From assembly GCA_964397435.1 (NCBI GenBank), contig CAYNHU010000001.1, positions 209 to 64,208 of the forward strand: 64,000 bases of DNA, written 5' to 3'. The DNA is from an uncultured Candidatus Saccharibacteria bacterium. Its GTDB lineage: Bacteria; Patescibacteriota; Minisyncoccia; Phycocordibacterales; UBA9973. A model generated the notes under the pieces. It searched no databases, was not told the origin of the DNA, and was given only the letters and a program-made list of their open reading frames with translations. Each line of letters begins with the position of its first letter. Within the stretch, counting starts at the first letter, position 1. Shown here one piece after another: positions 1 through 64,000 of this stretch. A program made the translations under genes and the position numbers.

Positions 1-163
1 CGTTTCAAAAAAAAGAAAGCCGAAGCCCGCGCGGATTCCTCCTCAGACTCTTCCTCCGCGCGGACGAGTCCATCGCCCCGCCTCCTTTGCCCCAGAAAAA
101 TTGTGGCGGGGCGCATCAGGAGTTTTTTTCCAAAAAAGGTTCGCGCGAATGCTAGAATAACAC

Positions 164-207
164 CACAGAAATCAAAAAACGCCGAAAGGCGTTTTTTGAT
201 TTCTGTG
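164..207 (-). terminator. Perfect 20-bp hairpin with GAAA loop, directly 3' of tRNA-Ala; probable terminator or processing stem
   Basis: cacagaaatcaaaaaacgcc-gaaa-ggcgttttttgatttctgtg read directly; abuts the tRNA 3' end. Confidence 0.5.
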
Positions 208-278
208 GACCCTAGCGGATTCGAACCGCTGACCTCCTCTTTGCAAAAGAGGCGCTCTACCAACTAAGCTAAGGGCCC
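206..278 (-). tRNA. tRNA-Ala (anticodon UGC)
   Basis: Cloverleaf folded by eye on minus strand: acceptor GGGCCCT/AGGGTCC with G3:U70, anticodon loop TTTGCAA, T-loop TTCGAAT; 73 nt, CCA not encoded. Confidence 0.85.
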
Positions 279-306
279 ATGTATCGGGCAACTCCGATAT
301 ATTACC

Positions 307-1224
307 CTATTTACCGATTTTTGCAAGCGCTAACTGGATAATATGGTCGATAAACTCAGGGAGAAATACCCCTACCTCAGTAAGCGATCTGTGAATATGT
401 GAATCAGGACTAATTTCAGGATGAGTTCTGAGATTTGTCAAATATATCTGCTTTGGAGTGACAATAAATTCTGCCTGTCCATAATGACGAAGCCCGGATG
501 CTTCGTACAATTCTTTTGCGTGACGTTGTAATATATCTTTCTCCTCTCTCGTTAATCCTCTACCTTGCGGCACAAATGTGTAGAGTGGTTGCTTGCGAAG
601 CTCTTCGGTAACGACAGCTACTGCTGGTTTGCCGTGCACAAATTGCTGTACGTGAATTTCTCCCGGCTTTTCAGATGCCATGCGAAGTCCTTCGAGTAAC
701 TCACCGCGTGTTTTTGCAACGATGTCTGGACTTTGTTTTGATGTGATTACCCATGGTGGTGAAAATTTCAAAAATATTTCTTGCGCATGTTCTTTGAGAT
801 ACACTTCGGGAACGACGGGATTTTGATAGCGATAATCAGGAACAGTGTAATACTGTTGTGTTGCGAGTCCAAGTGTCTGTGCTTTTTCTTTGATGAGCAC
901 TGGATTGTCAGTTAATGCTGAAGCAACTGGGCCTGAGCCGGTATATGGAATACCGAGCGCTTCAAGCTGCGCTTGAAGCGCTCCATCTTCACCATACACA
1001 CCATGCAGTGCATTCCACACGACATCAACACTTTCTTTGAGTTGGTCAGCTGTGATCGGTCGTCCATTGATGTGCCAAACGCCATCTTTGGTAATGAGAA
1101 TATCAATCGGTTTGTATGAGAGTGGAAAATGATCACGTAGTGACTGCAAAATCGTCGCTCCAGTTTCAAGCGACTGATGATATTTATGACTGACACCACC
1201 ACGAACAACACCGACTCTAATCAT
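307..1224 (-). CDS. ddl: D-alanine--D-alanine ligase (ATP-grasp), stand-alone copy
   Basis: 305-aa ORF with typical Ddl N-terminus (MIRVGVV..GG.S.E...SL.TG) and ATP-grasp C-terminal half; third Ddl-like module in this window. Confidence 0.8.
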   Translation of the reverse strand: MIRVGVVRGGVSHKYHQSLETGATILQSLRDHFPLSYKPIDILITKDGVWHINGRPITADQLKESVDVVWNALHGVYGEDGALQAQLEALGIPYTGSGPVASALTDNPVLIKEKAQTLGLATQQYYTVPDYRYQNPVVPEVYLKEHAQEIFLKFSPPWVITSKQSPDIVAKTRGELLEGLRMASEKPGEIHVQQFVHGKPAVAVVTEELRKQPLYTFVPQGRGLTREEKDILQRHAKELYEASGLRHYGQAEFIVTPKQIYLTNLRTHPEISPDSHIHRSLTEVGVFLPEFIDHIIQLALAKIGK

Positions 1225-1243
1225 GCGTTTAGTATACCGCGAT

Positions 1244-2488
1244 CTAACGCTTGGTGCTAGTCTTCAAGAAATTTTTTGCGCGTTTTTCTTTGTGGAATGT
1301 AATCGCAAATCGATGCGCTTCACTGTTTGCAAGAATAATAGCGCGCTCATGTGTTCGAGTATACGTTTGATCACCTAATATTTCGCGTGCTTTGTGTCGA
1401 TCGTCTTTGACAACTGAGACAAGTGGCACGGTAAGCTGGTAGCGATTGAGCACTTGGCGTCCAATACGAAGTTGTGCTTCTCCGCCATCCATCACCACGA
1501 GATCAGGCATACCCCATTCTGTGTGACGAAATCGTCGTGAGAGTACTTCTTCAAGCGCACCTGTATCGTTACTGTTTGTTTGTGATTGAATCGTAAATTT
1601 GCGGTATTCTGTTTTAGCAGCTTCACCGTTTTCGACAACTGTCATCACACCAACCATGTTTTTACCACTCAAGTGCGCAATATCGTATGCTTCAATACGA
1701 AACGCACGCGGAGAAACTCCAGCTGCTAACAAGCGATCTTCTTTAATGAGTGCAACATCGTTAATGTGTTCAAGTGCAAACATCTGACGCTTAATTTCAC
1801 CCGCGCGTTCAAACTCGTGTTTGCGAGCAGCTTGCATCATGCTTTTATGCAACTTCGCGAGGACTTTCTTTTTCTTGCCTTCAAAAAATAGTTTTATGTG
1901 CGCAATGTTTTCCTTGTACGCATCAGCAACGTCAGCACGTGATGTGTCTGGTGTTAAACCAAGCTGACGATAAAATTCGTAATTATCTTTCTTGATTGAA
2001 TTTTGATCAATGAATGGAAAAATGCGACGAATGATTTTTAATCCTTCGCGAATCGCAGTACCGCTTGGGTATGGTCCATATATTTTTTTGGCGTTAAGCG
2101 TTGCGAGTTCTTGTTTGATTTTTAGATTGCGTCCGCGCACAAGCAACACCTGTGGCAGTGCATCACCGGTAATAACAACATAGTTGAAACTCTTGTTGTC
2201 TTTTTCTTTGGTATTGTATTTAGGCTGATGCTTTTTGATGAGGTTCGCTTCAAGAATGAGTGCTTCGAGCACAGAATCAGTTTCCTGAAATGCGACACGG
2301 TCAGCTTTGAACACCATATCGACAATATGCGGACCACGCGTTTCAATCAGGTCTTTTGCAAAATAACTTCGAACACGATCGCGGAGTGATGTCGCTTTAC
2401 CAATGTACAACAGACTCTTTCCTTTATAGAAAAAGTAAACGCCCGGATTGTCCGGCAATTGCATACGTTGTAGTTGTTCCAACTTCAT
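1244..2488 (-). CDS. uvrC: Excinuclease ABC subunit C, short form (GIY-YIG + UvrBC + RNase H-like domains, no C-terminal HhH)
   Basis: N-terminal GIY-YIG motif (GVYFFY...LLYIGKA), UvrC-like endonuclease domain near C-terminus; only 414 aa. Confidence 0.8.
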   Translation of the reverse strand: MKLEQLQRMQLPDNPGVYFFYKGKSLLYIGKATSLRDRVRSYFAKDLIETRGPHIVDMVFKADRVAFQETDSVLEALILEANLIKKHQPKYNTKEKDNKSFNYVVITGDALPQVLLVRGRNLKIKQELATLNAKKIYGPYPSGTAIREGLKIIRRIFPFIDQNSIKKDNYEFYRQLGLTPDTSRADVADAYKENIAHIKLFFEGKKKKVLAKLHKSMMQAARKHEFERAGEIKRQMFALEHINDVALIKEDRLLAAGVSPRAFRIEAYDIAHLSGKNMVGVMTVVENGEAAKTEYRKFTIQSQTNSNDTGALEEVLSRRFRHTEWGMPDLVVMDGGEAQLRIGRQVLNRYQLTVPLVSVVKDDRHKAREILGDQTYTRTHERAIILANSEAHRFAITFHKEKRAKNFLKTSTKR

Positions 2489-2566
2489 ATAGCTCTAGTA
2501 TAAAGCATACTAGCGTATATTGACAAAAATGAAATAGGTTTCATAATATATTCAAATCATTGAAAT

Positions 2567-2947
2567 ATGCAACAGGGAAATTACCTAACTCCGAAACGAG
2601 TTACCGCACTTTTGATTGCCTTCAGCATCATGACCGCATTCATCATGTTGATGATCGTACTCTTCCCTCACACGTTTGGTCGCCAATGCTATTTGGGACC
2701 ACACAATTCACACATAGAGACATCTCCGTGGAAATGGTTCTGTTTTATTGAACTACTTGGCCTACTGATAGCTCCGTTCATCGTTGGACTGCACTACAAA
2801 AGCTGGATGCTTGAGCATCCTATCTGCACACAACCGGCACTCATCACAAGAGTGACAACATTTATTTCAAACAACAGTTTATTTTTTCTAATTCTAATAG
2901 GATTTCTTGTTATCAAAACAGCGTGGTATCTTTCCTCGCTCTTTTAA
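2567..2947 (+). CDS. Hypothetical integral membrane protein (about 4 TM helices)
   Basis: 126-aa ORF, hydrophobic segments; no recognisable family. Confidence 0.45.
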   Translation: MQQGNYLTPKRVTALLIAFSIMTAFIMLMIVLFPHTFGRQCYLGPHNSHIETSPWKWFCFIELLGLLIAPFIVGLHYKSWMLEHPICTQPALITRVTTFISNNSLFFLILIGFLVIKTAWYLSSLF

Positions 2948-3078
2948 ACTCATATAACAACACAACATACTAGATACAACACATTAGATTCGTATTGCCC
3001 AGCACTTTGCTCGGGCTTTTTTTATTATATTGACTAGTTCGAATACATGTATTATAGTCAAAACAAATTAGTTCAACT

Positions 3079-3474
3079 ATGAAAACAGAACAAACTCCTC
3101 GTTCAACACTGATTGTTACTTCTATACTTTTTGAACTGTTACGTGACGGTATCCATGGTTCATGGAAAGTACCTACATTATTGATTGCCACGCCTTCAGA
3201 ACAAGATATACAAGAGCCAGAGAAATACCTGCTCGACCAAATCATCGAAAAGCATCCCGAAGCGGCACTCATCATCAAAAACCAGTTTACCCCAGTGTAT
3301 GAGAGATCTTCTCGCATCACTATTCAGAAACTCTATGTTACTGGACCGGAACTGGAACGCGATGCTGAACAAAGCCGTATAATACAGGGCAAGCTTTCGG
3401 CTTTTCTGAAAAACGAGACAGAGATACTCGCCCGTCACATTTATTTTCCTCACCTTAAACACAACCAACCATGA
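3079..3474 (+). CDS. Hypothetical protein
   Basis: 131-aa ORF, 4-nt overlap (ATGA) with next ORF suggests co-translation. Confidence 0.45.
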   Translation: MKTEQTPRSTLIVTSILFELLRDGIHGSWKVPTLLIATPSEQDIQEPEKYLLDQIIEKHPEAALIIKNQFTPVYERSSRITIQKLYVTGPELERDAEQSRIIQGKLSAFLKNETEILARHIYFPHLKHNQP

Positions 3475-3758
3475 ATGCTTTCCTCAAAGAACTTGGTGTA
3501 TATATTTTACACTGGTTCAGATTACCGCTCTTAGTTGCACTTTTGTACGGAAGTATTGCGGGTGTGCCATCGTTACTCTATGGTGCCGGCACGTTTTCAA
3601 GAGTTTCGTACGATGTGTATTTTTACAACGAAAACGTATCGTTTGAAGTACCTGAACAATACTTTGTAACAACATTCACCATTATTGCAGTACTTGTTGT
3701 ACTTGCACTATTTACAGCACATTTTGTCAGCTGGCTTGATAGAAGAACAACTGATTAA
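3471..3758 (+). CDS. Hypothetical small membrane protein
   Basis: 95-aa ORF with two hydrophobic helices; followed by a terminator hairpin. Confidence 0.45.
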   Translation: MNAFLKELGVYILHWFRLPLLVALLYGSIAGVPSLLYGAGTFSRVSYDVYFYNENVSFEVPEQYFVTTFTIIAVLVVLALFTAHFVSWLDRRTTD

Positions 3759-3783
3759 CATATGAGGGGGATTATGCAAAGAA

Positions 3784-3817
3784 CCGCTTGGATTCACATC
3801 CAAGCGGCCTTTTTATT
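3784..3817 (+). terminator. Rho-independent terminator (ccgcttgg-ttcacat-ccaagcgg + T-run)
   Basis: Hairpin plus cctttttatttcc read directly; lies between convergent genes, so may act in both directions. Confidence 0.6.
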
Positions 3818-3857
3818 TCCCATTGTTTCCTCTTCTCCTACTTTTGATATTTGTTTC

Positions 3858-6464
3858 TTACTTACGTAATACTTTTTTGAGATATTTACCAGTATGTGAT
3901 TTTGGATTGTTTGCGACGTCTTCGGGTGTACCGACTGCAACAATTTTTCCACCACCAACGCCACCTTCAGGGCCGATATCAATCAAGTAGTCAGAGCATT
4001 TAATAATGTCCATGTTGTGCTCAATCAATACAACGGTGTTGCCTTTTTGAACGAGCAACTGGAGCACGTCGAGCAATTTTGCAACGTCATCATAGTGCAA
4101 TCCAACAGTTGGCTCATCAAGCAAGTAAATTGTTTTTTCAAGATGTGGTCGGTAGAGTTCTGAACTGATTTTGACACGTTGCGCTTCTCCACCCGAAAGT
4201 GTTGTCGCACTTTGTCCAAGTTCGAGATATGCAAGTCCTACATCACCGAGCGTTTGCAATCGATCGTGAATCGCAGGAATATCTTCGAAGAACGTAAGCG
4301 CTTCTTCGACAGTCATGCGGAGAATTTCGTAAATGTTCTTTTTCTTGTATTTAACTGCGAGTGTTTCTTTGTCGAATCGTTTGCCGGCACAGACATCACA
4401 GGTAACGTACACCGTTGGCAAGAAGTGCATTTCAACAGCAATTTCGCCATTACCTTCACACGCTTCACAGCGACCGCCTTTGACGTTAAATGAGAAACGG
4501 TTTGATTTCCATCCACGCAAGCGAGCTTCTTCGGTTGCGGCAAACAAATCACGAATATGTGTCCACGCGCCAGTGTAGGTTGCGATGTTTGAACGTGGTG
4601 TACGGCCGATTGGAGATTGGTCGATCAAAATAGCACGTGAGATGTATTCTGTCCCAGTAAATGACGCGCAGTTATATCGCTCCGCTGAACGGTAGCGACG
4701 GTCGAGTTTGGCAGCAAGATTTTTGTGCAAAATCTCGTACATAAATGAACTTTTTCCAGAACCAGACACACCTGTGATTGTCACCATGCGTCCAAGTGGA
4801 ACTTCAACATTCATGTCTTTGATATTGAATACATTACCGTTAACGATTTTGATACTTCCCTTGTCTTTGGTGCGACGTTCGTCAGGAACTTCAATTTTGG
4901 TTTCTTCGCGGAGGTATGCAAGTGTACGTGAACCACTGTCATTTTTCTTTGCAGACAAGAGATGGTCAAGGAATCCTGAAACAATAACGTTACCACCGTG
5001 CACGCCGGCTTTTGGTCCGATATCAACGATATAGTCCGATGCGTAGATTGTGTCTTCATCGTGCTCAACAACCAAAATAGTGTTGCCGAGGTCACGCAAG
5101 TTGAGCAATGTTTCAATCAAGCGTTCATTGTCACGCTGGTGCAAACCAATCGTTGGTTCATCGAGCACGTAGAGTGCGCCCACCAGTCGTGAGCCGAGCT
5201 GTGATGCGAGACGAATACGCTGCGCTTCACCACCTGAGAGTGTATTTGCACGACGATCGAGTGTGAGATATTCGAGACCCACATCAAGCATGAACTGGAG
5301 ACGTGCTTCAATTTCGCGCAATACTGGAACTGAAATTTCTTTATCTTTTGGAGAAAGTTTGAGGTTTGTAATGAAGTGCTGCGCATCAGCGATCGAGAGT
5401 GACGCAAAGCGAACAACGTTGATGCGAGTTTTTTGATCGTTTCCGATAAACACATTGAGCGCTTCAACACGAAGACGCTTACCCTGACAACCATCACATG
5501 GTTCATCGCCAAAGAAATGCTTCGTGCCAAGTCCATTACACACAGCACATGCACCATATGGTGAGTTGAATGAGAACAAACGTGGTTCAATTTCTGGAAA
5601 TGAGAAACCATCGTTCGGACATGCGAATTTCGCTGAAAGCAAAAATTCTTCTTGTCCATCAAACTGAATCGTTACCAAACCATCAGCTTCGAGCAATGCG
5701 CGCTCAACTGCTTCTGAGAGGCGCTGACGGCTGCCGTCTTTGTCTGCCTTGAATTCATGCACAGCAAATTCATCAACGAGCACATCGATGTTGTGTGCTT
5801 TGTTTTTTGAGAGCACAATTTGTTCACGAAGATTTTTCATCGCGCCATCGAGACGGATTGAAACGAAACCTTTGCCGAGTAAATCGTAGAGCATCTGGTA
5901 GTGCTCGCCTTTTCGTCCGCGAATAATCGGTGCGAAAATGTGCACTTTGGTATCATTCCACTCAACACCCATGACTGACTTTTTCTTGCCGCCCTCTTTC
6001 ATGAAGCCATTCACTTTTTCAATGATGAAGTTAACGATTTCTTCGTTCGAGAGTTTTTTGATTTCTGTACCACAATCAGGACAAATTGGTTTACCAATAC
6101 GAGCATAGAGCACGCGGAGATAGTCGTAAATTTCGGTAATGGTTGCTACCGTTGAACGTGGGTTATTTGAACGAGACTTCTGATCGATTGAGATTGCCGG
6201 TGACAAACCAGTAATTTCATCAACATCTGGTTTTGGCATTTGGTTCAAAAATTGTCGGGCGTACGCCGAAAGTGACTCAACGTAGCGACGCTGGCCTTCT
6301 GCGAAAATAGTGTCGAATGCAAGTGATGATTTACCTGAACCAGACATACCGGTTACCACAATCATTTTATTGCGTGGCATTTCAACATCTATGTTTTTCA
6401 AGTTATGGGTTCGAGCCCCCTTAACAATGATCGAATCCTGATTTTTATTTTCTTTATGTGGCAT
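3858..6464 (-). CDS. uvrA: Excinuclease ABC subunit A
   Basis: Two ABC ATPase modules ([23 protein letters not shown]), zinc-finger cysteines, LSGGEAQR signatures; start taken at MPHKENK (M40 of the longest ORF). Confidence 0.92.
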
Positions 6465-6555
6465 ATATACACTCATACACGAGAACCGCACCCACCAGAA
6501 GTCCTTGGGGGTGTCTATCTCTATATATACCCGCATTCTAGCATGAACCCGTAGT

Positions 6556-7011
6556 TTGACAAACAAATACCCGAAGCGCACAATACAAAAAAATCACACT
6601 ATGAACGCGCACTTTCACATCGTAAGTCCAAGCGATATCGGCTGGATCAAAAATGACATCCAACAACTTTTTCACAAAGGCAACATCATCACCTACTCGA
6701 TACTGAGCACAGACCTTGAAACAGTCGTTGACGCTGAGGAAGAAGATATGTTTGACGCAATACCAAAAACAGAACAACTATCGATTGCGCATCCGGTTAT
6801 AGAAAGCACAGATACACAATTGATACTTCCAATACTTGCACCAGAAAATCAAGTTATCATCAACCTCGGTGACAAAATTTACTTGAATGAAGTTTCTTGC
6901 ATGATTGAGAAACCTGGAATACCACTCGGTTCCCCTCCAATTGTGTACATTTTTGAACACACACCAACAGCATCCGAATTACTCGGACAAGCATATCTCA
7001 ACAACGCATAA
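6556..7011 (+). CDS. Hypothetical protein
   Basis: 151-aa ORF divergent from uvrA; alternative start at MNAHF (6601); followed by terminator hairpin. Confidence 0.45.
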   Translation: MTNKYPKRTIQKNHTMNAHFHIVSPSDIGWIKNDIQQLFHKGNIITYSILSTDLETVVDAEEEDMFDAIPKTEQLSIAHPVIESTDTQLILPILAPENQVIINLGDKIYLNEVSCMIEKPGIPLGSPPIVYIFEHTPTASELLGQAYLNNA

Positions 7012-7057
7012 CAACACACATACCCGTCCACAAACACATTTCAAACGAATTCATCCG

Positions 7058-7086
7058 GCACTGCTTCACGCGGTGCTTTTTTATTG
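7058..7086 (+). terminator. Terminator hairpin (gcactgc-ttcac-gcggtgc + T-run)
   Basis: 7-bp stem with one G:U, followed by ttttttatt; read directly. Confidence 0.45.
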
Positions 7087-7125
7087 AAAAAAAGATGTTT
7101 TTCTGGTATCGTACAGAAGCTAACC

Positions 7126-7197
7126 GGTCCCATCGTCTAGTGGTTAGGACAGCGGGTTCTCAATCCGTTAACCGGAGTTCGACTCTCCGTGGGATCA
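7126..7197 (+). tRNA. tRNA-Glu (anticodon CUC)
   Basis: Cloverleaf by eye: acceptor GGTCCCA/TGGGATC, anticodon stem GCGGG/TCCGT (two G:U), loop TTCTCAA, T-arm CGGAG-TTCGACT-CTCCG; 72 nt. Confidence 0.8.
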
Positions 7198-7225
7198 CAA
7201 ATAATAGCTAGCACTAAAAAAAATA

Positions 7226-8041
7226 ATGCAACTCAACTCATTAAATTTAAATAGATTAAAAAAGACGCAAGAGGATTTATATAACTTTTTGGACAGGGAT
7301 GACTACATAGATGGAAGTGAAATTCGTCAGTGGATTTCAGAAAGCGTTGTTCACTTTACCGAACTCGGAGTGCCACAAAATATTATTCAGTTTTTCTTAG
7401 AAAAACTAGACTATAGAGACATTCAAAGTGACAGTAGATTGATTACTTCACAACCATCAGGAAGTCATGGTCCTTTCCTTTACCATGAGGGATTCGGATA
7501 CGAAATATCTCAAGAAAATAGATTAACAGGAAAAGAGGGTGGTAAAACTAAAATGACTCCTATTTTGGTTGCTTTTAAGGTTGCTGAAAATTTACTTTCA
7601 AAATATGAGGATACATTAAGATTAGTACCCATGACTTTAATTAATGAACTTGATAAATACAATGAAACAAAAACGATTTCAGTCTCACTATCAGCGATTC
7701 AGTCGTCATTCAATGAGAGGGACTCTAAGAAAATGTTATCGGCTTTAATTTCAACTACAGAGAGTTTGTTTAAATTAATCCCTGAAATTTTAGACACGGA
7801 AAAAATTGGACCAAAAATCAGAAAAATATATGATGATAAGAATATATATGAAAAATATTCAATTAATCGTGAGATATTATGGTCTCTAAATAACGCTAGG
7901 ATTATAAGAAATATAGACATACATAATCCTAATAAAGATAACGAGACTACTTTTTATGAAGCGGTAAGCTATGCTCATATAATTATTATATTAACTCTTT
8001 CTATGCTTAGCTCTGGGGGACTAACCTTAACAGAAGCATAG
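7226..8041 (+). CDS. Hypothetical protein with C-terminal Rx4H (HEPN-like) motif; candidate abortive-infection/RNase-type protein
   Basis: 271-aa ORF in a markedly AT-rich islet; C-terminal ARIIRNIDIHNP matches the R-N-x3-H hallmark of HEPN domains; assignment by motif only. Confidence 0.35.
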   Translation: MQLNSLNLNRLKKTQEDLYNFLDRDDYIDGSEIRQWISESVVHFTELGVPQNIIQFFLEKLDYRDIQSDSRLITSQPSGSHGPFLYHEGFGYEISQENRLTGKEGGKTKMTPILVAFKVAENLLSKYEDTLRLVPMTLINELDKYNETKTISVSLSAIQSSFNERDSKKMLSALISTTESLFKLIPEILDTEKIGPKIRKIYDDKNIYEKYSINREILWSLNNARIIRNIDIHNPNKDNETTFYEAVSYAHIIIILTLSMLSSGGLTLTEA

Positions 8042-8123
8042 AATCAACTGAATGCTCATATTTTAAAACTAACTATAAGGTATAAAACCTTTTAGATACT
8101 TTATTTTAGTATATAATACCCTT

Positions 8124-8570
8124 ATGAAAGACTTTCTTAAAAAGAACACACGTTGGGTTGTTTTTGCGATTTTTGCTGTCGCGTTAGATTTTCTACAAAG
8201 AGGATATTTTTTTACAATGTTCTTTGTTTACGCTTTATTTATAAATTTTTTAGCGTCGGGTTTTTTGAAAGAAAAATTTAAAAAAATAGTAAACGCAGTT
8301 ATATTGGTTATTTTAATTTCTTCTTTTGGACTAACCGTGTACGTAAATTGGTATTTACCTCGTGGACCAATGATTGACACAGGAGAAACAGAGGAAGTTT
8401 GTATTGCCGATAATCGAGGTTGTAAAGAAGTAGAAAGATATGTAGAAGATACAAGAAATTTAGATATTCCTGAATGGGCTAAATTTCTTAAACGATATGG
8501 GTTAATGACACTTTTACTAATAGCTTTTGCATACATAGCGTCTACGAAAAAAGAAAAAATACATGAGTAA
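8124..8570 (+). CDS. Hypothetical small integral membrane protein
   Basis: 148 aa, 3-4 hydrophobic helices plus Cys-containing soluble segment; AT-rich islet. Confidence 0.45.
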   Translation: MKDFLKKNTRWVVFAIFAVALDFLQRGYFFTMFFVYALFINFLASGFLKEKFKKIVNAVILVILISSFGLTVYVNWYLPRGPMIDTGETEEVCIADNRGCKEVERYVEDTRNLDIPEWAKFLKRYGLMTLLLIAFAYIASTKKEKIHE

Positions 8571-8874
8571 CTTTATAAAAGAAAACTGGTTTAAACTTTT
8601 AGGAGTAATATTGCTTGTTATTGGAATTGCAGATCATCCATATAGCTATTATCAAATCTTGAGATGGTCAATCATGATAATTGCTGGTTACTCTGCTTAT
8701 TTATCAAATAAAAAGGATGACGAGGTTTGGTTTTGGATTTTTGCCATATTAGCCATTTTGTTCAATCCTATTATCCCGTTCTATTTTTCAAAAGACACTT
8801 GGCAGATTATCGATCTAGCTACTGCTGTTATTTTATTTGTTAATGTTATTGGTTTTAAAAAGTTACAAAAATAA
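8563..8874 (+). CDS. Hypothetical small integral membrane protein
   Basis: 103 aa, 3 TM helices; 8-nt overlap with upstream ORF. Confidence 0.45.
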   Translation: MSNFIKENWFKLLGVILLVIGIADHPYSYYQILRWSIMIIAGYSAYLSNKKDDEVWFWIFAILAILFNPIIPFYFSKDTWQIIDLATAVILFVNVIGFKKLQK

Positions 8875-8889
8875 TTTACTAGAAAAACT

Positions 8890-8929
8890 AAAAAGAGTGT
8901 CAGGGTAATACCCTGACACTCTTTTTAGT
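8890..8929. terminator. Bidirectional terminator, perfect 16-bp stem (aaaaagagtgtcaggg-taat-accctgacactcttttt)
   Basis: A-run/T-run flanked perfect hairpin between convergent islet genes and murF. Confidence 0.65.
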
Positions 8930-8944
8930 TTTATCTCTTCCCTT

Positions 8945-10249
8945 CTACCGCTTCTCCCATTCCTTCTCCTGTCGGACCAAGAGTTTGTGTGCTTGTTCGG
9001 GAGTTGCGAGAATTGCTTTTGTTGCGCGTTCGAGTCGTACACTCTGTGAGCCTTTGATCAGTACGAGATCGCCGCTTGTTACAGCTATGGTGAGATAGTC
9101 TGCTGCTTGTTCTGCGGTGTCAAAATGTTTCATCTTTGTTGTGTTGTAACCGGCAGCTTCTGCACCCTTGTCGATAAATGTTGCGCGGATACCAACAGTG
9201 ATGAGCATATCAACAGCACCTGGTACGAGACTACCAATTTTTTCGTGTGCTTCCTGAGTATATTTACCGAGTTCCATCATGTCGCCAAGTACTGCAATCT
9301 TGCGTCCTGGGACAGTGATTTCTTTGAGTAATGCAAGTGCAGACTCTACTGCGATTGGTGATGAATTGTAGGTGTCATCGATGATAGCTGAACCACGCAC
9401 GCCTGGCAAAAGTGAAAGACGTCCTGGTGGTGTGCGATATTCACGAAGTGCGAGCACTGCTTTTTCGAGATTGAATCCAAGTCCGTACACAACCGCGCAC
9501 GCTGCGAGTGCAGCAGCAATGTGACTTTCGCCGATGATATGTGGCATTGAAACAATGTACTGATATTCTGGAGTAACGAGTGTCCATTCACGTCCCGATG
9601 GAATCTTGTTTCCTGAACCATCATCAATGTAACTAAATTTTACCTGTGATGCACGAACAGGAACTGTTTCTTTGAAACCGTACGCAACTGTTTGTGCGCC
9701 ATATTTTCCAGCGAGTGCTGAAACGAGTGGATCGTCACCGTTTACCACAAGTAATCCCGATGCTTTGAGTGCTTGCGCGAGACTAGTTTTTTCTTCGATG
9801 ACATGTTCTTTGGATTCAAAAAATTCAATATGTACTGGTACATCAGGAAAACGAGTGAGCACCACAACATCAGGGTTCAACCATGGCGCAATGCCTTTGA
9901 TGTCCCCTGGTTTGTCAGCACCAACTTCAAGCACCAACCATTCTGGATATTTATGAGGAAAAACGATGAGCCACAAACCTTCGAGCAACGTTCGTGCCCA
10001 CAAGAGTGGATTAGTCCAACCGTTTGGAAGTCCAAGAATCGAAAGTGGTACACCCATCTCTGAGTTATAGCTTTTTTCACTACGACGAACATGGACGTAC
10101 GGTGCGAGAGCTGTGTAAATGGCGTCTTTGGTTGAAGTCTTGCCTACACTGCCTGTAATAGCCACTATTTTGGGTTTATAGCGCTTTATAACGGTTTTGG
10201 CTTCCCATGTCAGGATGGTGATAATAATGTGCTTAAAAAATGATTTCAT
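8945..10249 (-). CDS. murF: UDP-N-acetylmuramoyl-tripeptide--D-alanyl-D-alanine ligase
   Basis: Mur ligase P-loop (ITGSVGKTSTKD), Mur ligase middle and C-terminal domains; position in dcw cluster. Confidence 0.85.
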   Translation of the reverse strand: MKSFFKHIIITILTWEAKTVIKRYKPKIVAITGSVGKTSTKDAIYTALAPYVHVRRSEKSYNSEMGVPLSILGLPNGWTNPLLWARTLLEGLWLIVFPHKYPEWLVLEVGADKPGDIKGIAPWLNPDVVVLTRFPDVPVHIEFFESKEHVIEEKTSLAQALKASGLLVVNGDDPLVSALAGKYGAQTVAYGFKETVPVRASQVKFSYIDDGSGNKIPSGREWTLVTPEYQYIVSMPHIIGESHIAAALAACAVVYGLGFNLEKAVLALREYRTPPGRLSLLPGVRGSAIIDDTYNSSPIAVESALALLKEITVPGRKIAVLGDMMELGKYTQEAHEKIGSLVPGAVDMLITVGIRATFIDKGAEAAGYNTTKMKHFDTAEQAADYLTIAVTSGDLVLIKGSQSVRLERATKAILATPEQAHKLLVRQEKEWEKR

Positions 10250-10284
10250 ACGGTTTTTATGGTTATTTCATCTAAATCTGCTAC

Positions 10285-12000
10285 CTATCGATCTGGAGCT
10301 ATATCATAGTATGTTAGCAGGAATTTGGCGAGATTCATAAACGGTATTGCCATCGTCTGTGATGAGAAGTTTACCCCTTTTGGATTGATGCCGTACAACA
10401 GCACGAGGAAGTATGGGTTGTACGCTGGATAGTAGCCGAACATCGAGTGGAGGTAAATATCAGGATAGTAGCCTTTGCCATCAGGTCGAGCAACTTGCGC
10501 CGTACCTGTTTTTGCAGCAACTGCATAGTGTTCAAGCTTGAGTGTGCCGTCGAGAAGTGCCGTATCAACTGTTTGTGCGAGCATGCGCGTCACTGTCGCT
10601 GCTGTTTCTGGTTTAATAACTGCAACAGGTTCTGGACGATCAATCTGGTGCACAAATCCATCAGGATACACAATCGCTTTTACAACTCGTGGAGACACAA
10701 TCATACCGTCATTTGCAAGTGCAGAGAATGCTCGAACTGCAGCAACTGGTGTAAGCGCAATACCCTGTCCAAATGATGCAGTCGCAAATTCAACTTCGCG
10801 TTTACTCTCGAGGTTTGAAATAATACTGTTCACTTCACCTGGCATATCAACACCAGTTTTTTCCATCACACCAAATTTCTGGAAATAGTTTTTGAATGAA
10901 TCTTTGCCGAGACGCTGCATAACGAATGTCGCACCCATGTTCAATGATTTATCAAACACAGTCTGCATCGTCGTTGTACCACGCGCCGCTTTATCAAAGT
11001 TACAAATGCGTTTTGTATTGAGCACCATACAACCAGTATCTTTGTATGTCGTTGTTGGAGTAATTACGCCAGCATCAAGACCCGCTGCCATCGTCAGCGC
11101 TTTGATAACTGAACCAAATTCAAATACTTCTTCGACGTTTGGGTTACGAAATACGCCAATATTTTTAACTGAACCATAGTTTCCAGGATCAAATGTTGGT
11201 GTTCCTGCCATCGCAATGATGTCACCAGTTTTTGGATCGATGACGATACCACCTGCTTGATCGGTCTGCCATTTTGCAGTGATATCATTCAATGTTTTTT
11301 CAAGCATCAACTGCGCTTCAGGTTCAATCGTTGCAACAATGTCACCTTCTGAGTGCGGGTCACGGAACAATGTTTTGTGAAGATTCGTAAACAATTCAGC
11401 AAAAAAGTTTACGTACAAATCGCCCTTACTGCGAGAAAGTACGTCGTTGTATTCACGTTCCAAGCCATAGCGTCCAACGAGTTCGTCGCCTTTCCATCCA
11501 ACGAAACCGAGTGTCTGCGCTGCCATGGTTGTACCAGGATAGAAACGCTCTTTGCTATCTTCGAAACGAACACCGCGCAATTTGAGTGCACTGATTGCCG
11601 TTTTGTTTTCGTCAGACACACGGTCAGCAAGTACTTCATACTGATCATTTGGACGAGTAAAGCCAGCATCGTATGCTTTACGATCGATAGGAATGATACT
11701 GTTCAACGCAGTATACACTGATTCGCGTACTTCTGGTTTGATATCCATCGGAGAAATGACCAACTTGTATCGAGCAGTCAGTGTTGCCGCAGGCACGAGC
11801 GTACCATCTTTTTGAATAAAATAAATTGTACCTCGATCATACAAACCATTCACTTCACTGGTATATTCACCGAGCGCTTCACTCGCGTATTCCTTGTGAT
11901 GAATAATTTGCACAAAAAAAAGCTTCGCGATGATAAAAAACGCAAGAGCTATAAGTACACCGTTTACAACCAGAAGTCGAATAGGAAAATTAGAATTCAT
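10285..12000 (-). CDS. ftsI: Penicillin-binding protein (FtsI-type transpeptidase)
   Basis: N-terminal TM anchor, PBP dimerisation and transpeptidase domains (SxxK, SxN, KTG motifs); start taken at MNSNFP. Confidence 0.85.
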   Translation of the reverse strand: MNSNFPIRLLVVNGVLIALAFFIIAKLFFVQIIHHKEYASEALGEYTSEVNGLYDRGTIYFIQKDGTLVPAATLTARYKLVISPMDIKPEVRESVYTALNSIIPIDRKAYDAGFTRPNDQYEVLADRVSDENKTAISALKLRGVRFEDSKERFYPGTTMAAQTLGFVGWKGDELVGRYGLEREYNDVLSRSKGDLYVNFFAELFTNLHKTLFRDPHSEGDIVATIEPEAQLMLEKTLNDITAKWQTDQAGGIVIDPKTGDIIAMAGTPTFDPGNYGSVKNIGVFRNPNVEEVFEFGSVIKALTMAAGLDAGVITPTTTYKDTGCMVLNTKRICNFDKAARGTTTMQTVFDKSLNMGATFVMQRLGKDSFKNYFQKFGVMEKTGVDMPGEVNSIISNLESKREVEFATASFGQGIALTPVAAVRAFSALANDGMIVSPRVVKAIVYPDGFVHQIDRPEPVAVIKPETAATVTRMLAQTVDTALLDGTLKLEHYAVAAKTGTAQVARPDGKGYYPDIYLHSMFGYYPAYNPYFLVLLYGINPKGVNFSSQTMAIPFMNLAKFLLTYYDIAPDR

Positions 12001-12343
12001 GGCCAGTAGCAACAGATACTCGTGACATAGCTGTTGTTGCGCCACGATTTACAAATGAAACAGTTTTCGCTTCATGTAGACCAAGGGTTGCACCTGTATC
12101 AAGGTTAACTGCCTGCGCTTTTGCAAGGTATGCAACCTGAAGTTTTCCGATGTGTGCACTCAATGCCTGTGCTTCTTTCTGAGATGCAGAACGAGCCATG
12201 ATGTAGTGCACAGTTGAACCAAGCGCATATGCATACAACACAATACACAAACCAATCAAACCGAGTGCGATAAAAGCTGCACGCTTGTACAAAAGCGCGT
12301 CTTCAAATATTCGTGTTTGTGATTGTGTGTATGTTGTTGCCAT
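11990..12343 (-). CDS. ftsL: Cell division protein FtsL-like (single-pass membrane protein)
   Basis: 117-aa ORF with one TM helix between rsmH and ftsI, the conserved FtsL position; positional call. Confidence 0.55.
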   Translation of the reverse strand: MATTYTQSQTRIFEDALLYKRAAFIALGLIGLCIVLYAYALGSTVHYIMARSASQKEAQALSAHIGKLQVAYLAKAQAVNLDTGATLGLHEAKTVSFVNRGATTAMSRVSVATGHEF

Positions 12344-12353
12344 AAATGGTTAG

Positions 12354-13250
12354 TTATATTTTTTGGATAATGCGTAGTTTCGCACTACGTGAGCGTGGAT
12401 TGTGTGTAATTTCTTCTCGGGTCGGAGCAATCGGCTTTTTAGTAATGAGTACCGCCTGCTCGTTGTCGGTGTATGCCTTGAATGCGTTTTTAACGATGCG
12501 ATCTTCAAGCGAATGGAATGTGATAATCAGTAGTCGTCCACCAGGAGCAAGAATATCGAATGCTCCGAAGATTCCTTCAGTCAGTGCACGTAATTCATCG
12601 TTCACTGCAATACGGAGTGCTTGAAATGTTTTTGTCGCAGGATGCGTCTTGCCTTTTCGATACCAGAACGGTACGGCTGACTCAATGACTGCAACAAGAT
12701 CGAACGTTGTCTCAATTGGTTTCTGTTCACGAGCTTCTACGATAGCGTGTGCAATCTTGCGAGCAAATGTTTCTTCACCATAAGCGTAGATGATATCTGC
12801 AAGCGCACTTTCACTTGAAGTCATAACCAGATCGCGTGCAGTCAGTGTTTCGTCAGGGATAATCACGTCTTCCATCGTCATGAGCAATGGCTCATTTTTT
12901 TGAAATGTGAATCCTCGACCACTATCATCAAGCTGCACAGAACTGATACCGATATCAAGGAGTACTGCGTCGACATGTGTGAAACCGTGTGCTTTGACCT
13001 GTGAAGCAATCGTACGAAAGCTGTCATTAATCAAAATTGGTTTCGCACCGAGCGAAGCGAGTAATCGTTCTGATCGTTCGAGCGCATCGCGTTCTCGATC
13101 AAAACCGATAATCGTTACCTTGCCGCCAGTCGCTTCCCAGACAGCACGTGCGTGCCCGCCTGAACCAAGCGTACCGTCAACATAGATAGCATTCGGTTTG
13201 AGATTGAGACCATTGAGTGTTTCTTCTAAAAGAACTGGAATGTGCGGCAT
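12354..13250 (-). CDS. rsmH: 16S rRNA (cytosine1402-N4)-methyltransferase
   Basis: MraW/RsmH signature (IYVDGTLGSGGHA), SAM-binding fold; second gene of dcw cluster. Confidence 0.9.
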   Translation of the reverse strand: MPHIPVLLEETLNGLNLKPNAIYVDGTLGSGGHARAVWEATGGKVTIIGFDRERDALERSERLLASLGAKPILINDSFRTIASQVKAHGFTHVDAVLLDIGISSVQLDDSGRGFTFQKNEPLLMTMEDVIIPDETLTARDLVMTSSESALADIIYAYGEETFARKIAHAIVEAREQKPIETTFDLVAVIESAVPFWYRKGKTHPATKTFQALRIAVNDELRALTEGIFGAFDILAPGGRLLIITFHSLEDRIVKNAFKAYTDNEQAVLITKKPIAPTREEITHNPRSRSAKLRIIQKI

Positions 13251-13337
13251 ATATATTTTGTCGCCGCACTCACATTGTTTTGAGGAGGAACGTCGTAAAC
13301 CTTCTCAAAACAATGTGGGTGCTGCGAACGCGTTATG

Positions 13338-13772
13338 TTATAAAACCCCAATGCTTCCCAACTTTTCTGCAAGTTGATCAGCTTGACCTTCGACCACTTT
13401 CTTGTAATCAGCCCATGTCTTTTCGTTCCAAAGTTCAACACGGTTCTGGACACCAACAACAGCAACATTTTTCTTGAGACCAGCACGGTCTTTCAAGAAA
13501 TCAGGAACGAGGATACGTCCACTACCATCAACATCAACTTCAACTGCACCTCCAAACATGAATCGGTTGAAACTTCGGTTATCAGCTTGGAGCATTGAGT
13601 TTTCACCGAGACGGTTTGCAATCTTTTCCCATTCTTTGATGGTGAACATAAAGATTGATTTATCGAGACCTGGTGCAAGGACTACTTTTTTACCCAATTC
13701 ACTTCGAAATTTCGCAGGCAATGACATGCGATTTTTTTCGTCGAGCGTATGAATATATTCACCGATAAGCAT
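13338..13772 (-). CDS. mraZ: Transcriptional regulator MraZ
   Basis: Two MraZ repeats (LDEKNRMSLPAKFR... and GSGRILVPDFLKD); start taken at MLIGEY. Confidence 0.9.
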   Translation of the reverse strand: MLIGEYIHTLDEKNRMSLPAKFRSELGKKVVLAPGLDKSIFMFTIKEWEKIANRLGENSMLQADNRSFNRFMFGGAVEVDVDGSGRILVPDFLKDRAGLKKNVAVVGVQNRVELWNEKTWADYKKVVEGQADQLAEKLGSIGVL

Positions 13773-13843
13773 TGTATTGATTGTGATAGTAGTTACCTCG
13801 ACCCGAACGCACTCGCACAACGCACATTTGAAACTTTTTTAGT

Positions 13844-13892
13844 TTCCCACTTCTTCCCACTTAAAGCTAAGTTTACTCCACTTTGTCCCACA
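13844..13892 (-). promoter_or_regulatory. Candidate MraZ operator: GTGGG/GTGGA direct repeats with 5-nt spacers upstream of mraZ
   Basis: On mraZ strand: GTGGGacaaaGTGGA ... GTGGGaagaaGTGGG; matches the known GTGGG-N5 repeat architecture of MraZ boxes. Confidence 0.5.
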
Positions 13893-13929
13893 ATGCAAAA
13901 CAAAAACCCACAAAAAACTGTGGATAAAT

Positions 13930-13947
13930 AAGGGTTTTTTGTGAACG
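13930..13947. promoter_or_regulatory. Perfect palindrome tGTGAACGAACGTTCACa (GAAC-N4-GTTC, Cheo/SOS-box-like)
   Basis: Read directly; matches Gram-positive LexA-box core GAAC-N4-GTTC; about 70 bp upstream of ORF fragment at 14020. Confidence 0.4.
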
Positions 13948-14019
13948 AACGTTCACACGTGTACTCGACCTTGCAAAAGGCAAATAGTGTAGTATTTTAA
14001 AGTAAATTTAAACGTACAT

Positions 14020-14613
14020 ATGAATAAACTACACTTTATTGCATTGGATACAAATGCAGACAATGTTGCCTTCTCGCCCGAATTGATTGAACGCTTTAAG
14101 GAAAAGTACGGTACGTGCTTTGAGGGCGAAACGGTATTACCGTTTGTACCCTGCACATGGTTTCACTCGGATGTGAGACTGGTGAGCGAACTAATCAATA
14201 TGCACTCCGAAGAAGCAAAGGAATTTCGTTCCCTGCTTTAGGATGCAAACATTGAAACTTCGTTTCAGGGATATACTTTTTTTAACCCACTACACGATAA
14301 CAATGATGAGGACTGGTATTACGCACAACAAAGCTACTTCGGTAGCGTTGCCCGCGAAGCCGGTTACCCGCTACATGAGAGTTCGCTTCAAAAATTGTTT
14401 TGAGCTATTGTGAAAAATACGCTGGAACCAAAACAACTATGCAAAGAGCTATTGCATATCATTACAGAAAATGATGCGGATGCTAGCATTTCCTTTTTGG
14501 CACTACGTCAGAAAAGAAACACCGCCATCGGTAAAAAAACACAGGAACGTAACGAAGTACACCAACCTGTATCTGTATTTGGCTTGGACGTTACTGGGTA
14601 CCGGTACAAGTAA
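14020..14613 (+). pseudogene. Probable decayed gene: three consecutive ORF fragments in frames 1/0/1 (73 + 54 + 67 aa) ending at a strong terminator
   Basis: ORFs 14020-14241, 14244-14405 (no ATG), 14410-14613 abut one another with frame changes; no family recognised. Confidence 0.35.
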
Positions 14614-14668
14614 GCCAACTACAAGTGCAAAAAAGATAAGATACTACAAGCAACGATAAATACTCAAA

Positions 14669-14699
14669 CGGGTGAACGCGAAGCGTTCACCCGTTTTTT
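14669..14699 (+). terminator. Rho-independent terminator, perfect 11-bp stem (cgggtgaacgc-gaa-gcgttcacccg) + long T-rich tract
   Basis: Read directly. Confidence 0.65.
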
Positions 14700-14738
14700 C
14701 TTTTTCTTTTTCTGTTTTCGTTTCTTTTTTGAAACTAG

Positions 14739-15140
14739 CTATTCAACAACGCACGGCTCTCGGTACAATTCTCCTGTCCCTCGTACCAAGTTAAATGTAC
14801 CGCCGATACAGAGATTTGAAGCGCGATCAAGTTCTCCACTGAGAACAAAATATGGCGTAGCATCAGCATCTGTCCCCTCTGATGCAACGTTAATACTTTT
14901 TACAACAAGTGAATCCAGGCCAGTGAATTTCTCAACTGCCTGCACAGCAGCTTCATATGAATCATACTTGAGCGCCAATTTCTGATCGAGCATCAAACGA
15001 TTGTACGCTTCAGTCAGTTGTGTTTCAGACAATACTGTTTTCTTACTGAAAGGATTTTGCTTGAGATCCTTAAAAACAAATCCGTACAAGAGTGCGAGTA
15101 TCGCGAGTAATCCAACAAGAACAAAAATAATTTTCTTCAT
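14739..15140 (-). CDS. Hypothetical signal-anchored secreted protein
   Basis: 133 aa, N-terminal hydrophobic anchor; 2-nt gap to lysS. Confidence 0.45.
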   Translation of the reverse strand: MKKIIFVLVGLLAILALLYGFVFKDLKQNPFSKKTVLSETQLTEAYNRLMLDQKLALKYDSYEAAVQAVEKFTGLDSLVVKSINVASEGTDADATPYFVLSGELDRASNLCIGGTFNLVRGTGELYREPCVVE

Positions 15141-15142
15141 GG

Positions 15143-16594
15143 CTATTCTCGTGGACGCATGAGCGGAAAGAGTACTGTCTCACGAATCGGCTTACCTGCT
15201 AATACTGCAAACATGCGATCACCAACCGGAGCTGAACCGAATGCTGGAGGCATACCATGTTCAAGCATTTCAACGAATTCCCAGTCAGGCATCATTGCTT
15301 CATCATCGCCACGTTCAATCAATTTCTGTTGCTCTTCAAATCGTGCACGCTGATCGAGTGGATCATTGAGTTCTGAGAAACTATTTGAAAATTCACTTCC
15401 TGCCATGATGAGCTGACAACGTTCTACTGTTTCAGGATCTTCTGGTCGAGCTTTTGCAAGTGGAGAAACGAGCTTTGGATGATTGATAAGCCATGTTGGA
15501 CCAGCGACTCCTTTGCGGCAATATTTCCAAAGTGAATCTACCATGCGCTCGCGTGTTGCACCTTCGTATTCAACACCAAGTTCTTGGAGTTTCGCTGCGA
15601 GTTCTTGTTCAGTTGCAGTAAGTACGTTAACGCCAGTTTTTGATTGAACATACGGAACGTATTCAATCACTTCCCATGCTCCAGAGAGATCAACATCAAA
15701 ACCCTTAATGTTGAATTTGAGTGTACCGAATGTTGTCTGCACAACTTCTTTCACCATACGTTCGACGAGCTCCATGCCCTGTTTGTAATCCATGTACGCA
15801 GCGTAGCATTCCATGTTTGTAAATTCCTGAAGGTGTTCTGGTGAAGAACCTTCGTTACGATAGACACGGCCAATTTCAAATACTTTTGGAAAACCAGCAG
15901 CGAGTGCGCGTTTCTGCCACAACTCACCAACTGAAATACGCATGTACACATCGAGATCAAAATCATTGTGATGTGTTTTAAATGGTCGCGCTTCTGCGCC
16001 ACCTGTTGTTGTTTCGATGGTTGGTGTTTCAATTTCCAAGAAACCTTCGCGAAGCATGAACTCACGAGCAGTTCTCCAAAAGAGTGATCGTTTTTCGAGT
16101 AACGCACGAAGTTCTTCGTCCATCAAAATATCAAGATATCGTTTGCGGTAGCGTTCATCTGGATCAGTGATACCGTGCCACTTTTCAGGAAGCGGTGCGA
16201 GAGATTTTGTTGCCATCTTCCATCCAGTAACCAAGATTGATGGTTCGCCACGCTGTGTCGTAAACAATGTTCCTGAAACTTGGATAAAGTCTCCCATATC
16301 AACAGTGTCAGCAAACAACGCAAAAAGTGCTTCATCCATGTCGTCTTTTTTGAAGACAGCTTGAAAACGTGCTGTGCCATCAAACAAAACACAGAACAAA
16401 ATTGCTCCTTGACCACGAAGTGCCATAACGCGACCAGCGAGATGTACGGTGTCTTTGATTGTGTCAAACTGCTCACGAACTTGTGCAAGTGAGTAGTCAC
16501 GTTCAATATGCGCTGGGTAGGCCTGCATGCCAGCTGCTTGTAATTGTGCGAGTTTTTCTAAACGATTTGCTCGGATTTCTTCGAGTGATGCCAT
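15143..16594 (-). CDS. lysS: Lysine--tRNA ligase (class II)
   Basis: OB-fold anticodon-binding N-domain plus class II aaRS motifs 1-3; start taken at MASLEEIR. Confidence 0.9.
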   Translation of the reverse strand: MASLEEIRANRLEKLAQLQAAGMQAYPAHIERDYSLAQVREQFDTIKDTVHLAGRVMALRGQGAILFCVLFDGTARFQAVFKKDDMDEALFALFADTVDMGDFIQVSGTLFTTQRGEPSILVTGWKMATKSLAPLPEKWHGITDPDERYRKRYLDILMDEELRALLEKRSLFWRTAREFMLREGFLEIETPTIETTTGGAEARPFKTHHNDFDLDVYMRISVGELWQKRALAAGFPKVFEIGRVYRNEGSSPEHLQEFTNMECYAAYMDYKQGMELVERMVKEVVQTTFGTLKFNIKGFDVDLSGAWEVIEYVPYVQSKTGVNVLTATEQELAAKLQELGVEYEGATRERMVDSLWKYCRKGVAGPTWLINHPKLVSPLAKARPEDPETVERCQLIMAGSEFSNSFSELNDPLDQRARFEEQQKLIERGDDEAMMPDWEFVEMLEHGMPPAFGSAPVGDRMFAVLAGKPIRETVLFPLMRPRE

Positions 16595-16645
16595 ATGCGA
16601 GGAGTATAGCAAAATCCGCTCATTTAGGGAATGAGCGGATGCATG

Positions 16646-17113
16646 CTATTTGATACTAATGATTGAATACTTACTTTCACCTTTTGGTGTCATAAAGGTA
16701 GCGGTGTCGCCTTTCTTTTTACCAATGAGTGCCTGACCGAGTGGTGCGTTGTGTGAGATCATACCACGCGCCATATCTGATTCTTGTGCACCAACGATAG
16801 TAAATACTTTTTCTTCTTTTTCGCCGTCTTTGCGAACAGTTACTACTGAACCAATGTCGACTGATGAAGTACTGTGCTTAGTAACAACTTCTGAATTTTG
16901 AAGGATTTCCTCAATCTGTCCGATGCGTTCTTCGAGACGTCCTTGTTCTTCGCGAGCGTTGTGATACTCAGCGTTTTCTGAAAGGTCTCCAAGTGATTTT
17001 GCAAATGCAAGCGCATCAAGAACTTTCTGGCGAGCTGGGCCTTTGAGTTCTGTAAGCTCGAGTTCAAGTTCCTTTTTCTTTTCTGGGGAAATGTAATTTT
17101 TTCTGGTTTGCAT
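16646..17113 (-). CDS. greA: Transcription elongation factor GreA
   Basis: GreA coiled-coil N-domain and FKBP-like C-domain (…GDLSENAEYH…). Confidence 0.88.
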   Translation of the reverse strand: MQTRKNYISPEKKKELELELTELKGPARQKVLDALAFAKSLGDLSENAEYHNAREEQGRLEERIGQIEEILQNSEVVTKHSTSSVDIGSVVTVRKDGEKEEKVFTIVGAQESDMARGMISHNAPLGQALIGKKKGDTATFMTPKGESKYSIISIK

Positions 17114-17163
17114 TGGAACACTATAGCGTATTTTGTGTCAATAGTCAATGTAACTGTATCTCC

Positions 17164-18195
17164 CTAGAGATACATGCGAATGCGCTTACGAAGCCATGAA
17201 AAGACCACATAGAGGACATAGAGAGGCTTGTGGATAATGAGATCATAGCTTCCAATCATTTTGACTGCTTCCCCACCAAAACCTTTTTTAAAATCAGTAA
17301 AACCAGCCCATGGATTGTGTGGATCATGCTCGTTTGGAGGCAAAATTCCCCACAAATCAAGTTTGATTGCACCGTGTTCTTTTCCAAAGACAATGACGTT
17401 CCACATGAGTGCGTTCATGGCTTTTAAGTTGCGGAATTCTGTTGATGATCCGGCGTAGGTGTAGTACAAGGTGTTATTGTGTAACCAGACTTCGCAGGCA
17501 GCGAGTGGTTGCCCGCGGTAGCGGGCAACGATCATGTGCGCGATAGCTCGATCTTTGAATGTGCGCCAGATGGTTTCGTGATACAAGCGACCGTGACCAC
17601 CGAAGTGCTGACGCTTGGTAGTTGCTTGATAGAGTTCGTAAAATGCTTCAAAACCACTGTCGGTATCTTCAACAGCAACAGTTACTCCTTTTCGTTCTGC
17701 AAGTCCGATATTGTAGCGTGTGGTTGCATCACATTTTTTCTTAATATTTTCGAGTGATTCAGTTAAGTCGATGATTCGAGTCCATTGGTAGAAGAGCGGT
17801 GTGCGGCTTTCTGCCAGCGCGGGCTTCGCCCGCGCTGGCACGTCCACTTCATCTGGCTCAAACAACACCGACACAATTCTATATCGTTTTCCATAGGCAC
17901 GAAGGTACGACAAAAAAGCTTCACTTGGAACTCGTGAGCGTGGAATATATCCAATCCAATACGGAACGAGTGGCAACTTGTGCAACGTCATCTGATACGC
18001 TGCATGTAACACATCGCCGTCATATTCACCAAAACGAACCACCCGCAAACCTGTGGCCTGACGAATACTTCCCCATGCAAAAAGTTGCAACGGATGCGTT
18101 ACTGATTGATCAAAAATCTGTGGTTCAACTGTATCAAGTTCTCGAATAGTCATAGTTAGTTTTGTGTGTACTCTGGTGTGTTCTGTGCCATCCAT
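17164..18195 (-). CDS. FemAB-family peptidoglycan-bridge aminoacyltransferase
   Basis: 343 aa; FemABX-like twin GNAT fold; adjacent to PBP2. Confidence 0.65.
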   Translation of the reverse strand: MDGTEHTRVHTKLTMTIRELDTVEPQIFDQSVTHPLQLFAWGSIRQATGLRVVRFGEYDGDVLHAAYQMTLHKLPLVPYWIGYIPRSRVPSEAFLSYLRAYGKRYRIVSVLFEPDEVDVPARAKPALAESRTPLFYQWTRIIDLTESLENIKKKCDATTRYNIGLAERKGVTVAVEDTDSGFEAFYELYQATTKRQHFGGHGRLYHETIWRTFKDRAIAHMIVARYRGQPLAACEVWLHNNTLYYTYAGSSTEFRNLKAMNALMWNVIVFGKEHGAIKLDLWGILPPNEHDPHNPWAGFTDFKKGFGGEAVKMIGSYDLIIHKPLYVLYVVFSWLRKRIRMYL

Positions 18196-19931
18196 TGTAA
18201 CTGATTAAGCGCAACAGCCGCGGCACCCGGAGCCGTCGCATCAGTTCCTCGTTCCATCATTACGACAAACGCATACCGGGGATTATCATACGGGAAAAAT
18301 CCAGTCGCCCACGCATTGATGAATTGATTGTTCACGCCAACCTGCGCGGTACCGGTTTTGACAGCAACTTTAAATGGCAGCGAGTTAAGCGCTTTTGCAG
18401 TTCCGTTTGGATCAGTCACAACGAGACGCATACCTTCGCGTACAACTTGGAAATAGTCTTTTGAGAGATCGAGATTTTGTTTTTGTGATTCAAATGAAGT
18501 ATCGCCTTTGCGCACGTGTGGAGAAACCAGCGTGCCATTATTTGCAATCGCCGCAACTGCGCGAATCATTTCAACTGGAGTTACTTGCACACCGTATTGT
18601 CCAATTGCAGTGTTGTAGGTGTCACCTACACGCCATGGATCACCAGGGAAATATTTCGCTTTCCATGCAGGACTTGGAATCGTACCACTCTTTTCATTTG
18701 GCAAATCAATATTCGTAGGAACACCAATACCAAACATTTTGAAATATTTACCAATGTTATCAATACCAATTCCTTTCTGTGATTGGTAACCGCCTCCAAC
18801 GTTATAAAAGAAAATGTTTGATGAATACGCAAGCGCATGACGCACATCAACAATACCGTTATCGGGACGGTAATCTTTGAATACACTTGGACGTGATGGA
18901 TCGTATGGATTTGGAATGGTAATTGAACCACGAGACACAATGCGTGTTGAAGGTGTAATAACGCCTTCAGTCAATGCACCCATTGCCATATATGGTTTTA
19001 CGATTGATCCCGGTGAATACAATCCAGCAACAGCACGATCCAAAAACGGCTTGTTGATGTCACGCAAATAAGCACGAATGCGTTCAACATCATCACCAAT
19101 TGACATCACATGTGAAGAATACTCAGGGAGACTCGTGATTGCGAGTAATTCACCTGTCGTAATGTCCATAATCAAACCAGCACCACCTTTGTACCCTGAC
19201 TGCTGCATTACACCGCGAATAGCATCAGCAAAATTTGCCTGCAATCGTGCGTCGATTGAAAGCGTTACGTTTTCACCTGGAACTGGTTTATAAATCTGAT
19301 TTGAAAGTGTTGTCTTACCATGCACATCACGTTCAATGAGGCGTGTACCATTTTGTCCACTTAAAATCTCGTTGTACTGTTTTTCAATCCCATCTTTACC
19401 AATAAATTCAGTTTGCCAAAAATTACCAGATGAATCTTTTGATGGATAGCTCACGTATCCAAGCAAGTGTCCGAAACCATTTTGAGCAATGTACGCACGT
19501 CGAGAAAATGGTTCATCTGTTGTTGGCTGTTCATTCCATGCAAGCAGCGTTCCGTTGCGATCATAAATAACACCACGCTCTGCAAAAATCGGCTCGCGTC
19601 CAAGTTGGTTTTGCTGACTCTGAGTAAAATAACTTGAACCTTTCAAACCCTGCATGTACAACAACCGAAATCCGAAAATACAAAAGATAATCAAAAAAAC
19701 AGATTGCACAACAAGCAATGTTTGCTTACTGATCGCTTGTTCGATACGTCCTTCAAATTGCTGCTTATCAAACTGAGGTAAGTTTTTTGCATCCAAAAAA
19801 ATCTCGTCTGGTTCTACGAATGCATGAGAGTAACGTTTTTTGAATCTAAAAAAATCAAATAGTGCCATAACGGGTAAAACGCTTGAGAGCTTCAATGACT
19901 GCAAAAAGTATCGCTCCGATAAGTGTTCCAA
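18156..19931 (-). CDS. mrdA: Penicillin-binding protein 2-like transpeptidase
   Basis: N-terminal TM, PBP dimerisation plus transpeptidase domain; second class B PBP in window. Confidence 0.8.
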   Translation of the reverse strand: MEHLSERYFLQSLKLSSVLPVMALFDFFRFKKRYSHAFVEPDEIFLDAKNLPQFDKQQFEGRIEQAISKQTLLVVQSVFLIIFCIFGFRLLYMQGLKGSSYFTQSQQNQLGREPIFAERGVIYDRNGTLLAWNEQPTTDEPFSRRAYIAQNGFGHLLGYVSYPSKDSSGNFWQTEFIGKDGIEKQYNEILSGQNGTRLIERDVHGKTTLSNQIYKPVPGENVTLSIDARLQANFADAIRGVMQQSGYKGGAGLIMDITTGELLAITSLPEYSSHVMSIGDDVERIRAYLRDINKPFLDRAVAGLYSPGSIVKPYMAMGALTEGVITPSTRIVSRGSITIPNPYDPSRPSVFKDYRPDNGIVDVRHALAYSSNIFFYNVGGGYQSQKGIGIDNIGKYFKMFGIGVPTNIDLPNEKSGTIPSPAWKAKYFPGDPWRVGDTYNTAIGQYGVQVTPVEMIRAVAAIANNGTLVSPHVRKGDTSFESQKQNLDLSKDYFQVVREGMRLVVTDPNGTAKALNSLPFKVAVKTGTAQVGVNNQFINAWATGFFPYDNPRYAFVVMMERGTDATAPGAAAVALNQLQWMAQNTPEYTQN

Positions 19932-20127
19932 CCACAGTTATACCATGAAAACGCATCAAGGGCACGCCAAAGAAAATATCGCTAAGTGTGAGGACGAGGA
20001 CGCCTTCAACGTACCAGTCAAAAAAGTAGAATCCAATGCTTGCCAAAATAATAGTTACCCAAAACGGAGTCCAGAAAACCGAAAGCAAGCAGCCGACAGT
20101 ATAGAGAATACGAAAAAGTGTTGTCAT
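19855..20127 (-). CDS. Hypothetical small membrane protein (3 TM)
   Basis: 90 aa upstream of PBP2, where mreD sits in rod-shape operons, but too short to call. Confidence 0.35.
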   Translation of the reverse strand: MTTLFRILYTVGCLLSVFWTPFWVTIILASIGFYFFDWYVEGVLVLTLSDIFFGVPLMRFHGITVVGTLIGAILFAVIEALKRFTRYGTI

Positions 20128-20672
20128 ACAATTACATTAAAATAACGCAACACAACACGGAGTACTACAAACGCGCCAATCAAAATAGCTCCATAGAAAA
20201 GATACATTTTACCGAAGAAAAGTGCGAGAGCTGCGTACCAATAAAATCCTGGGCCAGCATCATACGCAACTGACACATTTCCCTGTGCTGGTTTGCCCTT
20301 GATTGCGATCGTTGCATCCTTCCCCGCCACATCGCGAAGAGCTTCATATTTTTTAGCGAGATCCTGACGATACACGTCAAATGTATTCACTTTGTCTTTG
20401 ATCGATTGTGGAATCACGGCTACAACTTTTTTCTCCCATTCATCAATAACCTCGAGTTGCGTATCGAAACTGCCCGTAGCTGAAGTTGCTGTTGTTTTGG
20501 TTGTGGCTGTTTTTGAAGTGGTCGTAGGAGTTACCTTTGTCTGTGTTGTAATTGTTCGCTCCGTTGTTTGCGGCGTGCGATCTGGGGCAAATTGAAACTG
20601 CTGTGCAGCAACAACCTGTGGAGCAAGCATTCCGAGAACTATCATTGTGTATACAATACCAGTCCGTTTCAT
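20124..20672 (-). CDS. Hypothetical Thr-rich secreted protein with C-terminal TM
   Basis: 182 aa; signal peptide, Thr/Lys-rich tract, C-terminal hydrophobic helix. Confidence 0.45.
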   Translation of the reverse strand: MKRTGIVYTMIVLGMLAPQVVAAQQFQFAPDRTPQTTERTITTQTKVTPTTTSKTATTKTTATSATGSFDTQLEVIDEWEKKVVAVIPQSIKDKVNTFDVYRQDLAKKYEALRDVAGKDATIAIKGKPAQGNVSVAYDAGPGFYWYAALALFFGKMYLFYGAILIGAFVVLRVVLRYFNVIV

Positions 20673-20690
20673 ACCGGTTAGTATAGCATA

Positions 20691-22175
20691 TTATTCAACG
20701 TGTACCTGAACGTCTGTTCGTTCTTTTTTAACATTAAGTGTAAGCACTGCAAATGCACCAACGAGGACAAGAATACTTGCAAACACAAACACGTAGTCGT
20801 ACGCAACAATTTGCGCTTTGAGTGTCACGAGCGCAATATATATCTGTGTGGTAATTGGATCGTGCGCATTCAATACACTGTGACTGTTAATAGTCAGCAC
20901 ATTGTGTGTGATGCGATTACTCAAGATAGTACCGAACAACGCAATACCGAATGCACCTGCAATGTTACGTACGAGTGCGAGCACCGAAGATGCAATACCG
21001 ATTTCGTGCGGATCAACCACTGAGGCAATCACATTAGTACGCTGCGCCATACCGAAACCAAGACCAAACGCCATAATACAGAGCGGGATAATAATATCGA
21101 GTGCCGTTGAACGCGGATCGAGCCATGAGAACATGAAAATACCAATACCAGCAACAAGCGTACTTGCAAAAATAACGTATCGAGCTTGCACGCGACCAGT
21201 TAGCATACCACCAATAGGCGCTGCGAACATGAGTGCTGCTGCCATTGGCATAAAGAGATATCCAGATTCAGTCGCATTGTAACCAAGAAATGTTTGCGCA
21301 AAAATAGGCACCAAAAATAAACCTCCCATCATACCCATGAACACAACGAAGTTATTGAACAATGTATTGACAAACGCTGGGATTGCAAAAAATCGAAGAT
21401 CAACGATTGGCTCAGGAACTGTTTGTTCAATCTTGATAAAGATCGCGAACAAAACAACCGCAAAGAAATAACACACGAATGCTGGCACTGAAAACCAACC
21501 CCAATCCAATCCCTTATCAAGAATGAGCACCAATGCAGACAATGAACCACCCAACGTCAACGCACCCCACCAGTCGAAGTATGCCGTTTTTGATTCTTGG
21601 CGAGATTCATTGATAAATCGTACTGCCATGTATGTTCCCAAAATACCAATCGGCAAGTTAATAAGAAACACTGAACGCCAGCCAAACAAATCAATCAGTG
21701 GACCACCAAGGAGCGGGCCAAACACTGATGCAGCAGCAAACGAACTAGACCAAATACCGAGTGCTTGCGCGCGTTCTTTACCCTCTTTGAATGTCACAGC
21801 AAGAATCGCCATCGCGGTTGGATAGTCAGCAGAACCAGCAATCGCCTGAATGACACGAAACACGATCATTGATGAAAGATTCCATGCGAGACCTGCAAGC
21901 ACTGAACCGAGGATAAAAATAGTGAAGCCTATGATATATACTTTTTTTCTTCCAATGGTATCACCAAGTTTACCCCAGATCGGCACAAAAATCGCGTTCG
22001 CAAGAATGTACGCAGTGGCAATCCAACCGGCAGCAGAAACCGTAATGCCGAAATCATTGATGATATTAGGCAGTGCGAGGTTGACGATCGTTTGATCGAG
22101 ACGTCCAAGAAATGTACCCACGATAACCGTGAGCAAAATCCACCAGCGAAGATTGTCGGTTTTTGCTTCTTGCAT
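20691..22175 (-). CDS. MFS transporter, 14-TMS drug:H+ antiporter (EmrB/DHA2-like)
   Basis: 494 aa; MFS signature motifs (G.L.D..GRK) and 14 predicted helices. Confidence 0.8.
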   Translation of the reverse strand: MQEAKTDNLRWWILLTVIVGTFLGRLDQTIVNLALPNIINDFGITVSAAGWIATAYILANAIFVPIWGKLGDTIGRKKVYIIGFTIFILGSVLAGLAWNLSSMIVFRVIQAIAGSADYPTAMAILAVTFKEGKERAQALGIWSSSFAAASVFGPLLGGPLIDLFGWRSVFLINLPIGILGTYMAVRFINESRQESKTAYFDWWGALTLGGSLSALVLILDKGLDWGWFSVPAFVCYFFAVVLFAIFIKIEQTVPEPIVDLRFFAIPAFVNTLFNNFVVFMGMMGGLFLVPIFAQTFLGYNATESGYLFMPMAAALMFAAPIGGMLTGRVQARYVIFASTLVAGIGIFMFSWLDPRSTALDIIIPLCIMAFGLGFGMAQRTNVIASVVDPHEIGIASSVLALVRNIAGAFGIALFGTILSNRITHNVLTINSHSVLNAHDPITTQIYIALVTLKAQIVAYDYVFVFASILVLVGAFAVLTLNVKKERTDVQVHVE

Positions 22176-22187
22176 ATAAGAGTGCGA

Positions 22188-22832
22188 TTACTTTGCTTGT
22201 GTGTGAACTGTTATTTTCGCAGACATACCATTTTTAAGTTCTGGATATACTGCACTGTCGAAGCGAACTTTCACAGTAAATTTTTTGATAGGTCGTTTGT
22301 CTGAGATTGAGAAAACAACTCCTGTTTCAGATGATGTTGGACTAATTTCATCAACAAGACCTGCGTATACTTTTCCAGGAAACGCATCAACGGTAAATGT
22401 TACGCGCTGACCAACAGCAACGTCTTTGAGACCTTTGTTTTCCTCAACAGATGCAACAACTTTCATCGCTGTTGTTTTGATAACTGACACGACAGTCATA
22501 CCAGGTGTGTAATAGCCACCGAGCGCTTCAGGAGTAAATGAAACAACTCCTGGCTCTTTTGATGTAACAACAGTTGTACCAACAAGTGCGACGGCAGTGT
22601 TTGCAGCAATAGTATCGCCTGTTTTGACGTACAACGCATTCAATGTACCTGGAGCAACTGGAGAAAGATTTACGAGAGGCGCATCGAGATATGCAGCATC
22701 AGAAAATACAGTTCCTGCGTTTGATTGCCAAAAAAGAAAGAGGCCGAGCAAACTAAAGACAACAACAGTAATCGAGAGACTCTGTACCCAAGGTCGAGCG
22801 AACATATTTGTTTGTGTATTTTTGTTTTCCAT
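22188..22832 (-). CDS. Membrane-fusion protein paralog B (TM + lipoyl + beta-barrel, no alpha-hairpin)
   Basis: HlyD/EmrA-like beta-barrel segment (GQRVTFTVDAFPGKVYAGLV); start taken at MENKNTQ, after the stop of paralog A. Confidence 0.6.
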   Translation of the reverse strand: MENKNTQTNMFARPWVQSLSITVVVFSLLGLFLFWQSNAGTVFSDAAYLDAPLVNLSPVAPGTLNALYVKTGDTIAANTAVALVGTTVVTSKEPGVVSFTPEALGGYYTPGMTVVSVIKTTAMKVVASVEENKGLKDVAVGQRVTFTVDAFPGKVYAGLVDEISPTSSETGVVFSISDKRPIKKFTVKVRFDSAVYPELKNGMSAKITVHTQAK

Positions 22833-22851
22833 ATGAGATAGCTCGTGAGAA

Positions 22852-23916
22852 TTAACGATCAAGGAGGATTTCAATTGCAGGTGCATTTGATGCAGCAATC
22901 TGTCCGGCTGTAATCAGTACGTTAGTAATCGTTCCATTTTCAGGTGCAGTAATGATTGTGTTGCTATATGCAGCTTGTGCAATTTCAAGCGCTCCTCGTG
23001 CACTTTCAACTTGTGCTTGCGCTGTTGCAACATCTTCAGGACGAGCAGCCGTAACAAGTTGTGTGAGGTTTGCTTGTGCTTGATCGACAGCCGCTTGTGC
23101 TGTTGCAAGAACCTGATCGCGAGTCTGCAATGCTTGCTGGTATGCATTGTAATTAGTGAGGTAGTTTGGAGCAGTTGTATTTGGTAACTCAAGTGTCCAT
23201 GTTGTAGTAGTTGCAGCAGCTGCGTCACTAAACTGAATAAACAAGCCAGAATCGCCGAGAGGTTGTGGTGCAGCTTTTTTCATTGAACCAGTACCTTCTA
23301 CCAAACCAGATACAGTAAAGTAACCACCATCAGATGATTGATTTGTGGTGATAGTAATGACGCCTTCGACATCTTTTGTATATGTACCTGAAATAGTTGG
23401 TGGTGTAAGCACAGTGTCACCAGTAGTACGAGGAATAAGTGTTGAGTTCAACAATGCACGGTGCGCATTCGCAACCAATACTGATTGCTGCTTTTTTGCT
23501 TCAGCAAGATTCACAGTTGCAGTATTGAGTGCTGCCTTGGCAACATCGATTGCAGCACCAGTCGCACCGTTGATGATTTTCTGGTAGTTTGCTTGTGCCG
23601 CTGTATATGCAGCACGAGCTTGTGACAATGCACCAACGGCGTTACCCGCATCAATCGTTGCAAGCACATCGCCTTTTTTAACAACATCACCAGTTTTAAC
23701 AGAAACAGTTGCAATGCGGCCACCAGCAACAAAACCAAGTGTTAAATCTCGTGTACCAGTACCAGTGATAACTTGATCAGCAGATGCTGCAAAATCAACT
23801 GTTGGAATATTATGAATTCGGTAATAACCCCATGCTCCAACGCCAAGCGAAATAACAATCGTCGTTGCTGCAACGAGTTTCGGAGTATTAATAAATGTGT
23901 GTACGTGTTGTTTCAT
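22852..23916 (-). CDS. Membrane-fusion protein paralog A (TM + lipoyl + long coiled-coil hairpin, no beta-barrel)
   Basis: EmrA-like N-terminal anchor, lipoyl halves (VKKGDVLATID ... IITAPENGTI) flanking an Ala/Gln-rich coiled coil; ends right after lipoyl domain. Confidence 0.65.
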   Translation of the reverse strand: MKQHVHTFINTPKLVAATTIVISLGVGAWGYYRIHNIPTVDFAASADQVITGTGTRDLTLGFVAGGRIATVSVKTGDVVKKGDVLATIDAGNAVGALSQARAAYTAAQANYQKIINGATGAAIDVAKAALNTATVNLAEAKKQQSVLVANAHRALLNSTLIPRTTGDTVLTPPTISGTYTKDVEGVITITTNQSSDGGYFTVSGLVEGTGSMKKAAPQPLGDSGLFIQFSDAAAATTTTWTLELPNTTAPNYLTNYNAYQQALQTRDQVLATAQAAVDQAQANLTQLVTAARPEDVATAQAQVESARGALEIAQAAYSNTIITAPENGTITNVLITAGQIAASNAPAIEILLDR

Positions 23917-23919
23917 ACG

Positions 23920-24345
23920 TTATTGAATAAGAATAGTAATAATACGTTCAAGAGTCTTTTTGTCGTTTGGACTCAGTCGATCAATCATTTCCTGTATCAC
24001 TGTTTGCTTGTGGGTCACTGCTCGCGCATACAGGTCTTTTGCTTTTTTGGTTAAGCTGATACAAATAACTCGACGATCCTGCTTGTCTGGCGTTCGATCA
24101 ATCACACCTTTTTTCTCCAGTTCATCAACAATACTTGTTGCAGACGGAGGTGTGATTTTCAAATGGTTGGCAATCGCACGCATCGTAACCGTACCCTGCG
24201 TGCCGATAAAGCGTACAATTTCCATTTGAGAAAATGTCAGCTCGTGCGGAAATCTCTCCCTGCGACACATATCAACGATTTTACGCCGAAGTGTGAGCAG
24301 CAAGTCTTCCAGATTGGGTTGTGGCGTAGATGATGCCATAAACAA
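23920..24345 (-). CDS. MarR-family transcriptional regulator
   Basis: Winged-helix MarR signature; first gene of marR-MFP-MFP-MFS operon. Confidence 0.8.
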   Translation of the reverse strand: MFMASSTPQPNLEDLLLTLRRKIVDMCRRERFPHELTFSQMEIVRFIGTQGTVTMRAIANHLKITPPSATSIVDELEKKGVIDRTPDKQDRRVICISLTKKAKDLYARAVTHKQTVIQEMIDRLSPNDKKTLERIITILIQ

Positions 24346-24347
24346 TA

Positions 24348-24372
24348 AGACTATCTAATAGTTAGATAGTCT
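24348..24372. promoter_or_regulatory. Perfect 10-bp inverted repeat agactatcta-N5-tagatagtct directly upstream of marR start; probable MarR operator
   Basis: Read directly; MarR-family repressors bind such palindromes in their own promoters. Confidence 0.5.
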
Positions 24373-24424
24373 AAGTATATCGCAGACGAGAAGTCCTGTC
24401 AACCAAAAAACACCCTAGAAAAAC

Positions 24425-24982
24425 CTAGAGTGTTTTGAATGTTACGTTTGTTGGTATCGAGAAAACTCCTTCATCTACTGACCATGGAGTGCAGTTGTAG
24501 TCGCCGATTTGTTCAGCGTTGAATGAATATGTTCCTGAAGTACTTGCACTACCTGATGCTGGCGTGTCTTTTGGATCAACTGTTTTGGTCTTGTACCCCA
24601 TCCCCTGCATCATTGATGACCATGTGTAACTGTAACCCTCACGAACGAGAATATTGGTATCAATAGTCATGCCTTGTACTTTTGTTGAAAACACGCCACT
24701 GATACGTCCACCATCGATGTAAACCTTGCCTTTTGATTCGATATTCTGAACGTACTGGTTCACAGTACACTGATATGCGCCACCTTGTTTCAAAAAATCA
24801 GCGAACGCCATTTTCTTGCCTGATGAAGTCGGCTGATTCTCTACAACACCCTCAGATGTTGTAGTTTTTGTTGATGAAGACTGTGACGGACTTTTTGTAA
24901 TCACCGCGTAACTAATACCCGCGACAACAGCAAGCGCTGAGATCGCTCCAATAATTTTGATTGATGTAATGTGTGTAAACAT
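24425..24982 (-). CDS. Hypothetical secreted protein
   Basis: 185 aa, signal anchor, Ser/Thr-rich linker. Confidence 0.45.
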   Translation of the reverse strand: MFTHITSIKIIGAISALAVVAGISYAVITKSPSQSSSTKTTTSEGVVENQPTSSGKKMAFADFLKQGGAYQCTVNQYVQNIESKGKVYIDGGRISGVFSTKVQGMTIDTNILVREGYSYTWSSMMQGMGYKTKTVDPKDTPASGSASTSGTYSFNAEQIGDYNCTPWSVDEGVFSIPTNVTFKTL

Positions 24983-25004
24983 GTGATGATTGTAGCATAG
25001 TTTA

Positions 25005-25496
25005 TTAAAATCGGACTCTAACTTTTTCTGCCATTTCCTGAGTACTTACATACGCCAGGGCATCAATCTCAGAGTTACGAATTTCAATGGTATCCCATCC
25101 AGGACGTTCATATATAGACGCACCAGAAATTATCTCACCGTTTAAAATACGATTTTTGAGTTGTTGATAATCATCCAATGAGAGTACGAAATCAACATCA
25201 CCGGCTTCGGGTGAATCCAAATTAGGTCTACGAATATATAGATGAGTATAGGTAGCAGGTGGTATCGTATCAACTTGGTCAACGGTAATAGGATTTTTAA
25301 GCTCAAAGTATTTCTGATCTGGATTGCTACTTGAATACGTAAGTTCTTCGCGAATTTTTGTAAAGGCTTCAAACTCAGCTTCCGACTGACAAAAGATACC
25401 GATGTTACCCGCCACTGGTAAATACACACCAAGCGCTTGATGACAAAGCTTGGAACATCCTATGTGAATTTTTTGTATTACATTTTTTAAATCCAT
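25005..25496 (-). CDS. Hypothetical protein
   Basis: 163-aa ORF, no family recognised. Confidence 0.4.
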   Translation of the reverse strand: MDLKNVIQKIHIGCSKLCHQALGVYLPVAGNIGIFCQSEAEFEAFTKIREELTYSSSNPDQKYFELKNPITVDQVDTIPPATYTHLYIRRPNLDSPEAGDVDFVLSLDDYQQLKNRILNGEIISGASIYERPGWDTIEIRNSEIDALAYVSTQEMAEKVRVRF

Positions 25497-25556
25497 TTTT
25501 TACTTTTTTCTTTCTTCGATTTAGTTAGTTCTGTAATCTTTGAAAGTCGATCTTTG

Positions 25557-25627
25557 CTACGGGACTAGGACTCGAACCTAGATTAACGGGACCAAAACCC
25601 GCTGTCCTACCATTAGACGATCCCGTA
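25557..25627 (-). tRNA. tRNA-Gln (anticodon UUG)
   Basis: Cloverleaf by eye: U1:A72, anticodon loop TTTTGGT, T-arm CTAGG-TTCGAGT-CCTAG; 71 nt. Confidence 0.8.
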
Positions 25628-25653
25628 AAGGGTGCGATCGTAATGATCGCGGG

Positions 25654-25688
25654 ATACGAGGGGCTGCCCGAAGGGCAGCCCCTCGTAT
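25654..25688 (-). terminator. Perfect 16-bp GC-rich hairpin (atacgaggggctgccc-gaa-gggcagcccctcgtat) downstream of dnaX
   Basis: Read directly; weak T-run, so could also be a processing/stability element. Confidence 0.5.
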
Positions 25689-25702
25689 CTACTGGTATCT
25701 AT

Positions 25703-26779
25703 TTATTTACCACTCGTATCTTGCCCTAAAATCTCAATCAACGCAAGTTCTAACGGGAGCGATTGGATAAATGTATGCTTGAGACCTTGGTACGCGCCGA
25801 GTATTTTTTCCAAATGCGCTGAGGTAAACATCTCTTTGTGTCCGGCAAGCAATTTCTCAAGTTCAGCCTTGTCGGTATCACTCATCTCAGCAGTTAACGC
25901 AGTATATGACGGAGCGACACGAAGCACTAATGCAATACGGAACAAATGAACGAGCAACTTCACAAACAACTTCATATCAATATTTTGCACTTGTGCTTGT
26001 CCAACAGTCGTCAACGCTTCTTCGAGATTTCGTTCAGCGATAGCGTGGAGTACTGCATACACCAGTTTGCGTGATGGTGCACCAGTGATTGCTTCAATTT
26101 CTTCAATGCTAATTTTTTTTGCTGATGCAAATGACAACACCTTATCAAGCACGCCTTCGGTATCTCGAAACGATCCATCACCGAGAAGCGCAATCAATTC
26201 TGCCCCACTCTCATCAATACTGTAGCCTTCTTTTTTTGCAATATCAGTAACAAGTGTGCGAAGCAACGCATCAGTTGGCTTTTTGAATGTAAACAACTGG
26301 CAACGTGACACGATAGTATCAGGAACTTTTTCAAGTTCAGTTGTTGCGAGAATGAAAATGACATGCGCTGGTGGTTCTTCAAGTGTTTTCAAAAGTGCAT
26401 TAAACGCTGCTTTTGAAAGCATGTGCACTTCATCGAGAATATACACTTTGTATTTTGAATCAAACGGAAGTGTGCGCACACCTTCGCGAAGTAAATGCAC
26501 ATCTTCTACTTTGTTGTTTGACGCAGCATCAATTTCATACAAGTCGTTGACTGATGTGCCGAGTTCTCGTGCAAAAATACGAGCAACAGACGTTTTACCA
26601 ATACCGCGTGAACCATAAAAAAGATACGCGTGTGCGATTTTGCCTGTTTCGATAGATTTCTGAAGTACTGAGGTAATATGATCCTGTCCCAATACGTCCG
26701 CAAATGTTTCTGAGCGGTACTTTCGATAGAGCACGTGGTTCGTTTCGCGTGCGTTGCTGTCATCCTTCTTCTTTGCCAT
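25703..26779 (-). CDS. dnaX: DNA polymerase III subunit gamma/tau, short form (domains I-III only)
   Basis: AAA+ clamp-loader motifs (GSRGIGKTS, DEVHML, SRC sensor); 358 aa. Confidence 0.85.
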   Translation of the reverse strand: MAKKKDDSNARETNHVLYRKYRSETFADVLGQDHITSVLQKSIETGKIAHAYLFYGSRGIGKTSVARIFARELGTSVNDLYEIDAASNNKVEDVHLLREGVRTLPFDSKYKVYILDEVHMLSKAAFNALLKTLEEPPAHVIFILATTELEKVPDTIVSRCQLFTFKKPTDALLRTLVTDIAKKEGYSIDESGAELIALLGDGSFRDTEGVLDKVLSFASAKKISIEEIEAITGAPSRKLVYAVLHAIAERNLEEALTTVGQAQVQNIDMKLFVKLLVHLFRIALVLRVAPSYTALTAEMSDTDKAELEKLLAGHKEMFTSAHLEKILGAYQGLKHTFIQSLPLELALIEILGQDTSGK

Positions 26780-26859
26780 ATAGGGTGTAGTATAGCAAAA
26801 AGAAAAACCCGATGCGAATCGCTCCGCAAAGGGTTTTAAAATACATAGTTTGTTTAATT

Positions 26860-28170
26860 CTATAACAAGACAAGTGCGTCTTTATCAGGGCCGGTACCAT
26901 AACCAATAATACGAACCTCCGGACCTAAGTTTGTAGTAAGCATACTCTCAACCGCATTAAAGAAAAGGTTTAAGTTAACGTTTTTCATATGGTCTTCTTG
27001 TGGTTTCCAATTAGACCAGCCGTTAAAGTCTTCAATAATTAAATCCTCTGCATGGATTTCTGAAAGTGAAAAGTATGTTCTTTTATACTCTGTTACCAAT
27101 CTCATAGTTGAAACCGGGCAAATGTCTGCTTTTGTAAAAAACACTTTCGTGGTTCCAGTTGCACGTATTGCTTCAATAAGTAACGGCATATCAAGATGGC
27201 CAATTCTACGAGGGCGACCAGTTGATGCCCCATACTCATTACCTGCTTTACGAAAAACCTCTGCAGTCTGCTCATCCATTTCTGAAGGAAAATATCCCTC
27301 TCCAACTTTAGTAACATATGGTTTTGCAACACCCCACACTTCTTTTATGACAGTATGCGGTAAGCCAAGCGAAGTAAGTAATGCAGCCGGTGTGGTATTA
27401 GAGCTCGTAACATTGGGATAGTCGCCCAAGATACGATCAAGCATGTATGCTTGCGCACCTTCAGCTAAAATTTTCTTTCCCTTGCCTGCAAACTCATACG
27501 CACGGTGAGTCAGATTACTAATCCAGTTTGTATCAATTGCATGTACGGCAGATAACCATTCCTGTTCAGCAGTATCCATAGCTTCATTTGAAACAATATA
27601 TTCATAGCCAGAGTAGAAATTAATCAGCAAACTTCTTTGATAATCGAAATGTTTTTTACATTTCTGTTTAAAATCGGGCGATATAATATCACCAATACGC
27701 AAACCATTTCTGCTAGTATCGTACATATAGCCGGGGCCAATGCCGCGACCAGTTGTACCAACTTTTTTACCGTTTTGTGCTTTATACGCTTCTTCTGCAG
27801 CGTCAATAAAACAATCAAACGGACTTGCTAATATGGCGCGATAATCAATGTAAAGTCGGTTTGTAATTTTGAACTGGTTCCTTTTGCTTTCAAGCTCATC
27901 AATTTCTTTTTTTAATTGAATTGGGTTAACAAGCACATTACCGCCTATCCAACATTCTTTACCAGGAGACAAAGCCCCGCTTGGTAAAATATGTGCAATA
28001 AACGTAACACCATCTGTTTCAAGTGAGTGGCCAGCGTTATGACCACCATTGAAACGTAAGATTGCGTCAAACTCTTCAAGAAGTGCTAAGAGAAGCTTAC
28101 CTTTTCCTTCGTCACCCCACTGCAGTCCGACAACAACTGTAATGAATTTCTGAAATAAATTGTTTTGCAT
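26860..28170 (-). CDS. purA: Adenylosuccinate synthetase
   Basis: GLQWGDEGKGK P-loop signature and full-length PurA fold. Confidence 0.9.
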   Translation of the reverse strand: MQNNLFQKFITVVVGLQWGDEGKGKLLLALLEEFDAILRFNGGHNAGHSLETDGVTFIAHILPSGALSPGKECWIGGNVLVNPIQLKKEIDELESKRNQFKITNRLYIDYRAILASPFDCFIDAAEEAYKAQNGKKVGTTGRGIGPGYMYDTSRNGLRIGDIISPDFKQKCKKHFDYQRSLLINFYSGYEYIVSNEAMDTAEQEWLSAVHAIDTNWISNLTHRAYEFAGKGKKILAEGAQAYMLDRILGDYPNVTSSNTTPAALLTSLGLPHTVIKEVWGVAKPYVTKVGEGYFPSEMDEQTAEVFRKAGNEYGASTGRPRRIGHLDMPLLIEAIRATGTTKVFFTKADICPVSTMRLVTEYKRTYFSLSEIHAEDLIIEDFNGWSNWKPQEDHMKNVNLNLFFNAVESMLTTNLGPEVRIIGYGTGPDKDALVLL

Positions 28171-28215
28171 GATACCTATGTTTTTTTGTTTTGTATTTTG
28201 TCGTTTCGTAAAAAA

Positions 28216-29763
28216 TTATTTGTTCATTACTCTCACTCCGCTTTCTATTTGGCCAGCATACGTGATTCTGGTGAATATTGGTTCACGTTGTAGTTCAGCA
28301 ATAGTGTGAGCACCTTGATAGGTGCGCATACTTTGAACTAACGCGCCATGATATTCATCTACAACATCCTGTACGGGGCCTTTACTTACTACCCAACCAC
28401 TCACACCTTCTGCAATTTTCTTAAGTGGTTTTTTACCAGTTACTCCGGTAATACCATATCTGTCGGTTGCCTGATTAAGCTTCATGGCTTCTGGAGAACC
28501 CATACCACGGTATGATTTCTTTTTAATACCATCTTCAATCTTAGTTTCACCAGGTGCTTCGTCAGTGCCAGCAAAAGTACCGCCCATCATTACCGCACTA
28601 GCACCAGCAGCCAATGCTTTGACTGTGTCGCCAGTAAATTTAATTCCACCATCGGCAATAAGTGGGATGTTGTACTTTTTACAAACAGGTGCACATTCAA
28701 GTATTGCGCTAAATTGCGCCTTACCATTTCCAGTTTTTTCTCTGGTAGTGCAAATTGCTCCAGGACCAACACCAATTTTAACGGCATCAGCACCTGCATC
28801 AATCAGAAACTTCGTTCCTTCTGCTGTAACAACATTACCACCTATTACTGGCACTATTTTAGATAGTTGCTTGATTTTTGTAATGATGTCAGCAACAGCT
28901 TGGGAATGTCCTTGTGCTGTATCTATCACTAAAAAATCAACCCCAGCTTCAATTAAAGCCTTGGCACGTTCAAAACCTTCCTCTGCAACACCGATAGCGG
29001 CACCTACCAAGTAGCTACCTTGTGCATCAAGTGACATCAGTGGAAATTTTGTTACAGCATCAAGATCTTTTTTGAAATAGATACCGAGTAGAGTATGGTC
29101 AGTTTCAGATGCAATAATCGGTAAACGTTTCTTACCATTTTGCTTAAAAAGTTTTCGTGCTGCTTCAACATTTGTGTTGTTGTATGCAACGTGTAACTCG
29201 TTAAATGGTATCATCATCTCGGAAACTTTCTTATCTGGTTCATCAGGAAAATCTTCGACACGCCTTTCACTGATAATACCGAGCAATTTATGCTCAGCAT
29301 CAATAATTGGAACAGTGCCAAACGGTGCTTTTGTAAAAAGTTCTGTTGCTTCTGCAATAGTAGCATCAGGCGGTAGTGTTACAGGGTTACTTACCATCGT
29401 ACTACGATGGCGTTTAACCTGTCGCACCATTGCAACCTGCTCCACAATTGAACAGTTACGATGTATGACACCAACACCACCTGCTCGCGCAAGGGCGAGG
29501 GCTAAGTTGGAATCAGTTACAGTATCCATAGCCGCTGACAAAAACGGCACTTTAATTCTCAATCCACGAACAAATTCAGTTTCAGTTGAAACCTCATCGT
29601 AAGGACCAAGGTCAGTGTACTTGGGTGTCAAATGCACATCATCATAGGTAAGTGCATCGGTAACCACAAGGTAGTATGGGCCAAAGTGGCGCCATAGTAA
29701 TTGCGCGATGAATCTAAGTAGCTCTATGGCACTCATTGATTCGACTGGTTTGTTGAACAACAT
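28216..29763 (-). CDS. guaB: Inosine-5'-monophosphate dehydrogenase with CBS pair
   Basis: TIM-barrel IMPDH with catalytic Cys loop (GPGAICTTR), CBS insert. Confidence 0.9.
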   Translation of the reverse strand: MLFNKPVESMSAIELLRFIAQLLWRHFGPYYLVVTDALTYDDVHLTPKYTDLGPYDEVSTETEFVRGLRIKVPFLSAAMDTVTDSNLALALARAGGVGVIHRNCSIVEQVAMVRQVKRHRSTMVSNPVTLPPDATIAEATELFTKAPFGTVPIIDAEHKLLGIISERRVEDFPDEPDKKVSEMMIPFNELHVAYNNTNVEAARKLFKQNGKKRLPIIASETDHTLLGIYFKKDLDAVTKFPLMSLDAQGSYLVGAAIGVAEEGFERAKALIEAGVDFLVIDTAQGHSQAVADIITKIKQLSKIVPVIGGNVVTAEGTKFLIDAGADAVKIGVGPGAICTTREKTGNGKAQFSAILECAPVCKKYNIPLIADGGIKFTGDTVKALAAGASAVMMGGTFAGTDEAPGETKIEDGIKKKSYRGMGSPEAMKLNQATDRYGITGVTGKKPLKKIAEGVSGWVVSKGPVQDVVDEYHGALVQSMRTYQGAHTIAELQREPIFTRITYAGQIESGVRVMNK

Positions 29764-29800
29764 TTTTTCTTGTTTTTATAGAATTTAATTTATGCACAAA

Positions 29801-29855
29801 AACGTGCTCGCGGCACATTCAATAAAATGACTGTACTCCGAGCACGTTTCTGAGA
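29801..29855 (-). promoter_or_regulatory. guaB leader hairpin followed by U-run (candidate attenuator) about 45 nt upstream of start
   Basis: Arms aacgtgctcgcgg / ccgagcacgtt with 26-nt loop, then ttttt on the guaB strand. Confidence 0.35.
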
Positions 29856-29876
29856 TTTCTCAATGATATTTTTTTC

Positions 29877-29905
29877 AATCTACAAGAAAAAGTGATGTAA
29901 GTCAA
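29877..29905 (-). promoter_or_regulatory. Sigma70-type promoter for guaB: TTGACT-17-TAGATT
   Basis: Read on minus strand; -35 overlaps small palindrome gtcaat-ag-attgac. Confidence 0.45.
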
Positions 29906-29955
29906 TAGATTGACTAATTATTTCATATATTGTTTTTTGATAAAAACTACCTTAT

Positions 29956-30225
29956 ATGGAAGCTTTACAACTTGCGCTCCGAGTAACCATTGACCGTGCA
30001 TTCCGAAACAATACTTCTCAAACCGAAGCAATTCTACACATCCTGAGAGAAGTGTTCGCAGGACTATGTACCATACTTTTTATGAAACATGGACTTGCCG
30101 GTATGTACGCACACCAATGGATACGGAGGATTTCTCAATTTCGTATGCATGTAAAATGTCTGGTGCGTCCTATGCGCTTTTTTAAAGAAGGCGGCCGGTT
30201 TTTATGGTTTAATCCCAAAAATTGA
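29956..30225 (+). CDS. Hypothetical protein (doubtful)
   Basis: 89-aa ORF, odd composition. Confidence 0.25.
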   Translation: MEALQLALRVTIDRAFRNNTSQTEAILHILREVFAGLCTILFMKHGLAGMYAHQWIRRISQFRMHVKCLVRPMRFFKEGGRFLWFNPKN

Positions 30226-30265
30226 TTGGTTTACTGATTTAGAAGAAGATTTACGAGCTAGTTTT

Positions 30266-30523
30266 GTGTATCTTTCAGAAAACGACCTCACGACAATAGG
30301 TATTCGTTTTGAAAAGATTCAAGATTATGCACAAACTGGCATTCTTAAACACCACATCACTTACAAACGGTGGCGCAAGAAACAAGCTCGTATACTTCTT
30401 GATGAGCTTCGGAAACTGAAAGAGAATTTGGGAACTAGCCCGTTTAACTCATGGGCTCTTGATACCATATTCCATAAACTCATGCTTCAAAACTGGGAAA
30501 ACAAATTGCTGCAATTAACATAA
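30266..30523 (+). CDS. Hypothetical small protein
   Basis: 85-aa ORF followed by a strong terminator. Confidence 0.4.
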   Translation: MYLSENDLTTIGIRFEKIQDYAQTGILKHHITYKRWRKKQARILLDELRKLKENLGTSPFNSWALDTIFHKLMLQNWENKLLQLT

Positions 30524-30545
30524 GCACGCAACAGAGAAACTACGG

Positions 30546-30580
30546 GTTCCGCATGGATGTGCGGAACTCTTTTATTTTTT
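30546..30580 (+). terminator. Rho-independent terminator (gttccgca-tggatg-tgcggaac + tcttttatttttt)
   Basis: Read directly. Confidence 0.65.
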
Positions 30581-31678
30581 ATTCGCGAGAAATGCTTCAA
30601 TAATTCTTCGAACTTCTTTTGCATTGTTCCCCTGTTCCATGATTTCTACACGCAATTCTTTGGCTCCAGGGAAACCATTGATGTACGCTTTAAAATGTTT
30701 TTTCATGATTGAGAAACTTTTGATATCACCAAGAAGCTGTTCATACAGCTCACAGTGTTTAATGAATACGTTGAGTTTTTCTTTGGTATCTACTTCTGAA
30801 ACAGTGTACCGAGCGTCTCCTCCGCGAAGTTTGCGCGCGATGAAACCTGGCAACACTTTTGCAATCCAGCTTGTCTTCCATGTTCCCTTTTGAAGAATGC
30901 GGCGTCTGCGATCAAACAACCATGGATTACCAAAAATCGCACGACCAATCATGATTCCATCACAACCAGTTTCTTTCGCTTTGTGCAATCCATCTTCGAT
31001 CGTCATCACATCACCGTTACCAATAATGAGCGTTGGAACGTTCATCTGATTTCTAATTTCAACAACACGTTTGATACGAGACCAATCAGCCGGAACAGCA
31101 GACAATTCTTTGCGGGTTCGAGCATGAATAGTGAGCGCTGCAATATTTTCAGCTAATAGTTTTGGAATCCATTCTTCAATTTCAACCTTACTGTAACCAA
31201 CACGAGTTTTGACTGACACAGGAATGTCACCTGCGCCTTCTTTGGCTGCACGAATCACTGCAACTGCAACATCAGGAGTTTTAATCATACACGCACCAGC
31301 ACCCTGTTTTTCAATCGTTCGGTCAGGGCATCCCATGTTGATATCGATACCATCAAAACCAAGCTCGTGGCACAGTTGCGCAGCTTTTCGCATAGTGTTT
31401 GGATCAGCAGTGAAAAGCTGCGCAACAATCGGCCGCTCTCCTTCTGTATATTCCAAATCGCGCATCAGCGCTGCTCGTCCAACTTCGTGAGACAATCCAT
31501 TGGCAGAAACGAATTCAGTCCAAAAAACATCTGGGCCACCTTCAGGTTGTCCATGTCGTGAATATTTTGCAACCAAACGTCGAAATGCCGGATCGGTTAC
31601 GTCCGCCATTGGCGCAAGTGCAAAAAACGGTCGCGGGAGTTTCTGCCAAAATCCCAAATTGTGTGGTGTGTGTGTCAT
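30572..31678 (-). CDS. dus: tRNA-dihydrouridine synthase
   Basis: Dus TIM-barrel with FMN-binding motif (LAPMADVTD) and catalytic Cys; C-terminal helical domain. Confidence 0.85.
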   Translation of the reverse strand: MTHTPHNLGFWQKLPRPFFALAPMADVTDPAFRRLVAKYSRHGQPEGGPDVFWTEFVSANGLSHEVGRAALMRDLEYTEGERPIVAQLFTADPNTMRKAAQLCHELGFDGIDINMGCPDRTIEKQGAGACMIKTPDVAVAVIRAAKEGAGDIPVSVKTRVGYSKVEIEEWIPKLLAENIAALTIHARTRKELSAVPADWSRIKRVVEIRNQMNVPTLIIGNGDVMTIEDGLHKAKETGCDGIMIGRAIFGNPWLFDRRRRILQKGTWKTSWIAKVLPGFIARKLRGGDARYTVSEVDTKEKLNVFIKHCELYEQLLGDIKSFSIMKKHFKAYINGFPGAKELRVEIMEQGNNAKEVRRIIEAFLANKK

Positions 31679-32604
31679 TGTGTTTGTTCTTCTACAACAG
31701 GAACTGTTTCCTGTGATGTCGCATCGGGAGAGTTTCCAAATTTGTAATACATTTTCTTGTCGTATCGCAAATCAAGATACTGCAATGATGCAAACGAGTC
31801 TGTGAGTTGTTTTTGTAAACTTGCTGAGGTTACTGCGACCGACAAATTATCAATCACCGTTACGAGATCCTGATCTGCGGTAAAAACAACTTTCTGCTTT
31901 GTATCATTAAATGACGGAGAAAGCAAAAATGCTGACACACCAGTCGGATAGGTAATGAAACCTGACGGTGGCAAATTGAGCTCAGTTAAGCGTTCTTTGA
32001 AACGTACGATGTTTTTGAAATAGTCATCACGTGCGAACAATGCTTTGCCTACAGGAGACTCAGTCGCGCCCCATGTGTACGCTCCATAAAAAACAAAGTA
32101 CACATTACCAGAAAATGTTGGTGACTTCGAGAAAATGTATCCATGATCATCAACGTAGTAGCACGTACGTGAACTATCATCTCGCTCACGAGGAAGTCCG
32201 TCGCACCACAAATACACATTTTTACGCTCAACAATATCGACAACCAATGTATTCCAATTTTCACGATGAATCTCGACAGTACTTGCACGCGGGAAACGTT
32301 CTTTGATGAGACGTTCGAGAAAACGTTCTGGATATACAAGCACCATGCTTTTCGGAATAACAAATCCATATTTTTCATGCAGCACATTTTGCACCAGCGT
32401 CGTAACTGATTCAGTCGTAATAATGTAATTCCCTCGCACAACAACTGATTGAATTTGAAGTTGTTTGATATACGTAACTCCGATAAGTCCCACAACAAGC
32501 ACAATGACCGCGATACACCCAAGCAAAAAGCGCACGCGTGCACGACGTCGACGCTTTTCTTTTAATTCACGTATTCGTTCTCCTCCGGCTCGTTCAACTG
32601 CCAT
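31675..32604 (-). CDS. FtsQ/DivIB-like cell division protein (TM + POTRA)
   Basis: Arg-rich N-terminus, one TM helix, POTRA-like segment (VRGNYIITTESV...). Confidence 0.5.
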   Translation of the reverse strand: MAVERAGGERIRELKEKRRRRARVRFLLGCIAVIVLVVGLIGVTYIKQLQIQSVVVRGNYIITTESVTTLVQNVLHEKYGFVIPKSMVLVYPERFLERLIKERFPRASTVEIHRENWNTLVVDIVERKNVYLWCDGLPRERDDSSRTCYYVDDHGYIFSKSPTFSGNVYFVFYGAYTWGATESPVGKALFARDDYFKNIVRFKERLTELNLPPSGFITYPTGVSAFLLSPSFNDTKQKVVFTADQDLVTVIDNLSVAVTSASLQKQLTDSFASLQYLDLRYDKKMYYKFGNSPDATSQETVPVVEEQTQ

Positions 32605-32613
32605 AGAAAAAGA

Positions 32614-33933
32614 CTATACTTTTTTGGTAATAACTGTCTTACCTCCCATGTATTTCTGAAGTACGTCTGGAATGCGGATTGATCCGTCGGCGTTTTGATA
32701 ATTTTCGATGATTGCGATAAGTGCACGACCAATAGCAACAACAGTTGCGTCATTCATGTGAACTGGTTCAATTTTACCATCAGCGCGCTTCACACGAGTA
32801 TTCAAACGTCGAGCTTGAAAACCTGTAGTGAGGTCGGCACTGTGTGTCTCACGGTATGTGTCCTGTCCTGGCATCCATGTTTCAATATCAATCTGTCGAT
32901 AATCTGGGAAACCCATATCACCAGTACAGACAGAGATCACTTGGTATGGCAATTTAAGAAGCTGCAAAAAGTGTTCCTGAATTGCAACGAGAAAATCTTG
33001 TTCTGCAGCTGATGTTTCTGGTAACGAAAAAACCTCCATTTCCAATTTATCAAACTGGTGCTGTCGCAAAATACCGTTTGTGTCTTTACCGTAAGTACCC
33101 GCTTCACGTCGAAACGCAGTCGAGTATCCAGCGTAGCGAATTGGCAAATCTTGTTCACTAAAAATGTGATTGATGTGCTGTGATCCAAGTGTGTGTTCTG
33201 CACTACCAACAAGCATCAAATCATCGTTCGGAAACATGTAGTGATTTTCCGCACCCATGTAACGTGCCATTTTCACTTGCACAACTGGACGCACAAACAC
33301 TGGGGGAATAACTGGGATAAATGATTCTACTTTAATTGGACTGTTAATCTTTTGTGCAATTGCAGTCAATGTGTCCTTGTTAGTAAGAATTTCAAAACCG
33401 AGTTGAATAAGCGCAAACTGCATCAACACCAAATCGCCTTTCAAATACGCGAAACGAGACGACGCAACTTCTGCTGCAGTTTTGGTATCAATCAAATCAA
33501 GTGGTTCTGCGATTTCGTAGTGTTCTTTTGGTTTGAAATCAAACTGTGGCTTTTCACCCCATGAGCGAATGACTTTGTTGCCTGATTCATCTGGACCTTC
33601 TGGTGTATCAAGTGATGGAAGGTTTGGAACCTTGAGCATGAGCGCCTGCCATGCTTCCATAACAATTTTAAGATTTTCTTCTTTTTTCTTTACTTCTTCT
33701 TTGAGACCCTGCATTTCAGTGATCATCTGCGCGCGCTTGTTGCTGTCTTTTTCGTACGCAATCAAGTTAGACATCTGATTTTGTTCTGCACGCAATGTTT
33801 CAAACGCCGCAAGAGCCGCGATGCGTTTATCATCTGCTTCAATAATTTCGTCAACGGTCACAGAGGCCTTTTTCTTTGCGATAGCGGCTGCAACAATGGT
33901 CTTATTCTCTCTGATGAATTTGATATCAAGCAT
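32614..33933 (-). CDS. serS: Serine--tRNA ligase
   Basis: N-terminal coiled coil plus class II motifs (…FRRE.. GL.R.HQF.K.E). Confidence 0.9.
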   Translation of the reverse strand: MLDIKFIRENKTIVAAAIAKKKASVTVDEIIEADDKRIAALAAFETLRAEQNQMSNLIAYEKDSNKRAQMITEMQGLKEEVKKKEENLKIVMEAWQALMLKVPNLPSLDTPEGPDESGNKVIRSWGEKPQFDFKPKEHYEIAEPLDLIDTKTAAEVASSRFAYLKGDLVLMQFALIQLGFEILTNKDTLTAIAQKINSPIKVESFIPVIPPVFVRPVVQVKMARYMGAENHYMFPNDDLMLVGSAEHTLGSQHINHIFSEQDLPIRYAGYSTAFRREAGTYGKDTNGILRQHQFDKLEMEVFSLPETSAAEQDFLVAIQEHFLQLLKLPYQVISVCTGDMGFPDYRQIDIETWMPGQDTYRETHSADLTTGFQARRLNTRVKRADGKIEPVHMNDATVVAIGRALIAIIENYQNADGSIRIPDVLQKYMGGKTVITKKV

Positions 33934-34025
33934 TTGATTAACAATTTAAGAAAAGTTCATCCCAAACGCGTATAGTTTGCGTGGGTGTAGTAATAACACT
34001 TGTATAGTAGCAATAAACGACCAAA

Positions 34026-34886
34026 TTGAAAAGTATGCGAATTCTTACTGGTAACGACATACCGCTTCGTCTTCGGGAAATCCCCCAACCACCAAAACGG
34101 CTGTATATTGAGGGTAACCTGCCTGACGCATCGTACATATATATGACAGTTGTAGGATCTCGCAACCACACAACATACGGCAAGGACGTATGCGTACGAT
34201 TGATAGAGGCACTCGCTCCCTATCCGGTAGTGATTGTTTCGGGGCTTGCAGCAGGTATTGATAGTATCGCTCACGAAACAGCACTTCGTGTTGGCTTGCC
34301 GACGATTGCATTTCCAGGTTCAGGCTTAGCACCGGAAGCAATCTATCCGAGAAGCAATATCGACCTTGCAGAGCGCATTGTTGCGCATGGAGGTTGCTTG
34401 TTGTCCGAGTTTGAAAAAACTGAGTACGGCAAACACTGGATGTTTCCACGCAGAAACCGATTGATGGCGGGAATCGCTCAAGCGACGCTGATGATCGAAG
34501 CAGCCGAGCAGTCAGGAACACTCATCACCGCTCGACTTACCGGTGAATACAACAGAGATTTATTGGTAGTGCCCGGACCAATCACGTCACCACTTTCGTA
34601 TGGACCAAACTTTTTCCTGAAACTTGGAGCAACACCAATCACGTCACCAACTGATTTGATTGAGGCTCTTGGGTTTGAAGTTCCAAAACAAACAAGCAAC
34701 CAAACCAATCACACACCGTGCACTCCCGAGGAGCAGCGCATTTTAGATGTACTCATCGAACCACTGACACGAGATGAATTAGCGTACAAACTTTCGCAAT
34801 CAATCATAACACTCAACACACAATTAACACTCATGGAACTCAAAGGGTTACTCAAGGAAGCGTATGGCAAACTGAGACGCGCATAA
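34026..34886 (+). CDS. dprA: DNA processing protein DprA/Smf
   Basis: Rossmann-like DprA domain (VVGSRN.T.YG...SGLA.GID..AH); upstream of topA, as is typical. Confidence 0.85.
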   Translation: MKSMRILTGNDIPLRLREIPQPPKRLYIEGNLPDASYIYMTVVGSRNHTTYGKDVCVRLIEALAPYPVVIVSGLAAGIDSIAHETALRVGLPTIAFPGSGLAPEAIYPRSNIDLAERIVAHGGCLLSEFEKTEYGKHWMFPRRNRLMAGIAQATLMIEAAEQSGTLITARLTGEYNRDLLVVPGPITSPLSYGPNFFLKLGATPITSPTDLIEALGFEVPKQTSNQTNHTPCTPEEQRILDVLIEPLTRDELAYKLSQSIITLNTQLTLMELKGLLKEAYGKLRRA

Positions 34887-34947
34887 TTATATTTTTTATT
34901 TCAAAAGTTGCCACAAAAAATTTTCCGTGCTACTAATTAGGACACAT

Positions 34948-37188
34948 ATGAAATTATTGATTGTTGAATCACCTTCAAAAGCAAAGACTATCGAGAAATA
35001 TCTCGGTGGCGCTTTTACCGTGCGTGCTTCGGTTGGTCACATTCGTGATTTACCAAAATCAAACAAGAAAGCAATCGATATTCCAGCTGGCTTTGTTCCT
35101 CACTATGAAATTTCAAAAGGCAAGGAAAAAGTCGTAAGCGAACTTGGTACACTCGCAAAAAAAGCGAGTGAAATTATTCTCGCAACCGACCCAGACCGCG
35201 AGGGTGAAGCAATCTCATGGCACATTACCGAGGCACTCAAACTCAAAGATTCAAAAACTCGTCCCGTTCGACGAGCCGTTTTTCATGAAATTACCAAAGA
35301 AGCAGTCGAGGAAGCACTTCAACACCCACGCGATATTGATGAGCAACTTGTAAAAGCACAGGAAGCGCGTCGCGTGCTTGATCGTTTGTTCGGATATGAT
35401 TTGTCAGGACTCATTTGGAAAAAGGTTCGTTATGGTCTCTCTGCTGGACGAGTTCAGTCTCCTGCGCTTCGCATCATCATGGAACGTGAGCGTGAGATTC
35501 GATCATTTATTCCAGAAACCTACTGGGTTCTCTCTGGTCTTTTTGAAACTCCCAAAAAATTCAAACTCGAACTTACCTGCGTCGAAGAACCTCGCGACAA
35601 AAAAATAGTTGATGCAATTCTCAAAACTGGAAACAACGGCTCATGGATTGTCACTGATGTTAAAACAAGTGAACAGAAACGTTCACCAAAAGCACCATTT
35701 ACTACGAGTACATTGCAACAAGCGGCAAGTTCACGCCTCGGCTATTCACCTTCACGCACTATGCAGATTGCTCAGAAACTATACGAGTCTGGCTTCATTA
35801 CGTACATGCGTACCGACTCAACAACATTGAGTAAACAAGCGCAGGCAGAAATCGCAAGTATTGTTGAGAAAAAATACGGTGCTAACTATGTTGAGGTTCG
35901 TAACTTCAAGACAAAATCAAAAAACGCACAAGAAGCACACGAAGCGATTCGTCCAACACACGCATCAACACTTCGCGCTGGCCACACTGACGAACAAGAA
36001 CGTTTGTACCGTCTCATCTGGGAACGTGCTATATCATCACAAATGGCTGATGCAAAATTGATGAAAACAAAAGTTACTGCCGTTGTGTCTGGAGAAAAAG
36101 ATTTCCCAGAATTCACTGCCAACGGATCACGAGTGCTCTTCCCTGGATGGCTTGCGGTTGATGTTGAAGCTCGAGGTGAAGACGTTGAACTACCAGAAAT
36201 TACTGTTGGTGAAAAACTGACACTCCTCGAATTACACTCAAACGAAAAACAAACACAGCCACCAAGTCGCTATACTGAAGCCGGCCTCATCAAAGAACTT
36301 GAATCTCGTGGTATCGGTCGGCCTTCAACCTACGCGTCAATCATGCGCACCATCGAAGAACGTGGCTACGTAACCAAAGAAGGCAAGACACTCTTCCCGA
36401 CTGATACAGGCGATGTGGTTTCAACATTTATTGAAAACAACTTTGCAGAATATATCAGTGACTCATTTACCGCCGAGATGGAAGATGAGCTTGATGAAAT
36501 CGCAGTTGGTAAACGTGATTATGTAAAAACACTCAAAGAATTTTACGATCCATTTTTGAAAGATGTAAAAGAAAAAGACAAGACTGCAAAGATCACAACG
36601 CTTGGAGATGCACCTGCTGAATTTGCTTGTCCAACATGTGGAGCAGCGATGGTTATCAAACTGGGTAGAAGTGGCAAGTTTTTGTCATGTTCTCGCTATC
36701 CTGATTGTGCTGGCGCACGAACAATTGAAGGCAAAATCATGGAAGGACCAAAAGAAACTGGTGAACCATGTCCGGTGTGTGGTCTCGACAAAGACGGCAA
36801 ACCAAAAGAACCTTCAAAAACTGGTGGCGGACGTCTTGTTGTTCGAGAAGGACGATATGGTTCATTCATCTCATGTTCTCGCTATCCAAAATGTAAATAC
36901 ATCAAAGAAGATCCAGCTGAAGTTGCACGTAAAATGATTGATGTAACGTGCCCTACCTGTAACAAAGGTAAAATGATGGAACGTCGTGGACGCTTTGGTA
37001 TTTTCTACTCATGTTCAAACTATCCTGATTGTAAAAATGCGATCAAAGCAAAACCGACCGGCAATCTCTGCAAACTCTGCGGATCGCTCATGATGGAAGG
37101 CACAAAAACAATCCCAGAACGCTGTTCAAACAAACTCTGTGCAATGCACAATCCACACAAGTTGGAGAAAGGTGGTAAGAAAAAATAA
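34948..37188 (+). CDS. topA: DNA topoisomerase I with C-terminal Zn-ribbon repeats
   Basis: TOPRIM (MKLLIVESPSKAKTI), catalytic Tyr region (GFITYMRTDS), four C4 zinc ribbons. Confidence 0.92.
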   Translation: MKLLIVESPSKAKTIEKYLGGAFTVRASVGHIRDLPKSNKKAIDIPAGFVPHYEISKGKEKVVSELGTLAKKASEIILATDPDREGEAISWHITEALKLKDSKTRPVRRAVFHEITKEAVEEALQHPRDIDEQLVKAQEARRVLDRLFGYDLSGLIWKKVRYGLSAGRVQSPALRIIMEREREIRSFIPETYWVLSGLFETPKKFKLELTCVEEPRDKKIVDAILKTGNNGSWIVTDVKTSEQKRSPKAPFTTSTLQQAASSRLGYSPSRTMQIAQKLYESGFITYMRTDSTTLSKQAQAEIASIVEKKYGANYVEVRNFKTKSKNAQEAHEAIRPTHASTLRAGHTDEQERLYRLIWERAISSQMADAKLMKTKVTAVVSGEKDFPEFTANGSRVLFPGWLAVDVEARGEDVELPEITVGEKLTLLELHSNEKQTQPPSRYTEAGLIKELESRGIGRPSTYASIMRTIEERGYVTKEGKTLFPTDTGDVVSTFIENNFAEYISDSFTAEMEDELDEIAVGKRDYVKTLKEFYDPFLKDVKEKDKTAKITTLGDAPAEFACPTCGAAMVIKLGRSGKFLSCSRYPDCAGARTIEGKIMEGPKETGEPCPVCGLDKDGKPKEPSKTGGGRLVVREGRYGSFISCSRYPKCKYIKEDPAEVARKMIDVTCPTCNKGKMMERRGRFGIFYSCSNYPDCKNAIKAKPTGNLCKLCGSLMMEGTKTIPERCSNKLCAMHNPHKLEKGGKKK

Positions 37189-37192
37189 AAAC

Positions 37193-37230
37193 AAAAGCAG
37201 CGCCATATATGGCGCTGCTTTTGTTTTTTT
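37193..37230. terminator. Bidirectional terminator (aaaagcagcgcc-atatat-ggcgctgctttt + T-run)
   Basis: Read directly between convergent topA and psd. Confidence 0.65.
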
Positions 37231-37232
37231 CC

Positions 37233-37856
37233 TTATCGTGCAATCACTGTTTCTCCATCAACCACGCGGTCACCAACATGTACAGAAAGTGAGCGAGTTT
37301 TTGGAATAACGAGTACGACTTGTGAACCGAGTGCAATGAATCCGATTTTATCACCTTGCTCAAGTTCGTCACCAACATCGACATAACTTTTGATACGACG
37401 TGCGAGAATGCCGGCAACCTGAATGACAGCAACTGATTCTTGTCCATTAGAAATTACTGTGAGATTTTTTTCGTTTGCGTTTACAAGCTGAGCACGGTTT
37501 TTACCGTAGAGTGCGTTTTTAAACTTTCCATCAAAGTGCTCAACATAGGTTACCTCACCATCAATTGGTGCACGCTGCACGTGGACATTTTTGAGGTTCA
37601 TCTGAATAACAATCACGTGCGCAGGCAATGTAACACCACGCGCTTCGAGCTCGTTCTGAATACCTTCTTTGAAAAATGTAACGTGCTCAGTATCTACTGA
37701 ATCAATAGCAATAATCTTTCCATCTGCCGGCGAAACGACATGAACGTTCGTTGGAACAAGACGTGCTGGAGTGCGACCGAAGTAGAGCACAAACGCGACG
37801 AGCGCGAGAATGATGATGCATGCAATAATCATAATAGTTGGAAGATGTTTCTTCAC
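37233..37856 (-). CDS. psd: Phosphatidylserine decarboxylase proenzyme (short type)
   Basis: 207 aa; N-terminal TM, Psd fold with self-cleavage region (…IALGSQ…). Confidence 0.7.
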   Translation of the reverse strand: MKKHLPTIMIIACIIILALVAFVLYFGRTPARLVPTNVHVVSPADGKIIAIDSVDTEHVTFFKEGIQNELEARGVTLPAHVIVIQMNLKNVHVQRAPIDGEVTYVEHFDGKFKNALYGKNRAQLVNANEKNLTVISNGQESVAVIQVAGILARRIKSYVDVGDELEQGDKIGFIALGSQVVLVIPKTRSLSVHVGDRVVDGETVIAR

Positions 37857-37915
37857 AAAGACTAGTGTACCATAAAAAGTTGCTTTTTTTCATATTCTCA
37901 CTAAACTAGACATAT

Positions 37916-39379
37916 ATGCCAGACGTGCGTGAAATTATTGATCGTCTCCCTTCTCCTCCTAAAGAGGATGTCGACCTTATTGTTAAGGCGTACCATTTTG
38001 CGCAAAAAGCACACGAAGGCCAGCAACGCAAAAGTGGCGAGCCGTATTTCATTCACGTTTTTGCAACAGCACGAAATCTTGCCGATCTTGAAATGAGTCC
38101 AATAGTCATTGCGGCTGGTTTTTTACATGACACTATCGAAGACACTGATGTCACTGCAAAAGACATTGAACGCGAATTCGGCAAAGAAATTCTTGATCTC
38201 GTAAAAGGCGTTACCAAGCTCGGTACCTTGAAATACAAGGGTGTTGAACGTAATGTTGAGAATCTCCGAAAATTCTTTGTCTCAATGGCAGCAGACTTTC
38301 GTGTGATCATCATTAAACTCTGTGATCGACTTCACAACGTGCAAACACTCGAACACATCAATCCTGACAAGCAGCGCCGTATTGCCCTTGAAACACTCGA
38401 AATTTACGCTCCGCTTGCGAACCGTTTGTCTATGGGTAAACTTCGCGGCAAATTAGAAGATGCTGCGTTCCCATTTGCATTTCCAAAAGAATACGAGCAT
38501 GTTAAACAACTCCTCGCGGAACGCAAAGATGCTGATGAACAGTATTTGAGTGAGTTTGAAACTGTACTCAAAGGCAAACTCAAAGAGGCTCGCCTCTCAG
38601 TTGTTCGCATGGATCATCGAGTTAAACATTTGTATTCTCTCTGGAAAAAACTCGAGAAGTACAACGGCGACATCAACAAAGTATACGATATCATGGCGCT
38701 TCGCATCATTGTTAAATCAGTTGAAGACTGTTATCAGATTCTCGGTATCATTCACGGCTCATGGCATCCACTTCCAGGAAAAATCAAAGATTACATCGCC
38801 CTTCCAAAACCAAACGGCTACCGCAGTCTTCATACAACTGTGTTGACTGGTACTGGAGGTATCGTTGAAGTGCAAATTCGTACAGAAGAAATGCATATTG
38901 AAGCAGAATACGGTATTGCGGCGTACTATGCGTACAAGGAACATATCAAACTCGATCGTAAAGATGTGCGCAAACAATATGAATGGATTGAGCATTTGAA
39001 AGATGCTCAGAAAAACATCACTGACACTGAACAATTTTTTGATTCCCTTAAAATGGATTTCTTTAAAAATCGAGTGTTTGCCTTTACTCCCAAGGGAGAC
39101 GTTATTGATTTACCAGAAGGCGCATCTATCGTTGATTTTGCTTACAACGTACACTCTGATATTGGAAACCACGCAACTGGTGCAAAAATCAATGGAAAAT
39201 ACGTTGCACTCGACACTAAATTACAAAACGGTGACATTTGTGAAATCGTTGTTCAGAAATCAGCAAAACCAAACTCAAAGTGGCTTGAATTTTCAAAAAC
39301 ATCTATTGCTCGAAACCGTATCAACAAACACCTAAAAACAAACTCGCTTGCTGCAAAATTCAAAGAGTTTTTAAAATAA
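37916..39379 (+). CDS. rel: RelA/SpoT-family (p)ppGpp synthetase/hydrolase, short form (HD + synthetase + TGS, no ACT)
   Basis: HD motif (FLHDTIEDT), RelA/SpoT synthetase domain, TGS domain at C-terminus; 487 aa. Confidence 0.85.
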   Translation: MPDVREIIDRLPSPPKEDVDLIVKAYHFAQKAHEGQQRKSGEPYFIHVFATARNLADLEMSPIVIAAGFLHDTIEDTDVTAKDIEREFGKEILDLVKGVTKLGTLKYKGVERNVENLRKFFVSMAADFRVIIIKLCDRLHNVQTLEHINPDKQRRIALETLEIYAPLANRLSMGKLRGKLEDAAFPFAFPKEYEHVKQLLAERKDADEQYLSEFETVLKGKLKEARLSVVRMDHRVKHLYSLWKKLEKYNGDINKVYDIMALRIIVKSVEDCYQILGIIHGSWHPLPGKIKDYIALPKPNGYRSLHTTVLTGTGGIVEVQIRTEEMHIEAEYGIAAYYAYKEHIKLDRKDVRKQYEWIEHLKDAQKNITDTEQFFDSLKMDFFKNRVFAFTPKGDVIDLPEGASIVDFAYNVHSDIGNHATGAKINGKYVALDTKLQNGDICEIVVQKSAKPNSKWLEFSKTSIARNRINKHLKTNSLAAKFKEFLK

Positions 39380-39381
39380 GA

Positions 39382-40437
39382 CTAGAGACTAAAGCTCTTG
39401 ATATTGTAGAGATCTGAATCTTCTTCAGCTTGCTTAATCTCTTCTTTTGAGCGATCGTCGGTTGTGTTGATGCCTTCTGCTTTTGGTTCAACAGGAGTGT
39501 TTTCTGCTGCCATTGTTTGAATAGTCTGTACCGGAGTAATTCCCTGACTCTGCTCAAAACGTTCGAGCATGTTGATTTTCTGGGCACTTTCAAGACGGTT
39601 TGCTTCAACGAGTGAAACAATCGTACGGAGGTCGTCGTTTGAGAAGAAATCAATCGTAACTGAGCCGCCAATGTTACGTTTTTCAACGTGCACACGAGTG
39701 CCGAGTGTTTCTTGGAGTTTGTGTTCGATTTCAAGAATTTCTGGATCAACCAAATATTCCTTTTTGCGAACCTTGTCAGTTGCAATACGGCGTGCAATAC
39801 GTTCTGCTTCACGAACACTGATTTTTTTGTAGACGATTTCTTTGAACAATACGAGCTGCTCTTCTGGTCGATCATTCAACATCATGAGCGGACGTGTGTG
39901 ACCTTCACTGATTTTGCCTTCTGAAAGTGCATTAAGCATTTCTTCTGGGAGTTGCAACAAACGAAGTGTGTTAGCAACATACTCACGACTCTTACCTACC
40001 TTTTTACCGATGTCAGCATGTGAGAATTTGAATTCATCAACAAAGCGAAGGAACGCTCGTGCGCGTTCAACTGCATTGAGATCTTCACGTTGCAAGTTTT
40101 CAATGATAGCAAGTTCAAGTTTAGCCATTGCATCATCACCTGTACGAATGATTACAGGAACTTGTGGGATGCCAGCGAACTTTGATGCACGCAAACGACG
40201 TTCACCTGCGATCAATTCATATTCAACAACAAGGCCGCCATCTTCTTTGATGCGTTCTACGCGAGAAACAGTGAGTGGTTGCAAAACACCGTACTGACGA
40301 ATTGATTCTGCGAGGTCACGGAGTGGTCCTTCTTCGAATTCACGACGAGGTTGGTATGGGTTTGGGACAATTTTGTCGGTTTCGACAAAGAAAATTGAGT
40401 TTGAGTATAGTTCAGACATGGGGCAATTGTAGCACAC
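39382..40437 (-). CDS. parB: ParB/Spo0J-like partition protein with acidic C-terminal extension
   Basis: ParB N-domain (IVPNPYQPRREF...GERRLRA) plus HTH. Confidence 0.8.
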   Translation of the reverse strand: MCYNCPMSELYSNSIFFVETDKIVPNPYQPRREFEEGPLRDLAESIRQYGVLQPLTVSRVERIKEDGGLVVEYELIAGERRLRASKFAGIPQVPVIIRTGDDAMAKLELAIIENLQREDLNAVERARAFLRFVDEFKFSHADIGKKVGKSREYVANTLRLLQLPEEMLNALSEGKISEGHTRPLMMLNDRPEEQLVLFKEIVYKKISVREAERIARRIATDKVRKKEYLVDPEILEIEHKLQETLGTRVHVEKRNIGGSVTIDFFSNDDLRTIVSLVEANRLESAQKINMLERFEQSQGITPVQTIQTMAAENTPVEPKAEGINTTDDRSKEEIKQAEEDSDLYNIKSFSL

Positions 40438-40494
40438 CTTTTCCGGACTGGAAATTGAAATTTTTGTGAATATTATGTAGAATACGTGGTACTT

Positions 40495-40576
40495 GCCCTG
40501 GTGGCGGAATTGGTAGACGCGCTCGACTCAAAATCGAGTATCGTAAGATGTGGGAGTTCGACTCTCCCCCGGGGCA
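40495..40576 (+). tRNA. tRNA-Leu (anticodon CAA)
   Basis: Cloverleaf by eye: anticodon loop CTCAAAA, long variable arm, T-arm GGGAG-TTCGACT-CTCCC; 82 nt. Confidence 0.85.
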
Positions 40577-40578
40577 CA

Positions 40579-41451
40579 ATGGAAAAACAAGCTATAACAA
40601 GGGTTTTAGTTATCCTTGGGCAAACTTCTACAGGAAAGAGTGATTTTGCTGTGGCGCTTGCGCGGAAACTCAAAAAAGACGGTGTCTATGCTGAAATTAT
40701 TTCGGCAGACTCGCGCCAAGTATACAAAGGACTCAATCTCCTTTCGGGTAAAATTACACAGCGAGAAATGGGTGGTATTCCACATCATCTTTTGGACGTG
40801 GCATCACCACGGAGTGTTTTTAGTGTTGCGCAGTTTCAGAAGCAAGCCGCGCGCGCCATCGCCGAAATCGGCGCGCGCGGCCACCTCCCCATCCTCGTTG
40901 GAGGCACTGGTTTCTATATTGATGCAGTGGTGTCAGGCACCGTGCTTCCAGAAGTTCCACCAAATCCACAACTCCGCGAAACACTCTCAAAACAGACAGT
41001 TGCAAAACTCTTTACTCAACTAAAGCAAAAAGATCCGGCTCGTGCAGAGACTATAGATCCAAACAACAAAGTTCGCATTATCCGCGCTCTTGAAATCGCA
41101 CACGCACTCGGAAAAGTACCGAGTGTCGCGACACAAAAAACTCCCTATGATGTCGTAAAAATCGGACTGGCCGTAGAAGACGAAGAACTCAAAGCGCGTA
41201 TTCATACTCGCCTTTTGAAACGAATCAAACAAGGCATGCTTACCGAAGCAAAAAAACTCCACGATTCAGGAGTCTCATGGAAACGCATGTATGAACTTGG
41301 TCTTGAAGCACGTTACGCCGCACTTCATCTCCAGGGAAAACTTTCAAAACAAGACATGCTCACACAGCTCGAAACAGCTATTTGGCACTATGCAAAACGC
41401 CAAAAAACATGGTTCAAACGAGACAAAACCATACGCTGGATTGAGGTGTAA
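40579..41451 (+). CDS. miaA: tRNA dimethylallyltransferase
   Basis: P-loop (GQTSTGKS) and MiaA fold; start taken at MEKQAI, immediately after tRNA-Leu. Confidence 0.88.
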   Translation: MEKQAITRVLVILGQTSTGKSDFAVALARKLKKDGVYAEIISADSRQVYKGLNLLSGKITQREMGGIPHHLLDVASPRSVFSVAQFQKQAARAIAEIGARGHLPILVGGTGFYIDAVVSGTVLPEVPPNPQLRETLSKQTVAKLFTQLKQKDPARAETIDPNNKVRIIRALEIAHALGKVPSVATQKTPYDVVKIGLAVEDEELKARIHTRLLKRIKQGMLTEAKKLHDSGVSWKRMYELGLEARYAALHLQGKLSKQDMLTQLETAIWHYAKRQKTWFKRDKTIRWIEV

Positions 41452-41456
41452 AAAAA

Positions 41457-42080
41457 CTAACTTTGTTTTTTGAGAATAAATCTCATCCACTTTTTGTCAT
41501 GGGTGTACGTTAAACTCACAAACTCGAACGGAAACGATGCGAGTATATTTCTAACTTCTTCCTCACTGTAATACTTAAAGTAACGAGGCATATCCATTTT
41601 TTCAGTACTCACTTCCTCGCCAGCACCTTCTTTCAAAGAGAATGCAAGAACCCCGTGCGGTTTAAGTAGTGTACTAATGGTCTGTACATTTTTTATAAAA
41701 TCAGCTTCTGTTGCGTGTACAAAAACTCCATTCGCATAAAAACCATCAAAAGCACCAATCCAAGATTGTGGTGGTGTTTCTCTAAAATCATAATATTCTG
41801 CTTCAAAACCATCCGCTTTGAGACGAGCAACGGCTTCATCAACAACATCAGTACAGAGAACCGTAATTCCCCGTTCTCGCAAAAACCGAGCATCTCTACC
41901 AGTCGCTGAACCAAATTCTAATACACGAGCATGTTCTGGTAATTCATGGATGAAAGCTTCGATCCACGCAGCAACTTCTGACCCAACCTGATTCGGTGTA
42001 CGCTCTTCGTACACGTCAAAACCCGAACGATATGTTTCAATTGTTAGATCATTATTATCAGCTGAATTTTGAGTAGTCAT
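41457..42080 (-). CDS. Class I SAM-dependent methyltransferase
   Basis: Motif I (LEFGSATGRD); start taken at MTTQNS so that the ORF does not run through tRNA-Trp. Confidence 0.7.
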   Translation of the reverse strand: MTTQNSADNNDLTIETYRSGFDVYEERTPNQVGSEVAAWIEAFIHELPEHARVLEFGSATGRDARFLRERGITVLCTDVVDEAVARLKADGFEAEYYDFRETPPQSWIGAFDGFYANGVFVHATEADFIKNVQTISTLLKPHGVLAFSLKEGAGEEVSTEKMDMPRYFKYYSEEEVRNILASFPFEFVSLTYTHDKKWMRFILKKQS

Positions 42081-42088
42081 TACTTCTG

Positions 42089-42159
42089 CGGGCGATGAGG
42101 GAATCGAACCCCCGCCAATGGTTTTGGAGACCATTGTTCTGCCACTAAACTAATCGCCC
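42089..42159 (-). tRNA. tRNA-Trp (anticodon CCA)
   Basis: Cloverleaf by eye: acceptor GGGCGAT/ATCGCCC, anticodon loop CTCCAAA; 71 nt. Confidence 0.8.
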
Positions 42160-42169
42160 AGATGTCATG

Positions 42170-42190
42170 TGTCTTGTGTCTTGTGTCTTG
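42170..42190. repeat. Heptamer TGTCTTG x3 tandem repeat upstream of tRNA-Trp
   Basis: Read directly. Confidence 0.6.
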
Positions 42191-42229
42191 TATGTGTCGC
42201 GTAGAACTGCGAAGCGCTACGAGATATAT

Positions 42230-42255
42230 AAAAAGCCAGCGTAAGCTGACTTTTT
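42230..42255 (-). terminator. Terminator hairpin (aaaaagccagc-gtaa-gctgacttttt), member of a conserved terminator repeat
   Basis: Read directly; near-identical element at 50157-50190. Confidence 0.6.
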
Positions 42256-42289
42256 ATATACTAGCAGAATACTAGCTGAAAATCTACTT

Positions 42290-42457
42290 TTATTTCTTGA
42301 CTTCCTTGAAGACAACGTGCTTTCGGAGCTTTTTATCGTACTTTTTGAGCTCAAGCTTACGAGGTGTACCTGTCTTTTTACTCTTCTTTGGGCGACGAGT
42401 CCAGATAGTCTGTTTTGTAGCTTTATTCTGTATTTTGACCAAATTATCTTGTGACAT
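42290..42457 (-). CDS. rpmG: 50S ribosomal protein L33
   Basis: 55 aa from MSQDNL; C-terminal ...TPRKLELKKYDKKLRKHVVFKEVKK matches L33 consensus (..P.KLEL.K.DP..R.HV.YKE.K). Confidence 0.75.
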   Translation of the reverse strand: MSQDNLVKIQNKATKQTIWTRRPKKSKKTGTPRKLELKKYDKKLRKHVVFKEVKK

Positions 42458-42523
42458 ATGTGACCATAATACCAAAAAACCCGAAAAAAGCAAGTAGCAA
42501 GTATCCACCCTACGCTCTCTGGA

Positions 42524-43648
42524 CTACTTGGTATAGATACGTGGCACTTGGGTGGCGATTCGTGTTACCAGTTCGTAGTTAATCGTACCGGCATGAAGCG
42601 CAACCTCTTCGGCACTTAGAATCTCTGTTTTGTCTTTGCCAATCAACGTTACGGTATCTCCGATTCGTACATTTGGAATGTCGGTAATGTCGACAACCAT
42701 CATGTTCATCATGATGCGCCCGAGGATACGGGCGCGCTTGCCACGCACCAGTACAAATCCCCGATTACTTGCACTACGCGGATATCCATCAGAGTACCCA
42801 ACTGGCAAAACCGCAACCACACTATCTCGTGTCACCTGCTCTGTTAAATCATAGCCAACATAACTACCAGCAGGTAATCTTTTTACTTCATTGATATAGG
42901 TGTGCCATGAAAGTGCGGGTGTGAGTTTTACACCTTGTGCGCGAAGCGCAGTTTCATCCGATGGCCACAATCCATAAATACCAATACCGAAGCGAACCAT
43001 ATCAAGACCAAATTCTGGTGAAAGAAATATTCCAGCAGTAGCACTTGCATGCACGATTGGATGCACTCCAATTTCATGTAACATTTTTTTCCATTCAAAA
43101 ATTGCAGTTACTTGCGCAACTGTGTACGCATCATATCTACTCATTTCAGAAGCAGCGAAGTGTGTAGCAAGCCCAACAACAACACAGTGTTTGTTTCCAG
43201 CAATGAGTGCGAGCACTCGTGTACTATCAGCAAGCAAAAAGCCATCACGCCCGAGACCAGTATCAGTCATCAAGTGTATACGAACTGGTTTTGCATATTT
43301 CTTCTTTGCAATATGTGTCAGCAACTCAAATGTTGAAACAGCAAGCTCGAGATTATACGTAACTGCAAGAGCAACTTCTTCAGGTAAAATACTGCGCAGT
43401 ACGAGAACTGGAGTTTTGATCCCCGCTTTACGCAACAGCACTCCCTCTTGAATATCGAAAACCGCAAGATAGGTTGCTCCGCCTTCAATTGCTGCACGCG
43501 CAACAGGAGCAAGCCCGTGACCGTACGCGTCAGCTTTGACTACAGCGAGTGCTTGTACACGTGACGCGACTTGCTTTCGTAATGTGCGCATGTTTGCTCG
43601 AATCGCTTGAATTGAGACATGCACCGATGTTCGTAAATGTGTTTTCAT
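42524..43648 (-). CDS. alr: Alanine racemase
   Basis: PLP-Lys motif (AVVKADAYGHG) and two-domain Alr fold. Confidence 0.88.
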   Translation of the reverse strand: MKTHLRTSVHVSIQAIRANMRTLRKQVASRVQALAVVKADAYGHGLAPVARAAIEGGATYLAVFDIQEGVLLRKAGIKTPVLVLRSILPEEVALAVTYNLELAVSTFELLTHIAKKKYAKPVRIHLMTDTGLGRDGFLLADSTRVLALIAGNKHCVVVGLATHFAASEMSRYDAYTVAQVTAIFEWKKMLHEIGVHPIVHASATAGIFLSPEFGLDMVRFGIGIYGLWPSDETALRAQGVKLTPALSWHTYINEVKRLPAGSYVGYDLTEQVTRDSVVAVLPVGYSDGYPRSASNRGFVLVRGKRARILGRIMMNMMVVDITDIPNVRIGDTVTLIGKDKTEILSAEEVALHAGTINYELVTRIATQVPRIYTK

Positions 43649-43651
43649 ATA

Positions 43652-46012
43652 TTAAAATCCTGTTGCGTTAATAATTGTTTCAAGTAATTCAAGTGGGTAG
43701 AGCGGTTTTGATTCTGCCAGTCCTTGGTGATACAGCACTGTTGACGGAGTAAGTCCGGGGAGCGTGTTAATTTCAATAACCGATATATTCCCTGTTCGTA
43801 ATTCAAGAAATGCGTCAATACGAGCATACCCGCGAATTCCGATCCGAGTAGCAACTTCGGTAATCAACTCCTGTGTTCGCGCAAGTACTTTTGGTTTTAT
43901 CAGTGAACGTGGTGGTGGCGTAATATTGACTCCCGTACCACCTTGAAATTTTTCTTCAACAGACAACACTGAACCTTCAGCAACAGTGATACTTGGCGCA
44001 AGTGCTCGAAGCGACGAACCGCGACGCTCAAGCACTCCGACAGTGACTTCAATCCAACCACTTTTGCGAACATGTTTGAGGGTATTACTTCGCATGCGAA
44101 TGACATCAGTGACAACATATGCTTCGAGTAATAATTCTTCAACACCATGCTGCGGCATTTCAACTTGTTCAAATTGCTGCGGAAATACACCTTTTGGTAT
44201 GTACGGTGCCTTGGTGTGAATGTACTCAACATACGTAGCCAAATCACGAGCGGATGTTAGCTGCACAATACCTGTCGAGCAACCATCACCACGCGGTTTG
44301 ACAATCAACGTTGGACTACCAATGCGCTCGGTATATGTGTTCCACTGTTTTTCATAATCAGTTGTATGTGAAAATGTTGCGTACTTTACTACCAGATGTT
44401 CAGGAACATTCACGCCAGCGATTTCAAATGCTTTAATTGTTTCATTGGTCTTCCATTTATCCATGCAAAGCGCAGATACTTCAGCGTTTGAGCCGTTGTA
44501 ACGCACCGCATGTGTAGTAAACAACTTTTGTAACGTACCATCCTCACCAATACCACCGTGGAGTGCAATAAACACAAATGGATTCCGTTTCGCAAATGTT
44601 TCAAGGTCATACCGCTCAGGAATAAAAAAGGATTCGGATGTATCACCAGCTTGTAATGCTAATTTGTGCTGCACTCGATCAGTTAACTCACGTAAACGTG
44701 TTATATGCTGCTCGGCTCGTTCAGCATTTGCGATAACTTCTTCGACGGTGTGATTTAGCACAAGCGCGTATGGAATTTTCCAGACGGAATGTTTGGTATC
44801 AAGAACATAGATAGTGGGTTTGTAGCGTTTTGACCGTCGCAATTTTAACCACACGTTTGTACCACTCATGAGAGAAACTTGGCGCTCTGCAGTTCCCCCG
44901 CCGCACAACACCGCAACAGGTTTTCGATCAGCAACTATTGGTTCTGGTTGGAGCAGCGGGAAGCCATGTCGGCGACACGCGTTATTGATGACATATCGAA
45001 GCACATCACGATGCGAGAAACCAATACGCGCCGCTTGCTGAAACAGAAAACTATTTTGTTCCATTCCTGAAATCGGATTAAAATCAGAAAACCAAATGTT
45101 TCCATCCGGAAGCACCCATCCATCAAAACGCGCAAAGTCACGCATGCCAAGCACGCTCCACAACTGCTCAGCTTGGATTTGAATTTTTTCAATAATCTCA
45201 TTTGAAAAACGAGGTGGGCAGTGATATGCAACTTGTCGTGTAGGTAAATATTTTTTACGAAAATCAAATACCTGATGTTCACTGTAATCAGCCTCAATTT
45301 CAGTTGGCATAATTGCTACACCTTGCCCAAACCGATTCTCAAGCAAAATAACTGTAAACTCGGTGCCCGTTGCGAATGGTTCAATGACAACACGAGTATC
45401 CATTCGTTTTGAGAAAATATACTGCGCGCGTTCGAGTGCTTCTTCGACGGTTGCTACAGAAAAAACACCGATGCTCGAACCACCAGTTGCTGGCTTAACT
45501 ATCGCTCGAGTAATGGCATGCTTTTTGAAAAATGCTTGCACGAGTTTTTTATGATCACGTCCATAAATTTTGAGTGCGAGTGATGGTAGTGTAAAAAAAC
45601 CGTGTTCAGCGATATATTCATTTGCTTTGTGCTTATCAAACACGCGTTTGCCCGCAATCTCTGGCGAGCCAACATGCGGGATATTATGTTTCGCAAGAAA
45701 TGCTTGGATGGTGCCATCTTCACCAAACGCTCCATGCATTGCAGGAAATACCAGTGTAACTTTTTTAAGTAGTGCGATGAGTGCACGTTCAGAAAGCGGC
45801 TTTCCTGTTTCAGCTAATTTAAAATCAAAATCAGATGGCGTGTTTGAATACAGCTGCGCCGGCGAAATCTGAAATGCTCGACGCTTTTGATCGAAATAAA
45901 TAGGAATAATCTCAACATCATCGCTGCGAACGTGATCGAGTACTGAACGTGCTGAGTTAAGTGAGATACCACGCTCAAGCGATGGACCGCCACAGAGGAC
46001 TGCAATTTTCAT
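43652..46012 (-). CDS. ddl: Tandem fusion of two D-alanine--D-alanine ligase (ATP-grasp) modules in one 786-aa polypeptide
   Basis: Module 1 (MKIAVLCGGPS...) and module 2 (KPVAVLCGGGTAERQVSL...) each contain full Ddl N, central and ATP-grasp C domains; 3-nt gap to alr. Confidence 0.8.
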   Translation of the reverse strand: MKIAVLCGGPSLERGISLNSARSVLDHVRSDDVEIIPIYFDQKRRAFQISPAQLYSNTPSDFDFKLAETGKPLSERALIALLKKVTLVFPAMHGAFGEDGTIQAFLAKHNIPHVGSPEIAGKRVFDKHKANEYIAEHGFFTLPSLALKIYGRDHKKLVQAFFKKHAITRAIVKPATGGSSIGVFSVATVEEALERAQYIFSKRMDTRVVIEPFATGTEFTVILLENRFGQGVAIMPTEIEADYSEHQVFDFRKKYLPTRQVAYHCPPRFSNEIIEKIQIQAEQLWSVLGMRDFARFDGWVLPDGNIWFSDFNPISGMEQNSFLFQQAARIGFSHRDVLRYVINNACRRHGFPLLQPEPIVADRKPVAVLCGGGTAERQVSLMSGTNVWLKLRRSKRYKPTIYVLDTKHSVWKIPYALVLNHTVEEVIANAERAEQHITRLRELTDRVQHKLALQAGDTSESFFIPERYDLETFAKRNPFVFIALHGGIGEDGTLQKLFTTHAVRYNGSNAEVSALCMDKWKTNETIKAFEIAGVNVPEHLVVKYATFSHTTDYEKQWNTYTERIGSPTLIVKPRGDGCSTGIVQLTSARDLATYVEYIHTKAPYIPKGVFPQQFEQVEMPQHGVEELLLEAYVVTDVIRMRSNTLKHVRKSGWIEVTVGVLERRGSSLRALAPSITVAEGSVLSVEEKFQGGTGVNITPPPRSLIKPKVLARTQELITEVATRIGIRGYARIDAFLELRTGNISVIEINTLPGLTPSTVLYHQGLAESKPLYPLELLETIINATGF

Positions 46013-46138
46013 ACTTTTTGCAAAAATAATCTCACTAAAAAGCTAATAAAATCAAGCTAAAAAACAAAATACTACCTATAGTATATAAAATCATGCTTTT
46101 TTTGCAAGATAATTGGGGTGCAAAAAACAAAGAAAAAG

Positions 46139-46172
46139 CAGCGTGCGCCTTCGGCATACGCTGCATAAAAAA
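46139..46172 (-). terminator. Imperfect terminator hairpin + T-run downstream of collagen-like gene
   Basis: gcagcgtatgcc-gaag-ggcgcacgctgc on minus strand, followed by tttttctttgtttttt. Confidence 0.45.
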
Positions 46173-46179
46173 ATGAGAG

Positions 46180-47025
46180 TTACTTAATCTCTAGAAAGTC
46201 AATTTTGCGGTTATTCGCATACACTGGATTCAAGCTTGTACCCGCTTTGATAATCATCCGAACACTCGGATTTACTCCAGCAGGAAATGTTCTTAAAACA
46301 GTACAAGTTACCAGGTGTGGTTTATCACCTTGATGATAGTCCATGTTCGGTGTTCCCTGAAAAATTTCTCCTGTCGTTAGGCAATCAAATTTATAGTACA
46401 CACCTTCAGTATCTGCAGGATCAGCCCAGATATCAGCTTGGATAGTAATCCAAAATACAGAACTCGTGGTTGCATTACCAGGTAATGTATAGCTGGCGAC
46501 TGTGAAATCTGAATTCAGGTTTGTAGAAACTGTTGCAGTTTGCTCAAACGAACCCCAGCCAGAAACTAATCCTGTTGCACCTGTAGCACCAGTGGCACCA
46601 GTGACTCCAATGTTTCCTGTAGCGCCTGTGTTACCTATCGGATCTTGCGGGCCGGTAGGACCAGTGAGAATTGGCAACGTAAACGTTTGACCGTTACGCA
46701 AAACTACAACACCGTTGGGTAAAATAGTATCAATATCGTGCGCAGATTCTGCCGCATATAATGCATACGGCACACTCATAATTGGAGTAACACCCATAGC
46801 AACAGGTTGCCCTCCGCCGTTAATGTCGCACTCAACTAATAAATGTAAATCAGATTGCGCCCAATTGATACTACTAAATGTTTCAACAAGTGGTGTGCCT
46901 TTACCAATCCATGCCGTAAACAAACCAAATTGGTTTGTCATACAGGTATGTGTTTCAGAATATATCGGAAACGCTTGGTTGATACCATTCAGTATCGCAA
47001 ATTTAACCGGAATACTTTGGTTCAC
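46180..47025 (-). CDS. Collagen-like (Gly-X-Y) repeat surface protein, BclA-like three-part architecture
   Basis: N-domain, then 13 G-X-Y triplets (GPTGPQDPIGNTGATGNIGVTGATGATGATG), then a C-terminal beta-rich domain of about 120 aa; the first in-frame start is GTG. Confidence 0.55.
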   Translation of the reverse strand: MNQSIPVKFAILNGINQAFPIYSETHTCMTNQFGLFTAWIGKGTPLVETFSSINWAQSDLHLLVECDINGGGQPVAMGVTPIMSVPYALYAAESAHDIDTILPNGVVVLRNGQTFTLPILTGPTGPQDPIGNTGATGNIGVTGATGATGATGLVSGWGSFEQTATVSTNLNSDFTVASYTLPGNATTSSVFWITIQADIWADPADTEGVYYKFDCLTTGEIFQGTPNMDYHQGDKPHLVTCTVLRTFPAGVNPSVRMIIKAGTSLNPVYANNRKIDFLEIK

Positions 47026-47382
47026 AATAGGATTGCCTGCCTCATCACGAGCGATAGCTTGGTAGTTAATCGCTTGTGGTGGTGGTGTTTGTGCAAAAAC
47101 GCCTGCAAAAATACAGGTGTTTTTTAGAAAAATGCCCCGCCCTTAAGAGTATTACTCGTTTATCATACTCTGCATTAGTTGAGCTTTTTGAGCCCTTTAT
47201 TGCCAGAAGTTTCCTTTAATTGTTACGGTGCAATTATTTAAATCTATACAAAATCCCTTAATCTGTTTTGTTGTGTACGTAATGAAAGATGCTGCAAGTA
47301 AGAGTATTGCTATAAAGAAAAATATACCTAAAGTTTTTTCATGTTTACATAATAACATAAGCATAATCTCTAGACTCTATCC

Positions 47383-47796
47383 CTATCTCAACACAAACAA
47401 AAAATCCCGTACAGGATTTTTTGTTTGGTGCAGCGTAGTAGCGGTTAACTGATCTTTCGTAATAAACCAAAACATTATAATAAGAAACGATAATGCAATA
47501 GTTGTTTTTTGAAAGGTAGTTAATTCTACGTGAAGCTTCTTTTGAAGAATTAATTTTGGAATGAGAACTAATGTGACTACCCAAACACTTGCAACGGCAG
47601 TCGTTAGACCGATATTAGCCGTGTAACTCCATCCGAGAGTCTTGGTATACATATAAAATGCAAGCGGAAAAGTAAACGAGATAATTATAAATGTGGCAGG
47701 AGGTGGCTGTACCTCCTCCCGTAAAATCTGGTAACAATACCAGAAACTGCCAGCCATCATGATGACTGCGGCAATCCAAACGGTTATGAGGTACAT
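47383..47796 (-). CDS. Hypothetical integral membrane protein (4 TM)
   Basis: 137-aa ORF. Confidence 0.45.
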   Translation of the reverse strand: MYLITVWIAAVIMMAGSFWYCYQILREEVQPPPATFIIISFTFPLAFYMYTKTLGWSYTANIGLTTAVASVWVVTLVLIPKLILQKKLHVELTTFQKTTIALSFLIIMFWFITKDQLTATTLHQTKNPVRDFLFVLR

Positions 47797-47912
47797 TCGA
47801 TCTCCTTTTTGTTTTTAACGAATTAGGCAAAATAGCCTAGGTAGATAGTAACATATTAAAATATGTTTGTCAATACAAAATACCCTTATTTAATAAGGGT
47901 ATTTTGTGAGTG

Positions 47913-47995
47913 TGCGCCGGGGAGGATTCGAACCTCCGTAGCCCGAAGGCGTTTGATTTACAGTCAAATGCAATTGACCACTCTGCCACCGACGC
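47913..47995 (-). tRNA. tRNA-Tyr (anticodon GUA)
   Basis: Cloverleaf by eye: anticodon loop CTGTAAA, long variable arm (bacterial type II tRNA); 83 nt. Confidence 0.85.
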
Positions 47996-48082
47996 AAGTA
48001 CATCTTTCATGAGACGACACAGAGTAGTATAGCTAAAAAATAAAATTTTGTCACGCGATTGGTTTGGGTGGTTGTATAAACT

Positions 48083-48118
48083 AAAACTGCGGGGCGGCTT
48101 CGCCGCCCCGCAGTTTTA
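48083..48118 (-). terminator. Perfect 16-bp terminator hairpin (aaaactgcggggcggc-ttcg-gccgccccgcagtttt)
   Basis: Read directly; flanked by A-run/T-run. Confidence 0.7.
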
Positions 48119-48125
48119 GTTTTTC

Positions 48126-50108
48126 TTACAAATCAAACGAATCACTAATCACTCCCTTTCCTGCATGGAACGTTGGTGATGTATATATTTTCTGATAGAC
48201 ACCGTCTTGGTTTTTCGCTTCGACTGTCACATAGACATCAGATCGAGGAACCAAAATGTAGTAGAGACCTTCTTCATCAGTGACACGGTGTGCAATTTCA
48301 TGATTGAGACTTGCGCTCCATACTCGAACAATTGCGTATGGAACTGGCGCACCTTGATATGTCACTCTACCTGTTTTAACTGGGCCAAAACCAAATGATT
48401 GAAGAATCACAATCAAAACATAGAAACCAACCATGAGCATGTTCCACCATGTTGGAGATGTAAAGGTAATGATAATTGAAATGATGAAACCGAGAACGAA
48501 CGCGACATTAAAGAGTGTGTCCCAGAGCGCATGATTGCGTGTGAAGTAGTGCAAAAGATTTCGACGACGCTTCTGTTCTTGATTCCAGTCATTGGTGAGT
48601 GGATCCATTGGAACGTTCAATGTAATGACTTTTTCTTCTCCTGTCACTGCAAATGTTTCTCCGAAATACAAATTTTCATAAACTGAATCTTGCATTTGTC
48701 CAGCAAGCACTTTTGACGGGAACAAGTAGTTTGTTTTATTAACGATGATCTTGTATGTACCCTTCTTAAGGAAGAATCCGTATCGTCCATCAATGTCAGT
48801 AATTTGATTGAGAACTTCTTTGCCAGTTTCTGCATCTAATACAGAAACATACGCAGGATCAAGTGGTTCTTTACTAACAGCATCAAACACAACCCCCCAA
48901 GGACGCTTGCGACGATACAGTACTACAGTGAGAAGCATTCCACCGAAACGTGCAATCAATCCTGGTACAGTAGTAAGCAAACCGACGATTCCAATGGTAA
49001 TTGGAACGACTGGAGGAATTGTTTCAATATTTGGGATGCTAAAACCTCCAGTTGGAATTCCAAAGAAGCTGCCTGTACTGCCTGATGAACCACTTCCTGA
49101 AGTTCCTGTTGATCCTGAAGTTGTAGTTCCAGAAGTTCCTGTGCCTGATGTGCTAGTACCAGACGAACTACCGCCACCAATGAATTCAGTTATATCGCCA
49201 CCAGTAAATCCTCCAGAGAAGCCACCTGAGCTACCACCAGAAGAACCTGATGATCCACTACCACCAGATGTTCCCGTTGTACCTGTTGAACTAGTTCCTG
49301 ATGATGAACCATTACCTGAAGTTCCTGTTGATCCTGAAGTTGTTGAACCAGAAGTGCCTGTGCCTGATGTACTAGTACTGCCGGTAGAACCAGTTGAACC
49401 ACTACCACCTGTTGTAGATGTAGTTGGAGGTAATACAACACCACTTGAGCCACCGCCAGAACCTCCTGAACCACCACTTGAACCAGTACTACAACCAGGC
49501 CATGTTGTTTTCAAACCACTGTAGCCTGTCTGTGTTGATGCGAGTTCAATATATCCATAGTTTTCTGACCATACTTGTCCTGAGATTTGTCCTGTTCCAA
49601 GATCAATATGCGGTGCAACAAGTGCATTTTGAGGTGCAAAGTTTATCCATCCAGTGTTTTCACCCCATGCACAACCACCAAGTACACCAGTACATGCATT
49701 AGTAACATGAGATACACCATTACATTTTCCAGGTAACGGATCAGGTGCATTTATAGGATTCAAATTAATCCAGCCAATAGTCTCACCCCAGATTTTTCCA
49801 GTGATTGCAGTATCAGTAACCTGCACAGGTTCAGGACAAAGGTTCGTTGGATATGTTCCCCCGCACAATGGAAACCAGTTAATTAAATCTCGTACGAAAT
49901 CTTTGTTGAGATCAATATCATGAGAACCGAGGTTATCGTAAAATTGAGAGAATTTTAGATTCCAATCAATTCCTCCGGTTGCCGCATGTGCCTGAAATGG
50001 AACAAGCGTAAATGCTAGTAGCACGACCAAAAACACACTCTTCTTAATCGCCATGAGGGCGTATGAATGTAATATAGTAACAATTTTCATGTAAAGAAAG
50101 TATACCAA
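48126..50108 (-). CDS. Large secreted Gly/Ser/Thr-rich surface protein with C-terminal TM helices
   Basis: 660 aa; signal peptide (MAIKKSVFLVVLLAFTLVPFQAHA, probable true start near 50054), beta-rich N-domain, two long GS/GT low-complexity tracts, C-terminal TM helices. Confidence 0.6.
   Translation of the reverse strand: MVYFLYMKIVTILHSYALMAIKKSVFLVVLLAFTLVPFQAHAATGGIDWNLKFSQFYDNLGSHDIDLNKDFVRDLINWFPLCGGTYPTNLCPEPVQVTDTAITGKIWGETIGWINLNPINAPDPLPGKCNGVSHVTNACTGVLGGCAWGENTGWINFAPQNALVAPHIDLGTGQISGQVWSENYGYIELASTQTGYSGLKTTWPGCSTGSSGGSGGSGGGSSGVVLPPTTSTTGGSGSTGSTGSTSTSGTGTSGSTTSGSTGTSGNGSSSGTSSTGTTGTSGGSGSSGSSGGSSGGFSGGFTGGDITEFIGGGSSSGTSTSGTGTSGTTTSGSTGTSGSGSSGSTGSFFGIPTGGFSIPNIETIPPVVPITIGIVGLLTTVPGLIARFGGMLLTVVLYRRKRPWGVVFDAVSKEPLDPAYVSVLDAETGKEVLNQITDIDGRYGFFLKKGTYKIIVNKTNYLFPSKVLAGQMQDSVYENLYFGETFAVTGEEKVITLNVPMDPLTNDWNQEQKRRRNLLHYFTRNHALWDTLFNVAFVLGFIISIIITFTSPTWWNMLMVGFYVLIVILQSFGFGPVKTGRVTYQGAPVPYAIVRVWSASLNHEIAHRVTDEEGLYYILVPRSDVYVTVEAKNQDGVYQKIYTSPTFHAGKGVISDSFDL
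49106..49380. repeat. Internal near-identical direct repeats (about 66 nt, copies at 49106-49172 and 49315-49380) within the low-complexity linker
   Basis: cctgaagttcctgttgatcctgaagttgt... appears twice with about 90% identity. Confidence 0.6.
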
Positions 50109-50158
50109 ATGTCGGTATCAAAGTTAATGATTTTAGGCAGTAAAACTGTGTACAATTA

Positions 50159-50184
50159 TAAAAAGCCAGCATAGCTGGCTTTTT
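50159..50184 (-). terminator. Terminator hairpin (aaaaagccagc-ata-gctggcttttt) downstream of clpB; conserved repeat family
   Basis: Read directly; compare with 42230-42255. Confidence 0.65.
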
Positions 50185-50195
50185 ATACTCTCATA

Positions 50196-52871
50196 TTATC
50201 CTTGCACTCGAGCTCGTGTCGCAATACTTGCAGGTTTGCGCACTTTGTTTTTCTTCATTTCGATTGAAAGTTCTCCGTTCTTTAATCCAACACTAACGCT
50301 ATCACCTTTCTTGATATTGTTTGAGATGATAAACGCAGCAACAGGATTGAGAATCTTTGACTGGATCAAACGATTGAGTGGTCGTGCTCCGTAATGCGGG
50401 TTGTAGCCTTCTTGTGCGAGATAGCCAAACGCATCATCGTTAATCTCAAGCGTAATACCTTTTGCGAGCAATCGTTCTTGAACAACAGCAACGCGGATAT
50501 TCACGATTTGTTTAATAACTTCTGGTGAGAGAACATCAAATATAACAATCTCATCAATGCGGTTCAAAAACTCTGGACGGAAGTGATCTTTCAAACTATC
50601 CATCACCTTGTCTTTGACTTGTTCGTACTGATGATTTCCACCACCTGAAGCGAAACCGATAGACTCCATTTTCTCAATAAACTGAGAACCAATGTTTGAA
50701 GTCATAATGATGATACTGTTTTTAAAGTTCACGATGCGTCCCTTTCCATCGGTCATGCGTCCGTCGTCGAGCACTTGAAGCAAGACGTTAAAGACTTCTG
50801 GGTGAGCTTTTTCAATTTCATCGAACAAAATAACTGAGTATGGACGGTGACGAATTGCTTCAGTCAACTGACCACTTTCATCGTGACCGACATAGCCTGG
50901 TGGTGAACCGAGTAATTTTGAAACACTGTGGCGTTCCATGTACTCACTCATATCAACACGAACCAATGCTTTTTCGTCGTTGAACATGAATTCAGCAAGT
51001 GCTTTTGTTAATTCTGTTTTACCAACACCAGTTGGACCGAGGAAGATAAATGAACCGATTGGTTTGTTAGGATCTGAAATACCTGCACGTGACCGTCGGA
51101 CAACATCAGCGATTTTCTTGATTGCATCTTCCTGACCAACTACACGCTTGCGAAGTTCGTCTTCCATGCGTTCGAGTTTCTGACGTTCCTCTTCGAGCAT
51201 TTTAACGAGTGGAATACCAGTCCAGCGAGACACAACTTCGGCAATGTCTTCTGCGGTGATTTCTTCTTTGAGAATGCGTCGAGATTTCTGAAGTTTTTTG
51301 AGACGAGCAAGTTTCTGATCGAGTTCTTTTTGAAGCGCAGGAATACGTCCATAACGAATTTCAGCTGCTTTGCCGAGATCAACACGGAGTTCTGCATTTT
51401 CTGCCTCGAGGCGGAAGGTGTCGAGTTCTTTTTTGATGCGGTGAATATCGCTCACAGTACCTTTTTCGTTCTGCCATTTAAGCTGCAATTCTTGCACTTT
51501 TTCGTGAAGATTACCGAGTTCTTTTTCAATCTCTTTCACACGAGCTTTTGCTTCTTTGTTGTCAGCGGCTTCGCGCTTCAATGCTTCACGTTCAATTTCA
51601 AGACGAGTGACTTTACGTTCTGTTTCTTCAAGTATTTCTGGCTTGTTTTCAAGTGCCATACGAAGTGCAGAAGACGCTTCATCAATCAAATCAACTGCTT
51701 TGTCAGGAAGATATCGGTTTGTGATGTAACGTGACGAAAGTGTCACTGCAGCAACGATTGCATCATCAGTGATGCGAACACCGTGGTAAATTTCATATTT
51801 TGGTTTGAGGCCACGTAAAATTGCAGTTGCATCTTCGGCACTTGGTTCATCAACATACACTGGCTGGAAACGACGTGCGAGCGCAGGATCTTTTTCGATA
51901 TGTTTCTGGTATTCCTTGAGTGTTGTTGCACCAATTGCACGAAGTTCGCCGCGAGCAAGTGCAGGCTTGAGCATATTTGATGCATCAAGTGAACCTTCAG
52001 AAGCACCTGCACCAACGATGGTGTGAATTTCGTCAACGAAGAGAATTACTTTGTTGTCTGATTTTTCAATCTCTTTCATGATTGCTTTCAAGCGGTCTTC
52101 AAATTCACCGCGGTATTTTGTACCAGCAAGCAAAAGACCAAGATCAAGTGACACAATCTCTTTGTCTTTGAGAGATTCTGGCGCATCGCCTTTGGCGATG
52201 CGCTGTGCAAGCCCTTCAACAACCGCAGTCTTACCTGTTCCCGCTTCACCAATCAAAATTGGATTATTTTTTGTACGTCGAGAAAGGATCTGCATGATGC
52301 GCATAATTTCAGCATCGCGACCAATCACAGGATCAAGTTTATCTTGACGTGCGAGTGTTGTGAGGCTACGTGTATATTTTGCAAGCTGTCGTGTTTTCTT
52401 TGAGCTTGAAATTTCAGCTCCACCTTGTGTGCGAAATTCTTCGACAACTTTTATAACAGTGTCTTTCTGAATTTTAAATCGTGAGAGAATGTGACGCGCT
52501 TCACTATCAACTTCAAGAATCGCGATGAAAAGATGCTCAGTTGAAACAAATTCATCTTTCATAGTTGCGGCAACTTTACTTGAAAGTTCAATCACTTGTG
52601 CGAGATCTGGTGTAAGGTAAATCTGATATGACGGAGAAATAGTGCTGTTTGTTCCAGGAATTTCGATTGCTTCCAAAATAGAATCAGTCAAAAGAGCCGT
52701 ATCAATTTCGAGACGGTCGAGAATAGAAAGAACCATTGATTCTTCCTGAAGCAACAATGCTGCAAGTAAATGAATCGAATTTACATGGTTCTGGCCACGT
52801 TCAATAGCGAGTTCATGACTCTTGCGAATTGCTTCCTTTGCTTTGGTTGTGAAATGATTAAATGGTGGCAT
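50196..52871 (-). CDS. clpB: ATP-dependent chaperone ClpB (two AAA+ modules, middle coiled-coil)
   Basis: Clp N-domain, Walker A x2 ([16 protein letters not shown]), long M-domain; 891 aa. Confidence 0.92.
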
Positions 52872-52912
52872 ATATATACTTTACAATATTAAAAATATTT
52901 GTCAATACTTAC

Positions 52913-53752
52913 CTATTTCGCACTGGTAGGTGATGCATTTGCTGTGGTAATCGCACTCGCAATATAGTCTGGCGGATAGATATGGACCGAGCCTGTGTCG
53001 TCGAGCGCAACGATACCAATCAGGAGACCATCACTACTTAGTACGGGAGCACCATCAAATTTGGTGCTAATAGTATCGCTCAGTGTAATTTCATTTTTAG
53101 TCACCTGCGTAACAGTAGTTTTAACAAATTTACCACCGAGACCAACAACGAGTGCTGTCTGCCCTATTTTCGGAGTTGCACCGACACCATCTGATTTAAG
53201 TTCTGAAAACGCGGCTGTTTTTTCACCTTGTCTCAAAACAAGAACAGTAAGGTCAACATCCTTGTTGTAAGTGCTACTATTGATTGGATACGTATTACCG
53301 GCAATAACAACAAAGTCTTTTGGTGTCACAGTATAATTTCCAGATGTAATGAATTTACCTTTTGCGTCAACGAGTACACCTTGTGAAATGAGCACTGTTT
53401 GTTCACCCGAAGACAGAACACTCGGATCTGCTGTTGGATCGTTTGCGGCAGGTGTCGTTGTTATCTTTGTATAGATTGCACCTGTTTGTTTAAATCCACG
53501 ATTGAGGGATTCTGCAACAAGATCATCTTCTTTGATGATAATTGTTTTTTGCTGCGTTGGTATCTGTGTGGCAACAGAATTAGGAACGGTTGTTTCGATA
53601 GTTCGTTCAATTACCTGATTGATAACTGAACTCACTGCTGGAGATTCTTGTAATAGGTACACAGTAACAATACCTGTTGCAATTGAGGTAACAAAAGAAA
53701 TGAGGAGCGTGAGGAGCACGAGCTGGTAGTTGTTCAAATCTTTCAAGTCCAT
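52913..53752 (-). CDS. Secreted trypsin-fold (HtrA-like) protein with substituted catalytic triad (likely inactive)
   Basis: 279 aa; N-terminal TM; the segment aligning to HtrA YIVTNAHVV reads FITSGNYTV (His to Tyr); DLTVLVL keeps the Asp; the GNSGGP position reads FDGAPV (Ser to Asp). Confidence 0.4.
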   Translation of the reverse strand: MDLKDLNNYQLVLLTLLISFVTSIATGIVTVYLLQESPAVSSVINQVIERTIETTVPNSVATQIPTQQKTIIIKEDDLVAESLNRGFKQTGAIYTKITTTPAANDPTADPSVLSSGEQTVLISQGVLVDAKGKFITSGNYTVTPKDFVVIAGNTYPINSSTYNKDVDLTVLVLRQGEKTAAFSELKSDGVGATPKIGQTALVVGLGGKFVKTTVTQVTKNEITLSDTISTKFDGAPVLSSDGLLIGIVALDDTGSVHIYPPDYIASAITTANASPTSAK

Positions 53753-53798
53753 ATGCCAAGTATACCATGGCAGTCAAGTGGAGCGAAGAACTACCGTA

Positions 53799-55004
53799 TT
53801 AGGCTTTGAGAAGCTTTAGTATGTCAAACAGCGATTTCAAGAAATAGTCAATTTCCTTTTTCGTCGTACCTCTACCAAAGCTAATGCGCACACTTCCAGC
53901 TTCAACATCAGCATCTTTGAGGTTGAGTGCGCTGATAACATGTGAAGGTTCCGCATCGGTACTTTTACATGCACTTTTTACTGAAGCGCACACACCTCGC
54001 GCATCGAGATAGATAACAATCATTTCCCCGTTATAACCAGGAATAGTGAAGTTAATATTGTTTGGTAAACGTGATGCTATACCACCGTTAATACGAATGT
54101 GATATGGGAGTTTCTGTAATTTTGAAATTGTGTAGTTTTGTAATGTTGCAAGACGCGCGCTTTCTTTGGCGCGAAGTTTGTCAGCAAGGACAACCGCTTC
54201 AGCAAACGCGAGCAATGCAGGAAGTGCTTCTGTTCCAGGACGGAGTCCGAATTCCTGATCACCACCAAATAATATCGGCGCGATCGGTGTGCCACGTTTT
54301 ACAAATAATGCACCCGTGCCTTTTGGGCCGTACAATTTTGAGCCGTTCAATGTGAGTAAATCAACACCCATTTTTTCAACAGCAATTGGAATATAGTTCA
54401 GCGCCTGACTCGCATCTGTGTGGAGTAATGGATAGCGCGCGCCGACACGATCATCCGACTCTTTGTGTCGGCGCGCGTGGCGAACCTCTTTTGCAATATC
54501 CATAACCGGCTCAATCGTACCAATCTCATTGTTCGCAAGCATGACAGACACCAAAATGGTTTCGGGACGAATAAGCTTTCGGAGTGCTGTTACTGAAACC
54601 TGTCCAGTATGATCAACAGGAAGTACTGAAACATCAACACCTTCATCACGCAGCACCTGTGCAGTACTCATAACAGCAGCGTGTTCAATTGATGACACAA
54701 TGATGTGTGGTTGAATAGTTGGATGCTTTTGTTTGAATGCACGAACAACACCAAGCAGCGCAAGGTTGTCACTTTCAGTACCACCAGAAACAAAGACAAT
54801 CTCGTCACTGTGCGCGCCAAGCACCTGCGCAACCTTACCACGCGCTTCATCAAGCACACGGCGAGCAGCAACACCAAGACCATGAATAGCACTTGGATTT
54901 GCAAAATAACGCTTGGTTGCAACCGTAAGCACACGAAGTACTCGCGGATCAACTGGCGTTGCCGATGCGTAATCAAAATAAATTGTCGGTTTTTGGGTTT
55001 TCAT
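53799..55004 (-). CDS. iscS: Cysteine desulfurase (class V aminotransferase, NifS/IscS-like)
   Basis: PLP-Lys region and catalytic Cys loop; start taken at MKTQKPTIYFD. Confidence 0.85.
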   Translation of the reverse strand: MKTQKPTIYFDYASATPVDPRVLRVLTVATKRYFANPSAIHGLGVAARRVLDEARGKVAQVLGAHSDEIVFVSGGTESDNLALLGVVRAFKQKHPTIQPHIIVSSIEHAAVMSTAQVLRDEGVDVSVLPVDHTGQVSVTALRKLIRPETILVSVMLANNEIGTIEPVMDIAKEVRHARRHKESDDRVGARYPLLHTDASQALNYIPIAVEKMGVDLLTLNGSKLYGPKGTGALFVKRGTPIAPILFGGDQEFGLRPGTEALPALLAFAEAVVLADKLRAKESARLATLQNYTISKLQKLPYHIRINGGIASRLPNNINFTIPGYNGEMIVIYLDARGVCASVKSACKSTDAEPSHVISALNLKDADVEAGSVRISFGRGTTKKEIDYFLKSLFDILKLLKA

Positions 55005-55048
55005 ATACATTGCTAAAGCACTGTTTTTATTATATACTTTGTGCCTGT

Positions 55049-55504
55049 ATGGATCTAGACACAATACTCATTTATACGCTTATTGCAACTAATCTCCTTA
55101 CTCTCATATGGCTCATCTATACCGAACTTCGGTTACGACGAGTTTTTAGAGGCAAGCAGACACAAGATCTTGAGCATGTTTTACGTGCCATACAGCACGG
55201 TTTGACCGGTATCGAATCAACACACAGCGAAATCAAATCACGCCTCCTTGGTGCTGAAAAACGTCTCGCTCGCTCGATTCGTAACATCAAAACAATTCGT
55301 TTCAATCCTTTTACTGATTCAGGAAGCAACCAAAGTTTTGCTACTGCAATTATAGACGATCATGGCGACGGAGTCATTCTTTCAAGTCTCTACTCCCGCG
55401 AACGCGTCAGTATTTTTGCAAAACCAATCGTTAAAGGTAAACCATTGTACGATCTAACCGAAGAAGAACAAACCGTTTTGAACCAATCATACAATAATGA
55501 GTAA
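55049..55504 (+). CDS. Hypothetical membrane-anchored protein upstream of infB
   Basis: about 150 aa from MDLDTIL; one N-terminal TM helix; 8-nt overlap with infB. Confidence 0.45.
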   Translation: MDLDTILIYTLIATNLLTLIWLIYTELRLRRVFRGKQTQDLEHVLRAIQHGLTGIESTHSEIKSRLLGAEKRLARSIRNIKTIRFNPFTDSGSNQSFATAIIDDHGDGVILSSLYSRERVSIFAKPIVKGKPLYDLTEEEQTVLNQSYNNE

Positions 55505-57017
55505 CACAGCATCTACAGCTTCAAACACATCACGATCACCAGTTGTGGTAATCATGGGACACATCGACCACGGCAAGTCGACGCTTCTTGACTATATCCG
55601 CAAATCAAACATTGTTGCCGGTGAAGCTGGTGGTATCACACAACACCTTTCTGCATACGAAGTACCACACAAAGACGAACACGGTGTACAGCGAACCATT
55701 ACATTTCTTGATACTCCAGGCCACGAAGCATTCTCAAAAATGCGCGCTCGTGGAACAAAAACAGCCGACATCGCTATTCTCGTTGTATCAGCAGAAGACT
55801 CAGTCAAAGCACAGACACTCGAAGCATGGGAAACAATTGTCGCCAGTGGCATTCCCTACATTGTTGCAATCAACAAAATTGATAAACCAGGCGCAAACGT
55901 AGAAAAAACAAAACTTGATCTCACAGAAAAAGGAATTTACCTCGAAGGTTACGGCGGTGATGTTCCCTACGCAGAAATTTCAGCTAAACAAGGAACAAAC
56001 GTAGACACACTGCTCGATTTGATTCTCTTGGTTGCAGACATGCACAACCTAACTGGAAACAAAGCGCTCCCAGCGACTGGTACAGTTATCGAATCACACC
56101 TTGATCCAAAACGTGGCATTGCAGCAACATTGATCATCAAAAACGGTTCTATTAAAAAAGGAGACTTTATCGTCGTTGAAGACTCTATCGTTGGTACCCG
56201 TATTCTTGAAAATTTCCTCGGCAAAGCAATTACTGAGGCATCGTTCTCATCTCCAATCCACGTGACAGGTTTCAATAAGCAACCACCTGTCGGTAGCGCA
56301 TTTGAAGTATGCGCATCAAAAAAAGAAGCTGAGCAAAAAGCTCGCGATTGGCAAGACCTCAAACGAGAATTCGCTGAACCAGCAGAACTTCCAACAGAGA
56401 CAAGTGAGGAAATCAAACTCGTTCCCCTCATCATCAAATCAGATGTTGCAGGAACACTTGATGCAATTGAAAAAGAAATTCGCAAAGTAGAATTACCAAA
56501 CTCAAAATTCAAAATTCTCGACAAGGGTGTTGGTGCTATCGGCGAAAGTGATATCCGCCTCGCAAGTTCAGACAAAGAAAGTATCATCGTTGGTTTTAAT
56601 GTAAAAATGGATCCACGTGCTCGAGACCTTAACGAAAAAGAACACGTGCTCGTACAGACATTTGAAATTATCTACAAACTCTCAGACTTCCTCAAAGAAG
56701 AAATTTACAACCGTCGCCCACGCATTACCACCCTCGAACCAACAGGTAGCGCAAAGGTGCTCAAATTCTTCTCAGCAACAAAAGACAAACAGGTTGTTGG
56801 CGCTAAAGTTATCAACGGAACACTCAACGGAAACTCACAGGTTCGCATTCTTCGACGAGATAGCGAAATCTGTCGCGCACATATTATTGAATTGCAGCAC
56901 AACAAGGTAAAAATCAAGACAGTCGAGGAAGGTATGGAATTCGGTATGCTCATCGAAGCAAAAACTGAACTCGCTGCTGGTGATGTTATTGAAGCTTTTA
57001 CACTTATCGAAAAATAA
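55497..57017 (+). CDS. infB: Translation initiation factor IF-2 (short form, G-domain onward)
   Basis: G1-G4 motifs ([18 protein letters not shown]), beta-barrel domains; 506 aa. Confidence 0.9.
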
Positions 57018-57021
57018 TCAC

Positions 57022-57339
57022 ATGGACGCACACAAAGAAAAACTTGAAGAACAGATTCGCCGACTCACTGCTGAGTTTCTTGAACGTGAGAGTAACCGTG
57101 ACGCACTCGTCACAGTAACACAAGCAATCCTCTCCCCTGATACCAAAAACGCGACTGTCTACATCTCAGTGTTACCTGAGACAAAAGAAAAAGCCGTTCT
57201 TGATTTCGCAAAACGACTTCGCCCAGAAATGCGCACCTACCTCAAAGAGCACATGCGCTCACGCATGATTCCGTTTATCGAAGTAGAAATTGATCTTGGT
57301 GAGAAACATCGACAAAAGATTGATAATTTATTAAGATAA
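57022..57339 (+). CDS. rbfA: Ribosome-binding factor A
   Basis: KH-like RbfA fold; infB-rbfA synteny; start taken at MDAHKEK. Confidence 0.8.
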   Translation: MDAHKEKLEEQIRRLTAEFLERESNRDALVTVTQAILSPDTKNATVYISVLPETKEKAVLDFAKRLRPEMRTYLKEHMRSRMIPFIEVEIDLGEKHRQKIDNLLR

Positions 57340-57354
57340 CACGGTAAGCGACAC

Positions 57355-57426
57355 GACCTAGTCGCCAAGTGGTAAGGCAAGGGTCTGCAAAACCCTTATA
57401 CGGCGGTTCGATTCCGCCCTAGGTCT
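57355..57426 (+). tRNA. tRNA-Cys (anticodon GCA)
   Basis: Cloverleaf by eye: anticodon loop CTGCAAA, U73 discriminator, T-arm GGCGG-TTCGATT-CCGCC. Confidence 0.8.
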
Positions 57427-57452
57427 CACTGAGCGTCTGTGACACTCAATAT

Positions 57453-57536
57453 GCCCAGATGATGAAACTGGTAGACATAGGGGACTTAAAATCCCCAGGC
57501 AGCAATGCCGTGTGGGTTCGATTCCCACTCTGGGCA
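57453..57536 (+). tRNA. tRNA-Leu (anticodon UAA)
   Basis: Cloverleaf by eye: anticodon loop CTTAAAA, long variable arm; 84 nt; no intron. Confidence 0.85.
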
Positions 57537-57607
57537 CGTTACATTGATTATATAAATCTTTATTTATATTTTATAAGTATTTTTTGAGTGTATTATAAAA
57601 TACACTT

Positions 57608-58057
57608 ATGGCACACAGAAAAGGGAAAGTTCAAATCACCTGGAATGCCAATTTTGCCTATGTGCTTGGTATTATTGCTGCTGATGGAAATCTTTCTCCT
57701 GACGGCAGGCATATCAATATCACATCAAAAGATTACGAACTGGTTTTAAAATGCAAAAAATCTCTCGGTTTAAAAAATAAAATCGGCCGCAAGGCACGAG
57801 GAGGATCAATAAATAAAAAATATTCTGTTCTTCAATTTGGTGATATTGTTTTCTATAATTTTCTGATCAAGATTAGTTTTACTCCAAATAAATCACGTAC
57901 ACTCTCAAAAATACAACTGCCTCAACAATATTTCAGAGATTTTTTACGTGGATGTATTGATGGCGATGGAAGTATTAGTATTTCCAGACATCCTGAAAGT
58001 AATCATGATCAATATAAGATACGTCTTTGCTCAGGTAGCAGAAAATTTTTAGTTTGA
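57608..58057 (+). CDS. LAGLIDADG-family homing endonuclease, two-motif monomeric type, apparently truncated by an in-frame TGA (frame stays open to 58252)
   Basis: Motif 1 LGIIAADGNL and motif 2 LRGCIDGDGSIS; after TGA at 58055 the same frame continues for 64 codons into tRNA-Leu(UAG); AT-rich. Confidence 0.65.
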   Translation: MAHRKGKVQITWNANFAYVLGIIAADGNLSPDGRHINITSKDYELVLKCKKSLGLKNKIGRKARGGSINKKYSVLQFGDIVFYNFLIKISFTPNKSRTLSKIQLPQQYFRDFLRGCIDGDGSISISRHPESNHDQYKIRLCSGSRKFLV

Positions 58058-58237
58058 GTATTACAACAATGCAGAGAGATGTGTTCACCTATTAAAGGTT
58101 CAATACACCCACAAAATCAATCAAATATACATATACTCGTATTTGCCAAACATGATAGTGTAAAAATGTTACGTTGGATATATCATGAAAATGTGGTATG
58201 TTTATCAAGGAAAAAGAACGTAGCAGACAGAATTTTA

Positions 58238-58321
58238 GGGCAAGTGGCGTAATTGGTAGCCGCACTGCGCTTAGGACGCAGCGAGAGTAATCTCATGGGA
58301 GTTCGAGTCTCCCCTTGCCCA
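58238..58321 (+). tRNA. tRNA-Leu (anticodon UAG)
   Basis: Cloverleaf by eye: anticodon loop CTTAGGA, long variable arm; 84 nt. Confidence 0.85.
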
Positions 58322-58382
58322 CAAACACAAAAAAGATTGAATTTTCTGTGTTTTCGTGTATACTTAAAAACGTTTTAGTACT

Positions 58383-58455
58383 GCGCCCGTAGCTCAGATG
58401 GTAGAGCAGCTCCCTTTTAAGGAGATGGTCGGAGGTTCGATCCCTCCCGGGCGCA
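58383..58455 (+). tRNA. tRNA-Lys (anticodon UUU)
   Basis: Cloverleaf by eye: anticodon loop CTTTTAA, T-arm GGAGG-TTCGATC-CCTCC; 73 nt. Confidence 0.85.
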
Positions 58456-58530
58456 CACCCAAAAAACACAATAAAAAAGAAGCACTAGCGAGGGCTAATG
58501 CTTCTGTGTTTTAAAAATTTTGTATCCTTA

Positions 58531-60216
58531 CTACTTTTTCTTTTTTTTACTCAATATCGCTGTTGCGATCTGAGTAATAGTAGCAAGTGTGTTCGGGTCA
58601 AGACCCTTAACATCAAAGTTCTCTTTCGAAATATCAAGCCAGATTCTAGCTCGTTTTTCTACCTCAGCCTCATTAAGACCAGGGAAAGAACGCTTAATTA
58701 CATCCTTAACCTGTGTTAACTCTGACTGGAGCGCCATCGCATCCTTCAGCTTACCAACAAATAAAGGTTGGCTCATTGAAGAAAAGACATACAGTTTTAC
58801 ACCGATTGTTGCAAGAGCACCCCTCACAATCTTATCTACCTCATTACATAAAGCAAATGATTCCTGATCATCAGGATCGTTTTTGTCCACATCCGGTAAA
58901 TTTCTTTTAACAATCGTTAGGGCTTCGTCTAAGCTCTTTTTTCTAGCTACAATACCAATTGCCTTGTAGTACTCGTTACGAATCATCTCGTTGAAATCCT
59001 CAGTTTTTGCACCTGGGAATCTCATAATCCAGTCAACGTTAGTATCCATAGGATACACCAAGAATTCAAACTCTCTAATTCTAATAAAGGTGTTGCCTTT
59101 AAACATGAAAGTTACTTTTTCTGGGTCGTTAGATGGATTAAGTTTCTCTTTCCGCTTATCTAAGTTTACATCTGGGTTACCACCTTGCGAATCAGGTATA
59201 CCTAAAATGTAGAACCATGGCATTACCCAACCTTCACCTTGGTGAAATTGTGCTACTTGTGCTTGACTGAATCTTGATAGAATCAGTTTAATCACATGCG
59301 GATCAACACTCACACCACCTAAGTAGATTAAGTAAGTAAAGAAAGCGAAACTCATAAACGGTATGAGGGCATACAAAGCATCTGTACCATCATTTACTGA
59401 CAAGGTTCTAAGTGTAACAAACATTGTCGCTAACGATAGTACTAGTACAAACAGAAACCCGTAGTTAAAACCATTGTTGTCTGTAGCGTGATCATGATCA
59501 TGGCCATTGTGGTGACCACTACCATGATGTCCATCATGGTCATCATGACCGTCTTTTACCCCAAATCTAGCTTTCACTAGAAACTTAGGAGAAAATTTTA
59601 CGAGCAAGGCAACAATGATCAGGAATACCATTACAGTTACCACTGTGAACGTTATCCAGCTCAAAATACGGCTTGTTGGATTATCACTGCTCTGAGTTGC
59701 GTCAGTGATAAAACCAGTTGTGCCTGCTTCAAGTGCAGGGTTAGAAAAATCAATCGAACAACCATCATAGGTAGAACACCTGCCGAAACCAATCGTAACT
59801 GGTTTGGTGCCGGTATTTGTAAAAAGTACAAATTCTGTTCCATAACGAAGATCGCTATTCCCTTTGTCGTCAACAGCCGTTAAGCCATCTTCTCCATTTG
59901 GGAAATCGTATGGGTAGTACTCTTTCGGGTTATCGTTTGCTTTAAACGTCACACCGGGTATAAGAGTGTAGTAATGGTACTGACCAACTGACATTTCAGT
60001 TGGTAAGTATACTTCTGCATCTTCTGACACAAGAGTACCTCGGCCAATAACCGTGTGCATTATTACTTTTTTCTCACCACCGAAAATCATCCAAGCTGCT
60101 ATCAGTAAAAATACGATAAAGATAACTGCTGTGATTGTGGTGTAAAAAGAAGAATGTTTAGTAGTGTCTCCACCACCATGTCCGTGGTCGTCATGACCTT
60201 CTGCGTGTGCGCTCAT
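58531..60216 (-). CDS. His-rich polytopic membrane protein (4 TM) with large extracytoplasmic and cytoplasmic domains; unknown function
   Basis: 561 aa; His/Asp-rich tracts at N-terminus (HAEGHDDHGHGGG) and in a loop (GHDDHDGHHGSGHHNGHDHDH), suggesting metal binding. Confidence 0.55.
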   Translation of the reverse strand: MSAHAEGHDDHGHGGGDTTKHSSFYTTITAVIFIVFLLIAAWMIFGGEKKVIMHTVIGRGTLVSEDAEVYLPTEMSVGQYHYYTLIPGVTFKANDNPKEYYPYDFPNGEDGLTAVDDKGNSDLRYGTEFVLFTNTGTKPVTIGFGRCSTYDGCSIDFSNPALEAGTTGFITDATQSSDNPTSRILSWITFTVVTVMVFLIIVALLVKFSPKFLVKARFGVKDGHDDHDGHHGSGHHNGHDHDHATDNNGFNYGFLFVLVLSLATMFVTLRTLSVNDGTDALYALIPFMSFAFFTYLIYLGGVSVDPHVIKLILSRFSQAQVAQFHQGEGWVMPWFYILGIPDSQGGNPDVNLDKRKEKLNPSNDPEKVTFMFKGNTFIRIREFEFLVYPMDTNVDWIMRFPGAKTEDFNEMIRNEYYKAIGIVARKKSLDEALTIVKRNLPDVDKNDPDDQESFALCNEVDKIVRGALATIGVKLYVFSSMSQPLFVGKLKDAMALQSELTQVKDVIKRSFPGLNEAEVEKRARIWLDISKENFDVKGLDPNTLATITQIATAILSKKKKK

Positions 60217-60391
60217 TGTTTATTTATTGTTTTTAAGTTACTGGGCATAAAATGTACCCATTAGTACTATTATATCAGATTTTAGTGCTTTAGTCAAGGG
60301 CAAGAGAGGCTTGGTATATAAGGGTAAAAATACAAAAGCGCCCCGCATAGCGGGGCGCTTTTTAAGCTCTATAAACCTCACTACTGAGAGT

Positions 60392-60718
60392 TTATTGAGG
60401 AAGTACGATAGGTGTTCCTGGTGGGCCTTGAATCCCGAATGTATTGATGATTAATCGCATAATGCCAAAGACTGACACCATAATCAATAAACCAACCAAA
60501 CCCCAGAAAATATGTCGCTTACCGTCCATGACCGCCTTTTCTTCCCCACCACCTTGATTCATGAGAAATTCAACAATTCCCCAAATGAACACAAGGAGTG
60601 CGAGTGCCATCATAAATACGATAATCGGATTTATGATTTGTGTACCGAGACGATAAATCAATGTATCGATCGTTACAGCATGCGCGATATGAGTACTGGT
60701 AAACCACCATCCAAACAT
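60392..60718 (-). CDS. Pilin-like two-helix membrane protein, paralog 1 (minimal form)
   Basis: 108 aa; hydrophobic helix, GGGEEKAVMDGKRH loop, hydrophobic helix. Confidence 0.5.
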   Translation of the reverse strand: MFGWWFTSTHIAHAVTIDTLIYRLGTQIINPIIVFMMALALLVFIWGIVEFLMNQGGGEEKAVMDGKRHIFWGLVGLLIMVSVFGIMRLIINTFGIQGPPGTPIVLPQ

Positions 60719-60723
60719 ATAAA

Positions 60724-61104
60724 TTATTGACAGCCAGGTGTAAGAGGATCGTTGTCGATCACACAGGGGATCTGACTTGAGTTAAGTGTACCGCCACCAA
60801 CACCGAAGAGTGTCTGGAGAGCAGCTACGAGACCCCAGATTGAGAGGATCACAAAGAGACCAATAACACCGTAGAAAATAGCGTTCTTTGCTTTTGCACG
60901 CTCTTCTTCGTTTGTTTTTGTAACGAAACTGATGATTGCCCATGCGATGTAAAGGAAACCGAGGGTAATCAAAACTGGCATCAAGTAACTAAGCACTTTC
61001 TGCAAGATGTTCAAGAGCGCAAACAACTGTGTTGCGTCCTGAGCGAAAGCAACAAATGGTGTAAACGCAAGTGCGATCAATCCTGCTTTTTTCAAATTCT
61101 TCAT
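60724..61104 (-). CDS. Pilin-like secreted protein, paralog 2 (signal peptide + two-helix module, VirB2/TrbC-like topology)
   Basis: 126 aa; signal peptide, helix, TKTNEEERAKAKNA loop, helix, Gly-rich tail. Confidence 0.55.
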   Translation of the reverse strand: MKNLKKAGLIALAFTPFVAFAQDATQLFALLNILQKVLSYLMPVLITLGFLYIAWAIISFVTKTNEEERAKAKNAIFYGVIGLFVILSIWGLVAALQTLFGVGGGTLNSSQIPCVIDNDPLTPGCQ

Positions 61105-61198
61105 ACTATGAATTACTAAAAACTAATAATGTGACCTTATACCTATACACCTAGTATACCATAAGCAACTCCCCTGTATGCAAGTGAGTTACCCACAT

Positions 61199-61831
61199 TT
61201 AGATGCCGAACAACATTCGCATTGCACCAACAATACCCCAAACAGAAAGCATCACGAACAGTGCGAGCACGCCCCAAAGCATAATCTGTTTGGACTTCTT
61301 GCGTTCCTCAACTGAATCAGCAGAAAGTACATACTGAACTACTCCCCAGGTGAAATAGAGTGACGCAAAACTAATCGCAATCGTAATCAAAAAATTATTA
61401 ATGACACACGTTGCGACAATAAAAATATCTCGGAATGTTTTAATACTCACCTTACAGGTAGCAGCCTGAGAAACAGCTGACTGGTTGGTTGCCTTGCCTG
61501 CATTATACAAACCAGTGTTTACATCTGTGTATGATTGGTTTGGATTAAAAATGTCTTTGTTGATTGTATTGTTTGAAGCATTGGCTGCATCTTTTGCACT
61601 TGTATTTGCTGACTGTGCTTGTGTGTTAATCCACTGGTTGTAGATAGAACCACTTGGCAATGAACTGTTAGTTGAACTCGCATTCCACTGAATGTTCTGA
61701 TTGTCAGCAGCACCTTGAGAATATGAACTATCGTAATTTGTTGCCGGTGTTGTTTGAGCAAACACACTCAATGGCAAAAACACACTGAGGGCAATCACAC
61801 TTATGAAACTAATGATTACTTTTGTACGCAT
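61199..61831 (-). CDS. Pilin-like secreted protein, paralog 3, with Asn/Gln/Ser/Thr-rich N-terminal extension
   Basis: 210 aa; signal peptide, low-complexity N/Q/S/T region, C-terminal helix-SADSVEERKKSKQ-helix module. Confidence 0.55.
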   Translation of the reverse strand: MRTKVIISFISVIALSVFLPLSVFAQTTPATNYDSSYSQGAADNQNIQWNASSTNSSLPSGSIYNQWINTQAQSANTSAKDAANASNNTINKDIFNPNQSYTDVNTGLYNAGKATNQSAVSQAATCKVSIKTFRDIFIVATCVINNFLITIAISFASLYFTWGVVQYVLSADSVEERKKSKQIMLWGVLALFVMLSVWGIVGAMRMLFGI

Positions 61832-61839
61832 GGGAAATA

Positions 61840-62244
61840 TTAGGCCATGAACGCCTCAATCGTTGCTTTAATAACTGTTGCAATCATCCACGCTCCAAGC
61901 AATACGCCAGCACCAATGAGTGTGTAGAGCAGTCGTGTTTTTGCTTTTTCAAGTTTCTCACTATTACCGCGAGCGAGCACGAACATCAAACCTGCATAAA
62001 TGATAAAGGCAGCAACGATTGGAATTGCGACTTTAAGAATGATACCAAGCAGTTTAGCAATAAATGATGAGAAATCTGAGACGTTAATTGGGTTCTGAAT
62101 TTTACCAACAGCCTGTGTAGCGGTTGTTTGAGGAGTAGCCGGACCAGCTGATTGACCACCCGCTGCATAGACAAGAGAAACTGGAACGAGCATAACTGCG
62201 AACATTCCCAAACTAACAATGAGTGATGCAAAATATGTTTTCAT
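61840..62244 (-). CDS. Pilin-like secreted protein, paralog 4
   Basis: 134 aa; signal peptide, helix-ARGNSEKLEKAKTR-helix. Confidence 0.55.
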   Translation of the reverse strand: MKTYFASLIVSLGMFAVMLVPVSLVYAAGGQSAGPATPQTTATQAVGKIQNPINVSDFSSFIAKLLGIILKVAIPIVAAFIIYAGLMFVLARGNSEKLEKAKTRLLYTLIGAGVLLGAWMIATVIKATIEAFMA

Positions 62245-62248
62245 ATTA

Positions 62249-63496
62249 TTATAAGAAACTACTATACGCTCCCCCGACGCCGAAGGCAGCTAAAATTGTT
62301 TTGATAATTAAGACCGCCATAAGGATAAATATAAAGCCGATCGCAACGTTGATAAAGATACCTTTCGCTTTTGCACGAGCTTCTTCACTTGCGCCGTTAG
62401 TCAAATACAAGAAACCAGCATACGCAAAGAGTGCTGCAGCAATCGGTACTGTTGCGTAAATCAACCATGTGAGTGCTTTGTTAAACATTGTCATGAGCTC
62501 ATTCCATCCGCAACGAGAAAGCGAAAGTCGTCCGTCGCACGGAACGAGTCCGCCTGACATATCAGGTGATGTATTCTTGGCTACTTTTGATGATACTGGT
62601 ACGAGTGGTTGTGTTGGGGTTGTTGGGGTTATTGGCGTAGTTGGAGTTGTAGACGCACCAAACATACCGGTAACATACTCGTTGCCTTCCTCATCAATCA
62701 AACGATAGCTGATTGTTTTTGGGTCGATAGTAAAACTCTGACTATCAACGACAAATCCCTGTGTTGTTGGGAGTGTATAGGTAAGTGTCTGTGGTGCGGT
62801 TGCTCCAACAGATCGAGTACCAAAGTTTGGGACTTCACCAGAGAAAAAGATACTCGCATGATACGTAAGTACAAAGTCTGCATCATGTCCTGATGCGGGA
62901 GTGTCGTAAATTGTGAATGTGACTGTCAGACCATCGCTACTTACGGATGGAACAACAGTGAGACCATTAACAACGCCTGCGCCATATGTCGGTGATGTTG
63001 GTGTTGTGGGCGTGGTTGGAGTTGTTGGTGTAGTTGGAGTTGTTGACGGAACAACAAACGTACCAGTGTGATATACCTTGCCGAGTGCAACGTCACGGAT
63101 TTCGTATGTGTAGTTTGTACCTGCAGCCATTCCTGTGTATGGAACTTCAATAGTAACTTCTGTTTTTTTGTTTGCCGGTGTGTTTGCGGCTCGTGTTCCA
63201 ATACCAGACACAGTATGAACATCTGCCACATCGCCTGTTGGCCACCAGACACCAATGAAATCAATTTTTGCATCAGTAGCTCCTGTCGCCCAAAAACTTT
63301 GAATGAATGTTGTATCTGCTTGTCCAGGATACTGATTAGCAATATCAGTTGTCGGATCAACGACAACGGTATTTACGTTCTGTGCCCACACTGGAATCGA
63401 ACCAAAAAGTGCAGTGAGTATAAGTATGCCAAGTACAACAATAATCGATAGGTATCGAGTAATGTGTGTGCTGTGATTGCATAAGTATGTTTTCAT
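62249..63496 (-). CDS. Pilin-like secreted protein, paralog 5, with two Ig-like extracellular domains joined by (TPTTP)n linkers
   Basis: 415 aa; signal anchor, two homologous beta-rich domains each followed by TPTTPTTP repeats, C-terminal helix-TNGASEEARAKAKG-helix module. Confidence 0.55.
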   Translation of the reverse strand: MKTYLCNHSTHITRYLSIIVVLGILILTALFGSIPVWAQNVNTVVVDPTTDIANQYPGQADTTFIQSFWATGATDAKIDFIGVWWPTGDVADVHTVSGIGTRAANTPANKKTEVTIEVPYTGMAAGTNYTYEIRDVALGKVYHTGTFVVPSTTPTTPTTPTTPTTPTSPTYGAGVVNGLTVVPSVSSDGLTVTFTIYDTPASGHDADFVLTYHASIFFSGEVPNFGTRSVGATAPQTLTYTLPTTQGFVVDSQSFTIDPKTISYRLIDEEGNEYVTGMFGASTTPTTPITPTTPTQPLVPVSSKVAKNTSPDMSGGLVPCDGRLSLSRCGWNELMTMFNKALTWLIYATVPIAAALFAYAGFLYLTNGASEEARAKAKGIFINVAIGFIFILMAVLIIKTILAAFGVGGAYSSFL

Positions 63497-63539
63497 GTCT
63501 TTATATATGATACCGCGAATAGGTATTGGTCACAAGTAA

Positions 63540-64000
63540 TTATTTACCAAAAATGACCGAGAATTTACTCTGGGCATTACCAACCGCTTCGACAATTGTA
63601 GCTGCTCCACGAACAACATCATCAACCATTCCATTAAAAATACGGTTCGTATCATCCATACCCGGGTCATACCATCCACGAGCGATGATTGCTGACTGGT
63701 ATAAAACTGGCGCAATACTTGTTTGTGGGACCTGACTCAACAAATCGCGACGAGCTGGCGCAACTGGAGCAGCGGTGTTCAACCCTTCAACAACTTTTTT
63801 AGCAAAATCAGCACCTGTTAAATCAGAAGCAACATACATTGCGGTTGAGAGGTTTCGACTCGCTTTAATAACAGCAAGCGCCTGTGTTTTACCAAATGTA
63901 ATCTGTGTGCCTGTCGTAGTTGCTTGCGGAACTTTTGCAATATCAAAGTTAAGGTTTGGGTTTTGCGCAACAATTGACGGCAATTCACTTGCATACCCAA
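63540..64000 (-). CDS. Hypothetical protein, 5'-partial (ORF open to window edge)
   Basis: Frame stays open upstream of the TTG at 63983 to the end of the window. Confidence 0.35.
   Translation of the reverse strand, partial: GYASELPSIVAQNPNLNFDIAKVPQATTTGTQITFGKTQALAVIKASRNLSTAMYVASDLTGADFAKKVVEGLNTAAPVAPARRDLLSQVPQTSIAPVLYQSAIIARGWYDPGMDDTNRIFNGMVDDVVRGAATIVEAVGNAQSKFSVIFGK

Follow-up and report, generated by a model that had tools for sequence, protein, structure and literature searches.

In the 64-kb stretch of DNA analysed here (hereafter the window), a tRNA-Glu gene is followed by a short AT-rich islet of three genes, which reaches as far as the terminator shared with murF. The tRNA-Glu(CTC) gene, found by ARAGORN and Rfam (tRNA, 58.5 bits), lies at 7126..7198 on the + strand and encodes no CCA; the initial annotation had correctly seen the adjacency but ended the tRNA at 7197 instead of 7198. 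Upstream of it stands a promoter-like site with an extended -10 (TTGAAA-17-TGgTATCGT, 7084..7112, +), and similar 'TGGTATAGT'-type boxes precede the tRNA-Glu genes of two other loci, L001 and L008. The islet starts at the tRNA 3′ end with an AT-rich junction of 27 nt devoid of terminator (7199..7225, +), leading to a gene for a HEPN-like protein of 271 aa (7226..8041, +). Two overlapping genes follow, for membrane proteins of 148 aa (8124..8570, +) and 103 aa (8563..8874, +). The distal edge of the AT-rich segment is a perfect 24-nt inverted repeat (8884-8932, assigned to no strand), a bidirectional intrinsic terminator common to the islet and to its distal neighbour murF (8945-10249, - strand).

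The sharp fall in GC content between tRNA-Glu and the murF terminator, pointed out in the initial annotation, is borne out by the composition of the whole window. From about 0.42-0.45, GC drops to 0.27-0.34 between about 7200 and 8900, and this segment, with a GC of 0.302 against a mean of 0.423 (sd 0.023, z = -5.4), is the lowest of all 1.7-kb segments in the 64 kb. GC3 of the three islet genes is 0.26, 0.21 and 0.28, compared with 0.37-0.42 for murF, uvrA and ftsI, so that the drop also holds at synonymous sites. In the closest genomes (MurF 75-76% identical), other genes or a terminator alone stand downstream of the identical tRNA-Glu, and the HEPN-like gene is missing at the same locus in the two closest. 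Relative L014, which lacks the islet, carries the same tRNA (73/73 nt identical), then a terminator and four different genes; in L015, L017 and L021 the terminator directly follows the tRNA. The relatives have a terminator hairpin at the position matching the junction. Moreover, the gene for the 271-aa protein or its homolog is AT-richer than host DNA in 11 of 12 loci. Given this low GC and GC3, the relatives devoid of the gene at the same tRNA and the AT-richness of the family gene relative to its hosts, the islet is acquired foreign DNA, as initially proposed, and not ancestral; the tRNA-Glu gene itself is native to the host. The window ORFs include no integrase gene, and no downstream repeat (at least 11 nt) of the tRNA 3′ end was found in the window, in agreement with the initial annotation, or in eight other loci. 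In an Rfam scan the tRNA was the sole match, every other sub-threshold match falling on the terminator hairpin.

The two membrane-protein genes, which overlap by 8 nt, had been rightly read as encoding small polytopic proteins, with several hydrophobic segments each. The 148-aa protein matches no known family, and the 103-aa protein corresponds to Pfam DUF6804 (PF20619, E = 7e-29; 100.3 bits, where the gathering score is 27; 2-90 of the 91 profile positions covered). The same overlapping pair is found directly after a tRNA in an organism of 29% GC (L102/L103), where no HEPN gene accompanies it. DNA homology to L102, at 74% identity, starts at window position 8084 and ends at 8897; it includes the region upstream of the cassette, TTTATTTTAGTATATAAT (8084..8123, +), conserved with L102/L103 and a putative promoter. 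Neither the 148-aa nor the DUF6804 gene is present at the other 15 distinct loci of the HEPN-like family. The pair is thus an independent cassette, unrelated to the HEPN gene, contrary to the view of a single module initially put forward, and the islet is a mosaic of two independent pieces, 7199-8041 and 8084-8897.

The 271-aa protein comprises an N-terminal family-specific domain (residues 1-107) made of helices and a small beta unit, and a predicted all-alpha, HEPN-like C-terminal domain (residues 108-271). Clustered at 50% identity, its family numbers 87 representatives among 1.84 billion proteins; it is confined to Patescibacteria, with an extremely patchy distribution. A word-indexed profile search with an alignment of 75 members added only P0078 among the matches listed, and a search with a closer alignment recovered only five metagenome loci. 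At a mean column identity of 23% across the 75 members, the motif R-N-x(3,4)-H stands out: R and H are found in 75/75 members, H at +5 in 15 and at +6 in 60, and N in 74/75 (D in 1/75); the neighbouring R225 is kept in 71/75. In the window protein, this predicted RNase active-site motif is R228-N229-I-D-I-H233 (codons 7907..7924, +). The HEPN-like R-N-x3-H motif noticed initially is therefore a family-wide signature. It does lie near the C-terminus, but not at the very end of the protein: ARIIRNIDIHNP occupies residues 224-235 of 271 and one further helix of 20 residues follows.

HEPN domains are defined by a conserved R-x(4-6)-H motif, with N, D or H directly after the conserved R, placed where the penultimate helix ends or the loop before the last one begins (PMC3710099). 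The family displays the R-x(4-6)-H spacing, the polar residue after R and, in AlphaFold predictions, the helix/loop placement. In the model of the window protein (pLDDT 82), R228 closes helix 215-228 and H233 falls in the loop that leads to the last helix, 243-263; the model of P0078 (pLDDT 88), 22% identical to the window protein, has the same layout (helix 224-241, loop, helix 254-274). HEPN proteins also have a conserved acidic residue upstream, often as E-x3-[KR], near the active site; judged by sequence alone, the conserved acidic columns are D/E129 (84%) with K/R132 (84%), E179 (81%) and E216 (91%). When the window protein is compared with the PDB by Foldseek, the top two matches are HEPN proteins, 2hsb (probability 0.92) and 1o3u, with 7ae6 and 2q00 lower down, at E-values that are not significant. 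The best match, 2hsb, has target-normalised TM values of 0.56 and 0.68 over the two models, also at non-significant Foldseek E-values; the higher value belongs to P0078 (3.3 A rmsd over 122/126 residues). A membrane-anchor role for the hydrophobic last helix (residues 245-269) was weighed and dismissed, since in both models it is confidently buried as core helix 4 of the bundle.

The 271-aa protein finds no match among Pfam, NCBIfam, PADLOC and PHROG models, and searches with 21 or 75 relatives gave nothing significant against the same collections. Weak matches were confined to single members: Abi_2 in 1 of 75 (E = 7.8e-4, under the Pfam threshold), PADLOC AbiD in one (E = 2.6e-3) and AbiJ in one. 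Sequence and profile searches of PDB sequences yielded only noise, and no homolog was found in phage and plasmid collections (tblastn) or in viral contigs (pattern scan). As for the Pfam/Abi check proposed initially, a HEPN fold is predicted but a curated Abi family is not matched. We consider that the protein founds a new, uncatalogued family of HEPN-like proteins with predicted RNase activity. Defence in Patescibacteria (candidate phyla radiation) has been little explored, and the usual finders are blind here, since PADLOC, Pfam, NCBIfam and PHROGs give no match. The family is a ready candidate for experimental testing, given that its active-site motif is invariant, that two structures are modelled with confidence and that its gene contexts are of a defence type.

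These contexts come from a comparison of 16 distinct loci, window included. Distant members are inserted in type I restriction-modification (R-M) operons, in the order Fic-HsdM-X-HsdS-Schlafen-HsdR in L097-99 and HsdM-AbiTii-X-HsdS-DUF3800-HsdR in L108, where X is the family gene; in L105 it follows an N6_N4 methylase and a ResIII protein, a type III-like R-M pair. In L003-L005, the closest homolog, 71% identical to the window protein, is preceded at 43 nt by the gene of a 620-aa AAA_15/AAA_21 ATPase that best matches GajA and AriA, and in L011-13 the gene is within an island with DGR, methylase and resolvase. Such embedding is a recognized rationale for identifying defence genes (bioRxiv 10.1101/2024.01.29.577857). 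Because homologs sit in type I R-M operons, after a type III-like R-M pair or after an OLD/GajA-like ATPase, a role as defence or toxin RNase is likely, which backs the initial suggestion. No neighbour is conserved across the 16 loci, and none has an adjacent antitoxin gene, be it MNT or a small partner ORF. The OLD/GajA-type ATPase adjoins the family gene only in L003-L005 and is absent from the window and most loci; tblastn with it revealed no remnants in the window.

The comparison also brought out a property that could not be seen in the initial annotation: adjacency to tRNA-Glu is recurrent in the family and extends to many unrelated bacteria of the candidate phyla. In half of the distinct loci (8/16), a tRNA-Glu (CTC or TTC) precedes the gene on the same strand, at a distance of 9-102 nt in six of the eight. 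Between the window and L001 the anticodon differs (CTC/TTC), which may reflect a strain polymorphism, recombination between two near-identical tRNA-Glu genes or an assembly chimera. The nearest upstream tRNA in these eight loci is tRNA-Glu each time, with no other type there, and the linkage spans protein clades of 24-70% identity with unrelated upstream flanks. No att duplication of at least 11 nt and no integrase were found in any of the nine loci examined. Placement directly behind tRNA-Glu in the absence of att sites or integrase is thus a reproducible pattern, unexplained by current island-integration models, and may point to a new way in which an RNase toxin is expressed, controlled or targeted.

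Among the closest known systems are the single-gene HEPN abortive-infection proteins of the Abi2/AbiD/AbiF type (Abi_2, PF07751), of the Abi2/Swt1 clade (Anantharaman et al. 2013). They too stand alone and are of comparable length, a non-catalytic N-terminal region preceding a C-terminal HEPN domain that contains 'RN...H'; Abi2 members are embedded in R-M operons (PMC3710099), and the family studied here shares this embedding, the patchy distribution and the AT-rich composition. On the other hand, it has another N-terminal domain and no significant profile match (the window protein gives none to PF07751), is restricted to Patescibacteria, and recurs behind tRNA-Glu, a location not reported for Abi_2. 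Structurally, the C-terminal domain best matches minimal HEPN proteins and HepT toxins of HEPN/MNT modules (2hsb AF_0298, 1o3u TM0613, 7ae6 HepT), in which Rx4H similarly lies about 70-75% along the domain. The 271-aa protein is twice as long, with its extra N-terminal domain, and only 9-13% identical to them; in contrast to HEPN/MNT modules, no family locus has an adjacent MNT or other antitoxin gene, and the family keeps the H that is typically absent from the 2hsb group (PMC3710099).

PrrC and RloC are HEPN-type RNases found between hsd genes, as are P0078 and the L108 member, predicted RNases, and their substrate is tRNA, which could relate to the tRNA-Glu linkage. Both carry an N-terminal ABC-type ATPase domain, whereas our family has none, no sequence similarity to them was detected and the window copy is outside any R-M locus. 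The ATPase beside the gene in L003-L005 would suggest a sensor-ATPase and effector pair, as in OLD, Gabija or PARIS systems. The partner of such ATPases is, however, not a HEPN protein but a UvrD helicase in Gabija, the Toprim protein AriB in PARIS and the HNH protein PtuB in Septu, and the window and most other family loci are devoid of the ATPase. Finally, the islet resembles tRNA-gene-associated islands in its foreign composition, its insertion exactly at the tRNA 3′ end and its presence/absence polymorphism and variable cargo at the same tRNA in relatives. It differs from them in its size of only 1.7 kb, in the lack of integrase and of a distal direct repeat of the tRNA 3′ end (window and eight loci), and in its 271-aa cargo gene, consistently first and co-oriented with the tRNA.

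The reading we favour, with moderate confidence, is that of two independent foreign pieces inserted downstream of the host tRNA-Glu(CTC), the first providing an HEPN RNase expressed by read-through from the tRNA and acting in defence by growth arrest. Piece 1 (7199-8041) would be a single gene without promoter of its own, encoding a protein of two domains. The site at 7084..7112 is probably the only promoter available to it, judging from its sequence; most likely, polymerases starting at the tRNA-Glu promoter read through into the gene and its message is released by tRNA 3′ processing, because only 27 nt separate the gene from the tRNA and the relatives' terminator is missing. The C-terminal domain would be a metal-independent RNase of HEPN fold with R228, N229 and H233 as catalytic residues, and the N-terminal domain may act as sensor or regulator. 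By analogy with AbiD/AbiF/Abi_2-type HEPN proteins and R-M-embedded RNases, the protein would be kept inactive until a phage cue provokes dimerisation or opening of the HEPN site, followed by cleavage of cellular or phage RNA and growth arrest. Piece 2 (8084-8897) would be the unrelated two-gene membrane cassette.

Alternatively, the family might be mechanistically coupled to tRNA-Glu and not merely parked beside it, as a promoterless cassette taking over the tRNA-Glu transcription unit, a rather unlikely idea. The tRNA could be the cleavage target of an anticodon nuclease with a new specificity for tRNA-Glu, as tRNA-Lys is for PrrC/RloC, or the tRNA part of a tRNA-mRNA co-transcript could serve as cis regulator or RNA antitoxin restraining the RNase until infection, in a type III TA-like layout with the RNA gene ahead of the RNase gene. 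If so, this would be a tRNA-linked RNase immunity module without protein antitoxin, spreading among candidate-phyla bacteria independently of integrases. The constant co-orientation in 8/16 loci of diverse clades, the short gaps in six of them and the lack of att duplication and integrase, unusual for tRNA-targeted islands, speak for coupling, and HEPN anticodon nucleases exist (PMC3710099). Yet at half of the family loci no tRNA is close to the gene, so that a cis link is not obligatory; a terminator and the ATPase gene intervene between tRNA and family gene in L003, and three genes in L106. Moreover, the adjacent tRNA is an ordinary gene of the host, which relatives lacking the system carry in identical form; the other cargo at this site in relatives would suit a general insertion hotspot, and no precedent was found in the literature.

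It is very improbable that the gene encodes a housekeeping, ancestral RNA-processing factor of Patescibacteria, inherited vertically with tRNA-Glu, often lost and foreign to defence. Restriction to one bacterial radiation, the many loci with only housekeeping neighbours (e.g. RecR, ClpB, IF-2, CysS) and the probable co-transcription with a tRNA, typical of RNA-metabolism genes, would fit such a factor, as would an AGCTAG-type motif common to the junctions of the window and its closest clade (L094, L095, L104), suggesting that the tRNA-gene pair was inherited together. Extreme patchiness (the 87 clusters), lack of the gene at this locus in the two closest genomes, foreign composition down to synonymous sites in 11 of 12 hosts and repeated embedding in R-M operons all run against it. 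Very improbable, too, is that the C-terminal bundle is merely HEPN-like and that R, N and H bind a ligand or protein: the non-significant profile and Foldseek matches, and a best structural match (2hsb, HEPN-T group) from a group typically without the canonical H (PMC3710099), would be in line with this, but near-absolute conservation of these three residues at such low overall identity is the signature of a catalytic site. That all three genes form one defence or toxin module, with the membrane proteins as effectors or immunity factors of the HEPN protein, is extremely unlikely and already largely refuted. The genes are indeed adjacent, on the same strand, all AT-rich and served by one shared terminator, and HEPN proteins with membrane partners are known elsewhere, as Cas13b with Csx27 and Csx28. 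Yet a compositional islet can bring together cassettes that have nothing to do with one another, a caution against inferring function from adjacency: neither membrane gene occurs at the other 15 distinct family loci, and in L102/L103 the pair stands without HEPN gene, its DNA homology to the window beginning only at 8084.

The 271-aa protein encoded by the first gene of the AT-rich islet (window 7226-8041, + strand) represents a new HEPN family set apart by a tRNA-Glu-linked placement, its nuclease function being predicted. Searches of Pfam, NCBIfam, PADLOC, PHROGs and PDB sequences gave no match. Among 5.8 billion proteins, a word-indexed search picked up 21 relatives, all metagenomic, the sole named one coming from Candidatus Pacebacteria; when 1.84 billion cluster representatives were searched exhaustively with a profile, only 87 members emerged, so that, as far as can be seen, the family is small and restricted to Patescibacteria. 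Residues N222, N223, R225, R228, N229 and H233 are invariant in the alignment of the 21 sequences. In the wider alignment (75 sequences, mean column identity 23%), R228 is present in 75/75 and N229 in 74/75, and the motif histidine, found in all 75, occupies position +5 in 15 members and +6 in the other 60. The family motif, R-N-x(3,4)-H, falls within the HEPN RNase-site definition R-x(4-6)-H, in which N, D or H is expected after the arginine (PMC3710099). The initial annotation had located this motif at the very end of the protein: ARIIRNIDIHNP is indeed present, at residues 224-235, with one further helix after it.

In the AlphaFold2 model of the protein (pLDDT 82), a helical region at the N-terminus leads into a disordered linker and a small beta unit, and the C-terminal domain is all-alpha: its predicted helix 215-228 ends at R228, H233 sits in the next loop and the bundle is completed by helix 243-263. 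This predicted placement of the motif is the one given in the HEPN definition (PMC3710099). A second, independent model, that of the 22%-identical member P0078 (pLDDT 88, pTM 0.79), displays the same layout. In Foldseek comparisons with the PDB, for which E-values were not significant, the top two matches of the window model were HEPN proteins, 2hsb (prob 0.92, target-normalised TM 0.56) and 1o3u, with the HepT toxin 7ae6 and 2q00 further down the list; the best geometric fit of P0078 was 2hsb (TM 0.68, 3.3 A rmsd, 122/126 residues), and Csx1, Csm6 and AbiA were also among its matches. The family-wide motif and the fold predicted in both models bear out the HEPN assignment. P0078 and its type I R-M neighbours (L097-L099) are intact only when TGA is read as sense (13 in-frame TGA, mostly at W-like positions), which implies a putative host from a code 4/25 lineage, e.g. 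Gracilibacteria or Absconditabacteria.

The islet lies directly 3′ of tRNA-Glu(CTC) (7126-7198, +; ARAGORN and Rfam in agreement). Across ~7200-8900, GC content falls from ~0.44 to 0.27-0.34; its mean of 0.302 vs 0.423 for the window (z = -5.4) is the lowest among all 1.7-kb windows of the 64 kb, and the drop is also seen at third codon positions, since GC3 is 0.21-0.28 in the islet genes vs 0.37-0.42 in murF, uvrA and ftsI. The 271-aa ORF is followed on the same strand by a 148-aa ORF (8124-8570) and a 103-aa ORF (8563-8874), which overlap by 8 nt, and then by a bidirectional terminator (8884-8932, a perfect 24-nt inverted repeat) common to the islet and to the convergent murF (8945-10249). 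The AT-rich three-gene islet beside tRNA-Glu is thereby confirmed.

The two closest genomes (MurF 75-76% identical) exhibit the same ftsI-murF ... tRNA-Glu ... uvrA neighbourhood without the family gene. In L014, a related locus whose tRNA-Glu is identical to that of the window at 73/73 positions, a terminator hairpin and then four unrelated genes come after the tRNA, and in L015, L017 and L021 a terminator stands immediately 3′ of it. The window lacks this terminator, and its AT-rich gene begins 27 nt past the tRNA, which places the insertion boundary at the tRNA 3′ end. More generally, the family gene is markedly AT-richer than the flanking host DNA in 11 of 12 loci (e.g. GC 0.34 vs 0.505). 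The composition and the closest genomes thus uphold horizontal acquisition; the contrary picture, a segment conserved in all relatives and encoding no nuclease fold, was examined and is not what we observed. The strand of tRNA-Glu(CTC) relative to murF varies, being the same in L015, L016, L017 and L021 and opposite in the window, L014 and L018, which points to local inversions around the tRNA.

The proposal that the HEPN gene and the two membrane protein genes form one module did not hold. The membrane genes are absent from every other family locus examined, and only four relatives of the 148-aa protein were found. Two contigs (L102, L103) carry a 65%-identical copy of it followed by the overlapping 103-aa DUF6804 gene, and no HEPN gene; at the DNA level they match window 8084-8897 with 74% identity, the homology starting in the intergenic region 3′ of the HEPN gene and stopping at the terminator. 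As the membrane pair occurs without the HEPN gene and the homology begins downstream of the latter, the islet is a mosaic of two cassettes. In L102 and L103, whose whole-contig GC is 0.29, the pair lies directly past a tRNA 3′ end: a tRNA-3′-end-like sequence with encoded CCA (...CGCGGTCCGATTCCGCGTGGGGTCACCA; L102 1-45, L103 1-37) precedes it by ~60 nt, the contig being cut within the tRNA, so that this cassette is tRNA-adjacent in another host too. Its donor was probably a low-GC organism. A literature search on DUF6804 gave nothing. In the window, a TATAAT box stands just ~6 nt before the ATG of the 148-aa gene (8104-8126; ...TTTAGTATATAATACCCTTATG), a spacing kept in L102, which suggests that its mRNA may be leaderless or nearly so.

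Defence neighbours were found in 5/16 distinct family loci, the remaining ones having housekeeping neighbours only. Two homologs are embedded in type I R-M operons, one (L097-L099, 22% identical to the window protein) in Fic-HsdM-X-HsdS-Schlafen/AlbA_2-HsdR and the other (L108, 23%) in HsdM-AbiTii-X-HsdS-DUF3800-DUF3800-HsdR. Such embedding has been described for the Abi2/AbiD/AbiF HEPN clade (PMC3710099) and has been validated as an indicator of defence function (bioRxiv 10.1101/2024.01.29.577857). Another homolog (L105, 48%) comes after genes for an N6_N4 methylase and a ResIII protein, and that of L011-13 (42%) shares its island with a DGR, a methylase, a GIY-YIG nuclease and a resolvase. 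In L003-L005 (71%), the gene lies 43 nt 3′ of that of a 620-aa AAA_15/AAA_21 ATPase, best matched by GajA (2e-21) and AriA (2e-20) and with a weak OLD-type TOPRIM hit. This OLD/GajA-like ABC ATPase and the HEPN-family protein occupy an AT-rich islet downstream of tRNA-Glu(TTC) (L003 8095-10819, also L004 and L005; GC ~0.32 vs 0.445) and could form a candidate two-gene defence system, not listed by PADLOC.

From the R-M, methylase-ResIII and OLD/GajA-like contexts of its homologs we infer a defence-like role, as initially suggested. No conserved antitoxin-like partner gene was present across the 16 distinct loci, and the 271-aa protein is most likely a stand-alone Abi-type or toxin-type HEPN RNase, with predicted activity, trigger and substrate. 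The RNase would be controlled by the N-terminal domain, where W36 and F57 are nearly invariant across the family. The protein resembles in its working the single-gene HEPN Abi proteins (Abi_2/AbiD/AbiF), to which it is probably related, but it falls outside their profiles and its N-terminal domain differs. Unlike HepT toxins it has no MNT partner, unlike PrrC and RloC no ATPase domain, and unlike the L003 pair the window copy has no ATPase partner. A new HEPN family is unsurprising by itself, yet this one is missed by current defence finders, and its link to tRNA-Glu is an oddity that is both clear-cut and testable.

By HMM scan and ARAGORN, the family gene is downstream of and co-oriented with tRNA-Glu in 8/16 distinct loci, and no other tRNA type was its upstream neighbour in the loci scanned. 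The gap is 27 nt in the window and L001 (anticodons CTC and TTC, respectively), 9 nt in L008 (CTC), 34 nt in both L094 and L095 (CTC), 25 nt in L104 (TTC) and 102 nt in L100 (TTC); a terminator and the ATPase gene intervene in L003 (TTC), and three small genes in L106 (CTC). Assuming ~two tRNA-Glu genes per roughly 700-1000 genes, we would roughly expect ~0.05 immediate adjacencies in 16 loci vs the six observed. The linked proteins are 24-70% identical, the sequences flanking the tRNAs on their upstream side are unrelated, and the tRNAs are host-specific, CCA being encoded in some and absent in others. Since gaps of 9-34 nt are too short for a separate promoter or terminator, the family gene is most likely co-transcribed with tRNA-Glu, upstream of which a promoter-like site is predicted (7084-7112).

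This placement could reflect a tRNA-Glu-specific insertion site used by promoterless cassettes, and other cargo does occupy the same site in relatives. A classical tRNA-island mechanism is unsupported because neither an integrase nor a repeat of the tRNA 3′ end was found: ORF and repeat searches of the islet agree on this with the initial annotation, and nine loci have neither an integrase nor such a repeat of at least 11 nt downstream. A functional link, with tRNA-Glu as target or cis regulator of the family, appears unlikely, and half of the family is located elsewhere, which speaks against an obligatory one. The Logan contig L001 (tRNA at 122-194) shares the tRNA-Glu, the junction, the HEPN gene and the downstream genes with the window, whereas its anticodon is TTC vs CTC and the 60 nt 5′ of the tRNA are wholly different; possible causes are a polymorphism among strains, recombination involving two near-identical tRNA-Glu genes, or a chimeric assembly at a repeated tRNA.

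Other features were noted in the window. A second small low-GC islet (GC ~0.34) beside tRNA-Tyr (47912-47995) contains a 137-aa polytopic membrane ORF (47383-47796, -), and a 281-aa ORF (46180-47025, -) displays a collagen-like or tail-fibre-like run of G-x-T repeats (...GPTGPQDPIGNTGATGNIGVTGATGATGATG...). Finally, an AT-rich patch (GC ~0.33) that separates tRNA-Leu(taa) from tRNA-Leu(tag) carries a 149-aa ORF (57608-58057, +) with two LAGLIDADG-like motifs (GIIAADGN, GCIDGDGS), possibly a homing endonuclease, free-standing or degenerate, within a tRNA cluster, followed by a 57-aa ORF (58079-58252) that may be its split C-terminus.

Follow-up and report, generated by a model that had tools for sequence, protein, structure and literature searches.

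[quoted passage not shown] ORF and codon checks found no in-frame stop, and the gene has full-length homologues. The whole protein matches the Pfam domains Dala_Dala_lig_N (1.6e-45) and Dala_Dala_lig_C (1.8e-44) in two stretches each, with both domains present in each half, and an AVLCGG motif opens both halves, which confirms the fusion and the VLCGG motif reported in a first-pass annotation. The N module (aa 1-349; 44966..46012, minus strand) was delimited with Pfam, NCBIfam, PDB matches and residue mapping onto Escherichia coli DdlB (2dln), and the C module (aa 364-786; 43655..44923, minus strand) with Pfam, NCBIfam, residue mapping, model secondary structure and codons. Between them lies a linker of variable sequence and length (aa 350-363; 44924..44965, minus strand). 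Scored alone, the C half still matches both Pfam domains (1.2e-19 and 4.8e-16, respectively). The curated NCBIfam Ddl model TIGR01205 (cut-off 245.65 bits) is passed by the tandem protein at 322.1 bits, whereas the N module (188.6 bits) and the C module (139 bits) each fall below the cut-off and only their sum exceeds it. Because neither half alone reaches the curated threshold, the tandem protein is often annotated as 'hypothetical'.

Genes of the D-alanine branch in the window

The alanine racemase gene alr (42524..43648, minus strand; TIGR00492, 310 bits against a cut-off of 168) begins 3 nt downstream of the tandem ddl on the same strand, with the junction TAA-tat-ATG, and the two genes are probably co-transcribed. 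The first-pass annotation gave the 3-nt gap correctly but inverted the order, as alr follows the fusion rather than preceding it. The same arrangement, with alr directly downstream on the same strand, occurs in 26 of 80 related loci. The next same-strand gene is rpmG for ribosomal protein L33 (42290..42457, minus strand), identified from its ORF and translation and by Pfam on an identical contig (L002), and the run ends with tRNA-Trp(CCA) (42088..42159, minus strand). A weak promoter-like site, TTGCAA-16-TATACT (46080..46107, minus strand), lies in the 167-nt spacer upstream of the tandem ddl, just after a hairpin and T-run that probably terminate the upstream gene; promoter and terminator sites in this region were not above shuffled expectation.

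The presumed consumer of the Ddl dipeptide is a MurF-like Mur ligase of 434 aa in the dcw cluster (8945..10249, minus strand), which has Pfam Mur_ligase_M and Mur_ligase_C matches, lacks the N-terminal domain and scores 236.5 bits with TIGR01143 (cut-off 288.6). Among relatives of the tandem protein, P0160 is a Ddl-Ddl-MurF fusion (TIGR01143, 323 bits, above the cut-off) and P0179 a Ddl-Ddl-MurF-Alr fusion, and these natural fusions tie the tandem Ddl to stem-peptide synthesis. The chlamydial MurC-Ddl (NF011171) and MurF-Alr (PRK11930) proteins similarly place enzymes of the same pathway on one chain, but they join unlike enzymes, whereas here two paralogues of one enzyme are fused.

A third, stand-alone ddl had also been proposed at 307-1224. 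A Ddl-like ORF of 305 aa does lie there (307..1224, minus strand), but as a Ddl it is incomplete: it scores 16.9 bits with Ddl_C against a Pfam threshold of 24, the counterparts of DdlB Glu15, Lys97, Lys144, Glu180, Arg255, Asp257, Glu270 and Asn272 are all substituted, and a deletion of about 25 residues spanning Lys215-Tyr216 has removed the omega loop. Its parent family is the single-module Patescibacteria Ddl (about 333 aa; P0327 and P0332, 40-42% identity); P0327 has 16 of 16 key residues intact, whereas in the ORF and its close relatives both these residues and the omega loop are gone. To judge from these losses, the ORF is a catalytically dead paralogue, and because it is not a complete Ddl, the 'three catalytic units in 64 kb' of the first reading come down to two plausible ones. 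An intact functional ddl may lie elsewhere in the genome, outside the 64-kb window.

Active sites of the two modules

Mapped onto DdlB, the N module carries Glu13, His93, Lys127, Lys173, Ser179/Ser180, Glu211, Lys254-Tyr255, Arg295, Asp297, Asp310, Asn312 and Ser321-Phe322 at the key positions (codons checked), and a PDB sequence search matched it to Ddl chains with E values down to 1.4e-26. It has the full DdlB specificity set, comprising the Glu15-Ser150-Tyr216 triad and Ser281, with Ser179, Tyr255 and Ser321 as the equivalents of Ser150, Tyr216 and Ser281. Two residues differ from DdlB, with Phe for Leu282 and, at position 270, a conservative Asp for Glu. The N module thus looks like a canonical D-Ala:D-Ala ligase.

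The catalytic core of the C module is likewise intact (Glu376, His485, Lys519, Lys572, Glu630, Glu655, Lys688, Arg731, Asp733, Glu747 and Asn749). Its specificity residues are changed to Cys578 (44279-44281), Phe689 (43946-43948) and Thr758-Val759 (from 43739), placing Cys, Phe and Thr at DdlB positions 150, 216 and 281 instead of the residues that, with Glu15, define Ddl specificity. The C module also contains three insertions, one of which is a long helix (aa 423-451) in the secondary structure of the model. The two modules share only 23% identity and differ exactly at the positions that govern the second substrate. The C module is a divergent Ddl paralogue, intact in its chemistry and apparently remodelled in its substrate pocket.

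An AlphaFold2 model of the tandem protein (pLDDT 88.6, pTM 0.88) suggests a defined inter-module geometry, because this pTM is high for 786 residues; only the C-module omega loop (aa 680-693) falls below pLDDT 50, and the N-module loop is at about 60. Each module shares the three-subdomain ATP-grasp fold and all catalytic residues with E. coli DdlB (PDB 2dln/1iov). Target-normalised Foldseek TM-scores against PDB Ddl chains range from 0.77 to 0.89, and Leuconostoc LmDdl2 (1ehi) is among the top structural matches. DdlB differs in being a homodimer of 306-aa subunits rather than a single-chain tandem, and identity to it is only about 27%. The Foldseek search of the PDB returned single-module chains only, with query-normalised TM-scores of at most 0.40, and thus no solved tandem Ddl.

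In characterized Ddl enzymes, the Tyr216-Glu15-Ser150 triad sets dipeptide versus depsipeptide synthesis: Tyr216Phe confers D-Ala-D-Lac activity, and the reciprocal Phe258Tyr substitution in Lactobacillus reuteri Ddl abolishes it, lowering the vancomycin MIC from >256 to 1.5 ug/ml (PMC3378904). By analogy with the depsipeptide activity that Tyr216Phe brings to known Ddls, the C module may plausibly have diverged in specificity. LmDdl2, L. reuteri Ddl and DdlB Y216F (1iow) share the omega-loop Phe with the C module, but these Phe-type enzymes keep Ser at position 150 (triad Phe258-Glu17-Ser186 in L. reuteri) where the C module has Cys, they are without its insertions, and the C module has no specific sequence affinity to them. 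The earlier suggestion that the modules differ in substrate specificity is thus borne out at the level of the specificity residues, but a Van-type identity of the C module is not, as discussed below.

Distribution in Patescibacteria and plants

Full-length matches to the tandem protein at 57-71% identity span more than 120 clusters, and 374 clusters (50% level) match it at E<=1e-30, which is far more than chance would give for an ORF. The gene is present in at least 554 GTDB species genomes, mostly Patescibacteria, and is conserved from end to end. The first-pass annotation had called the arrangement unusual for a small genome and proposed that conservation of the fusion in relatives be checked; by this census, the two-Ddl tandem appears to be the norm among Patescibacteria. 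Our literature searches for a bacterial tandem Ddl, and for biochemical data on any such protein, found none. Some of the GTDB matches carry non-CPR labels (TM6, Parachlamydiales and Thiotrichales/Gammaproteobacteria). The nearest relative of the TM6-labelled copy (82%) is on the same contig as L064, labelled Pseudomonadota, and its next relatives (66-69%) are from Sungii-, Magasanik- and Parcubacteria. Such copies may equally reflect horizontal transfer or mis-binning.

We assessed constraint in a 158-sequence alignment comprising the window protein, 150 representatives of 50% clusters and seven cluster members. Eleven catalytic residues (DdlB Glu15, His63, Lys97, Lys144, Glu180, Glu187, Lys215, Arg255, Asp257, Glu270 and Asn272, with Glu or Asp accepted at 270) are present in both modules of all 120 close homologues and are kept in both modules of almost all 150 distant representatives. 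The specificity residues of the C module are similarly retained (Cys578 in 140 sequences, Phe689 in 142 and Thr758 in 135, the remainder being mostly gaps), and the N-then-C order holds in 157 of 157 proteins checked (the 150 representatives and seven cluster members). Mean pairwise identity in the N module, the C module and the linker is 48%, 43% and 17%; conservation of >=95% is seen in 42 of 349 columns, 55 of 418 columns and no column, respectively. The stretch spanning the linker (aa 346-368) is mostly 23-25 residues long in relatives. This pattern points to equal purifying selection on both modules and a linker free to vary.

We give virtually no credence to the reading that the 'fusion' is an artefact of a missed stop, a frameshift or a chimeric assembly, or that one half is a decaying pseudogene, and we found no point in its favour. 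The identical protein occurs on two contigs independently assembled from different sequencing runs, which, with the uninterrupted ORF and hundreds of full-length homologues, some on megabase contigs, rules out an assembly artefact. Intact catalytic residues and equal constraint on the two halves rule out a degenerate second module; both modules are complete, and the loss of catalytic residues from one of them, named at the outset as what would overturn the two-module interpretation, was not seen in any of the 120 close homologues.

The plant DDL gene is likewise described as encoding two Ddl modules in one polypeptide (Arabidopsis At-DDL and Physcomitrium PpDDL; PMC9954125). As a plant representative standing in for the At-DDL sequence, we used Coffea XP_027176337, recovered in the representative search, in which residues 82-949 align with residues 2-782 of the window protein at 45% identity (E=2.2e-170). 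The similarity is module-wise, with 45% identity and 311 bits between N modules, 38% and 290 bits between C modules, and 42-57 bits for cross-module pairs. Across 17 active-site positions, the Coffea and window C modules are identical and the N modules differ at one non-catalytic site. Plant DDLs (At-DDL and PpDDL BAE45860, represented here by Coffea) share two collinear modules in the same order and the same signatures, Ser/Tyr/Ser-Phe with Asp270 in the N module and Cys/Phe/Thr-Val in the C module; they differ in having an N-terminal extension of about 80 aa, presumed to be a transit peptide and absent from the bacterial protein, and the bacterial gene differs in its operon with alr. Because the alignment with Coffea is full length (45% identity) and both signatures are shared, the tandem Ddl is the bacterial counterpart of plant DDL. 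Neighbour-joining with 100 bootstraps on 767 columns of 163 tandem proteins groups Coffea with three probably eukaryotic clusters (bootstrap about 80), whereas no bacterial sister group of plant DDL has a bootstrap above 16. Literature searches for a CPR-plant DDL link and for functional data on the separate halves of plant DDL found neither. The moss precursor is reported to be an ordinary DAP-type, D-Ala-D-Ala pentapeptide (PMC9434261). Arabidopsis ddl insertion lines are reported still to express the C-terminal half, one proposed reason for their normal phenotype (PMC9954125).

Proposed function and alternative readings

We lean, cautiously, towards a plant-type tandem D-alanine ligase built from two anciently diverged Ddl paralogues, in which the N module makes D-Ala-D-Ala, the C module is active with a shifted specificity, and the two are packed as a pseudo-dimer. 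Alr would convert L-Ala to D-Ala, from which the N module is predicted to make D-Ala-D-Ala for MurF, because its Glu-Ser-Tyr triad and Ser281 are intact; since the single-module copy in the window is dead, the cell probably has no functional canonical Ddl other than the N module. The C module would also be an active ligase, activating D-Ala as an acyl phosphate, because the equivalents of Glu15, His63, Arg255, Asp257, Glu270 and Asn272 are all kept, and, with Arg255 and the position-281 hydroxyl retained, would still bind a second substrate that carries an alpha-carboxylate. The nucleophile subsite is putatively remodelled to a Glu-Cys-Phe 'triad'. DdlB Y216F and the Phe-type enzymes of lactic acid bacteria suggest, by analogy, that its specificity may be relaxed, or shifted to a D-hydroxy acid (giving D-Ala-D-Lac) or to some other D-Ala-D-X product. 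Taking the pTM as a guide, the modules may be packed rigidly, the simplest arrangement being the usual Ddl homodimer reproduced within one chain, such that the fusion would be a hard-wired heterodimer; dimerization is recurrent in solved Ddl structures (PMC6899670). Several points speak against a shifted specificity or a second product. The Phe may have become fixed by neutral drift early in the history of the family, and a single polypeptide would gain nothing obvious from making both D-Ala-D-Ala and D-Ala-D-Lac. The C module scores lower with Van and LmDdl2-type models than with ordinary Ddl, no D-lactate dehydrogenase or D,D-dipeptidase gene was found among the scanned ORFs of the 64-kb window, and the moss precursors are reported as ordinary D-Ala-D-Ala pentapeptides (PMC9434261).

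The first-pass annotation raised the possibility of D-Ala-D-Lac or D-Ala-D-Ser specificity as in Van ligases. That the C module is such a resistance ligase, gained as a defence against glycopeptides, is improbable. The module does have the non-Tyr omega-loop residue required of Van- and LmDdl2-type enzymes, Phe689, which is kept across the tandem family and recalls intrinsically vancomycin-resistant lactic acid bacteria. Its scores with the Van and D-Ala-D-Lac/Ser NCBIfam models (NF000206, NF000207 and VanA/B/C/D/G) are nevertheless 52-90 bits against cut-offs of 495-775, compared with 76-140 bits for the N module with Van/LmDdl2-type models, and it scores higher with ordinary Ddl (TIGR01205, 139 bits) than with NF000206 (79.8 bits; cut-off 550). 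The His244-type residue is absent, the racemase at 42524..43648 scores 280 bits with VanT-G (cut-off 460), and no vanH, vanX, vanY or vanT was found among the scanned ORFs of the window or the recurrent neighbours in the 80 related loci; the scanned window ORFs also include no D-lactate dehydrogenase or D,D-dipeptidase gene. The sub-threshold scores and missing van companions largely refute Van-type membership. Moreover, the module is vertically conserved in a family that includes plants, unlike a mobile resistance gene, and resistance would be undone by the D-Ala-D-Ala that the intact N module makes alongside it. Even less likely is a second earlier suggestion, that the extra module provides dipeptide for interpeptide bridges, assembled by the FemAB-family transferase whose gene (17164-18195) overlaps a PBP gene. 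FemXAB/MurM-family enzymes add single residues from aminoacyl-tRNA donors, not free dipeptides. The FemAB-family gene does lie within the window, but at a distance of 26 kb, and it does not recur as a neighbour in the 80 loci; the natural fusions are to MurF and Alr, in the stem-peptide branch. The tandem protein also occurs in plants, with the moss stem peptide reported to be of the ordinary DAP type (PMC9434261).

A plainer account, which we doubt but hold possible, is that both modules make D-Ala-D-Ala, as an in-cis DdlA/DdlB-like pair, or that the C module is a structural or allosteric obligatory dimer partner that binds ATP and D-Ala and has no distinct product. Generic Ddl models give the best scores for both modules, the modelled pTM would imply a fixed pairing, and DdlB Y216F retains D-Ala-D-Ala synthesis. 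The recurrent dimerization of Ddl enzymes (PMC6899670) and the ordinary pentapeptide reported for the moss pathway (PMC9434261) favour this account too. Against it, a mere partner would hardly keep eleven ATP, Mg2+ and transition-state residues across the plant-bacterium divergence; Cys150/Phe216/Thr281 are near-invariant in the C module, as are Ser/Tyr/Ser in the N module; and ORF 307-1224 shows what lost catalytic constraint looks like.

Extending the favoured reading of an active C module with shifted specificity, we tentatively entertain, as a rather unlikely proposal, that the module is a distinct, unnamed ligase joining D-Ala to a D-hydroxy acid or another D-amino acid, defined by its Glu-Cys-Phe triad from Patescibacteria to land plants, and that plants received both enzymes together as one cassette, transferred horizontally from a bacterium with a Patescibacteria-type tandem gene and not inherited from the cyanobacterial plastid ancestor. 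If true, a second, unrecognized D-Ala-X product would exist in CPR cell walls and for plant 'DDL'.

The bacterial family allows the halves of plant DDL to be read as differentiated enzymes with fixed, different active-site triads. It also gives a defined reference for tracing where plant DDL came from, and its many intron-free orthologues should lend themselves more readily to expression. As a natural Ddl 'heterodimer' that pairs a Tyr-type site (Tyr255/Ser179, N module) with a Phe-type site (Phe689/Cys578, C module), the protein would be useful for studying dipeptide versus depsipeptide specificity. In this genome, the D-Ala-D-Ala terminus of the stem peptide probably has no working source other than the tandem Ddl. 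In Patescibacteria more broadly it appears to be the standard working route, which would place it among the core cell-wall enzymes of a vast, uncultivated radiation.

A two-module Ddl gene upstream of alr

The tandem Ddl gene (43652..46012, minus strand) is a single ORF of 786 aa without interruption, in which Pfam finds Dala_Dala_lig_N and Dala_Dala_lig_C twice each and the motif AVLCGG opens the N half and the C half alike, bearing out the first-pass annotation of two Ddl modules in one ORF. Taken by itself, the C half (aa 356-786) is recognized by both domain models (Ddl_N, 1.2e-19; Ddl_C, 4.8e-16) and has 36 distinct Ddl/VanA matches among PDB sequences, spanning all three subdomains, with 37 distinct matches for the N half. 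The identical tandem protein occurs on two contigs assembled independently.

The fusion stop codon is followed, after 3 nt, by the ATG of the alanine racemase gene alr (42524..43648, minus strand; TIGR00492, 310 bits). This gap is as first annotated, but the order is not: both genes lie on the minus strand and alr is therefore downstream of the fusion, rather than the fusion following alr. rpmG and tRNA-Trp come next in the same-strand run, and the 167-nt spacer upstream of the fusion carries a promoter-like hexamer pair preceded by a hairpin and T-run, itself weak evidence. Just upstream of the tandem gene is a 281-aa ORF (46180-47025, minus strand) that has collagen-like (GxT)n repeats and matches nothing in Pfam, and the ORF at 48126-50108 (minus strand) encodes 660 aa with extended low-complexity stretches rich in Gly, Ser and Thr and a weak match to a CarboxypepD_reg-like domain; both products are probably surface proteins.

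Several other features of the window merit mention. The 'MiaA' ORF called from 40486 begins within tRNA-Leu(CAA) (40486-40577) and a methyltransferase ORF called from 42134 begins within tRNA-Trp (42088-42159), and the true starts of both must lie further downstream, for example at MEKQAITR... for MiaA. A free-standing LAGLIDADG-domain ORF of 149 aa (57608-58057, plus strand; PF14528, E=2.2e-9) sits within a tRNA gene cluster, flanked by tRNA-Leu(TAA) (57453-57537) and tRNA-Leu(TAG) (58238-58322), with no rRNA near it. Small ORFs for secreted or membrane proteins line up at 60392-63496 (minus strand), the last of them encoding 415 aa and carrying a T4SS_pilin domain at its C terminus (PF18895, E=1e-7); this fits the type IV secretion/pilus loci that have been reported from Patescibacteria.

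Active sites of the two modules and of a stand-alone paralogue

We mapped functional residues of E. coli DdlB, using a reference sequence identical to PDB 2dln/1iov at 306/306 positions, onto 120 homologues and then onto 150 distant representatives. In this alignment, which the first-pass annotation had proposed for both modules and the stand-alone Ddl, the tandem modules keep the catalytic residues and the stand-alone copy does not. Both modules retain Glu15, His63, Lys97, Lys144, Glu180, Glu187, Lys215, Arg255, Asp257, Glu/Asp270 and Asn272 (DdlB numbering). They differ at position 150 (Ser in the N module, Cys in the C module), 216 (Tyr, Phe), 270 (Asp, Glu), 281 (Ser, Thr) and 282 (Phe, Val), and these residues are essentially invariant inside each module type. 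At the level of sequence, the tandem protein is thus shown to hold two intact ATP-grasp active sites with differing, fixed specificity residues.

The two modules share only 23% identity, and the C module has three insertions, one of which is modelled as a 29-residue helix (aa 423-451). Mean pairwise identity is 48% for the N module and 43% for the C module, with 42 of 349 and 55 of 418 columns, respectively, conserved at ≥95%, whereas the linker-spanning stretch (aa 346-368, typically ~24 residues) has 17% identity and zero conserved columns. Judged from these alignments, the N and C modules are under similar constraint and the linker stretch is unconstrained; equal constraint and the kept catalytic residues rule out a degenerate second module. 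Each module alone scores below the NCBIfam curated Ddl cut-off of 245.65 bits (N module, 188.6; C module, 139), probably the reason that many copies in databases carry the name 'hypothetical protein'. A confident AlphaFold2 model of the tandem protein has a pLDDT of 88.6 and a pTM of 0.88, with pLDDT <50 only in the omega loop of the C module and merely reduced values in that of the N module. No chain in a PDB structure search spans both modules.

The stand-alone ORF (307..1224, minus strand), first annotated as a third complete Ddl, falls in the ordinary single-module Patescibacteria Ddl family, whose members are ~333 aa long and in which 69 of the 90 more distant homologues listed have all 16 checked residues intact. 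This ORF and the proteins closest to it (300-317 aa, 50-59% identity) lack ~25 residues, including the whole omega loop, as well as part of the Ser loop, and are substituted at Glu15, Lys97, Lys144, Glu180, Arg255, Asp257, Glu270 and Asn272, with replacements that vary between relatives; every ATP/Mg2+ ligand of the ORF is replaced. By these losses, the ORF is a dead paralogue. Its N domain is still well conserved, including the stretch HG.YGEDG...IPYTGSG (50-59% identity among relatives), and the N domain makes up much of the Ddl dimer interface. The ORF may be a non-catalytic partner, may be kept for reasons other than catalysis, or may be decaying slowly; in a related locus, a similar dead copy (L007:305-1231) immediately precedes the tandem gene. 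With the order relative to alr reversed and the third copy dead, the first-pass observation was otherwise largely confirmed, and its interpretation was supported in part.

A large bacterial family and its plant counterpart

More than 120 clusters in a large protein database match the tandem protein over its whole length at 57-71% identity, and their source-given names cover many Patescibacteria lineages. An exhaustive search of 50%-identity representatives gave 374 clusters at E≤1e-30; with module-specific HMMs, the N type came first and the C type second in every multi-module match. Scanning one genome per GTDB species identified at least 554 genomes with a tandem Ddl, mostly Patescibacteria, along with a few MAGs labelled TM6, Parachlamydiales or Gammaproteobacteria. 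Conservation of the fusion in relatives, a check suggested at first pass, was therefore found, the window protein typifies a very large bacterial family, and this family-wide conservation of the full-length protein rules out an assembly artefact.

Tandem copies in loci L024, L033, L048, L064, L070, L074 and L077, labelled Gammaproteobacteria/Thiotrichales/Pseudomonadota, Parachlamydiales or TM6/Dependentiae, share 55-59% identity with the window protein, and one with a Gammaproteobacteria/Thiotrichales/Pseudomonadota label is on a 2.0-Mb contig. Because a TM6-labelled copy nests among CPR-named copies (66-69% identity), the outlier labels may stem from mis-binning or from horizontal gene transfer between host-associated bacteria.

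The 956-aa Coffea nuclear protein XP_027176337 (representative P0178) aligns with residues 2 to 782 of the window protein in one stretch at 45% identity. Each of its modules matches the bacterial module of its own type, N with N and C with C, far more closely than the other type, and the functional sites checked carry the same residues as the window protein in both modules, except for one non-catalytic N-module site. By this module-for-module, full-length match, the bacterial family corresponds to the tandem DDL of plants. In a neighbour-joining tree, Coffea groups with three probably eukaryotic clusters (bootstrap ~80), and no bacterial sister group is resolved for the Coffea cluster. Moss Ddl has been given no more than a loose origin, either in the Gram-negative FCB group or among enzymes of 'diverse origins' (PMC9434261). 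The two-module architecture itself was already known; the literature searched contained no paper on bacterial tandem Ddls or on a tie between them and the plant enzyme. Within the searchable literature, the breadth of the family in Patescibacteria, the fixed differentiation of its two active sites and its full-length equivalence to plant DDL appear to be unreported.

Proposed function in cell-wall synthesis

[quoted passage not shown] In characterized Ddls, whether a dipeptide or a depsipeptide is made depends on the Tyr216-Glu15-Ser150 triad: the Y216F variant of DdlB acquires D-Ala-D-Lac synthesis, and Phe258Tyr in L. reuteri brings the vancomycin MIC down from >256 to 1.5 ug/ml (PMC3378904). 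Since the corresponding triad of the C module is Glu-Cys-Phe, its second-substrate specificity is suggested to be relaxed or shifted, and its retention of Arg255 and of a hydroxyl at 281 suggests that the partner still bears an alpha-carboxylate. The main rival, possible but in our judgement rather unlikely, is that the two modules share one product, or that the C module serves mainly as a structural or allosteric partner. Given that Ddls are recurrently dimeric (PMC6899670) and that the model pTM is high, the simplest structural reading would have the modules packed as an intramolecular version of the Ddl dimer.

Two roles raised at first pass fared less well than an active, altered C module. 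A Van-type resistance ligase is rejected, as the C module fails the membership tests and no Van companion genes were found among the scanned window ORFs or the recurrent neighbours in 80 loci. The other role, dipeptide supply to FemAB bridges, concerns a FemAB-family transferase gene that shares 40 nt with the 3' end of a second PBP (transpeptidase) gene (together 17164-19931, minus strand), an overlap that suggests a co-translated pair for cross-bridge formation and cross-linking. FemAB-family enzymes work by aminoacyl-tRNA chemistry, with which dipeptide supply conflicts. It also conflicts with conservation of the tandem protein in plants, the moss precursor being reported as an ordinary DAP-type pentapeptide (PMC9434261).

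The window also encodes a dcw-type cluster (8945-13820, minus strand) of mraZ-like, rsmH (MraW), small FtsL-like, FtsI-type PBP and MurF-like ligase genes, the last lacking the N-terminal Mur ligase domain and scoring 236.5 bits against a murF cut-off of 288.6. Across the 80 related loci, alr is the most frequent neighbour of tandem ddl: in 26 it comes right after the tandem gene in the same orientation, and no other gene recurs as often. Fusions extend the chain further: P0160 (1262 aa) is Ddl-Ddl-MurF, P0179 (1638 aa) joins four enzymes as Ddl-Ddl-MurF-Alr, and a Paceibacterota MAG (L034:5974-9543) combines Ddl-Ddl and a class I/II PLP aminotransferase in one chain. Gene order and gene fusion tie the tandem Ddl to Alr and MurF, and these Rosetta-stone fusions assign it to the branch of stem-peptide synthesis that leads from L-Ala through D-Ala and the dipeptide to MurF.

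Follow-up and report, generated by a model that had tools for sequence, protein, structure and literature searches.

Homing endonuclease genes in essential genes are usually hidden inside self-splicing introns or inteins, and the known intron-less homing endonucleases are mostly phage enzymes. I-Tsp061I and I-DmoI (archaeal rRNA introns) and the endonuclease domains of inteins (LAGLIDADG_3) resemble the Patescibacteria family described here in fold, size and the possession of two Asp-bearing LAGLIDADG helices. Their sequence identity to it is merely 14-18%, however, and they sit in splicing introns or inteins, whereas the family sits in and against a bacterial tRNA gene with neither intron nor intein. 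The group I intron of cyanobacterial and plastid tRNA-Leu(UAA), a classic site of such introns, likewise interrupts a tRNA-Leu in or near the anticodon loop. In contrast, the family is located at the UAG (or GAG) isoacceptor, has no ribozyme and leaves the interrupted copy unspliced, with a complete downstream tRNA as its replacement. Integrase-type islands rebuild the end of the tRNA gene they insert into, and endonuclease ORFs of fungal mitochondria bring a replacement gene terminus. Such gene-restoring elements, as well as synthetic 'cleave and rescue' drives, are like the cassette proposed below in that a resident essential copy is disrupted and a working copy supplied alongside, but they use other enzymes and another gene end, and in the present family the 5' half stays as a relic.

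Insertion sequences in CPR/Patescibacteria rRNA carry LAGLIDADG genes within 16S or 23S, often in group I/II introns (PMC11270868). LAGLIDADG_3 types are reported only in 16S among these insertions, and tRNA is nowhere mentioned (PMC11270868). These genes share host phylum, superfamily and a patchy, homing-consistent distribution with the present family, but reside in rRNA and are often intronic, whereas the family is tied to tRNA-Leu(UAG) and intron-free. SegB, a GIY-YIG phage enzyme encoded in the T4 tRNA gene cluster, targets a tRNA intergenic region; immunity of its carriers is presumed to derive from sequence differences, and RNA structure and processing keep its expression down (PMC2988022). 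SegB and the 'intronless homing' of T-even phages parallel the family in an intron-less gene between tRNA genes and in a target (putative for the family) in the neighbouring tRNA region. The family differs from SegB in its LAGLIDADG type, its location on a bacterial chromosome, the fusion of its ORF to a tRNA 5' end and a tRNA half-relic as candidate promoter. In a full-text search of a limited literature collection, no LAGLIDADG gene linked to a tRNA was found described for CPR, and the large Patescibacteria family tied to tRNA-Leu(UAG) is apparently undescribed so far.

The window, i.e. the whole analysed stretch of 64,000 nucleotides, contains a LAGLIDADG frame at 57608-58252 that probably represents a decaying member of this Patescibacteria-wide family fixed at tRNA-Leu(UAG), whose genes are free-standing and intron-less and encode a monomeric two-domain enzyme. 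The IF-2 encoded in the window displays 57-62% similarity to MAGs of Paceibacteria and relatives, among which the genome is placed on this basis. The frame lies in a forward-strand tRNA cluster consisting of tRNA-Cys(GCA) (57355-57427), tRNA-Leu(UAA) (57453-57537), tRNA-Leu(UAG) (58238-58322) and tRNA-Lys(UUU) (58383-58456), all recovered by ARAGORN and Rfam (64 bits for tRNA-Cys) and all without intron, both tRNA-Leu genes being intact. It is separated from tRNA-Leu(UAA) by an AT-rich spacer of 70 nt (57538-57607), and its GC content of 0.32-0.34, against 0.42 for the whole window, agrees with the original observation of an ORF in AT-rich DNA between the two tRNA-Leu genes. The window tRNA-Leu(UAG) carries a D-arm variant, GGCGTAATTGGTAGCCGC, which recurs in several gene-carrying relatives.

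The 5' part of the gene extends from the ATG at 57608 to a premature in-frame TGA at 58055-58057, at codon 150, so that the window does not hold an intact ORF; the 149 codons correspond exactly to the product P0001. As first noted, the frame stays open for 64 further codons (58058-58252) and ends with a TAA (58250-58252) inside tRNA-Leu(UAG), at tRNA positions 13-15 in the D-loop region, which results in an overlap of 15 nt. The frame contains both LAGLIDADG motifs, LGIIAADGNL (57665-57694) and LRGCIDGDGSIS (57944-57979), with the putative catalytic residues Asp26 and Asp120 invariant in an alignment of 24 family members. The ORF matches Pfam LAGLIDADG_3 (PF14528, E=3e-9), and a sequence search of the PDB has 2dch as best match (1e-3), with the Trp position of the window copy aligned to a Trp of I-Tsp061I. 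The AlphaFold model of the read-through protein (pLDDT 89, pTM 0.88) retrieves I-Tsp061I as best structural match in Foldseek (2dch, 6e-10), followed by I-DmoI, and also I-AniI and intein endonuclease domains, with probability 1.0 for I-Tsp061I, I-DmoI and I-AniI; WhiA and maturases are among the structural matches as well. Tandem alpha-beta-beta-alpha-beta-beta-alpha domains, the DNA-binding saddle fold, are present in the model of the read-through protein only. The 64 post-TGA codons contribute two beta strands and three helices to the predicted structure, whereas strands E165-168 and E175-179, like all helices after residue 150, are missing from the 149-aa product; in the model, the change of Trp150 to a stop removes half of domain 2. 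Motifs and predicted fold thus support the assignment to a two-motif LAGLIDADG homing endonuclease gene of monomeric size, about 214 aa, as originally proposed.

The TGA replaces the nearly invariant Trp150, which indicates a single G-to-A change from TGG. Its distance of one base from the expected codon is also what a sequencing or assembly error in an intact gene would leave, a possibility raised from the outset and now highly improbable. The same TGA is present in three independently assembled Logan runs (SRR13355620, SRR13355621 and SRR13355622), each with an identical 149-aa product and each 100% identical to the window from 57398, 57469 or 57483 to 58429, and further signs of decay agree with it. 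The window copy deviates from the family at 6 of 75 conserved columns (family mean 1.9, sd 1.8), i.e. five conserved positions besides Trp150 are altered. Allowing up to 3 mismatches, the tRNA-Leu relic and promoter motif typical of the family has no match 5' of the window copy, and no direct tRNA 5'-half repeat was found upstream of it. The spacer retains a -10-like TATAAA (57594-57599) and contains a hairpin (57585-57608, -9.4 kcal/mol, z=-2.4) in which the A of the start codon is base-paired.

The sequence beyond the TGA is homologous to the C-terminal half of domain 2, a similarity on which the interpretation as a broken endonuclease had been made to depend. Matches to full-length relatives (211-230 aa) extend over 98-100% of the read-through sequence, and the window copy keeps the invariant residues G164, L177, K181, Y192, L199, R201, K202 and L210. 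By our estimate, 64 open codons would follow by chance in such AT-rich DNA with a probability of roughly 0.006; the open frame fits recent inactivation and is compatible with read-through too. A gene that is still functional, its TGA decoded as Trp by read-through or recoding to give the full 214-aa enzyme, would explain why the TGA falls exactly on a conserved Trp codon, why the downstream frame is open with its invariant residues kept, and also a striking rarity of TGA stops, which terminate none of 35 long ORFs in the window compared to 22% in other Patescibacteria loci. Internal in-frame TGA, however, is absent from the window's roughly 45 credible genes. TGA terminates three probable genes, in which another in-frame stop follows 19-26 codons later; in one of them it forms a classic ATGA overlap with the start of the next ORF. 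Besides, the sole tRNA-Trp in the window has anticodon CCA, and neither the missing family promoter nor the extra substitutions at conserved sites suit a working gene. An alternative genetic code (table 4 or 25) that reads UGA as sense was rejected because real genes lack internal TGA and three probable genes end with it; TGA is, on the evidence of these gene ends, a rare but real stop in this genome. Between the two options originally offered for the frame, recent inactivation is thus retained, and we consider read-through unlikely.

Judged from the conserved Trp codon and the assemblies, the TGA is most likely a real and recent inactivating mutation. With its nonsense codon, its extra substitutions and the loss of relic and promoter, the window copy would represent the degeneration stage of the homing-endonuclease life cycle, and annotation as a pseudogene is advised.

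The family comprises 1,746 homologous proteins of roughly 212 aa, all from Patescibacteria, with 308 loci among GTDB species representatives in many Patescibacteria orders; its ORFs are presently annotated as 'hypothetical' or 'intein-containing'. Loci were compared in the sample of the best 80 related loci, which favours intact copies and in which 76 of 80 are intact. The gene directly adjoins tRNA-Leu(UAG), or in one case tRNA-Leu(GAG), in 77 of these 80 loci. tRNA-Leu(UAG) is on the same strand in 70 loci, 65 of them with the tRNA within -12 to +31 nt of the match end, and convergent to the gene in six; tRNA-Leu(GAG) takes its place in one (L072). The junction of gene and tRNA is conserved to within about 1 nt: the ~212-codon ORF of intact members ends exactly at tRNA-Leu(UAG) +1 and finds its stop codon within the first 10-24 nt of the tRNA, the stop being inside the tRNA in 55 of 71 same-strand loci. 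The upstream neighbour varies, in contrast, and is tRNA-Lys(CUU) on either strand, tRNA-Leu(UAA), tRNA-Cys or no tRNA at all. The gene is free-standing, with constant adjacency to tRNA-Leu(UAG) and no ribozyme or intein context.

This distribution shifts the association away from tRNA-Leu(UAA), to which, with its group I intron, the ORF had at first been linked: the constant partner over 80 loci is the downstream tRNA-Leu(UAG), and tRNA-Leu(UAA) is a variable neighbour found upstream in only two. The supposition that this intron often carries LAGLIDADG ORFs is weak, since the tRNA-Leu(UAA) intron of bacteria and plastids is, to our knowledge, normally without an ORF. Among the tRNA-Leu(UAA) genes called in the fetched loci, none is reported with an intron, and Rfam searches detected no group I/II intron family in the window at the gathering threshold, over 57300-58520 at E<=1 or in 8 intact loci at E<=0.1. 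The non-tRNA Rfam matches are only weak, sub-threshold antisense-tRNA matches to RF04354. An endonuclease encoded by a present group I intron of tRNA-Leu(UAA) was rejected, there being no flanking ribozyme and an intact tRNA-Leu(UAA).

Most intact copies possess a relic of a tRNA-Leu 5' half directly upstream, ending at or near the anticodon, which is followed by TATAAT, about 6 nt and the ATG. A tRNA-Leu HMM matches these upstream regions collinearly over HMM positions 1/2-37 and always ends 13-20 nt before the ATG (e.g. L031, 1e-4; L069, 2e-4; L037, 4e-4), and the alignment displays the relic directly. The relic pattern occurs in 52 of 79 loci (0.09 expected) and the strict promoter pattern in 35 of 79 (0.07 expected), with spacings of 17 and 6 nt dominating. 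The relic anticodon is TAG, and in the GAG-linked locus L072 the relic CCTTGAG matches the anticodon loop of its own tRNA. The segment TATATG of the relic anticodon stem is conserved throughout the family, which is more in keeping with a single ancestral unit that spread or was inherited than with recurrent new insertions. Between D-stem and TTAG the relic has 1 nt more than the tRNA, so that the exact breakpoint is uncertain (26/27 or 36/37).

Given 5'-half relics of tRNA-Leu(UAG) that end near the anticodon, the family seems to have entered the anticodon loop of the UAG isoacceptor, without intron. Such relics could also be read as traces of a group I intron that interrupted the neighbouring tRNA-Leu(UAA) in its anticodon loop, the ORF being a remnant of this intron or an escapee from it; the ORF lies only 70 nt downstream of that gene, which is a classic site for such introns. 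We regard this origin as very doubtful, as the relic anticodon is TAG (GAG in L072) and not TAA, tRNA-Leu(UAA) adjoins so few members, and a group I signal is lacking in the window and the eight intact loci. The gaps, moreover, are only 0-12 nt between relic and ATG and 0 nt between ORF and tRNA, which leaves no space for a ribozyme. What stands of the suggested relic of intron loss is the entry into a tRNA-Leu anticodon loop; tRNA-Leu(UAA) and the intron do not.

Mobility was assessed in 18 loci syntenic on IF2-RbfA-tRNA-Cys, selected irrespective of the endonuclease gene. One of them has it at tRNA-Leu(UAG) and 17 lack it, i.e. one conserved site is polymorphic for presence and absence. Around the 17 gene-free tRNA-Leu(UAG) genes, the family HMM, applied to six-frame translations, yielded no endonuclease remnant below E=0.17. 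Logan contigs with the window IF-2, inspected for a gene-free variant of this genome, end within the tRNA cluster and yielded none. For the same genome pairs, identity is 56% in the endonuclease and 50% in IF-2, and endonuclease identity correlates with that of the host IF-2 (rho 0.60); much of the inheritance could therefore be vertical. Phage or viral carriage of the family was rejected, as only distant matches exist: one in IMG/VR (31% identity) and GenBank phage relatives that are merely 27-30% identical.

The linked tRNA is unusually divergent in close comparisons of gene-carrying loci (L001, L006, L007, L010, L013 and L014) with the gene-free locus L088: where tRNA-Leu(UAA) could be aligned, 1-2 of its 83 nt are changed, as opposed to 12-17 nt in tRNA-Leu(UAG). 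The latter changes affect position 13, positions 21-22, the variable arm and, with compensation, the top of the anticodon stem. Excess divergence of tRNA-Leu(UAG) is clear only in such closely related pairs; identity by class over all loci drops by only 2 points between tRNA-Leu(UAG) with and without the gene. Variant D-stems (AGGC, GGCG or CCGC) are found in 35 of 69 linked tRNAs compared to 1 of 17 in gene-free loci, and the standard D-stem (ACGC or ACAC) is kept in 40 of 69 relics. Some of the variant linked tRNAs are devoid of G18-G19. Standard D-arms nevertheless persist in 18 linked tRNAs, and cleavage resistance is therefore not obvious in every case; some linked and gene-free tRNAs also share the same anticodon stem-loop (L001 versus L084, L089 and L112). 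Concerted evolution of relic D-stem and linked tRNA, apparent in a few loci, was dropped because the two match in only 10 of 69 overall.

A LAGLIDADG protein domesticated for a host role connected with tRNA-Leu(UAG), for instance as a regulator or as an RNA chaperone, could be inherited vertically and often lost, the window being an example of ongoing loss. With 76 of 80 copies intact, a protein as conserved as IF-2 whose identity tracks host divergence, and a fixed position and conserved promoter common to several orders, such a role has its attractions, and WhiA and maturases provide LAGLIDADG precedents (PMC3984707). We nevertheless consider it improbable. The gene occurs in only one of 18 syntenic relatives and is absent without trace from the rest, its low GC content is typical of mobile DNA, and the adjacent tRNA shows the excess divergence expected of a nuclease target under attack. 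Both putative catalytic Asp residues are invariant here, whereas domesticated relatives such as WhiA have lost theirs.

The homing endonuclease family is proposed to act as follows. The enzyme would cut insert-free tRNA-Leu(UAG) genes somewhere from D-stem to anticodon arm, and repair would copy the cassette in, leaving the 5' half of the resident tRNA behind as relic. A diverged tRNA-Leu(UAG), probably cleavage-resistant, would become the working copy; this linked tRNA either arrived with the element or evolved resistance in place. The arrangement of the relic D-loop (TTGGCA or TTGGTA), TATAAT, 6 nt and ATG suggests a hybrid promoter with the D-loop as -35 box and a leaderless mRNA. Cleavage by RNase P at tRNA +1 would deprive the mRNA of its stop codon and keep enzyme levels low. 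We infer target, insertion point and carrier immunity from comparative patterns among loci that are phylogenetically non-independent.

Taken together, these steps would amount to a selfish 'cleave-and-replace' cassette that destroys the resident tRNA-Leu(UAG), brings or forces a resistant copy, uses the relic as -35 box and sets RNase P against translation; as a whole it is offered tentatively, as a possible rather than a probable explanation. Under this cassette model, each transcript would, owing to the stop codon inside the tRNA, be contested between processing by RNase P and translation of the endonuclease, and a homing endonuclease could colonise an RNA gene without any intron. The family has a fixed home in and against an essential bacterial tRNA gene without ribozyme, and seems to use two devices, the relic promoter and the diverged complete tRNA. 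Confirmed cleavage would reveal a new way into an RNA gene without killing the host and a natural analogue of cleave-and-rescue gene drives. It would also explain the odd tRNA-Leu(UAG) variants of these genomes and furnish new rare-cutting enzymes directed at tRNA genes.

In the window, two promoter-like sites on the forward strand precede tRNA-Cys at 57299-57337 (GTGAGA-17-GATAAT and TCGACA-17-TAAGAT); these are consensus matches only, and the number of such matches in the tRNA-cluster region is not above that of shuffled sequence. They probably serve as promoter of the tRNA operon and are now the sole plausible source of transcription of the pseudogene, which is probably a mere 0.7-kb spacer transcribed inside the Cys-Leu-Leu tRNA operon. 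tRNA-Lys(UUU) possesses its own promoter-like site at 58337-58364, and a GC-rich terminator-like hairpin (58478-58505, strand not assigned) closes the tRNA cluster.

The LAGLIDADG ORF of the window extends on the plus strand from an ATG to an in-frame TGA (57608-58057, TGA at 58055-58057) and comprises 149 codons, after which the same frame stays open for a further 64 codons to a TAA at 58250-58252. Both LAGLIDADG motifs are read from the sequence (57665-57694 and 57944-57979) and the open frame runs into the next tRNA, as originally predicted. The tRNAs on the same strand, tRNA-Cys(GCA) (57355-57427), tRNA-Leu(UAA) (57453-57537), tRNA-Leu(UAG) (58238-58322) and tRNA-Lys(UUU) (58383-58456), are all intron-less according to ARAGORN and Rfam. 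The ORF overlaps tRNA-Leu(UAG) by 15 nt, its TAA forming tRNA positions 13-15, and has a GC content of 0.32-0.34 vs 0.42 in the window. The identical 149-aa product is present in three separately assembled sequencing runs, with contigs 100% identical to the window over the whole locus; the TGA is therefore real and not an assembly accident.

The ORF matches Pfam LAGLIDADG_3 at 3e-9, and among proteins of solved structure it is closest in sequence to I-Tsp061I, an archaeal intron enzyme. The read-through sequence, i.e. the 214-codon frame read past the TGA, retrieves 1,746 homologues, nearly all 208-230 aa long, from Patescibacteria MAGs and covering 98-100% of the 214 codons. The 64 codons past the TGA therefore resemble LAGLIDADG relatives and are part of the gene. 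Alignment of 24 members places the TGA on a nearly invariant Trp and shows the catalytic Asp residues D26 and D120 to be invariant. The AlphaFold model of the read-through protein (pLDDT 89, pTM 0.88) matches I-Tsp061I, I-DmoI, I-AniI and intein endonuclease domains; the protein is a monomeric LAGLIDADG endonuclease with I-Tsp061I and I-DmoI nearest. Residues 150-214 are modelled as two strands of the second DNA-binding sheet plus three helices, and on this model a 149-aa product cannot possess a complete second domain.

The stops of the 35 long window ORFs (20 TAA, 15 TAG, no TGA) made TGA recoding conceivable, TGA accounting for 22% of stops in 80 other Patescibacteria loci. Recoding is argued against by the absence of internal in-frame TGA from credible window genes and by three probable genes that stop at TGA: 3079-3474 (ATGA overlap with the start of the next ORF), 20124-20672 and 31675-32604 (just 5' of a Dus gene). 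In these three the next in-frame stop follows 19-26 codons past the TGA; of the roughly 57 genes deemed probable in the window, only about 3 end in TGA. As real genes lack in-frame TGA as well, the codon is avoided, not reassigned; we conclude that the code is standard here, with TGA as a rare stop, and that the ORF is truncated.

Among GTDB genomes, scanned at one per species, 308 loci encode relatives; the best 80 were examined, and 76 of these 80 copies are intact. tRNA-Leu(UAG) lies downstream on the same strand in 70 of the 80, starting -12 to +31 nt from where the protein match ends in 65 of these 70. The conserved C-terminal helix (..SRKKxIAxKIL) stops no more than about 1 nt from the first tRNA position (+1); of 71 same-strand loci, 55 have their stop codon inside the tRNA, at a depth of 10-24 nt. 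Upstream neighbours vary, comprising tRNA-Lys(CUU) on either strand, tRNA-Leu(UAA), tRNA-Cys or protein-coding genes. In six further loci (L002, e.g. L002:3001-3733, L003, L004, L005, L015 and L016), with proteins among the closest relatives of the window protein, the downstream tRNA-Leu(UAG) is convergent and the gene faces its 3' end at 11-19 nt (216 nt in L005). tRNA-Leu(UAG) is situated upstream in two loci, one locus is cut by a contig end, and tRNA-Leu(GAG) replaces UAG in one (L072:2986-3724) as well as in a metagenome locus (L131:9029-9771). The GAG-linked copies form a separate subclade with the common protein motif DPRWKSSFMFY; one Liptonbacteria MAG holds both a UAG-linked (L054) and a GAG-linked (L072) copy, only 45% identical.

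The 45 nt 5' of the start codon are conserved among loci with proteins only about 50% identical and contain the motif ATTGG[CT]A.ACGCTATATG.YTTAG TATAAT, followed by 6 nt and the ATG. Applied strictly, the succession -35 box, 16-18 nt, -10 box, 4-9 nt and start codon is present at 35 of the 79 loci, where shuffled sequences predict 0.07; spacings of 17 nt (-35 to -10) and 6 nt (-10 to start) dominate, the latter pointing to a leaderless mRNA. The stretch aligns collinearly with a tRNA-Leu(UAG) profile over profile positions 1-37 and in every case stops 13-20 nt short of the ATG, the profile matching in L031 (E=1e-4), L069 (2e-4), L037 (4e-4) and, more weakly, about 30 others in the same register. 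Such relics of a tRNA-Leu 5' half, together with the promoter, stand before most intact copies. In alignments, acceptor strand and D-arm of the relic are both complete in L031 and L037, and the relic of the GAG-linked L072 reads CCTTGAG, like the anticodon loop of its own tRNA. Unusually stable structure (z below -2) is found in these 45 nt in 9 of 31 loci examined. The six convergent loci keep promoter and relic upstream of the gene, and a simple inversion does not account for their arrangement. Neither the window nor any of 8 intact loci yields a detectable group I or group II intron, and between relic, gene and tRNA there is no space for one. A relic of, or escape from, a tRNA-Leu(UAA) group I intron, as in the original prediction, is not supported: the constant partner is the downstream tRNA-Leu(UAG), and the arrangement is unrelated to that intron. 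The architecture is therefore a tRNA-Leu 5'-half relic, the endonuclease gene and a complete tRNA-Leu.

Relic and promoter are absent upstream of the window copy, where only TATAAA remains, together with a hairpin (57585-57608; 10 bp, -9.4 kcal/mol, z=-2.4) that ends on the A of the start codon and pairs with it, recalling how phage endonuclease genes are controlled by hairpins. Transcription is now most likely only from promoter-like sites upstream of tRNA-Cys. Of the 75 alignment columns with conservation of 90% or more among relatives, the copy deviates at six (N81V, G90S, K97R, A143G, W150stop, G163K; family mean 1.9, sd 1.8). It possesses no frameshifts and its catalytic residues are intact, so that inactivation was probably recent. 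Of the two states first envisaged, inactivation or read-through, the former is much the likelier, with a TGA that is a stop in this genome on a conserved Trp; the feature is a real homing endonuclease gene, ordinary if taken alone.

Distribution of the gene is patchy. Among 80 metagenome loci fetched via the adjacent IF-2 gene, blind to the endonuclease gene, 18 have the IF2-RbfA-Cys-...-Leu(UAG) cluster in synteny. The gene is present there in only one of them (L095), and the remaining 17 are free of its remnants. The endonuclease is conserved at least as well as IF-2 between the same genome pairs (mean 56% vs 50%, rho 0.60). In close pairs of loci with (L001, L006, L007, L010, L013, L014) and without the gene (L088), 1-2 of the 83 positions of tRNA-Leu(UAA) are changed where it aligns, against 12-17 positions in tRNA-Leu(UAG). 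The latter cluster at position 13, positions 21-22, the variable arm and the top of the anticodon stem, where the changes are compensating; in the closest pair the acceptor and T arms are all but unaltered. Most relics retain the standard D-stem of gene-less genomes. Variant D-arms occur in 35 of 69 linked tRNAs, i.e. those adjoining the gene, vs 1 of 17 without it, in phylogenetically non-independent comparisons. As judged from sequence comparison, these patterns would fit a nuclease that targets the central portion of tRNA-Leu(UAG) and from which the linked copy has escaped.

The enzyme may cut insert-free tRNA-Leu(UAG) genes, candidate breakpoints being 26/27 or 36/37, and repair-mediated copying would then spread the gene. 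The linked tRNA would resist cleavage, either carried along with the gene or having evolved resistance in place. The relic would supply the -35 box of the leaderless mRNA, RNase P processing could remove the stop codon and so limit expression, and relic and tRNA 5' half, as a direct repeat, would permit clean gene loss. As a working analogy, intronless homing comes closest, as carried out by free-standing endonucleases of phages, in particular T4 SegB, located between tRNA genes (PMC2988022). LAGLIDADG genes are already known from rRNA insertions of Patescibacteria, in an account that does not mention tRNA (PMC11270868), and none of the full-text literature searched describes a LAGLIDADG family linked to tRNA in these bacteria. 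The arrangement, in which a LAGLIDADG gene without an intron is flanked by the relic of a tRNA-Leu half on one side and by a complete but diverged tRNA-Leu(UAG) on the other, appears to be new, and this family context merits follow-up.

The linked tRNA-Leu(UAG) of L008:3633-3717, L011:3630-3714, L025 and L027 have D-loops without the near-universal G18-G19 (AAATTAGAAGAC, AAATAGAAGACAC, AAATAGAATACAC) and, by their sequence, may be escape variants. The gene-less L112 (2098-2180) possesses a tRNA-Leu(UAG) that has the variant 'GTAGCC...TATAGGC' D-arm and shares 93% identity with the gene-linked tRNA in L010 (3636-3718); L112 may represent a lineage with clean gene loss that kept the variant tRNA. 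A conserved element of ~60 nt (..CCGAGCCGGGGTYGCGAGATTTTTCAACAGAAAAATACTYGTGACCAC..), without match in Rfam, lies between tRNA-Lys(CUU) and tRNA-Leu(UAG) in three gene-less loci (L088 around 4780-4900, minus strand; L089:6662-6775; L112:1945-2097). Weak sub-threshold antisense matches to Rfam RF04354 (Plastid-ycf2 5'UTR) on tRNA genes (window 57453-57537 and 58383-58456, minus strand; L089:6588-6661) are almost certainly an artefact of tRNA-like sequence within that model. The minus strand of the window at 58531-60216 encodes a predicted membrane protein of 561 aa with His/Asp-rich stretches (HDDHGHGGGD, HDDHDGHHGSGHHNGHDHDH) and no more than a weak, sub-threshold match to ABC2_membrane_3.
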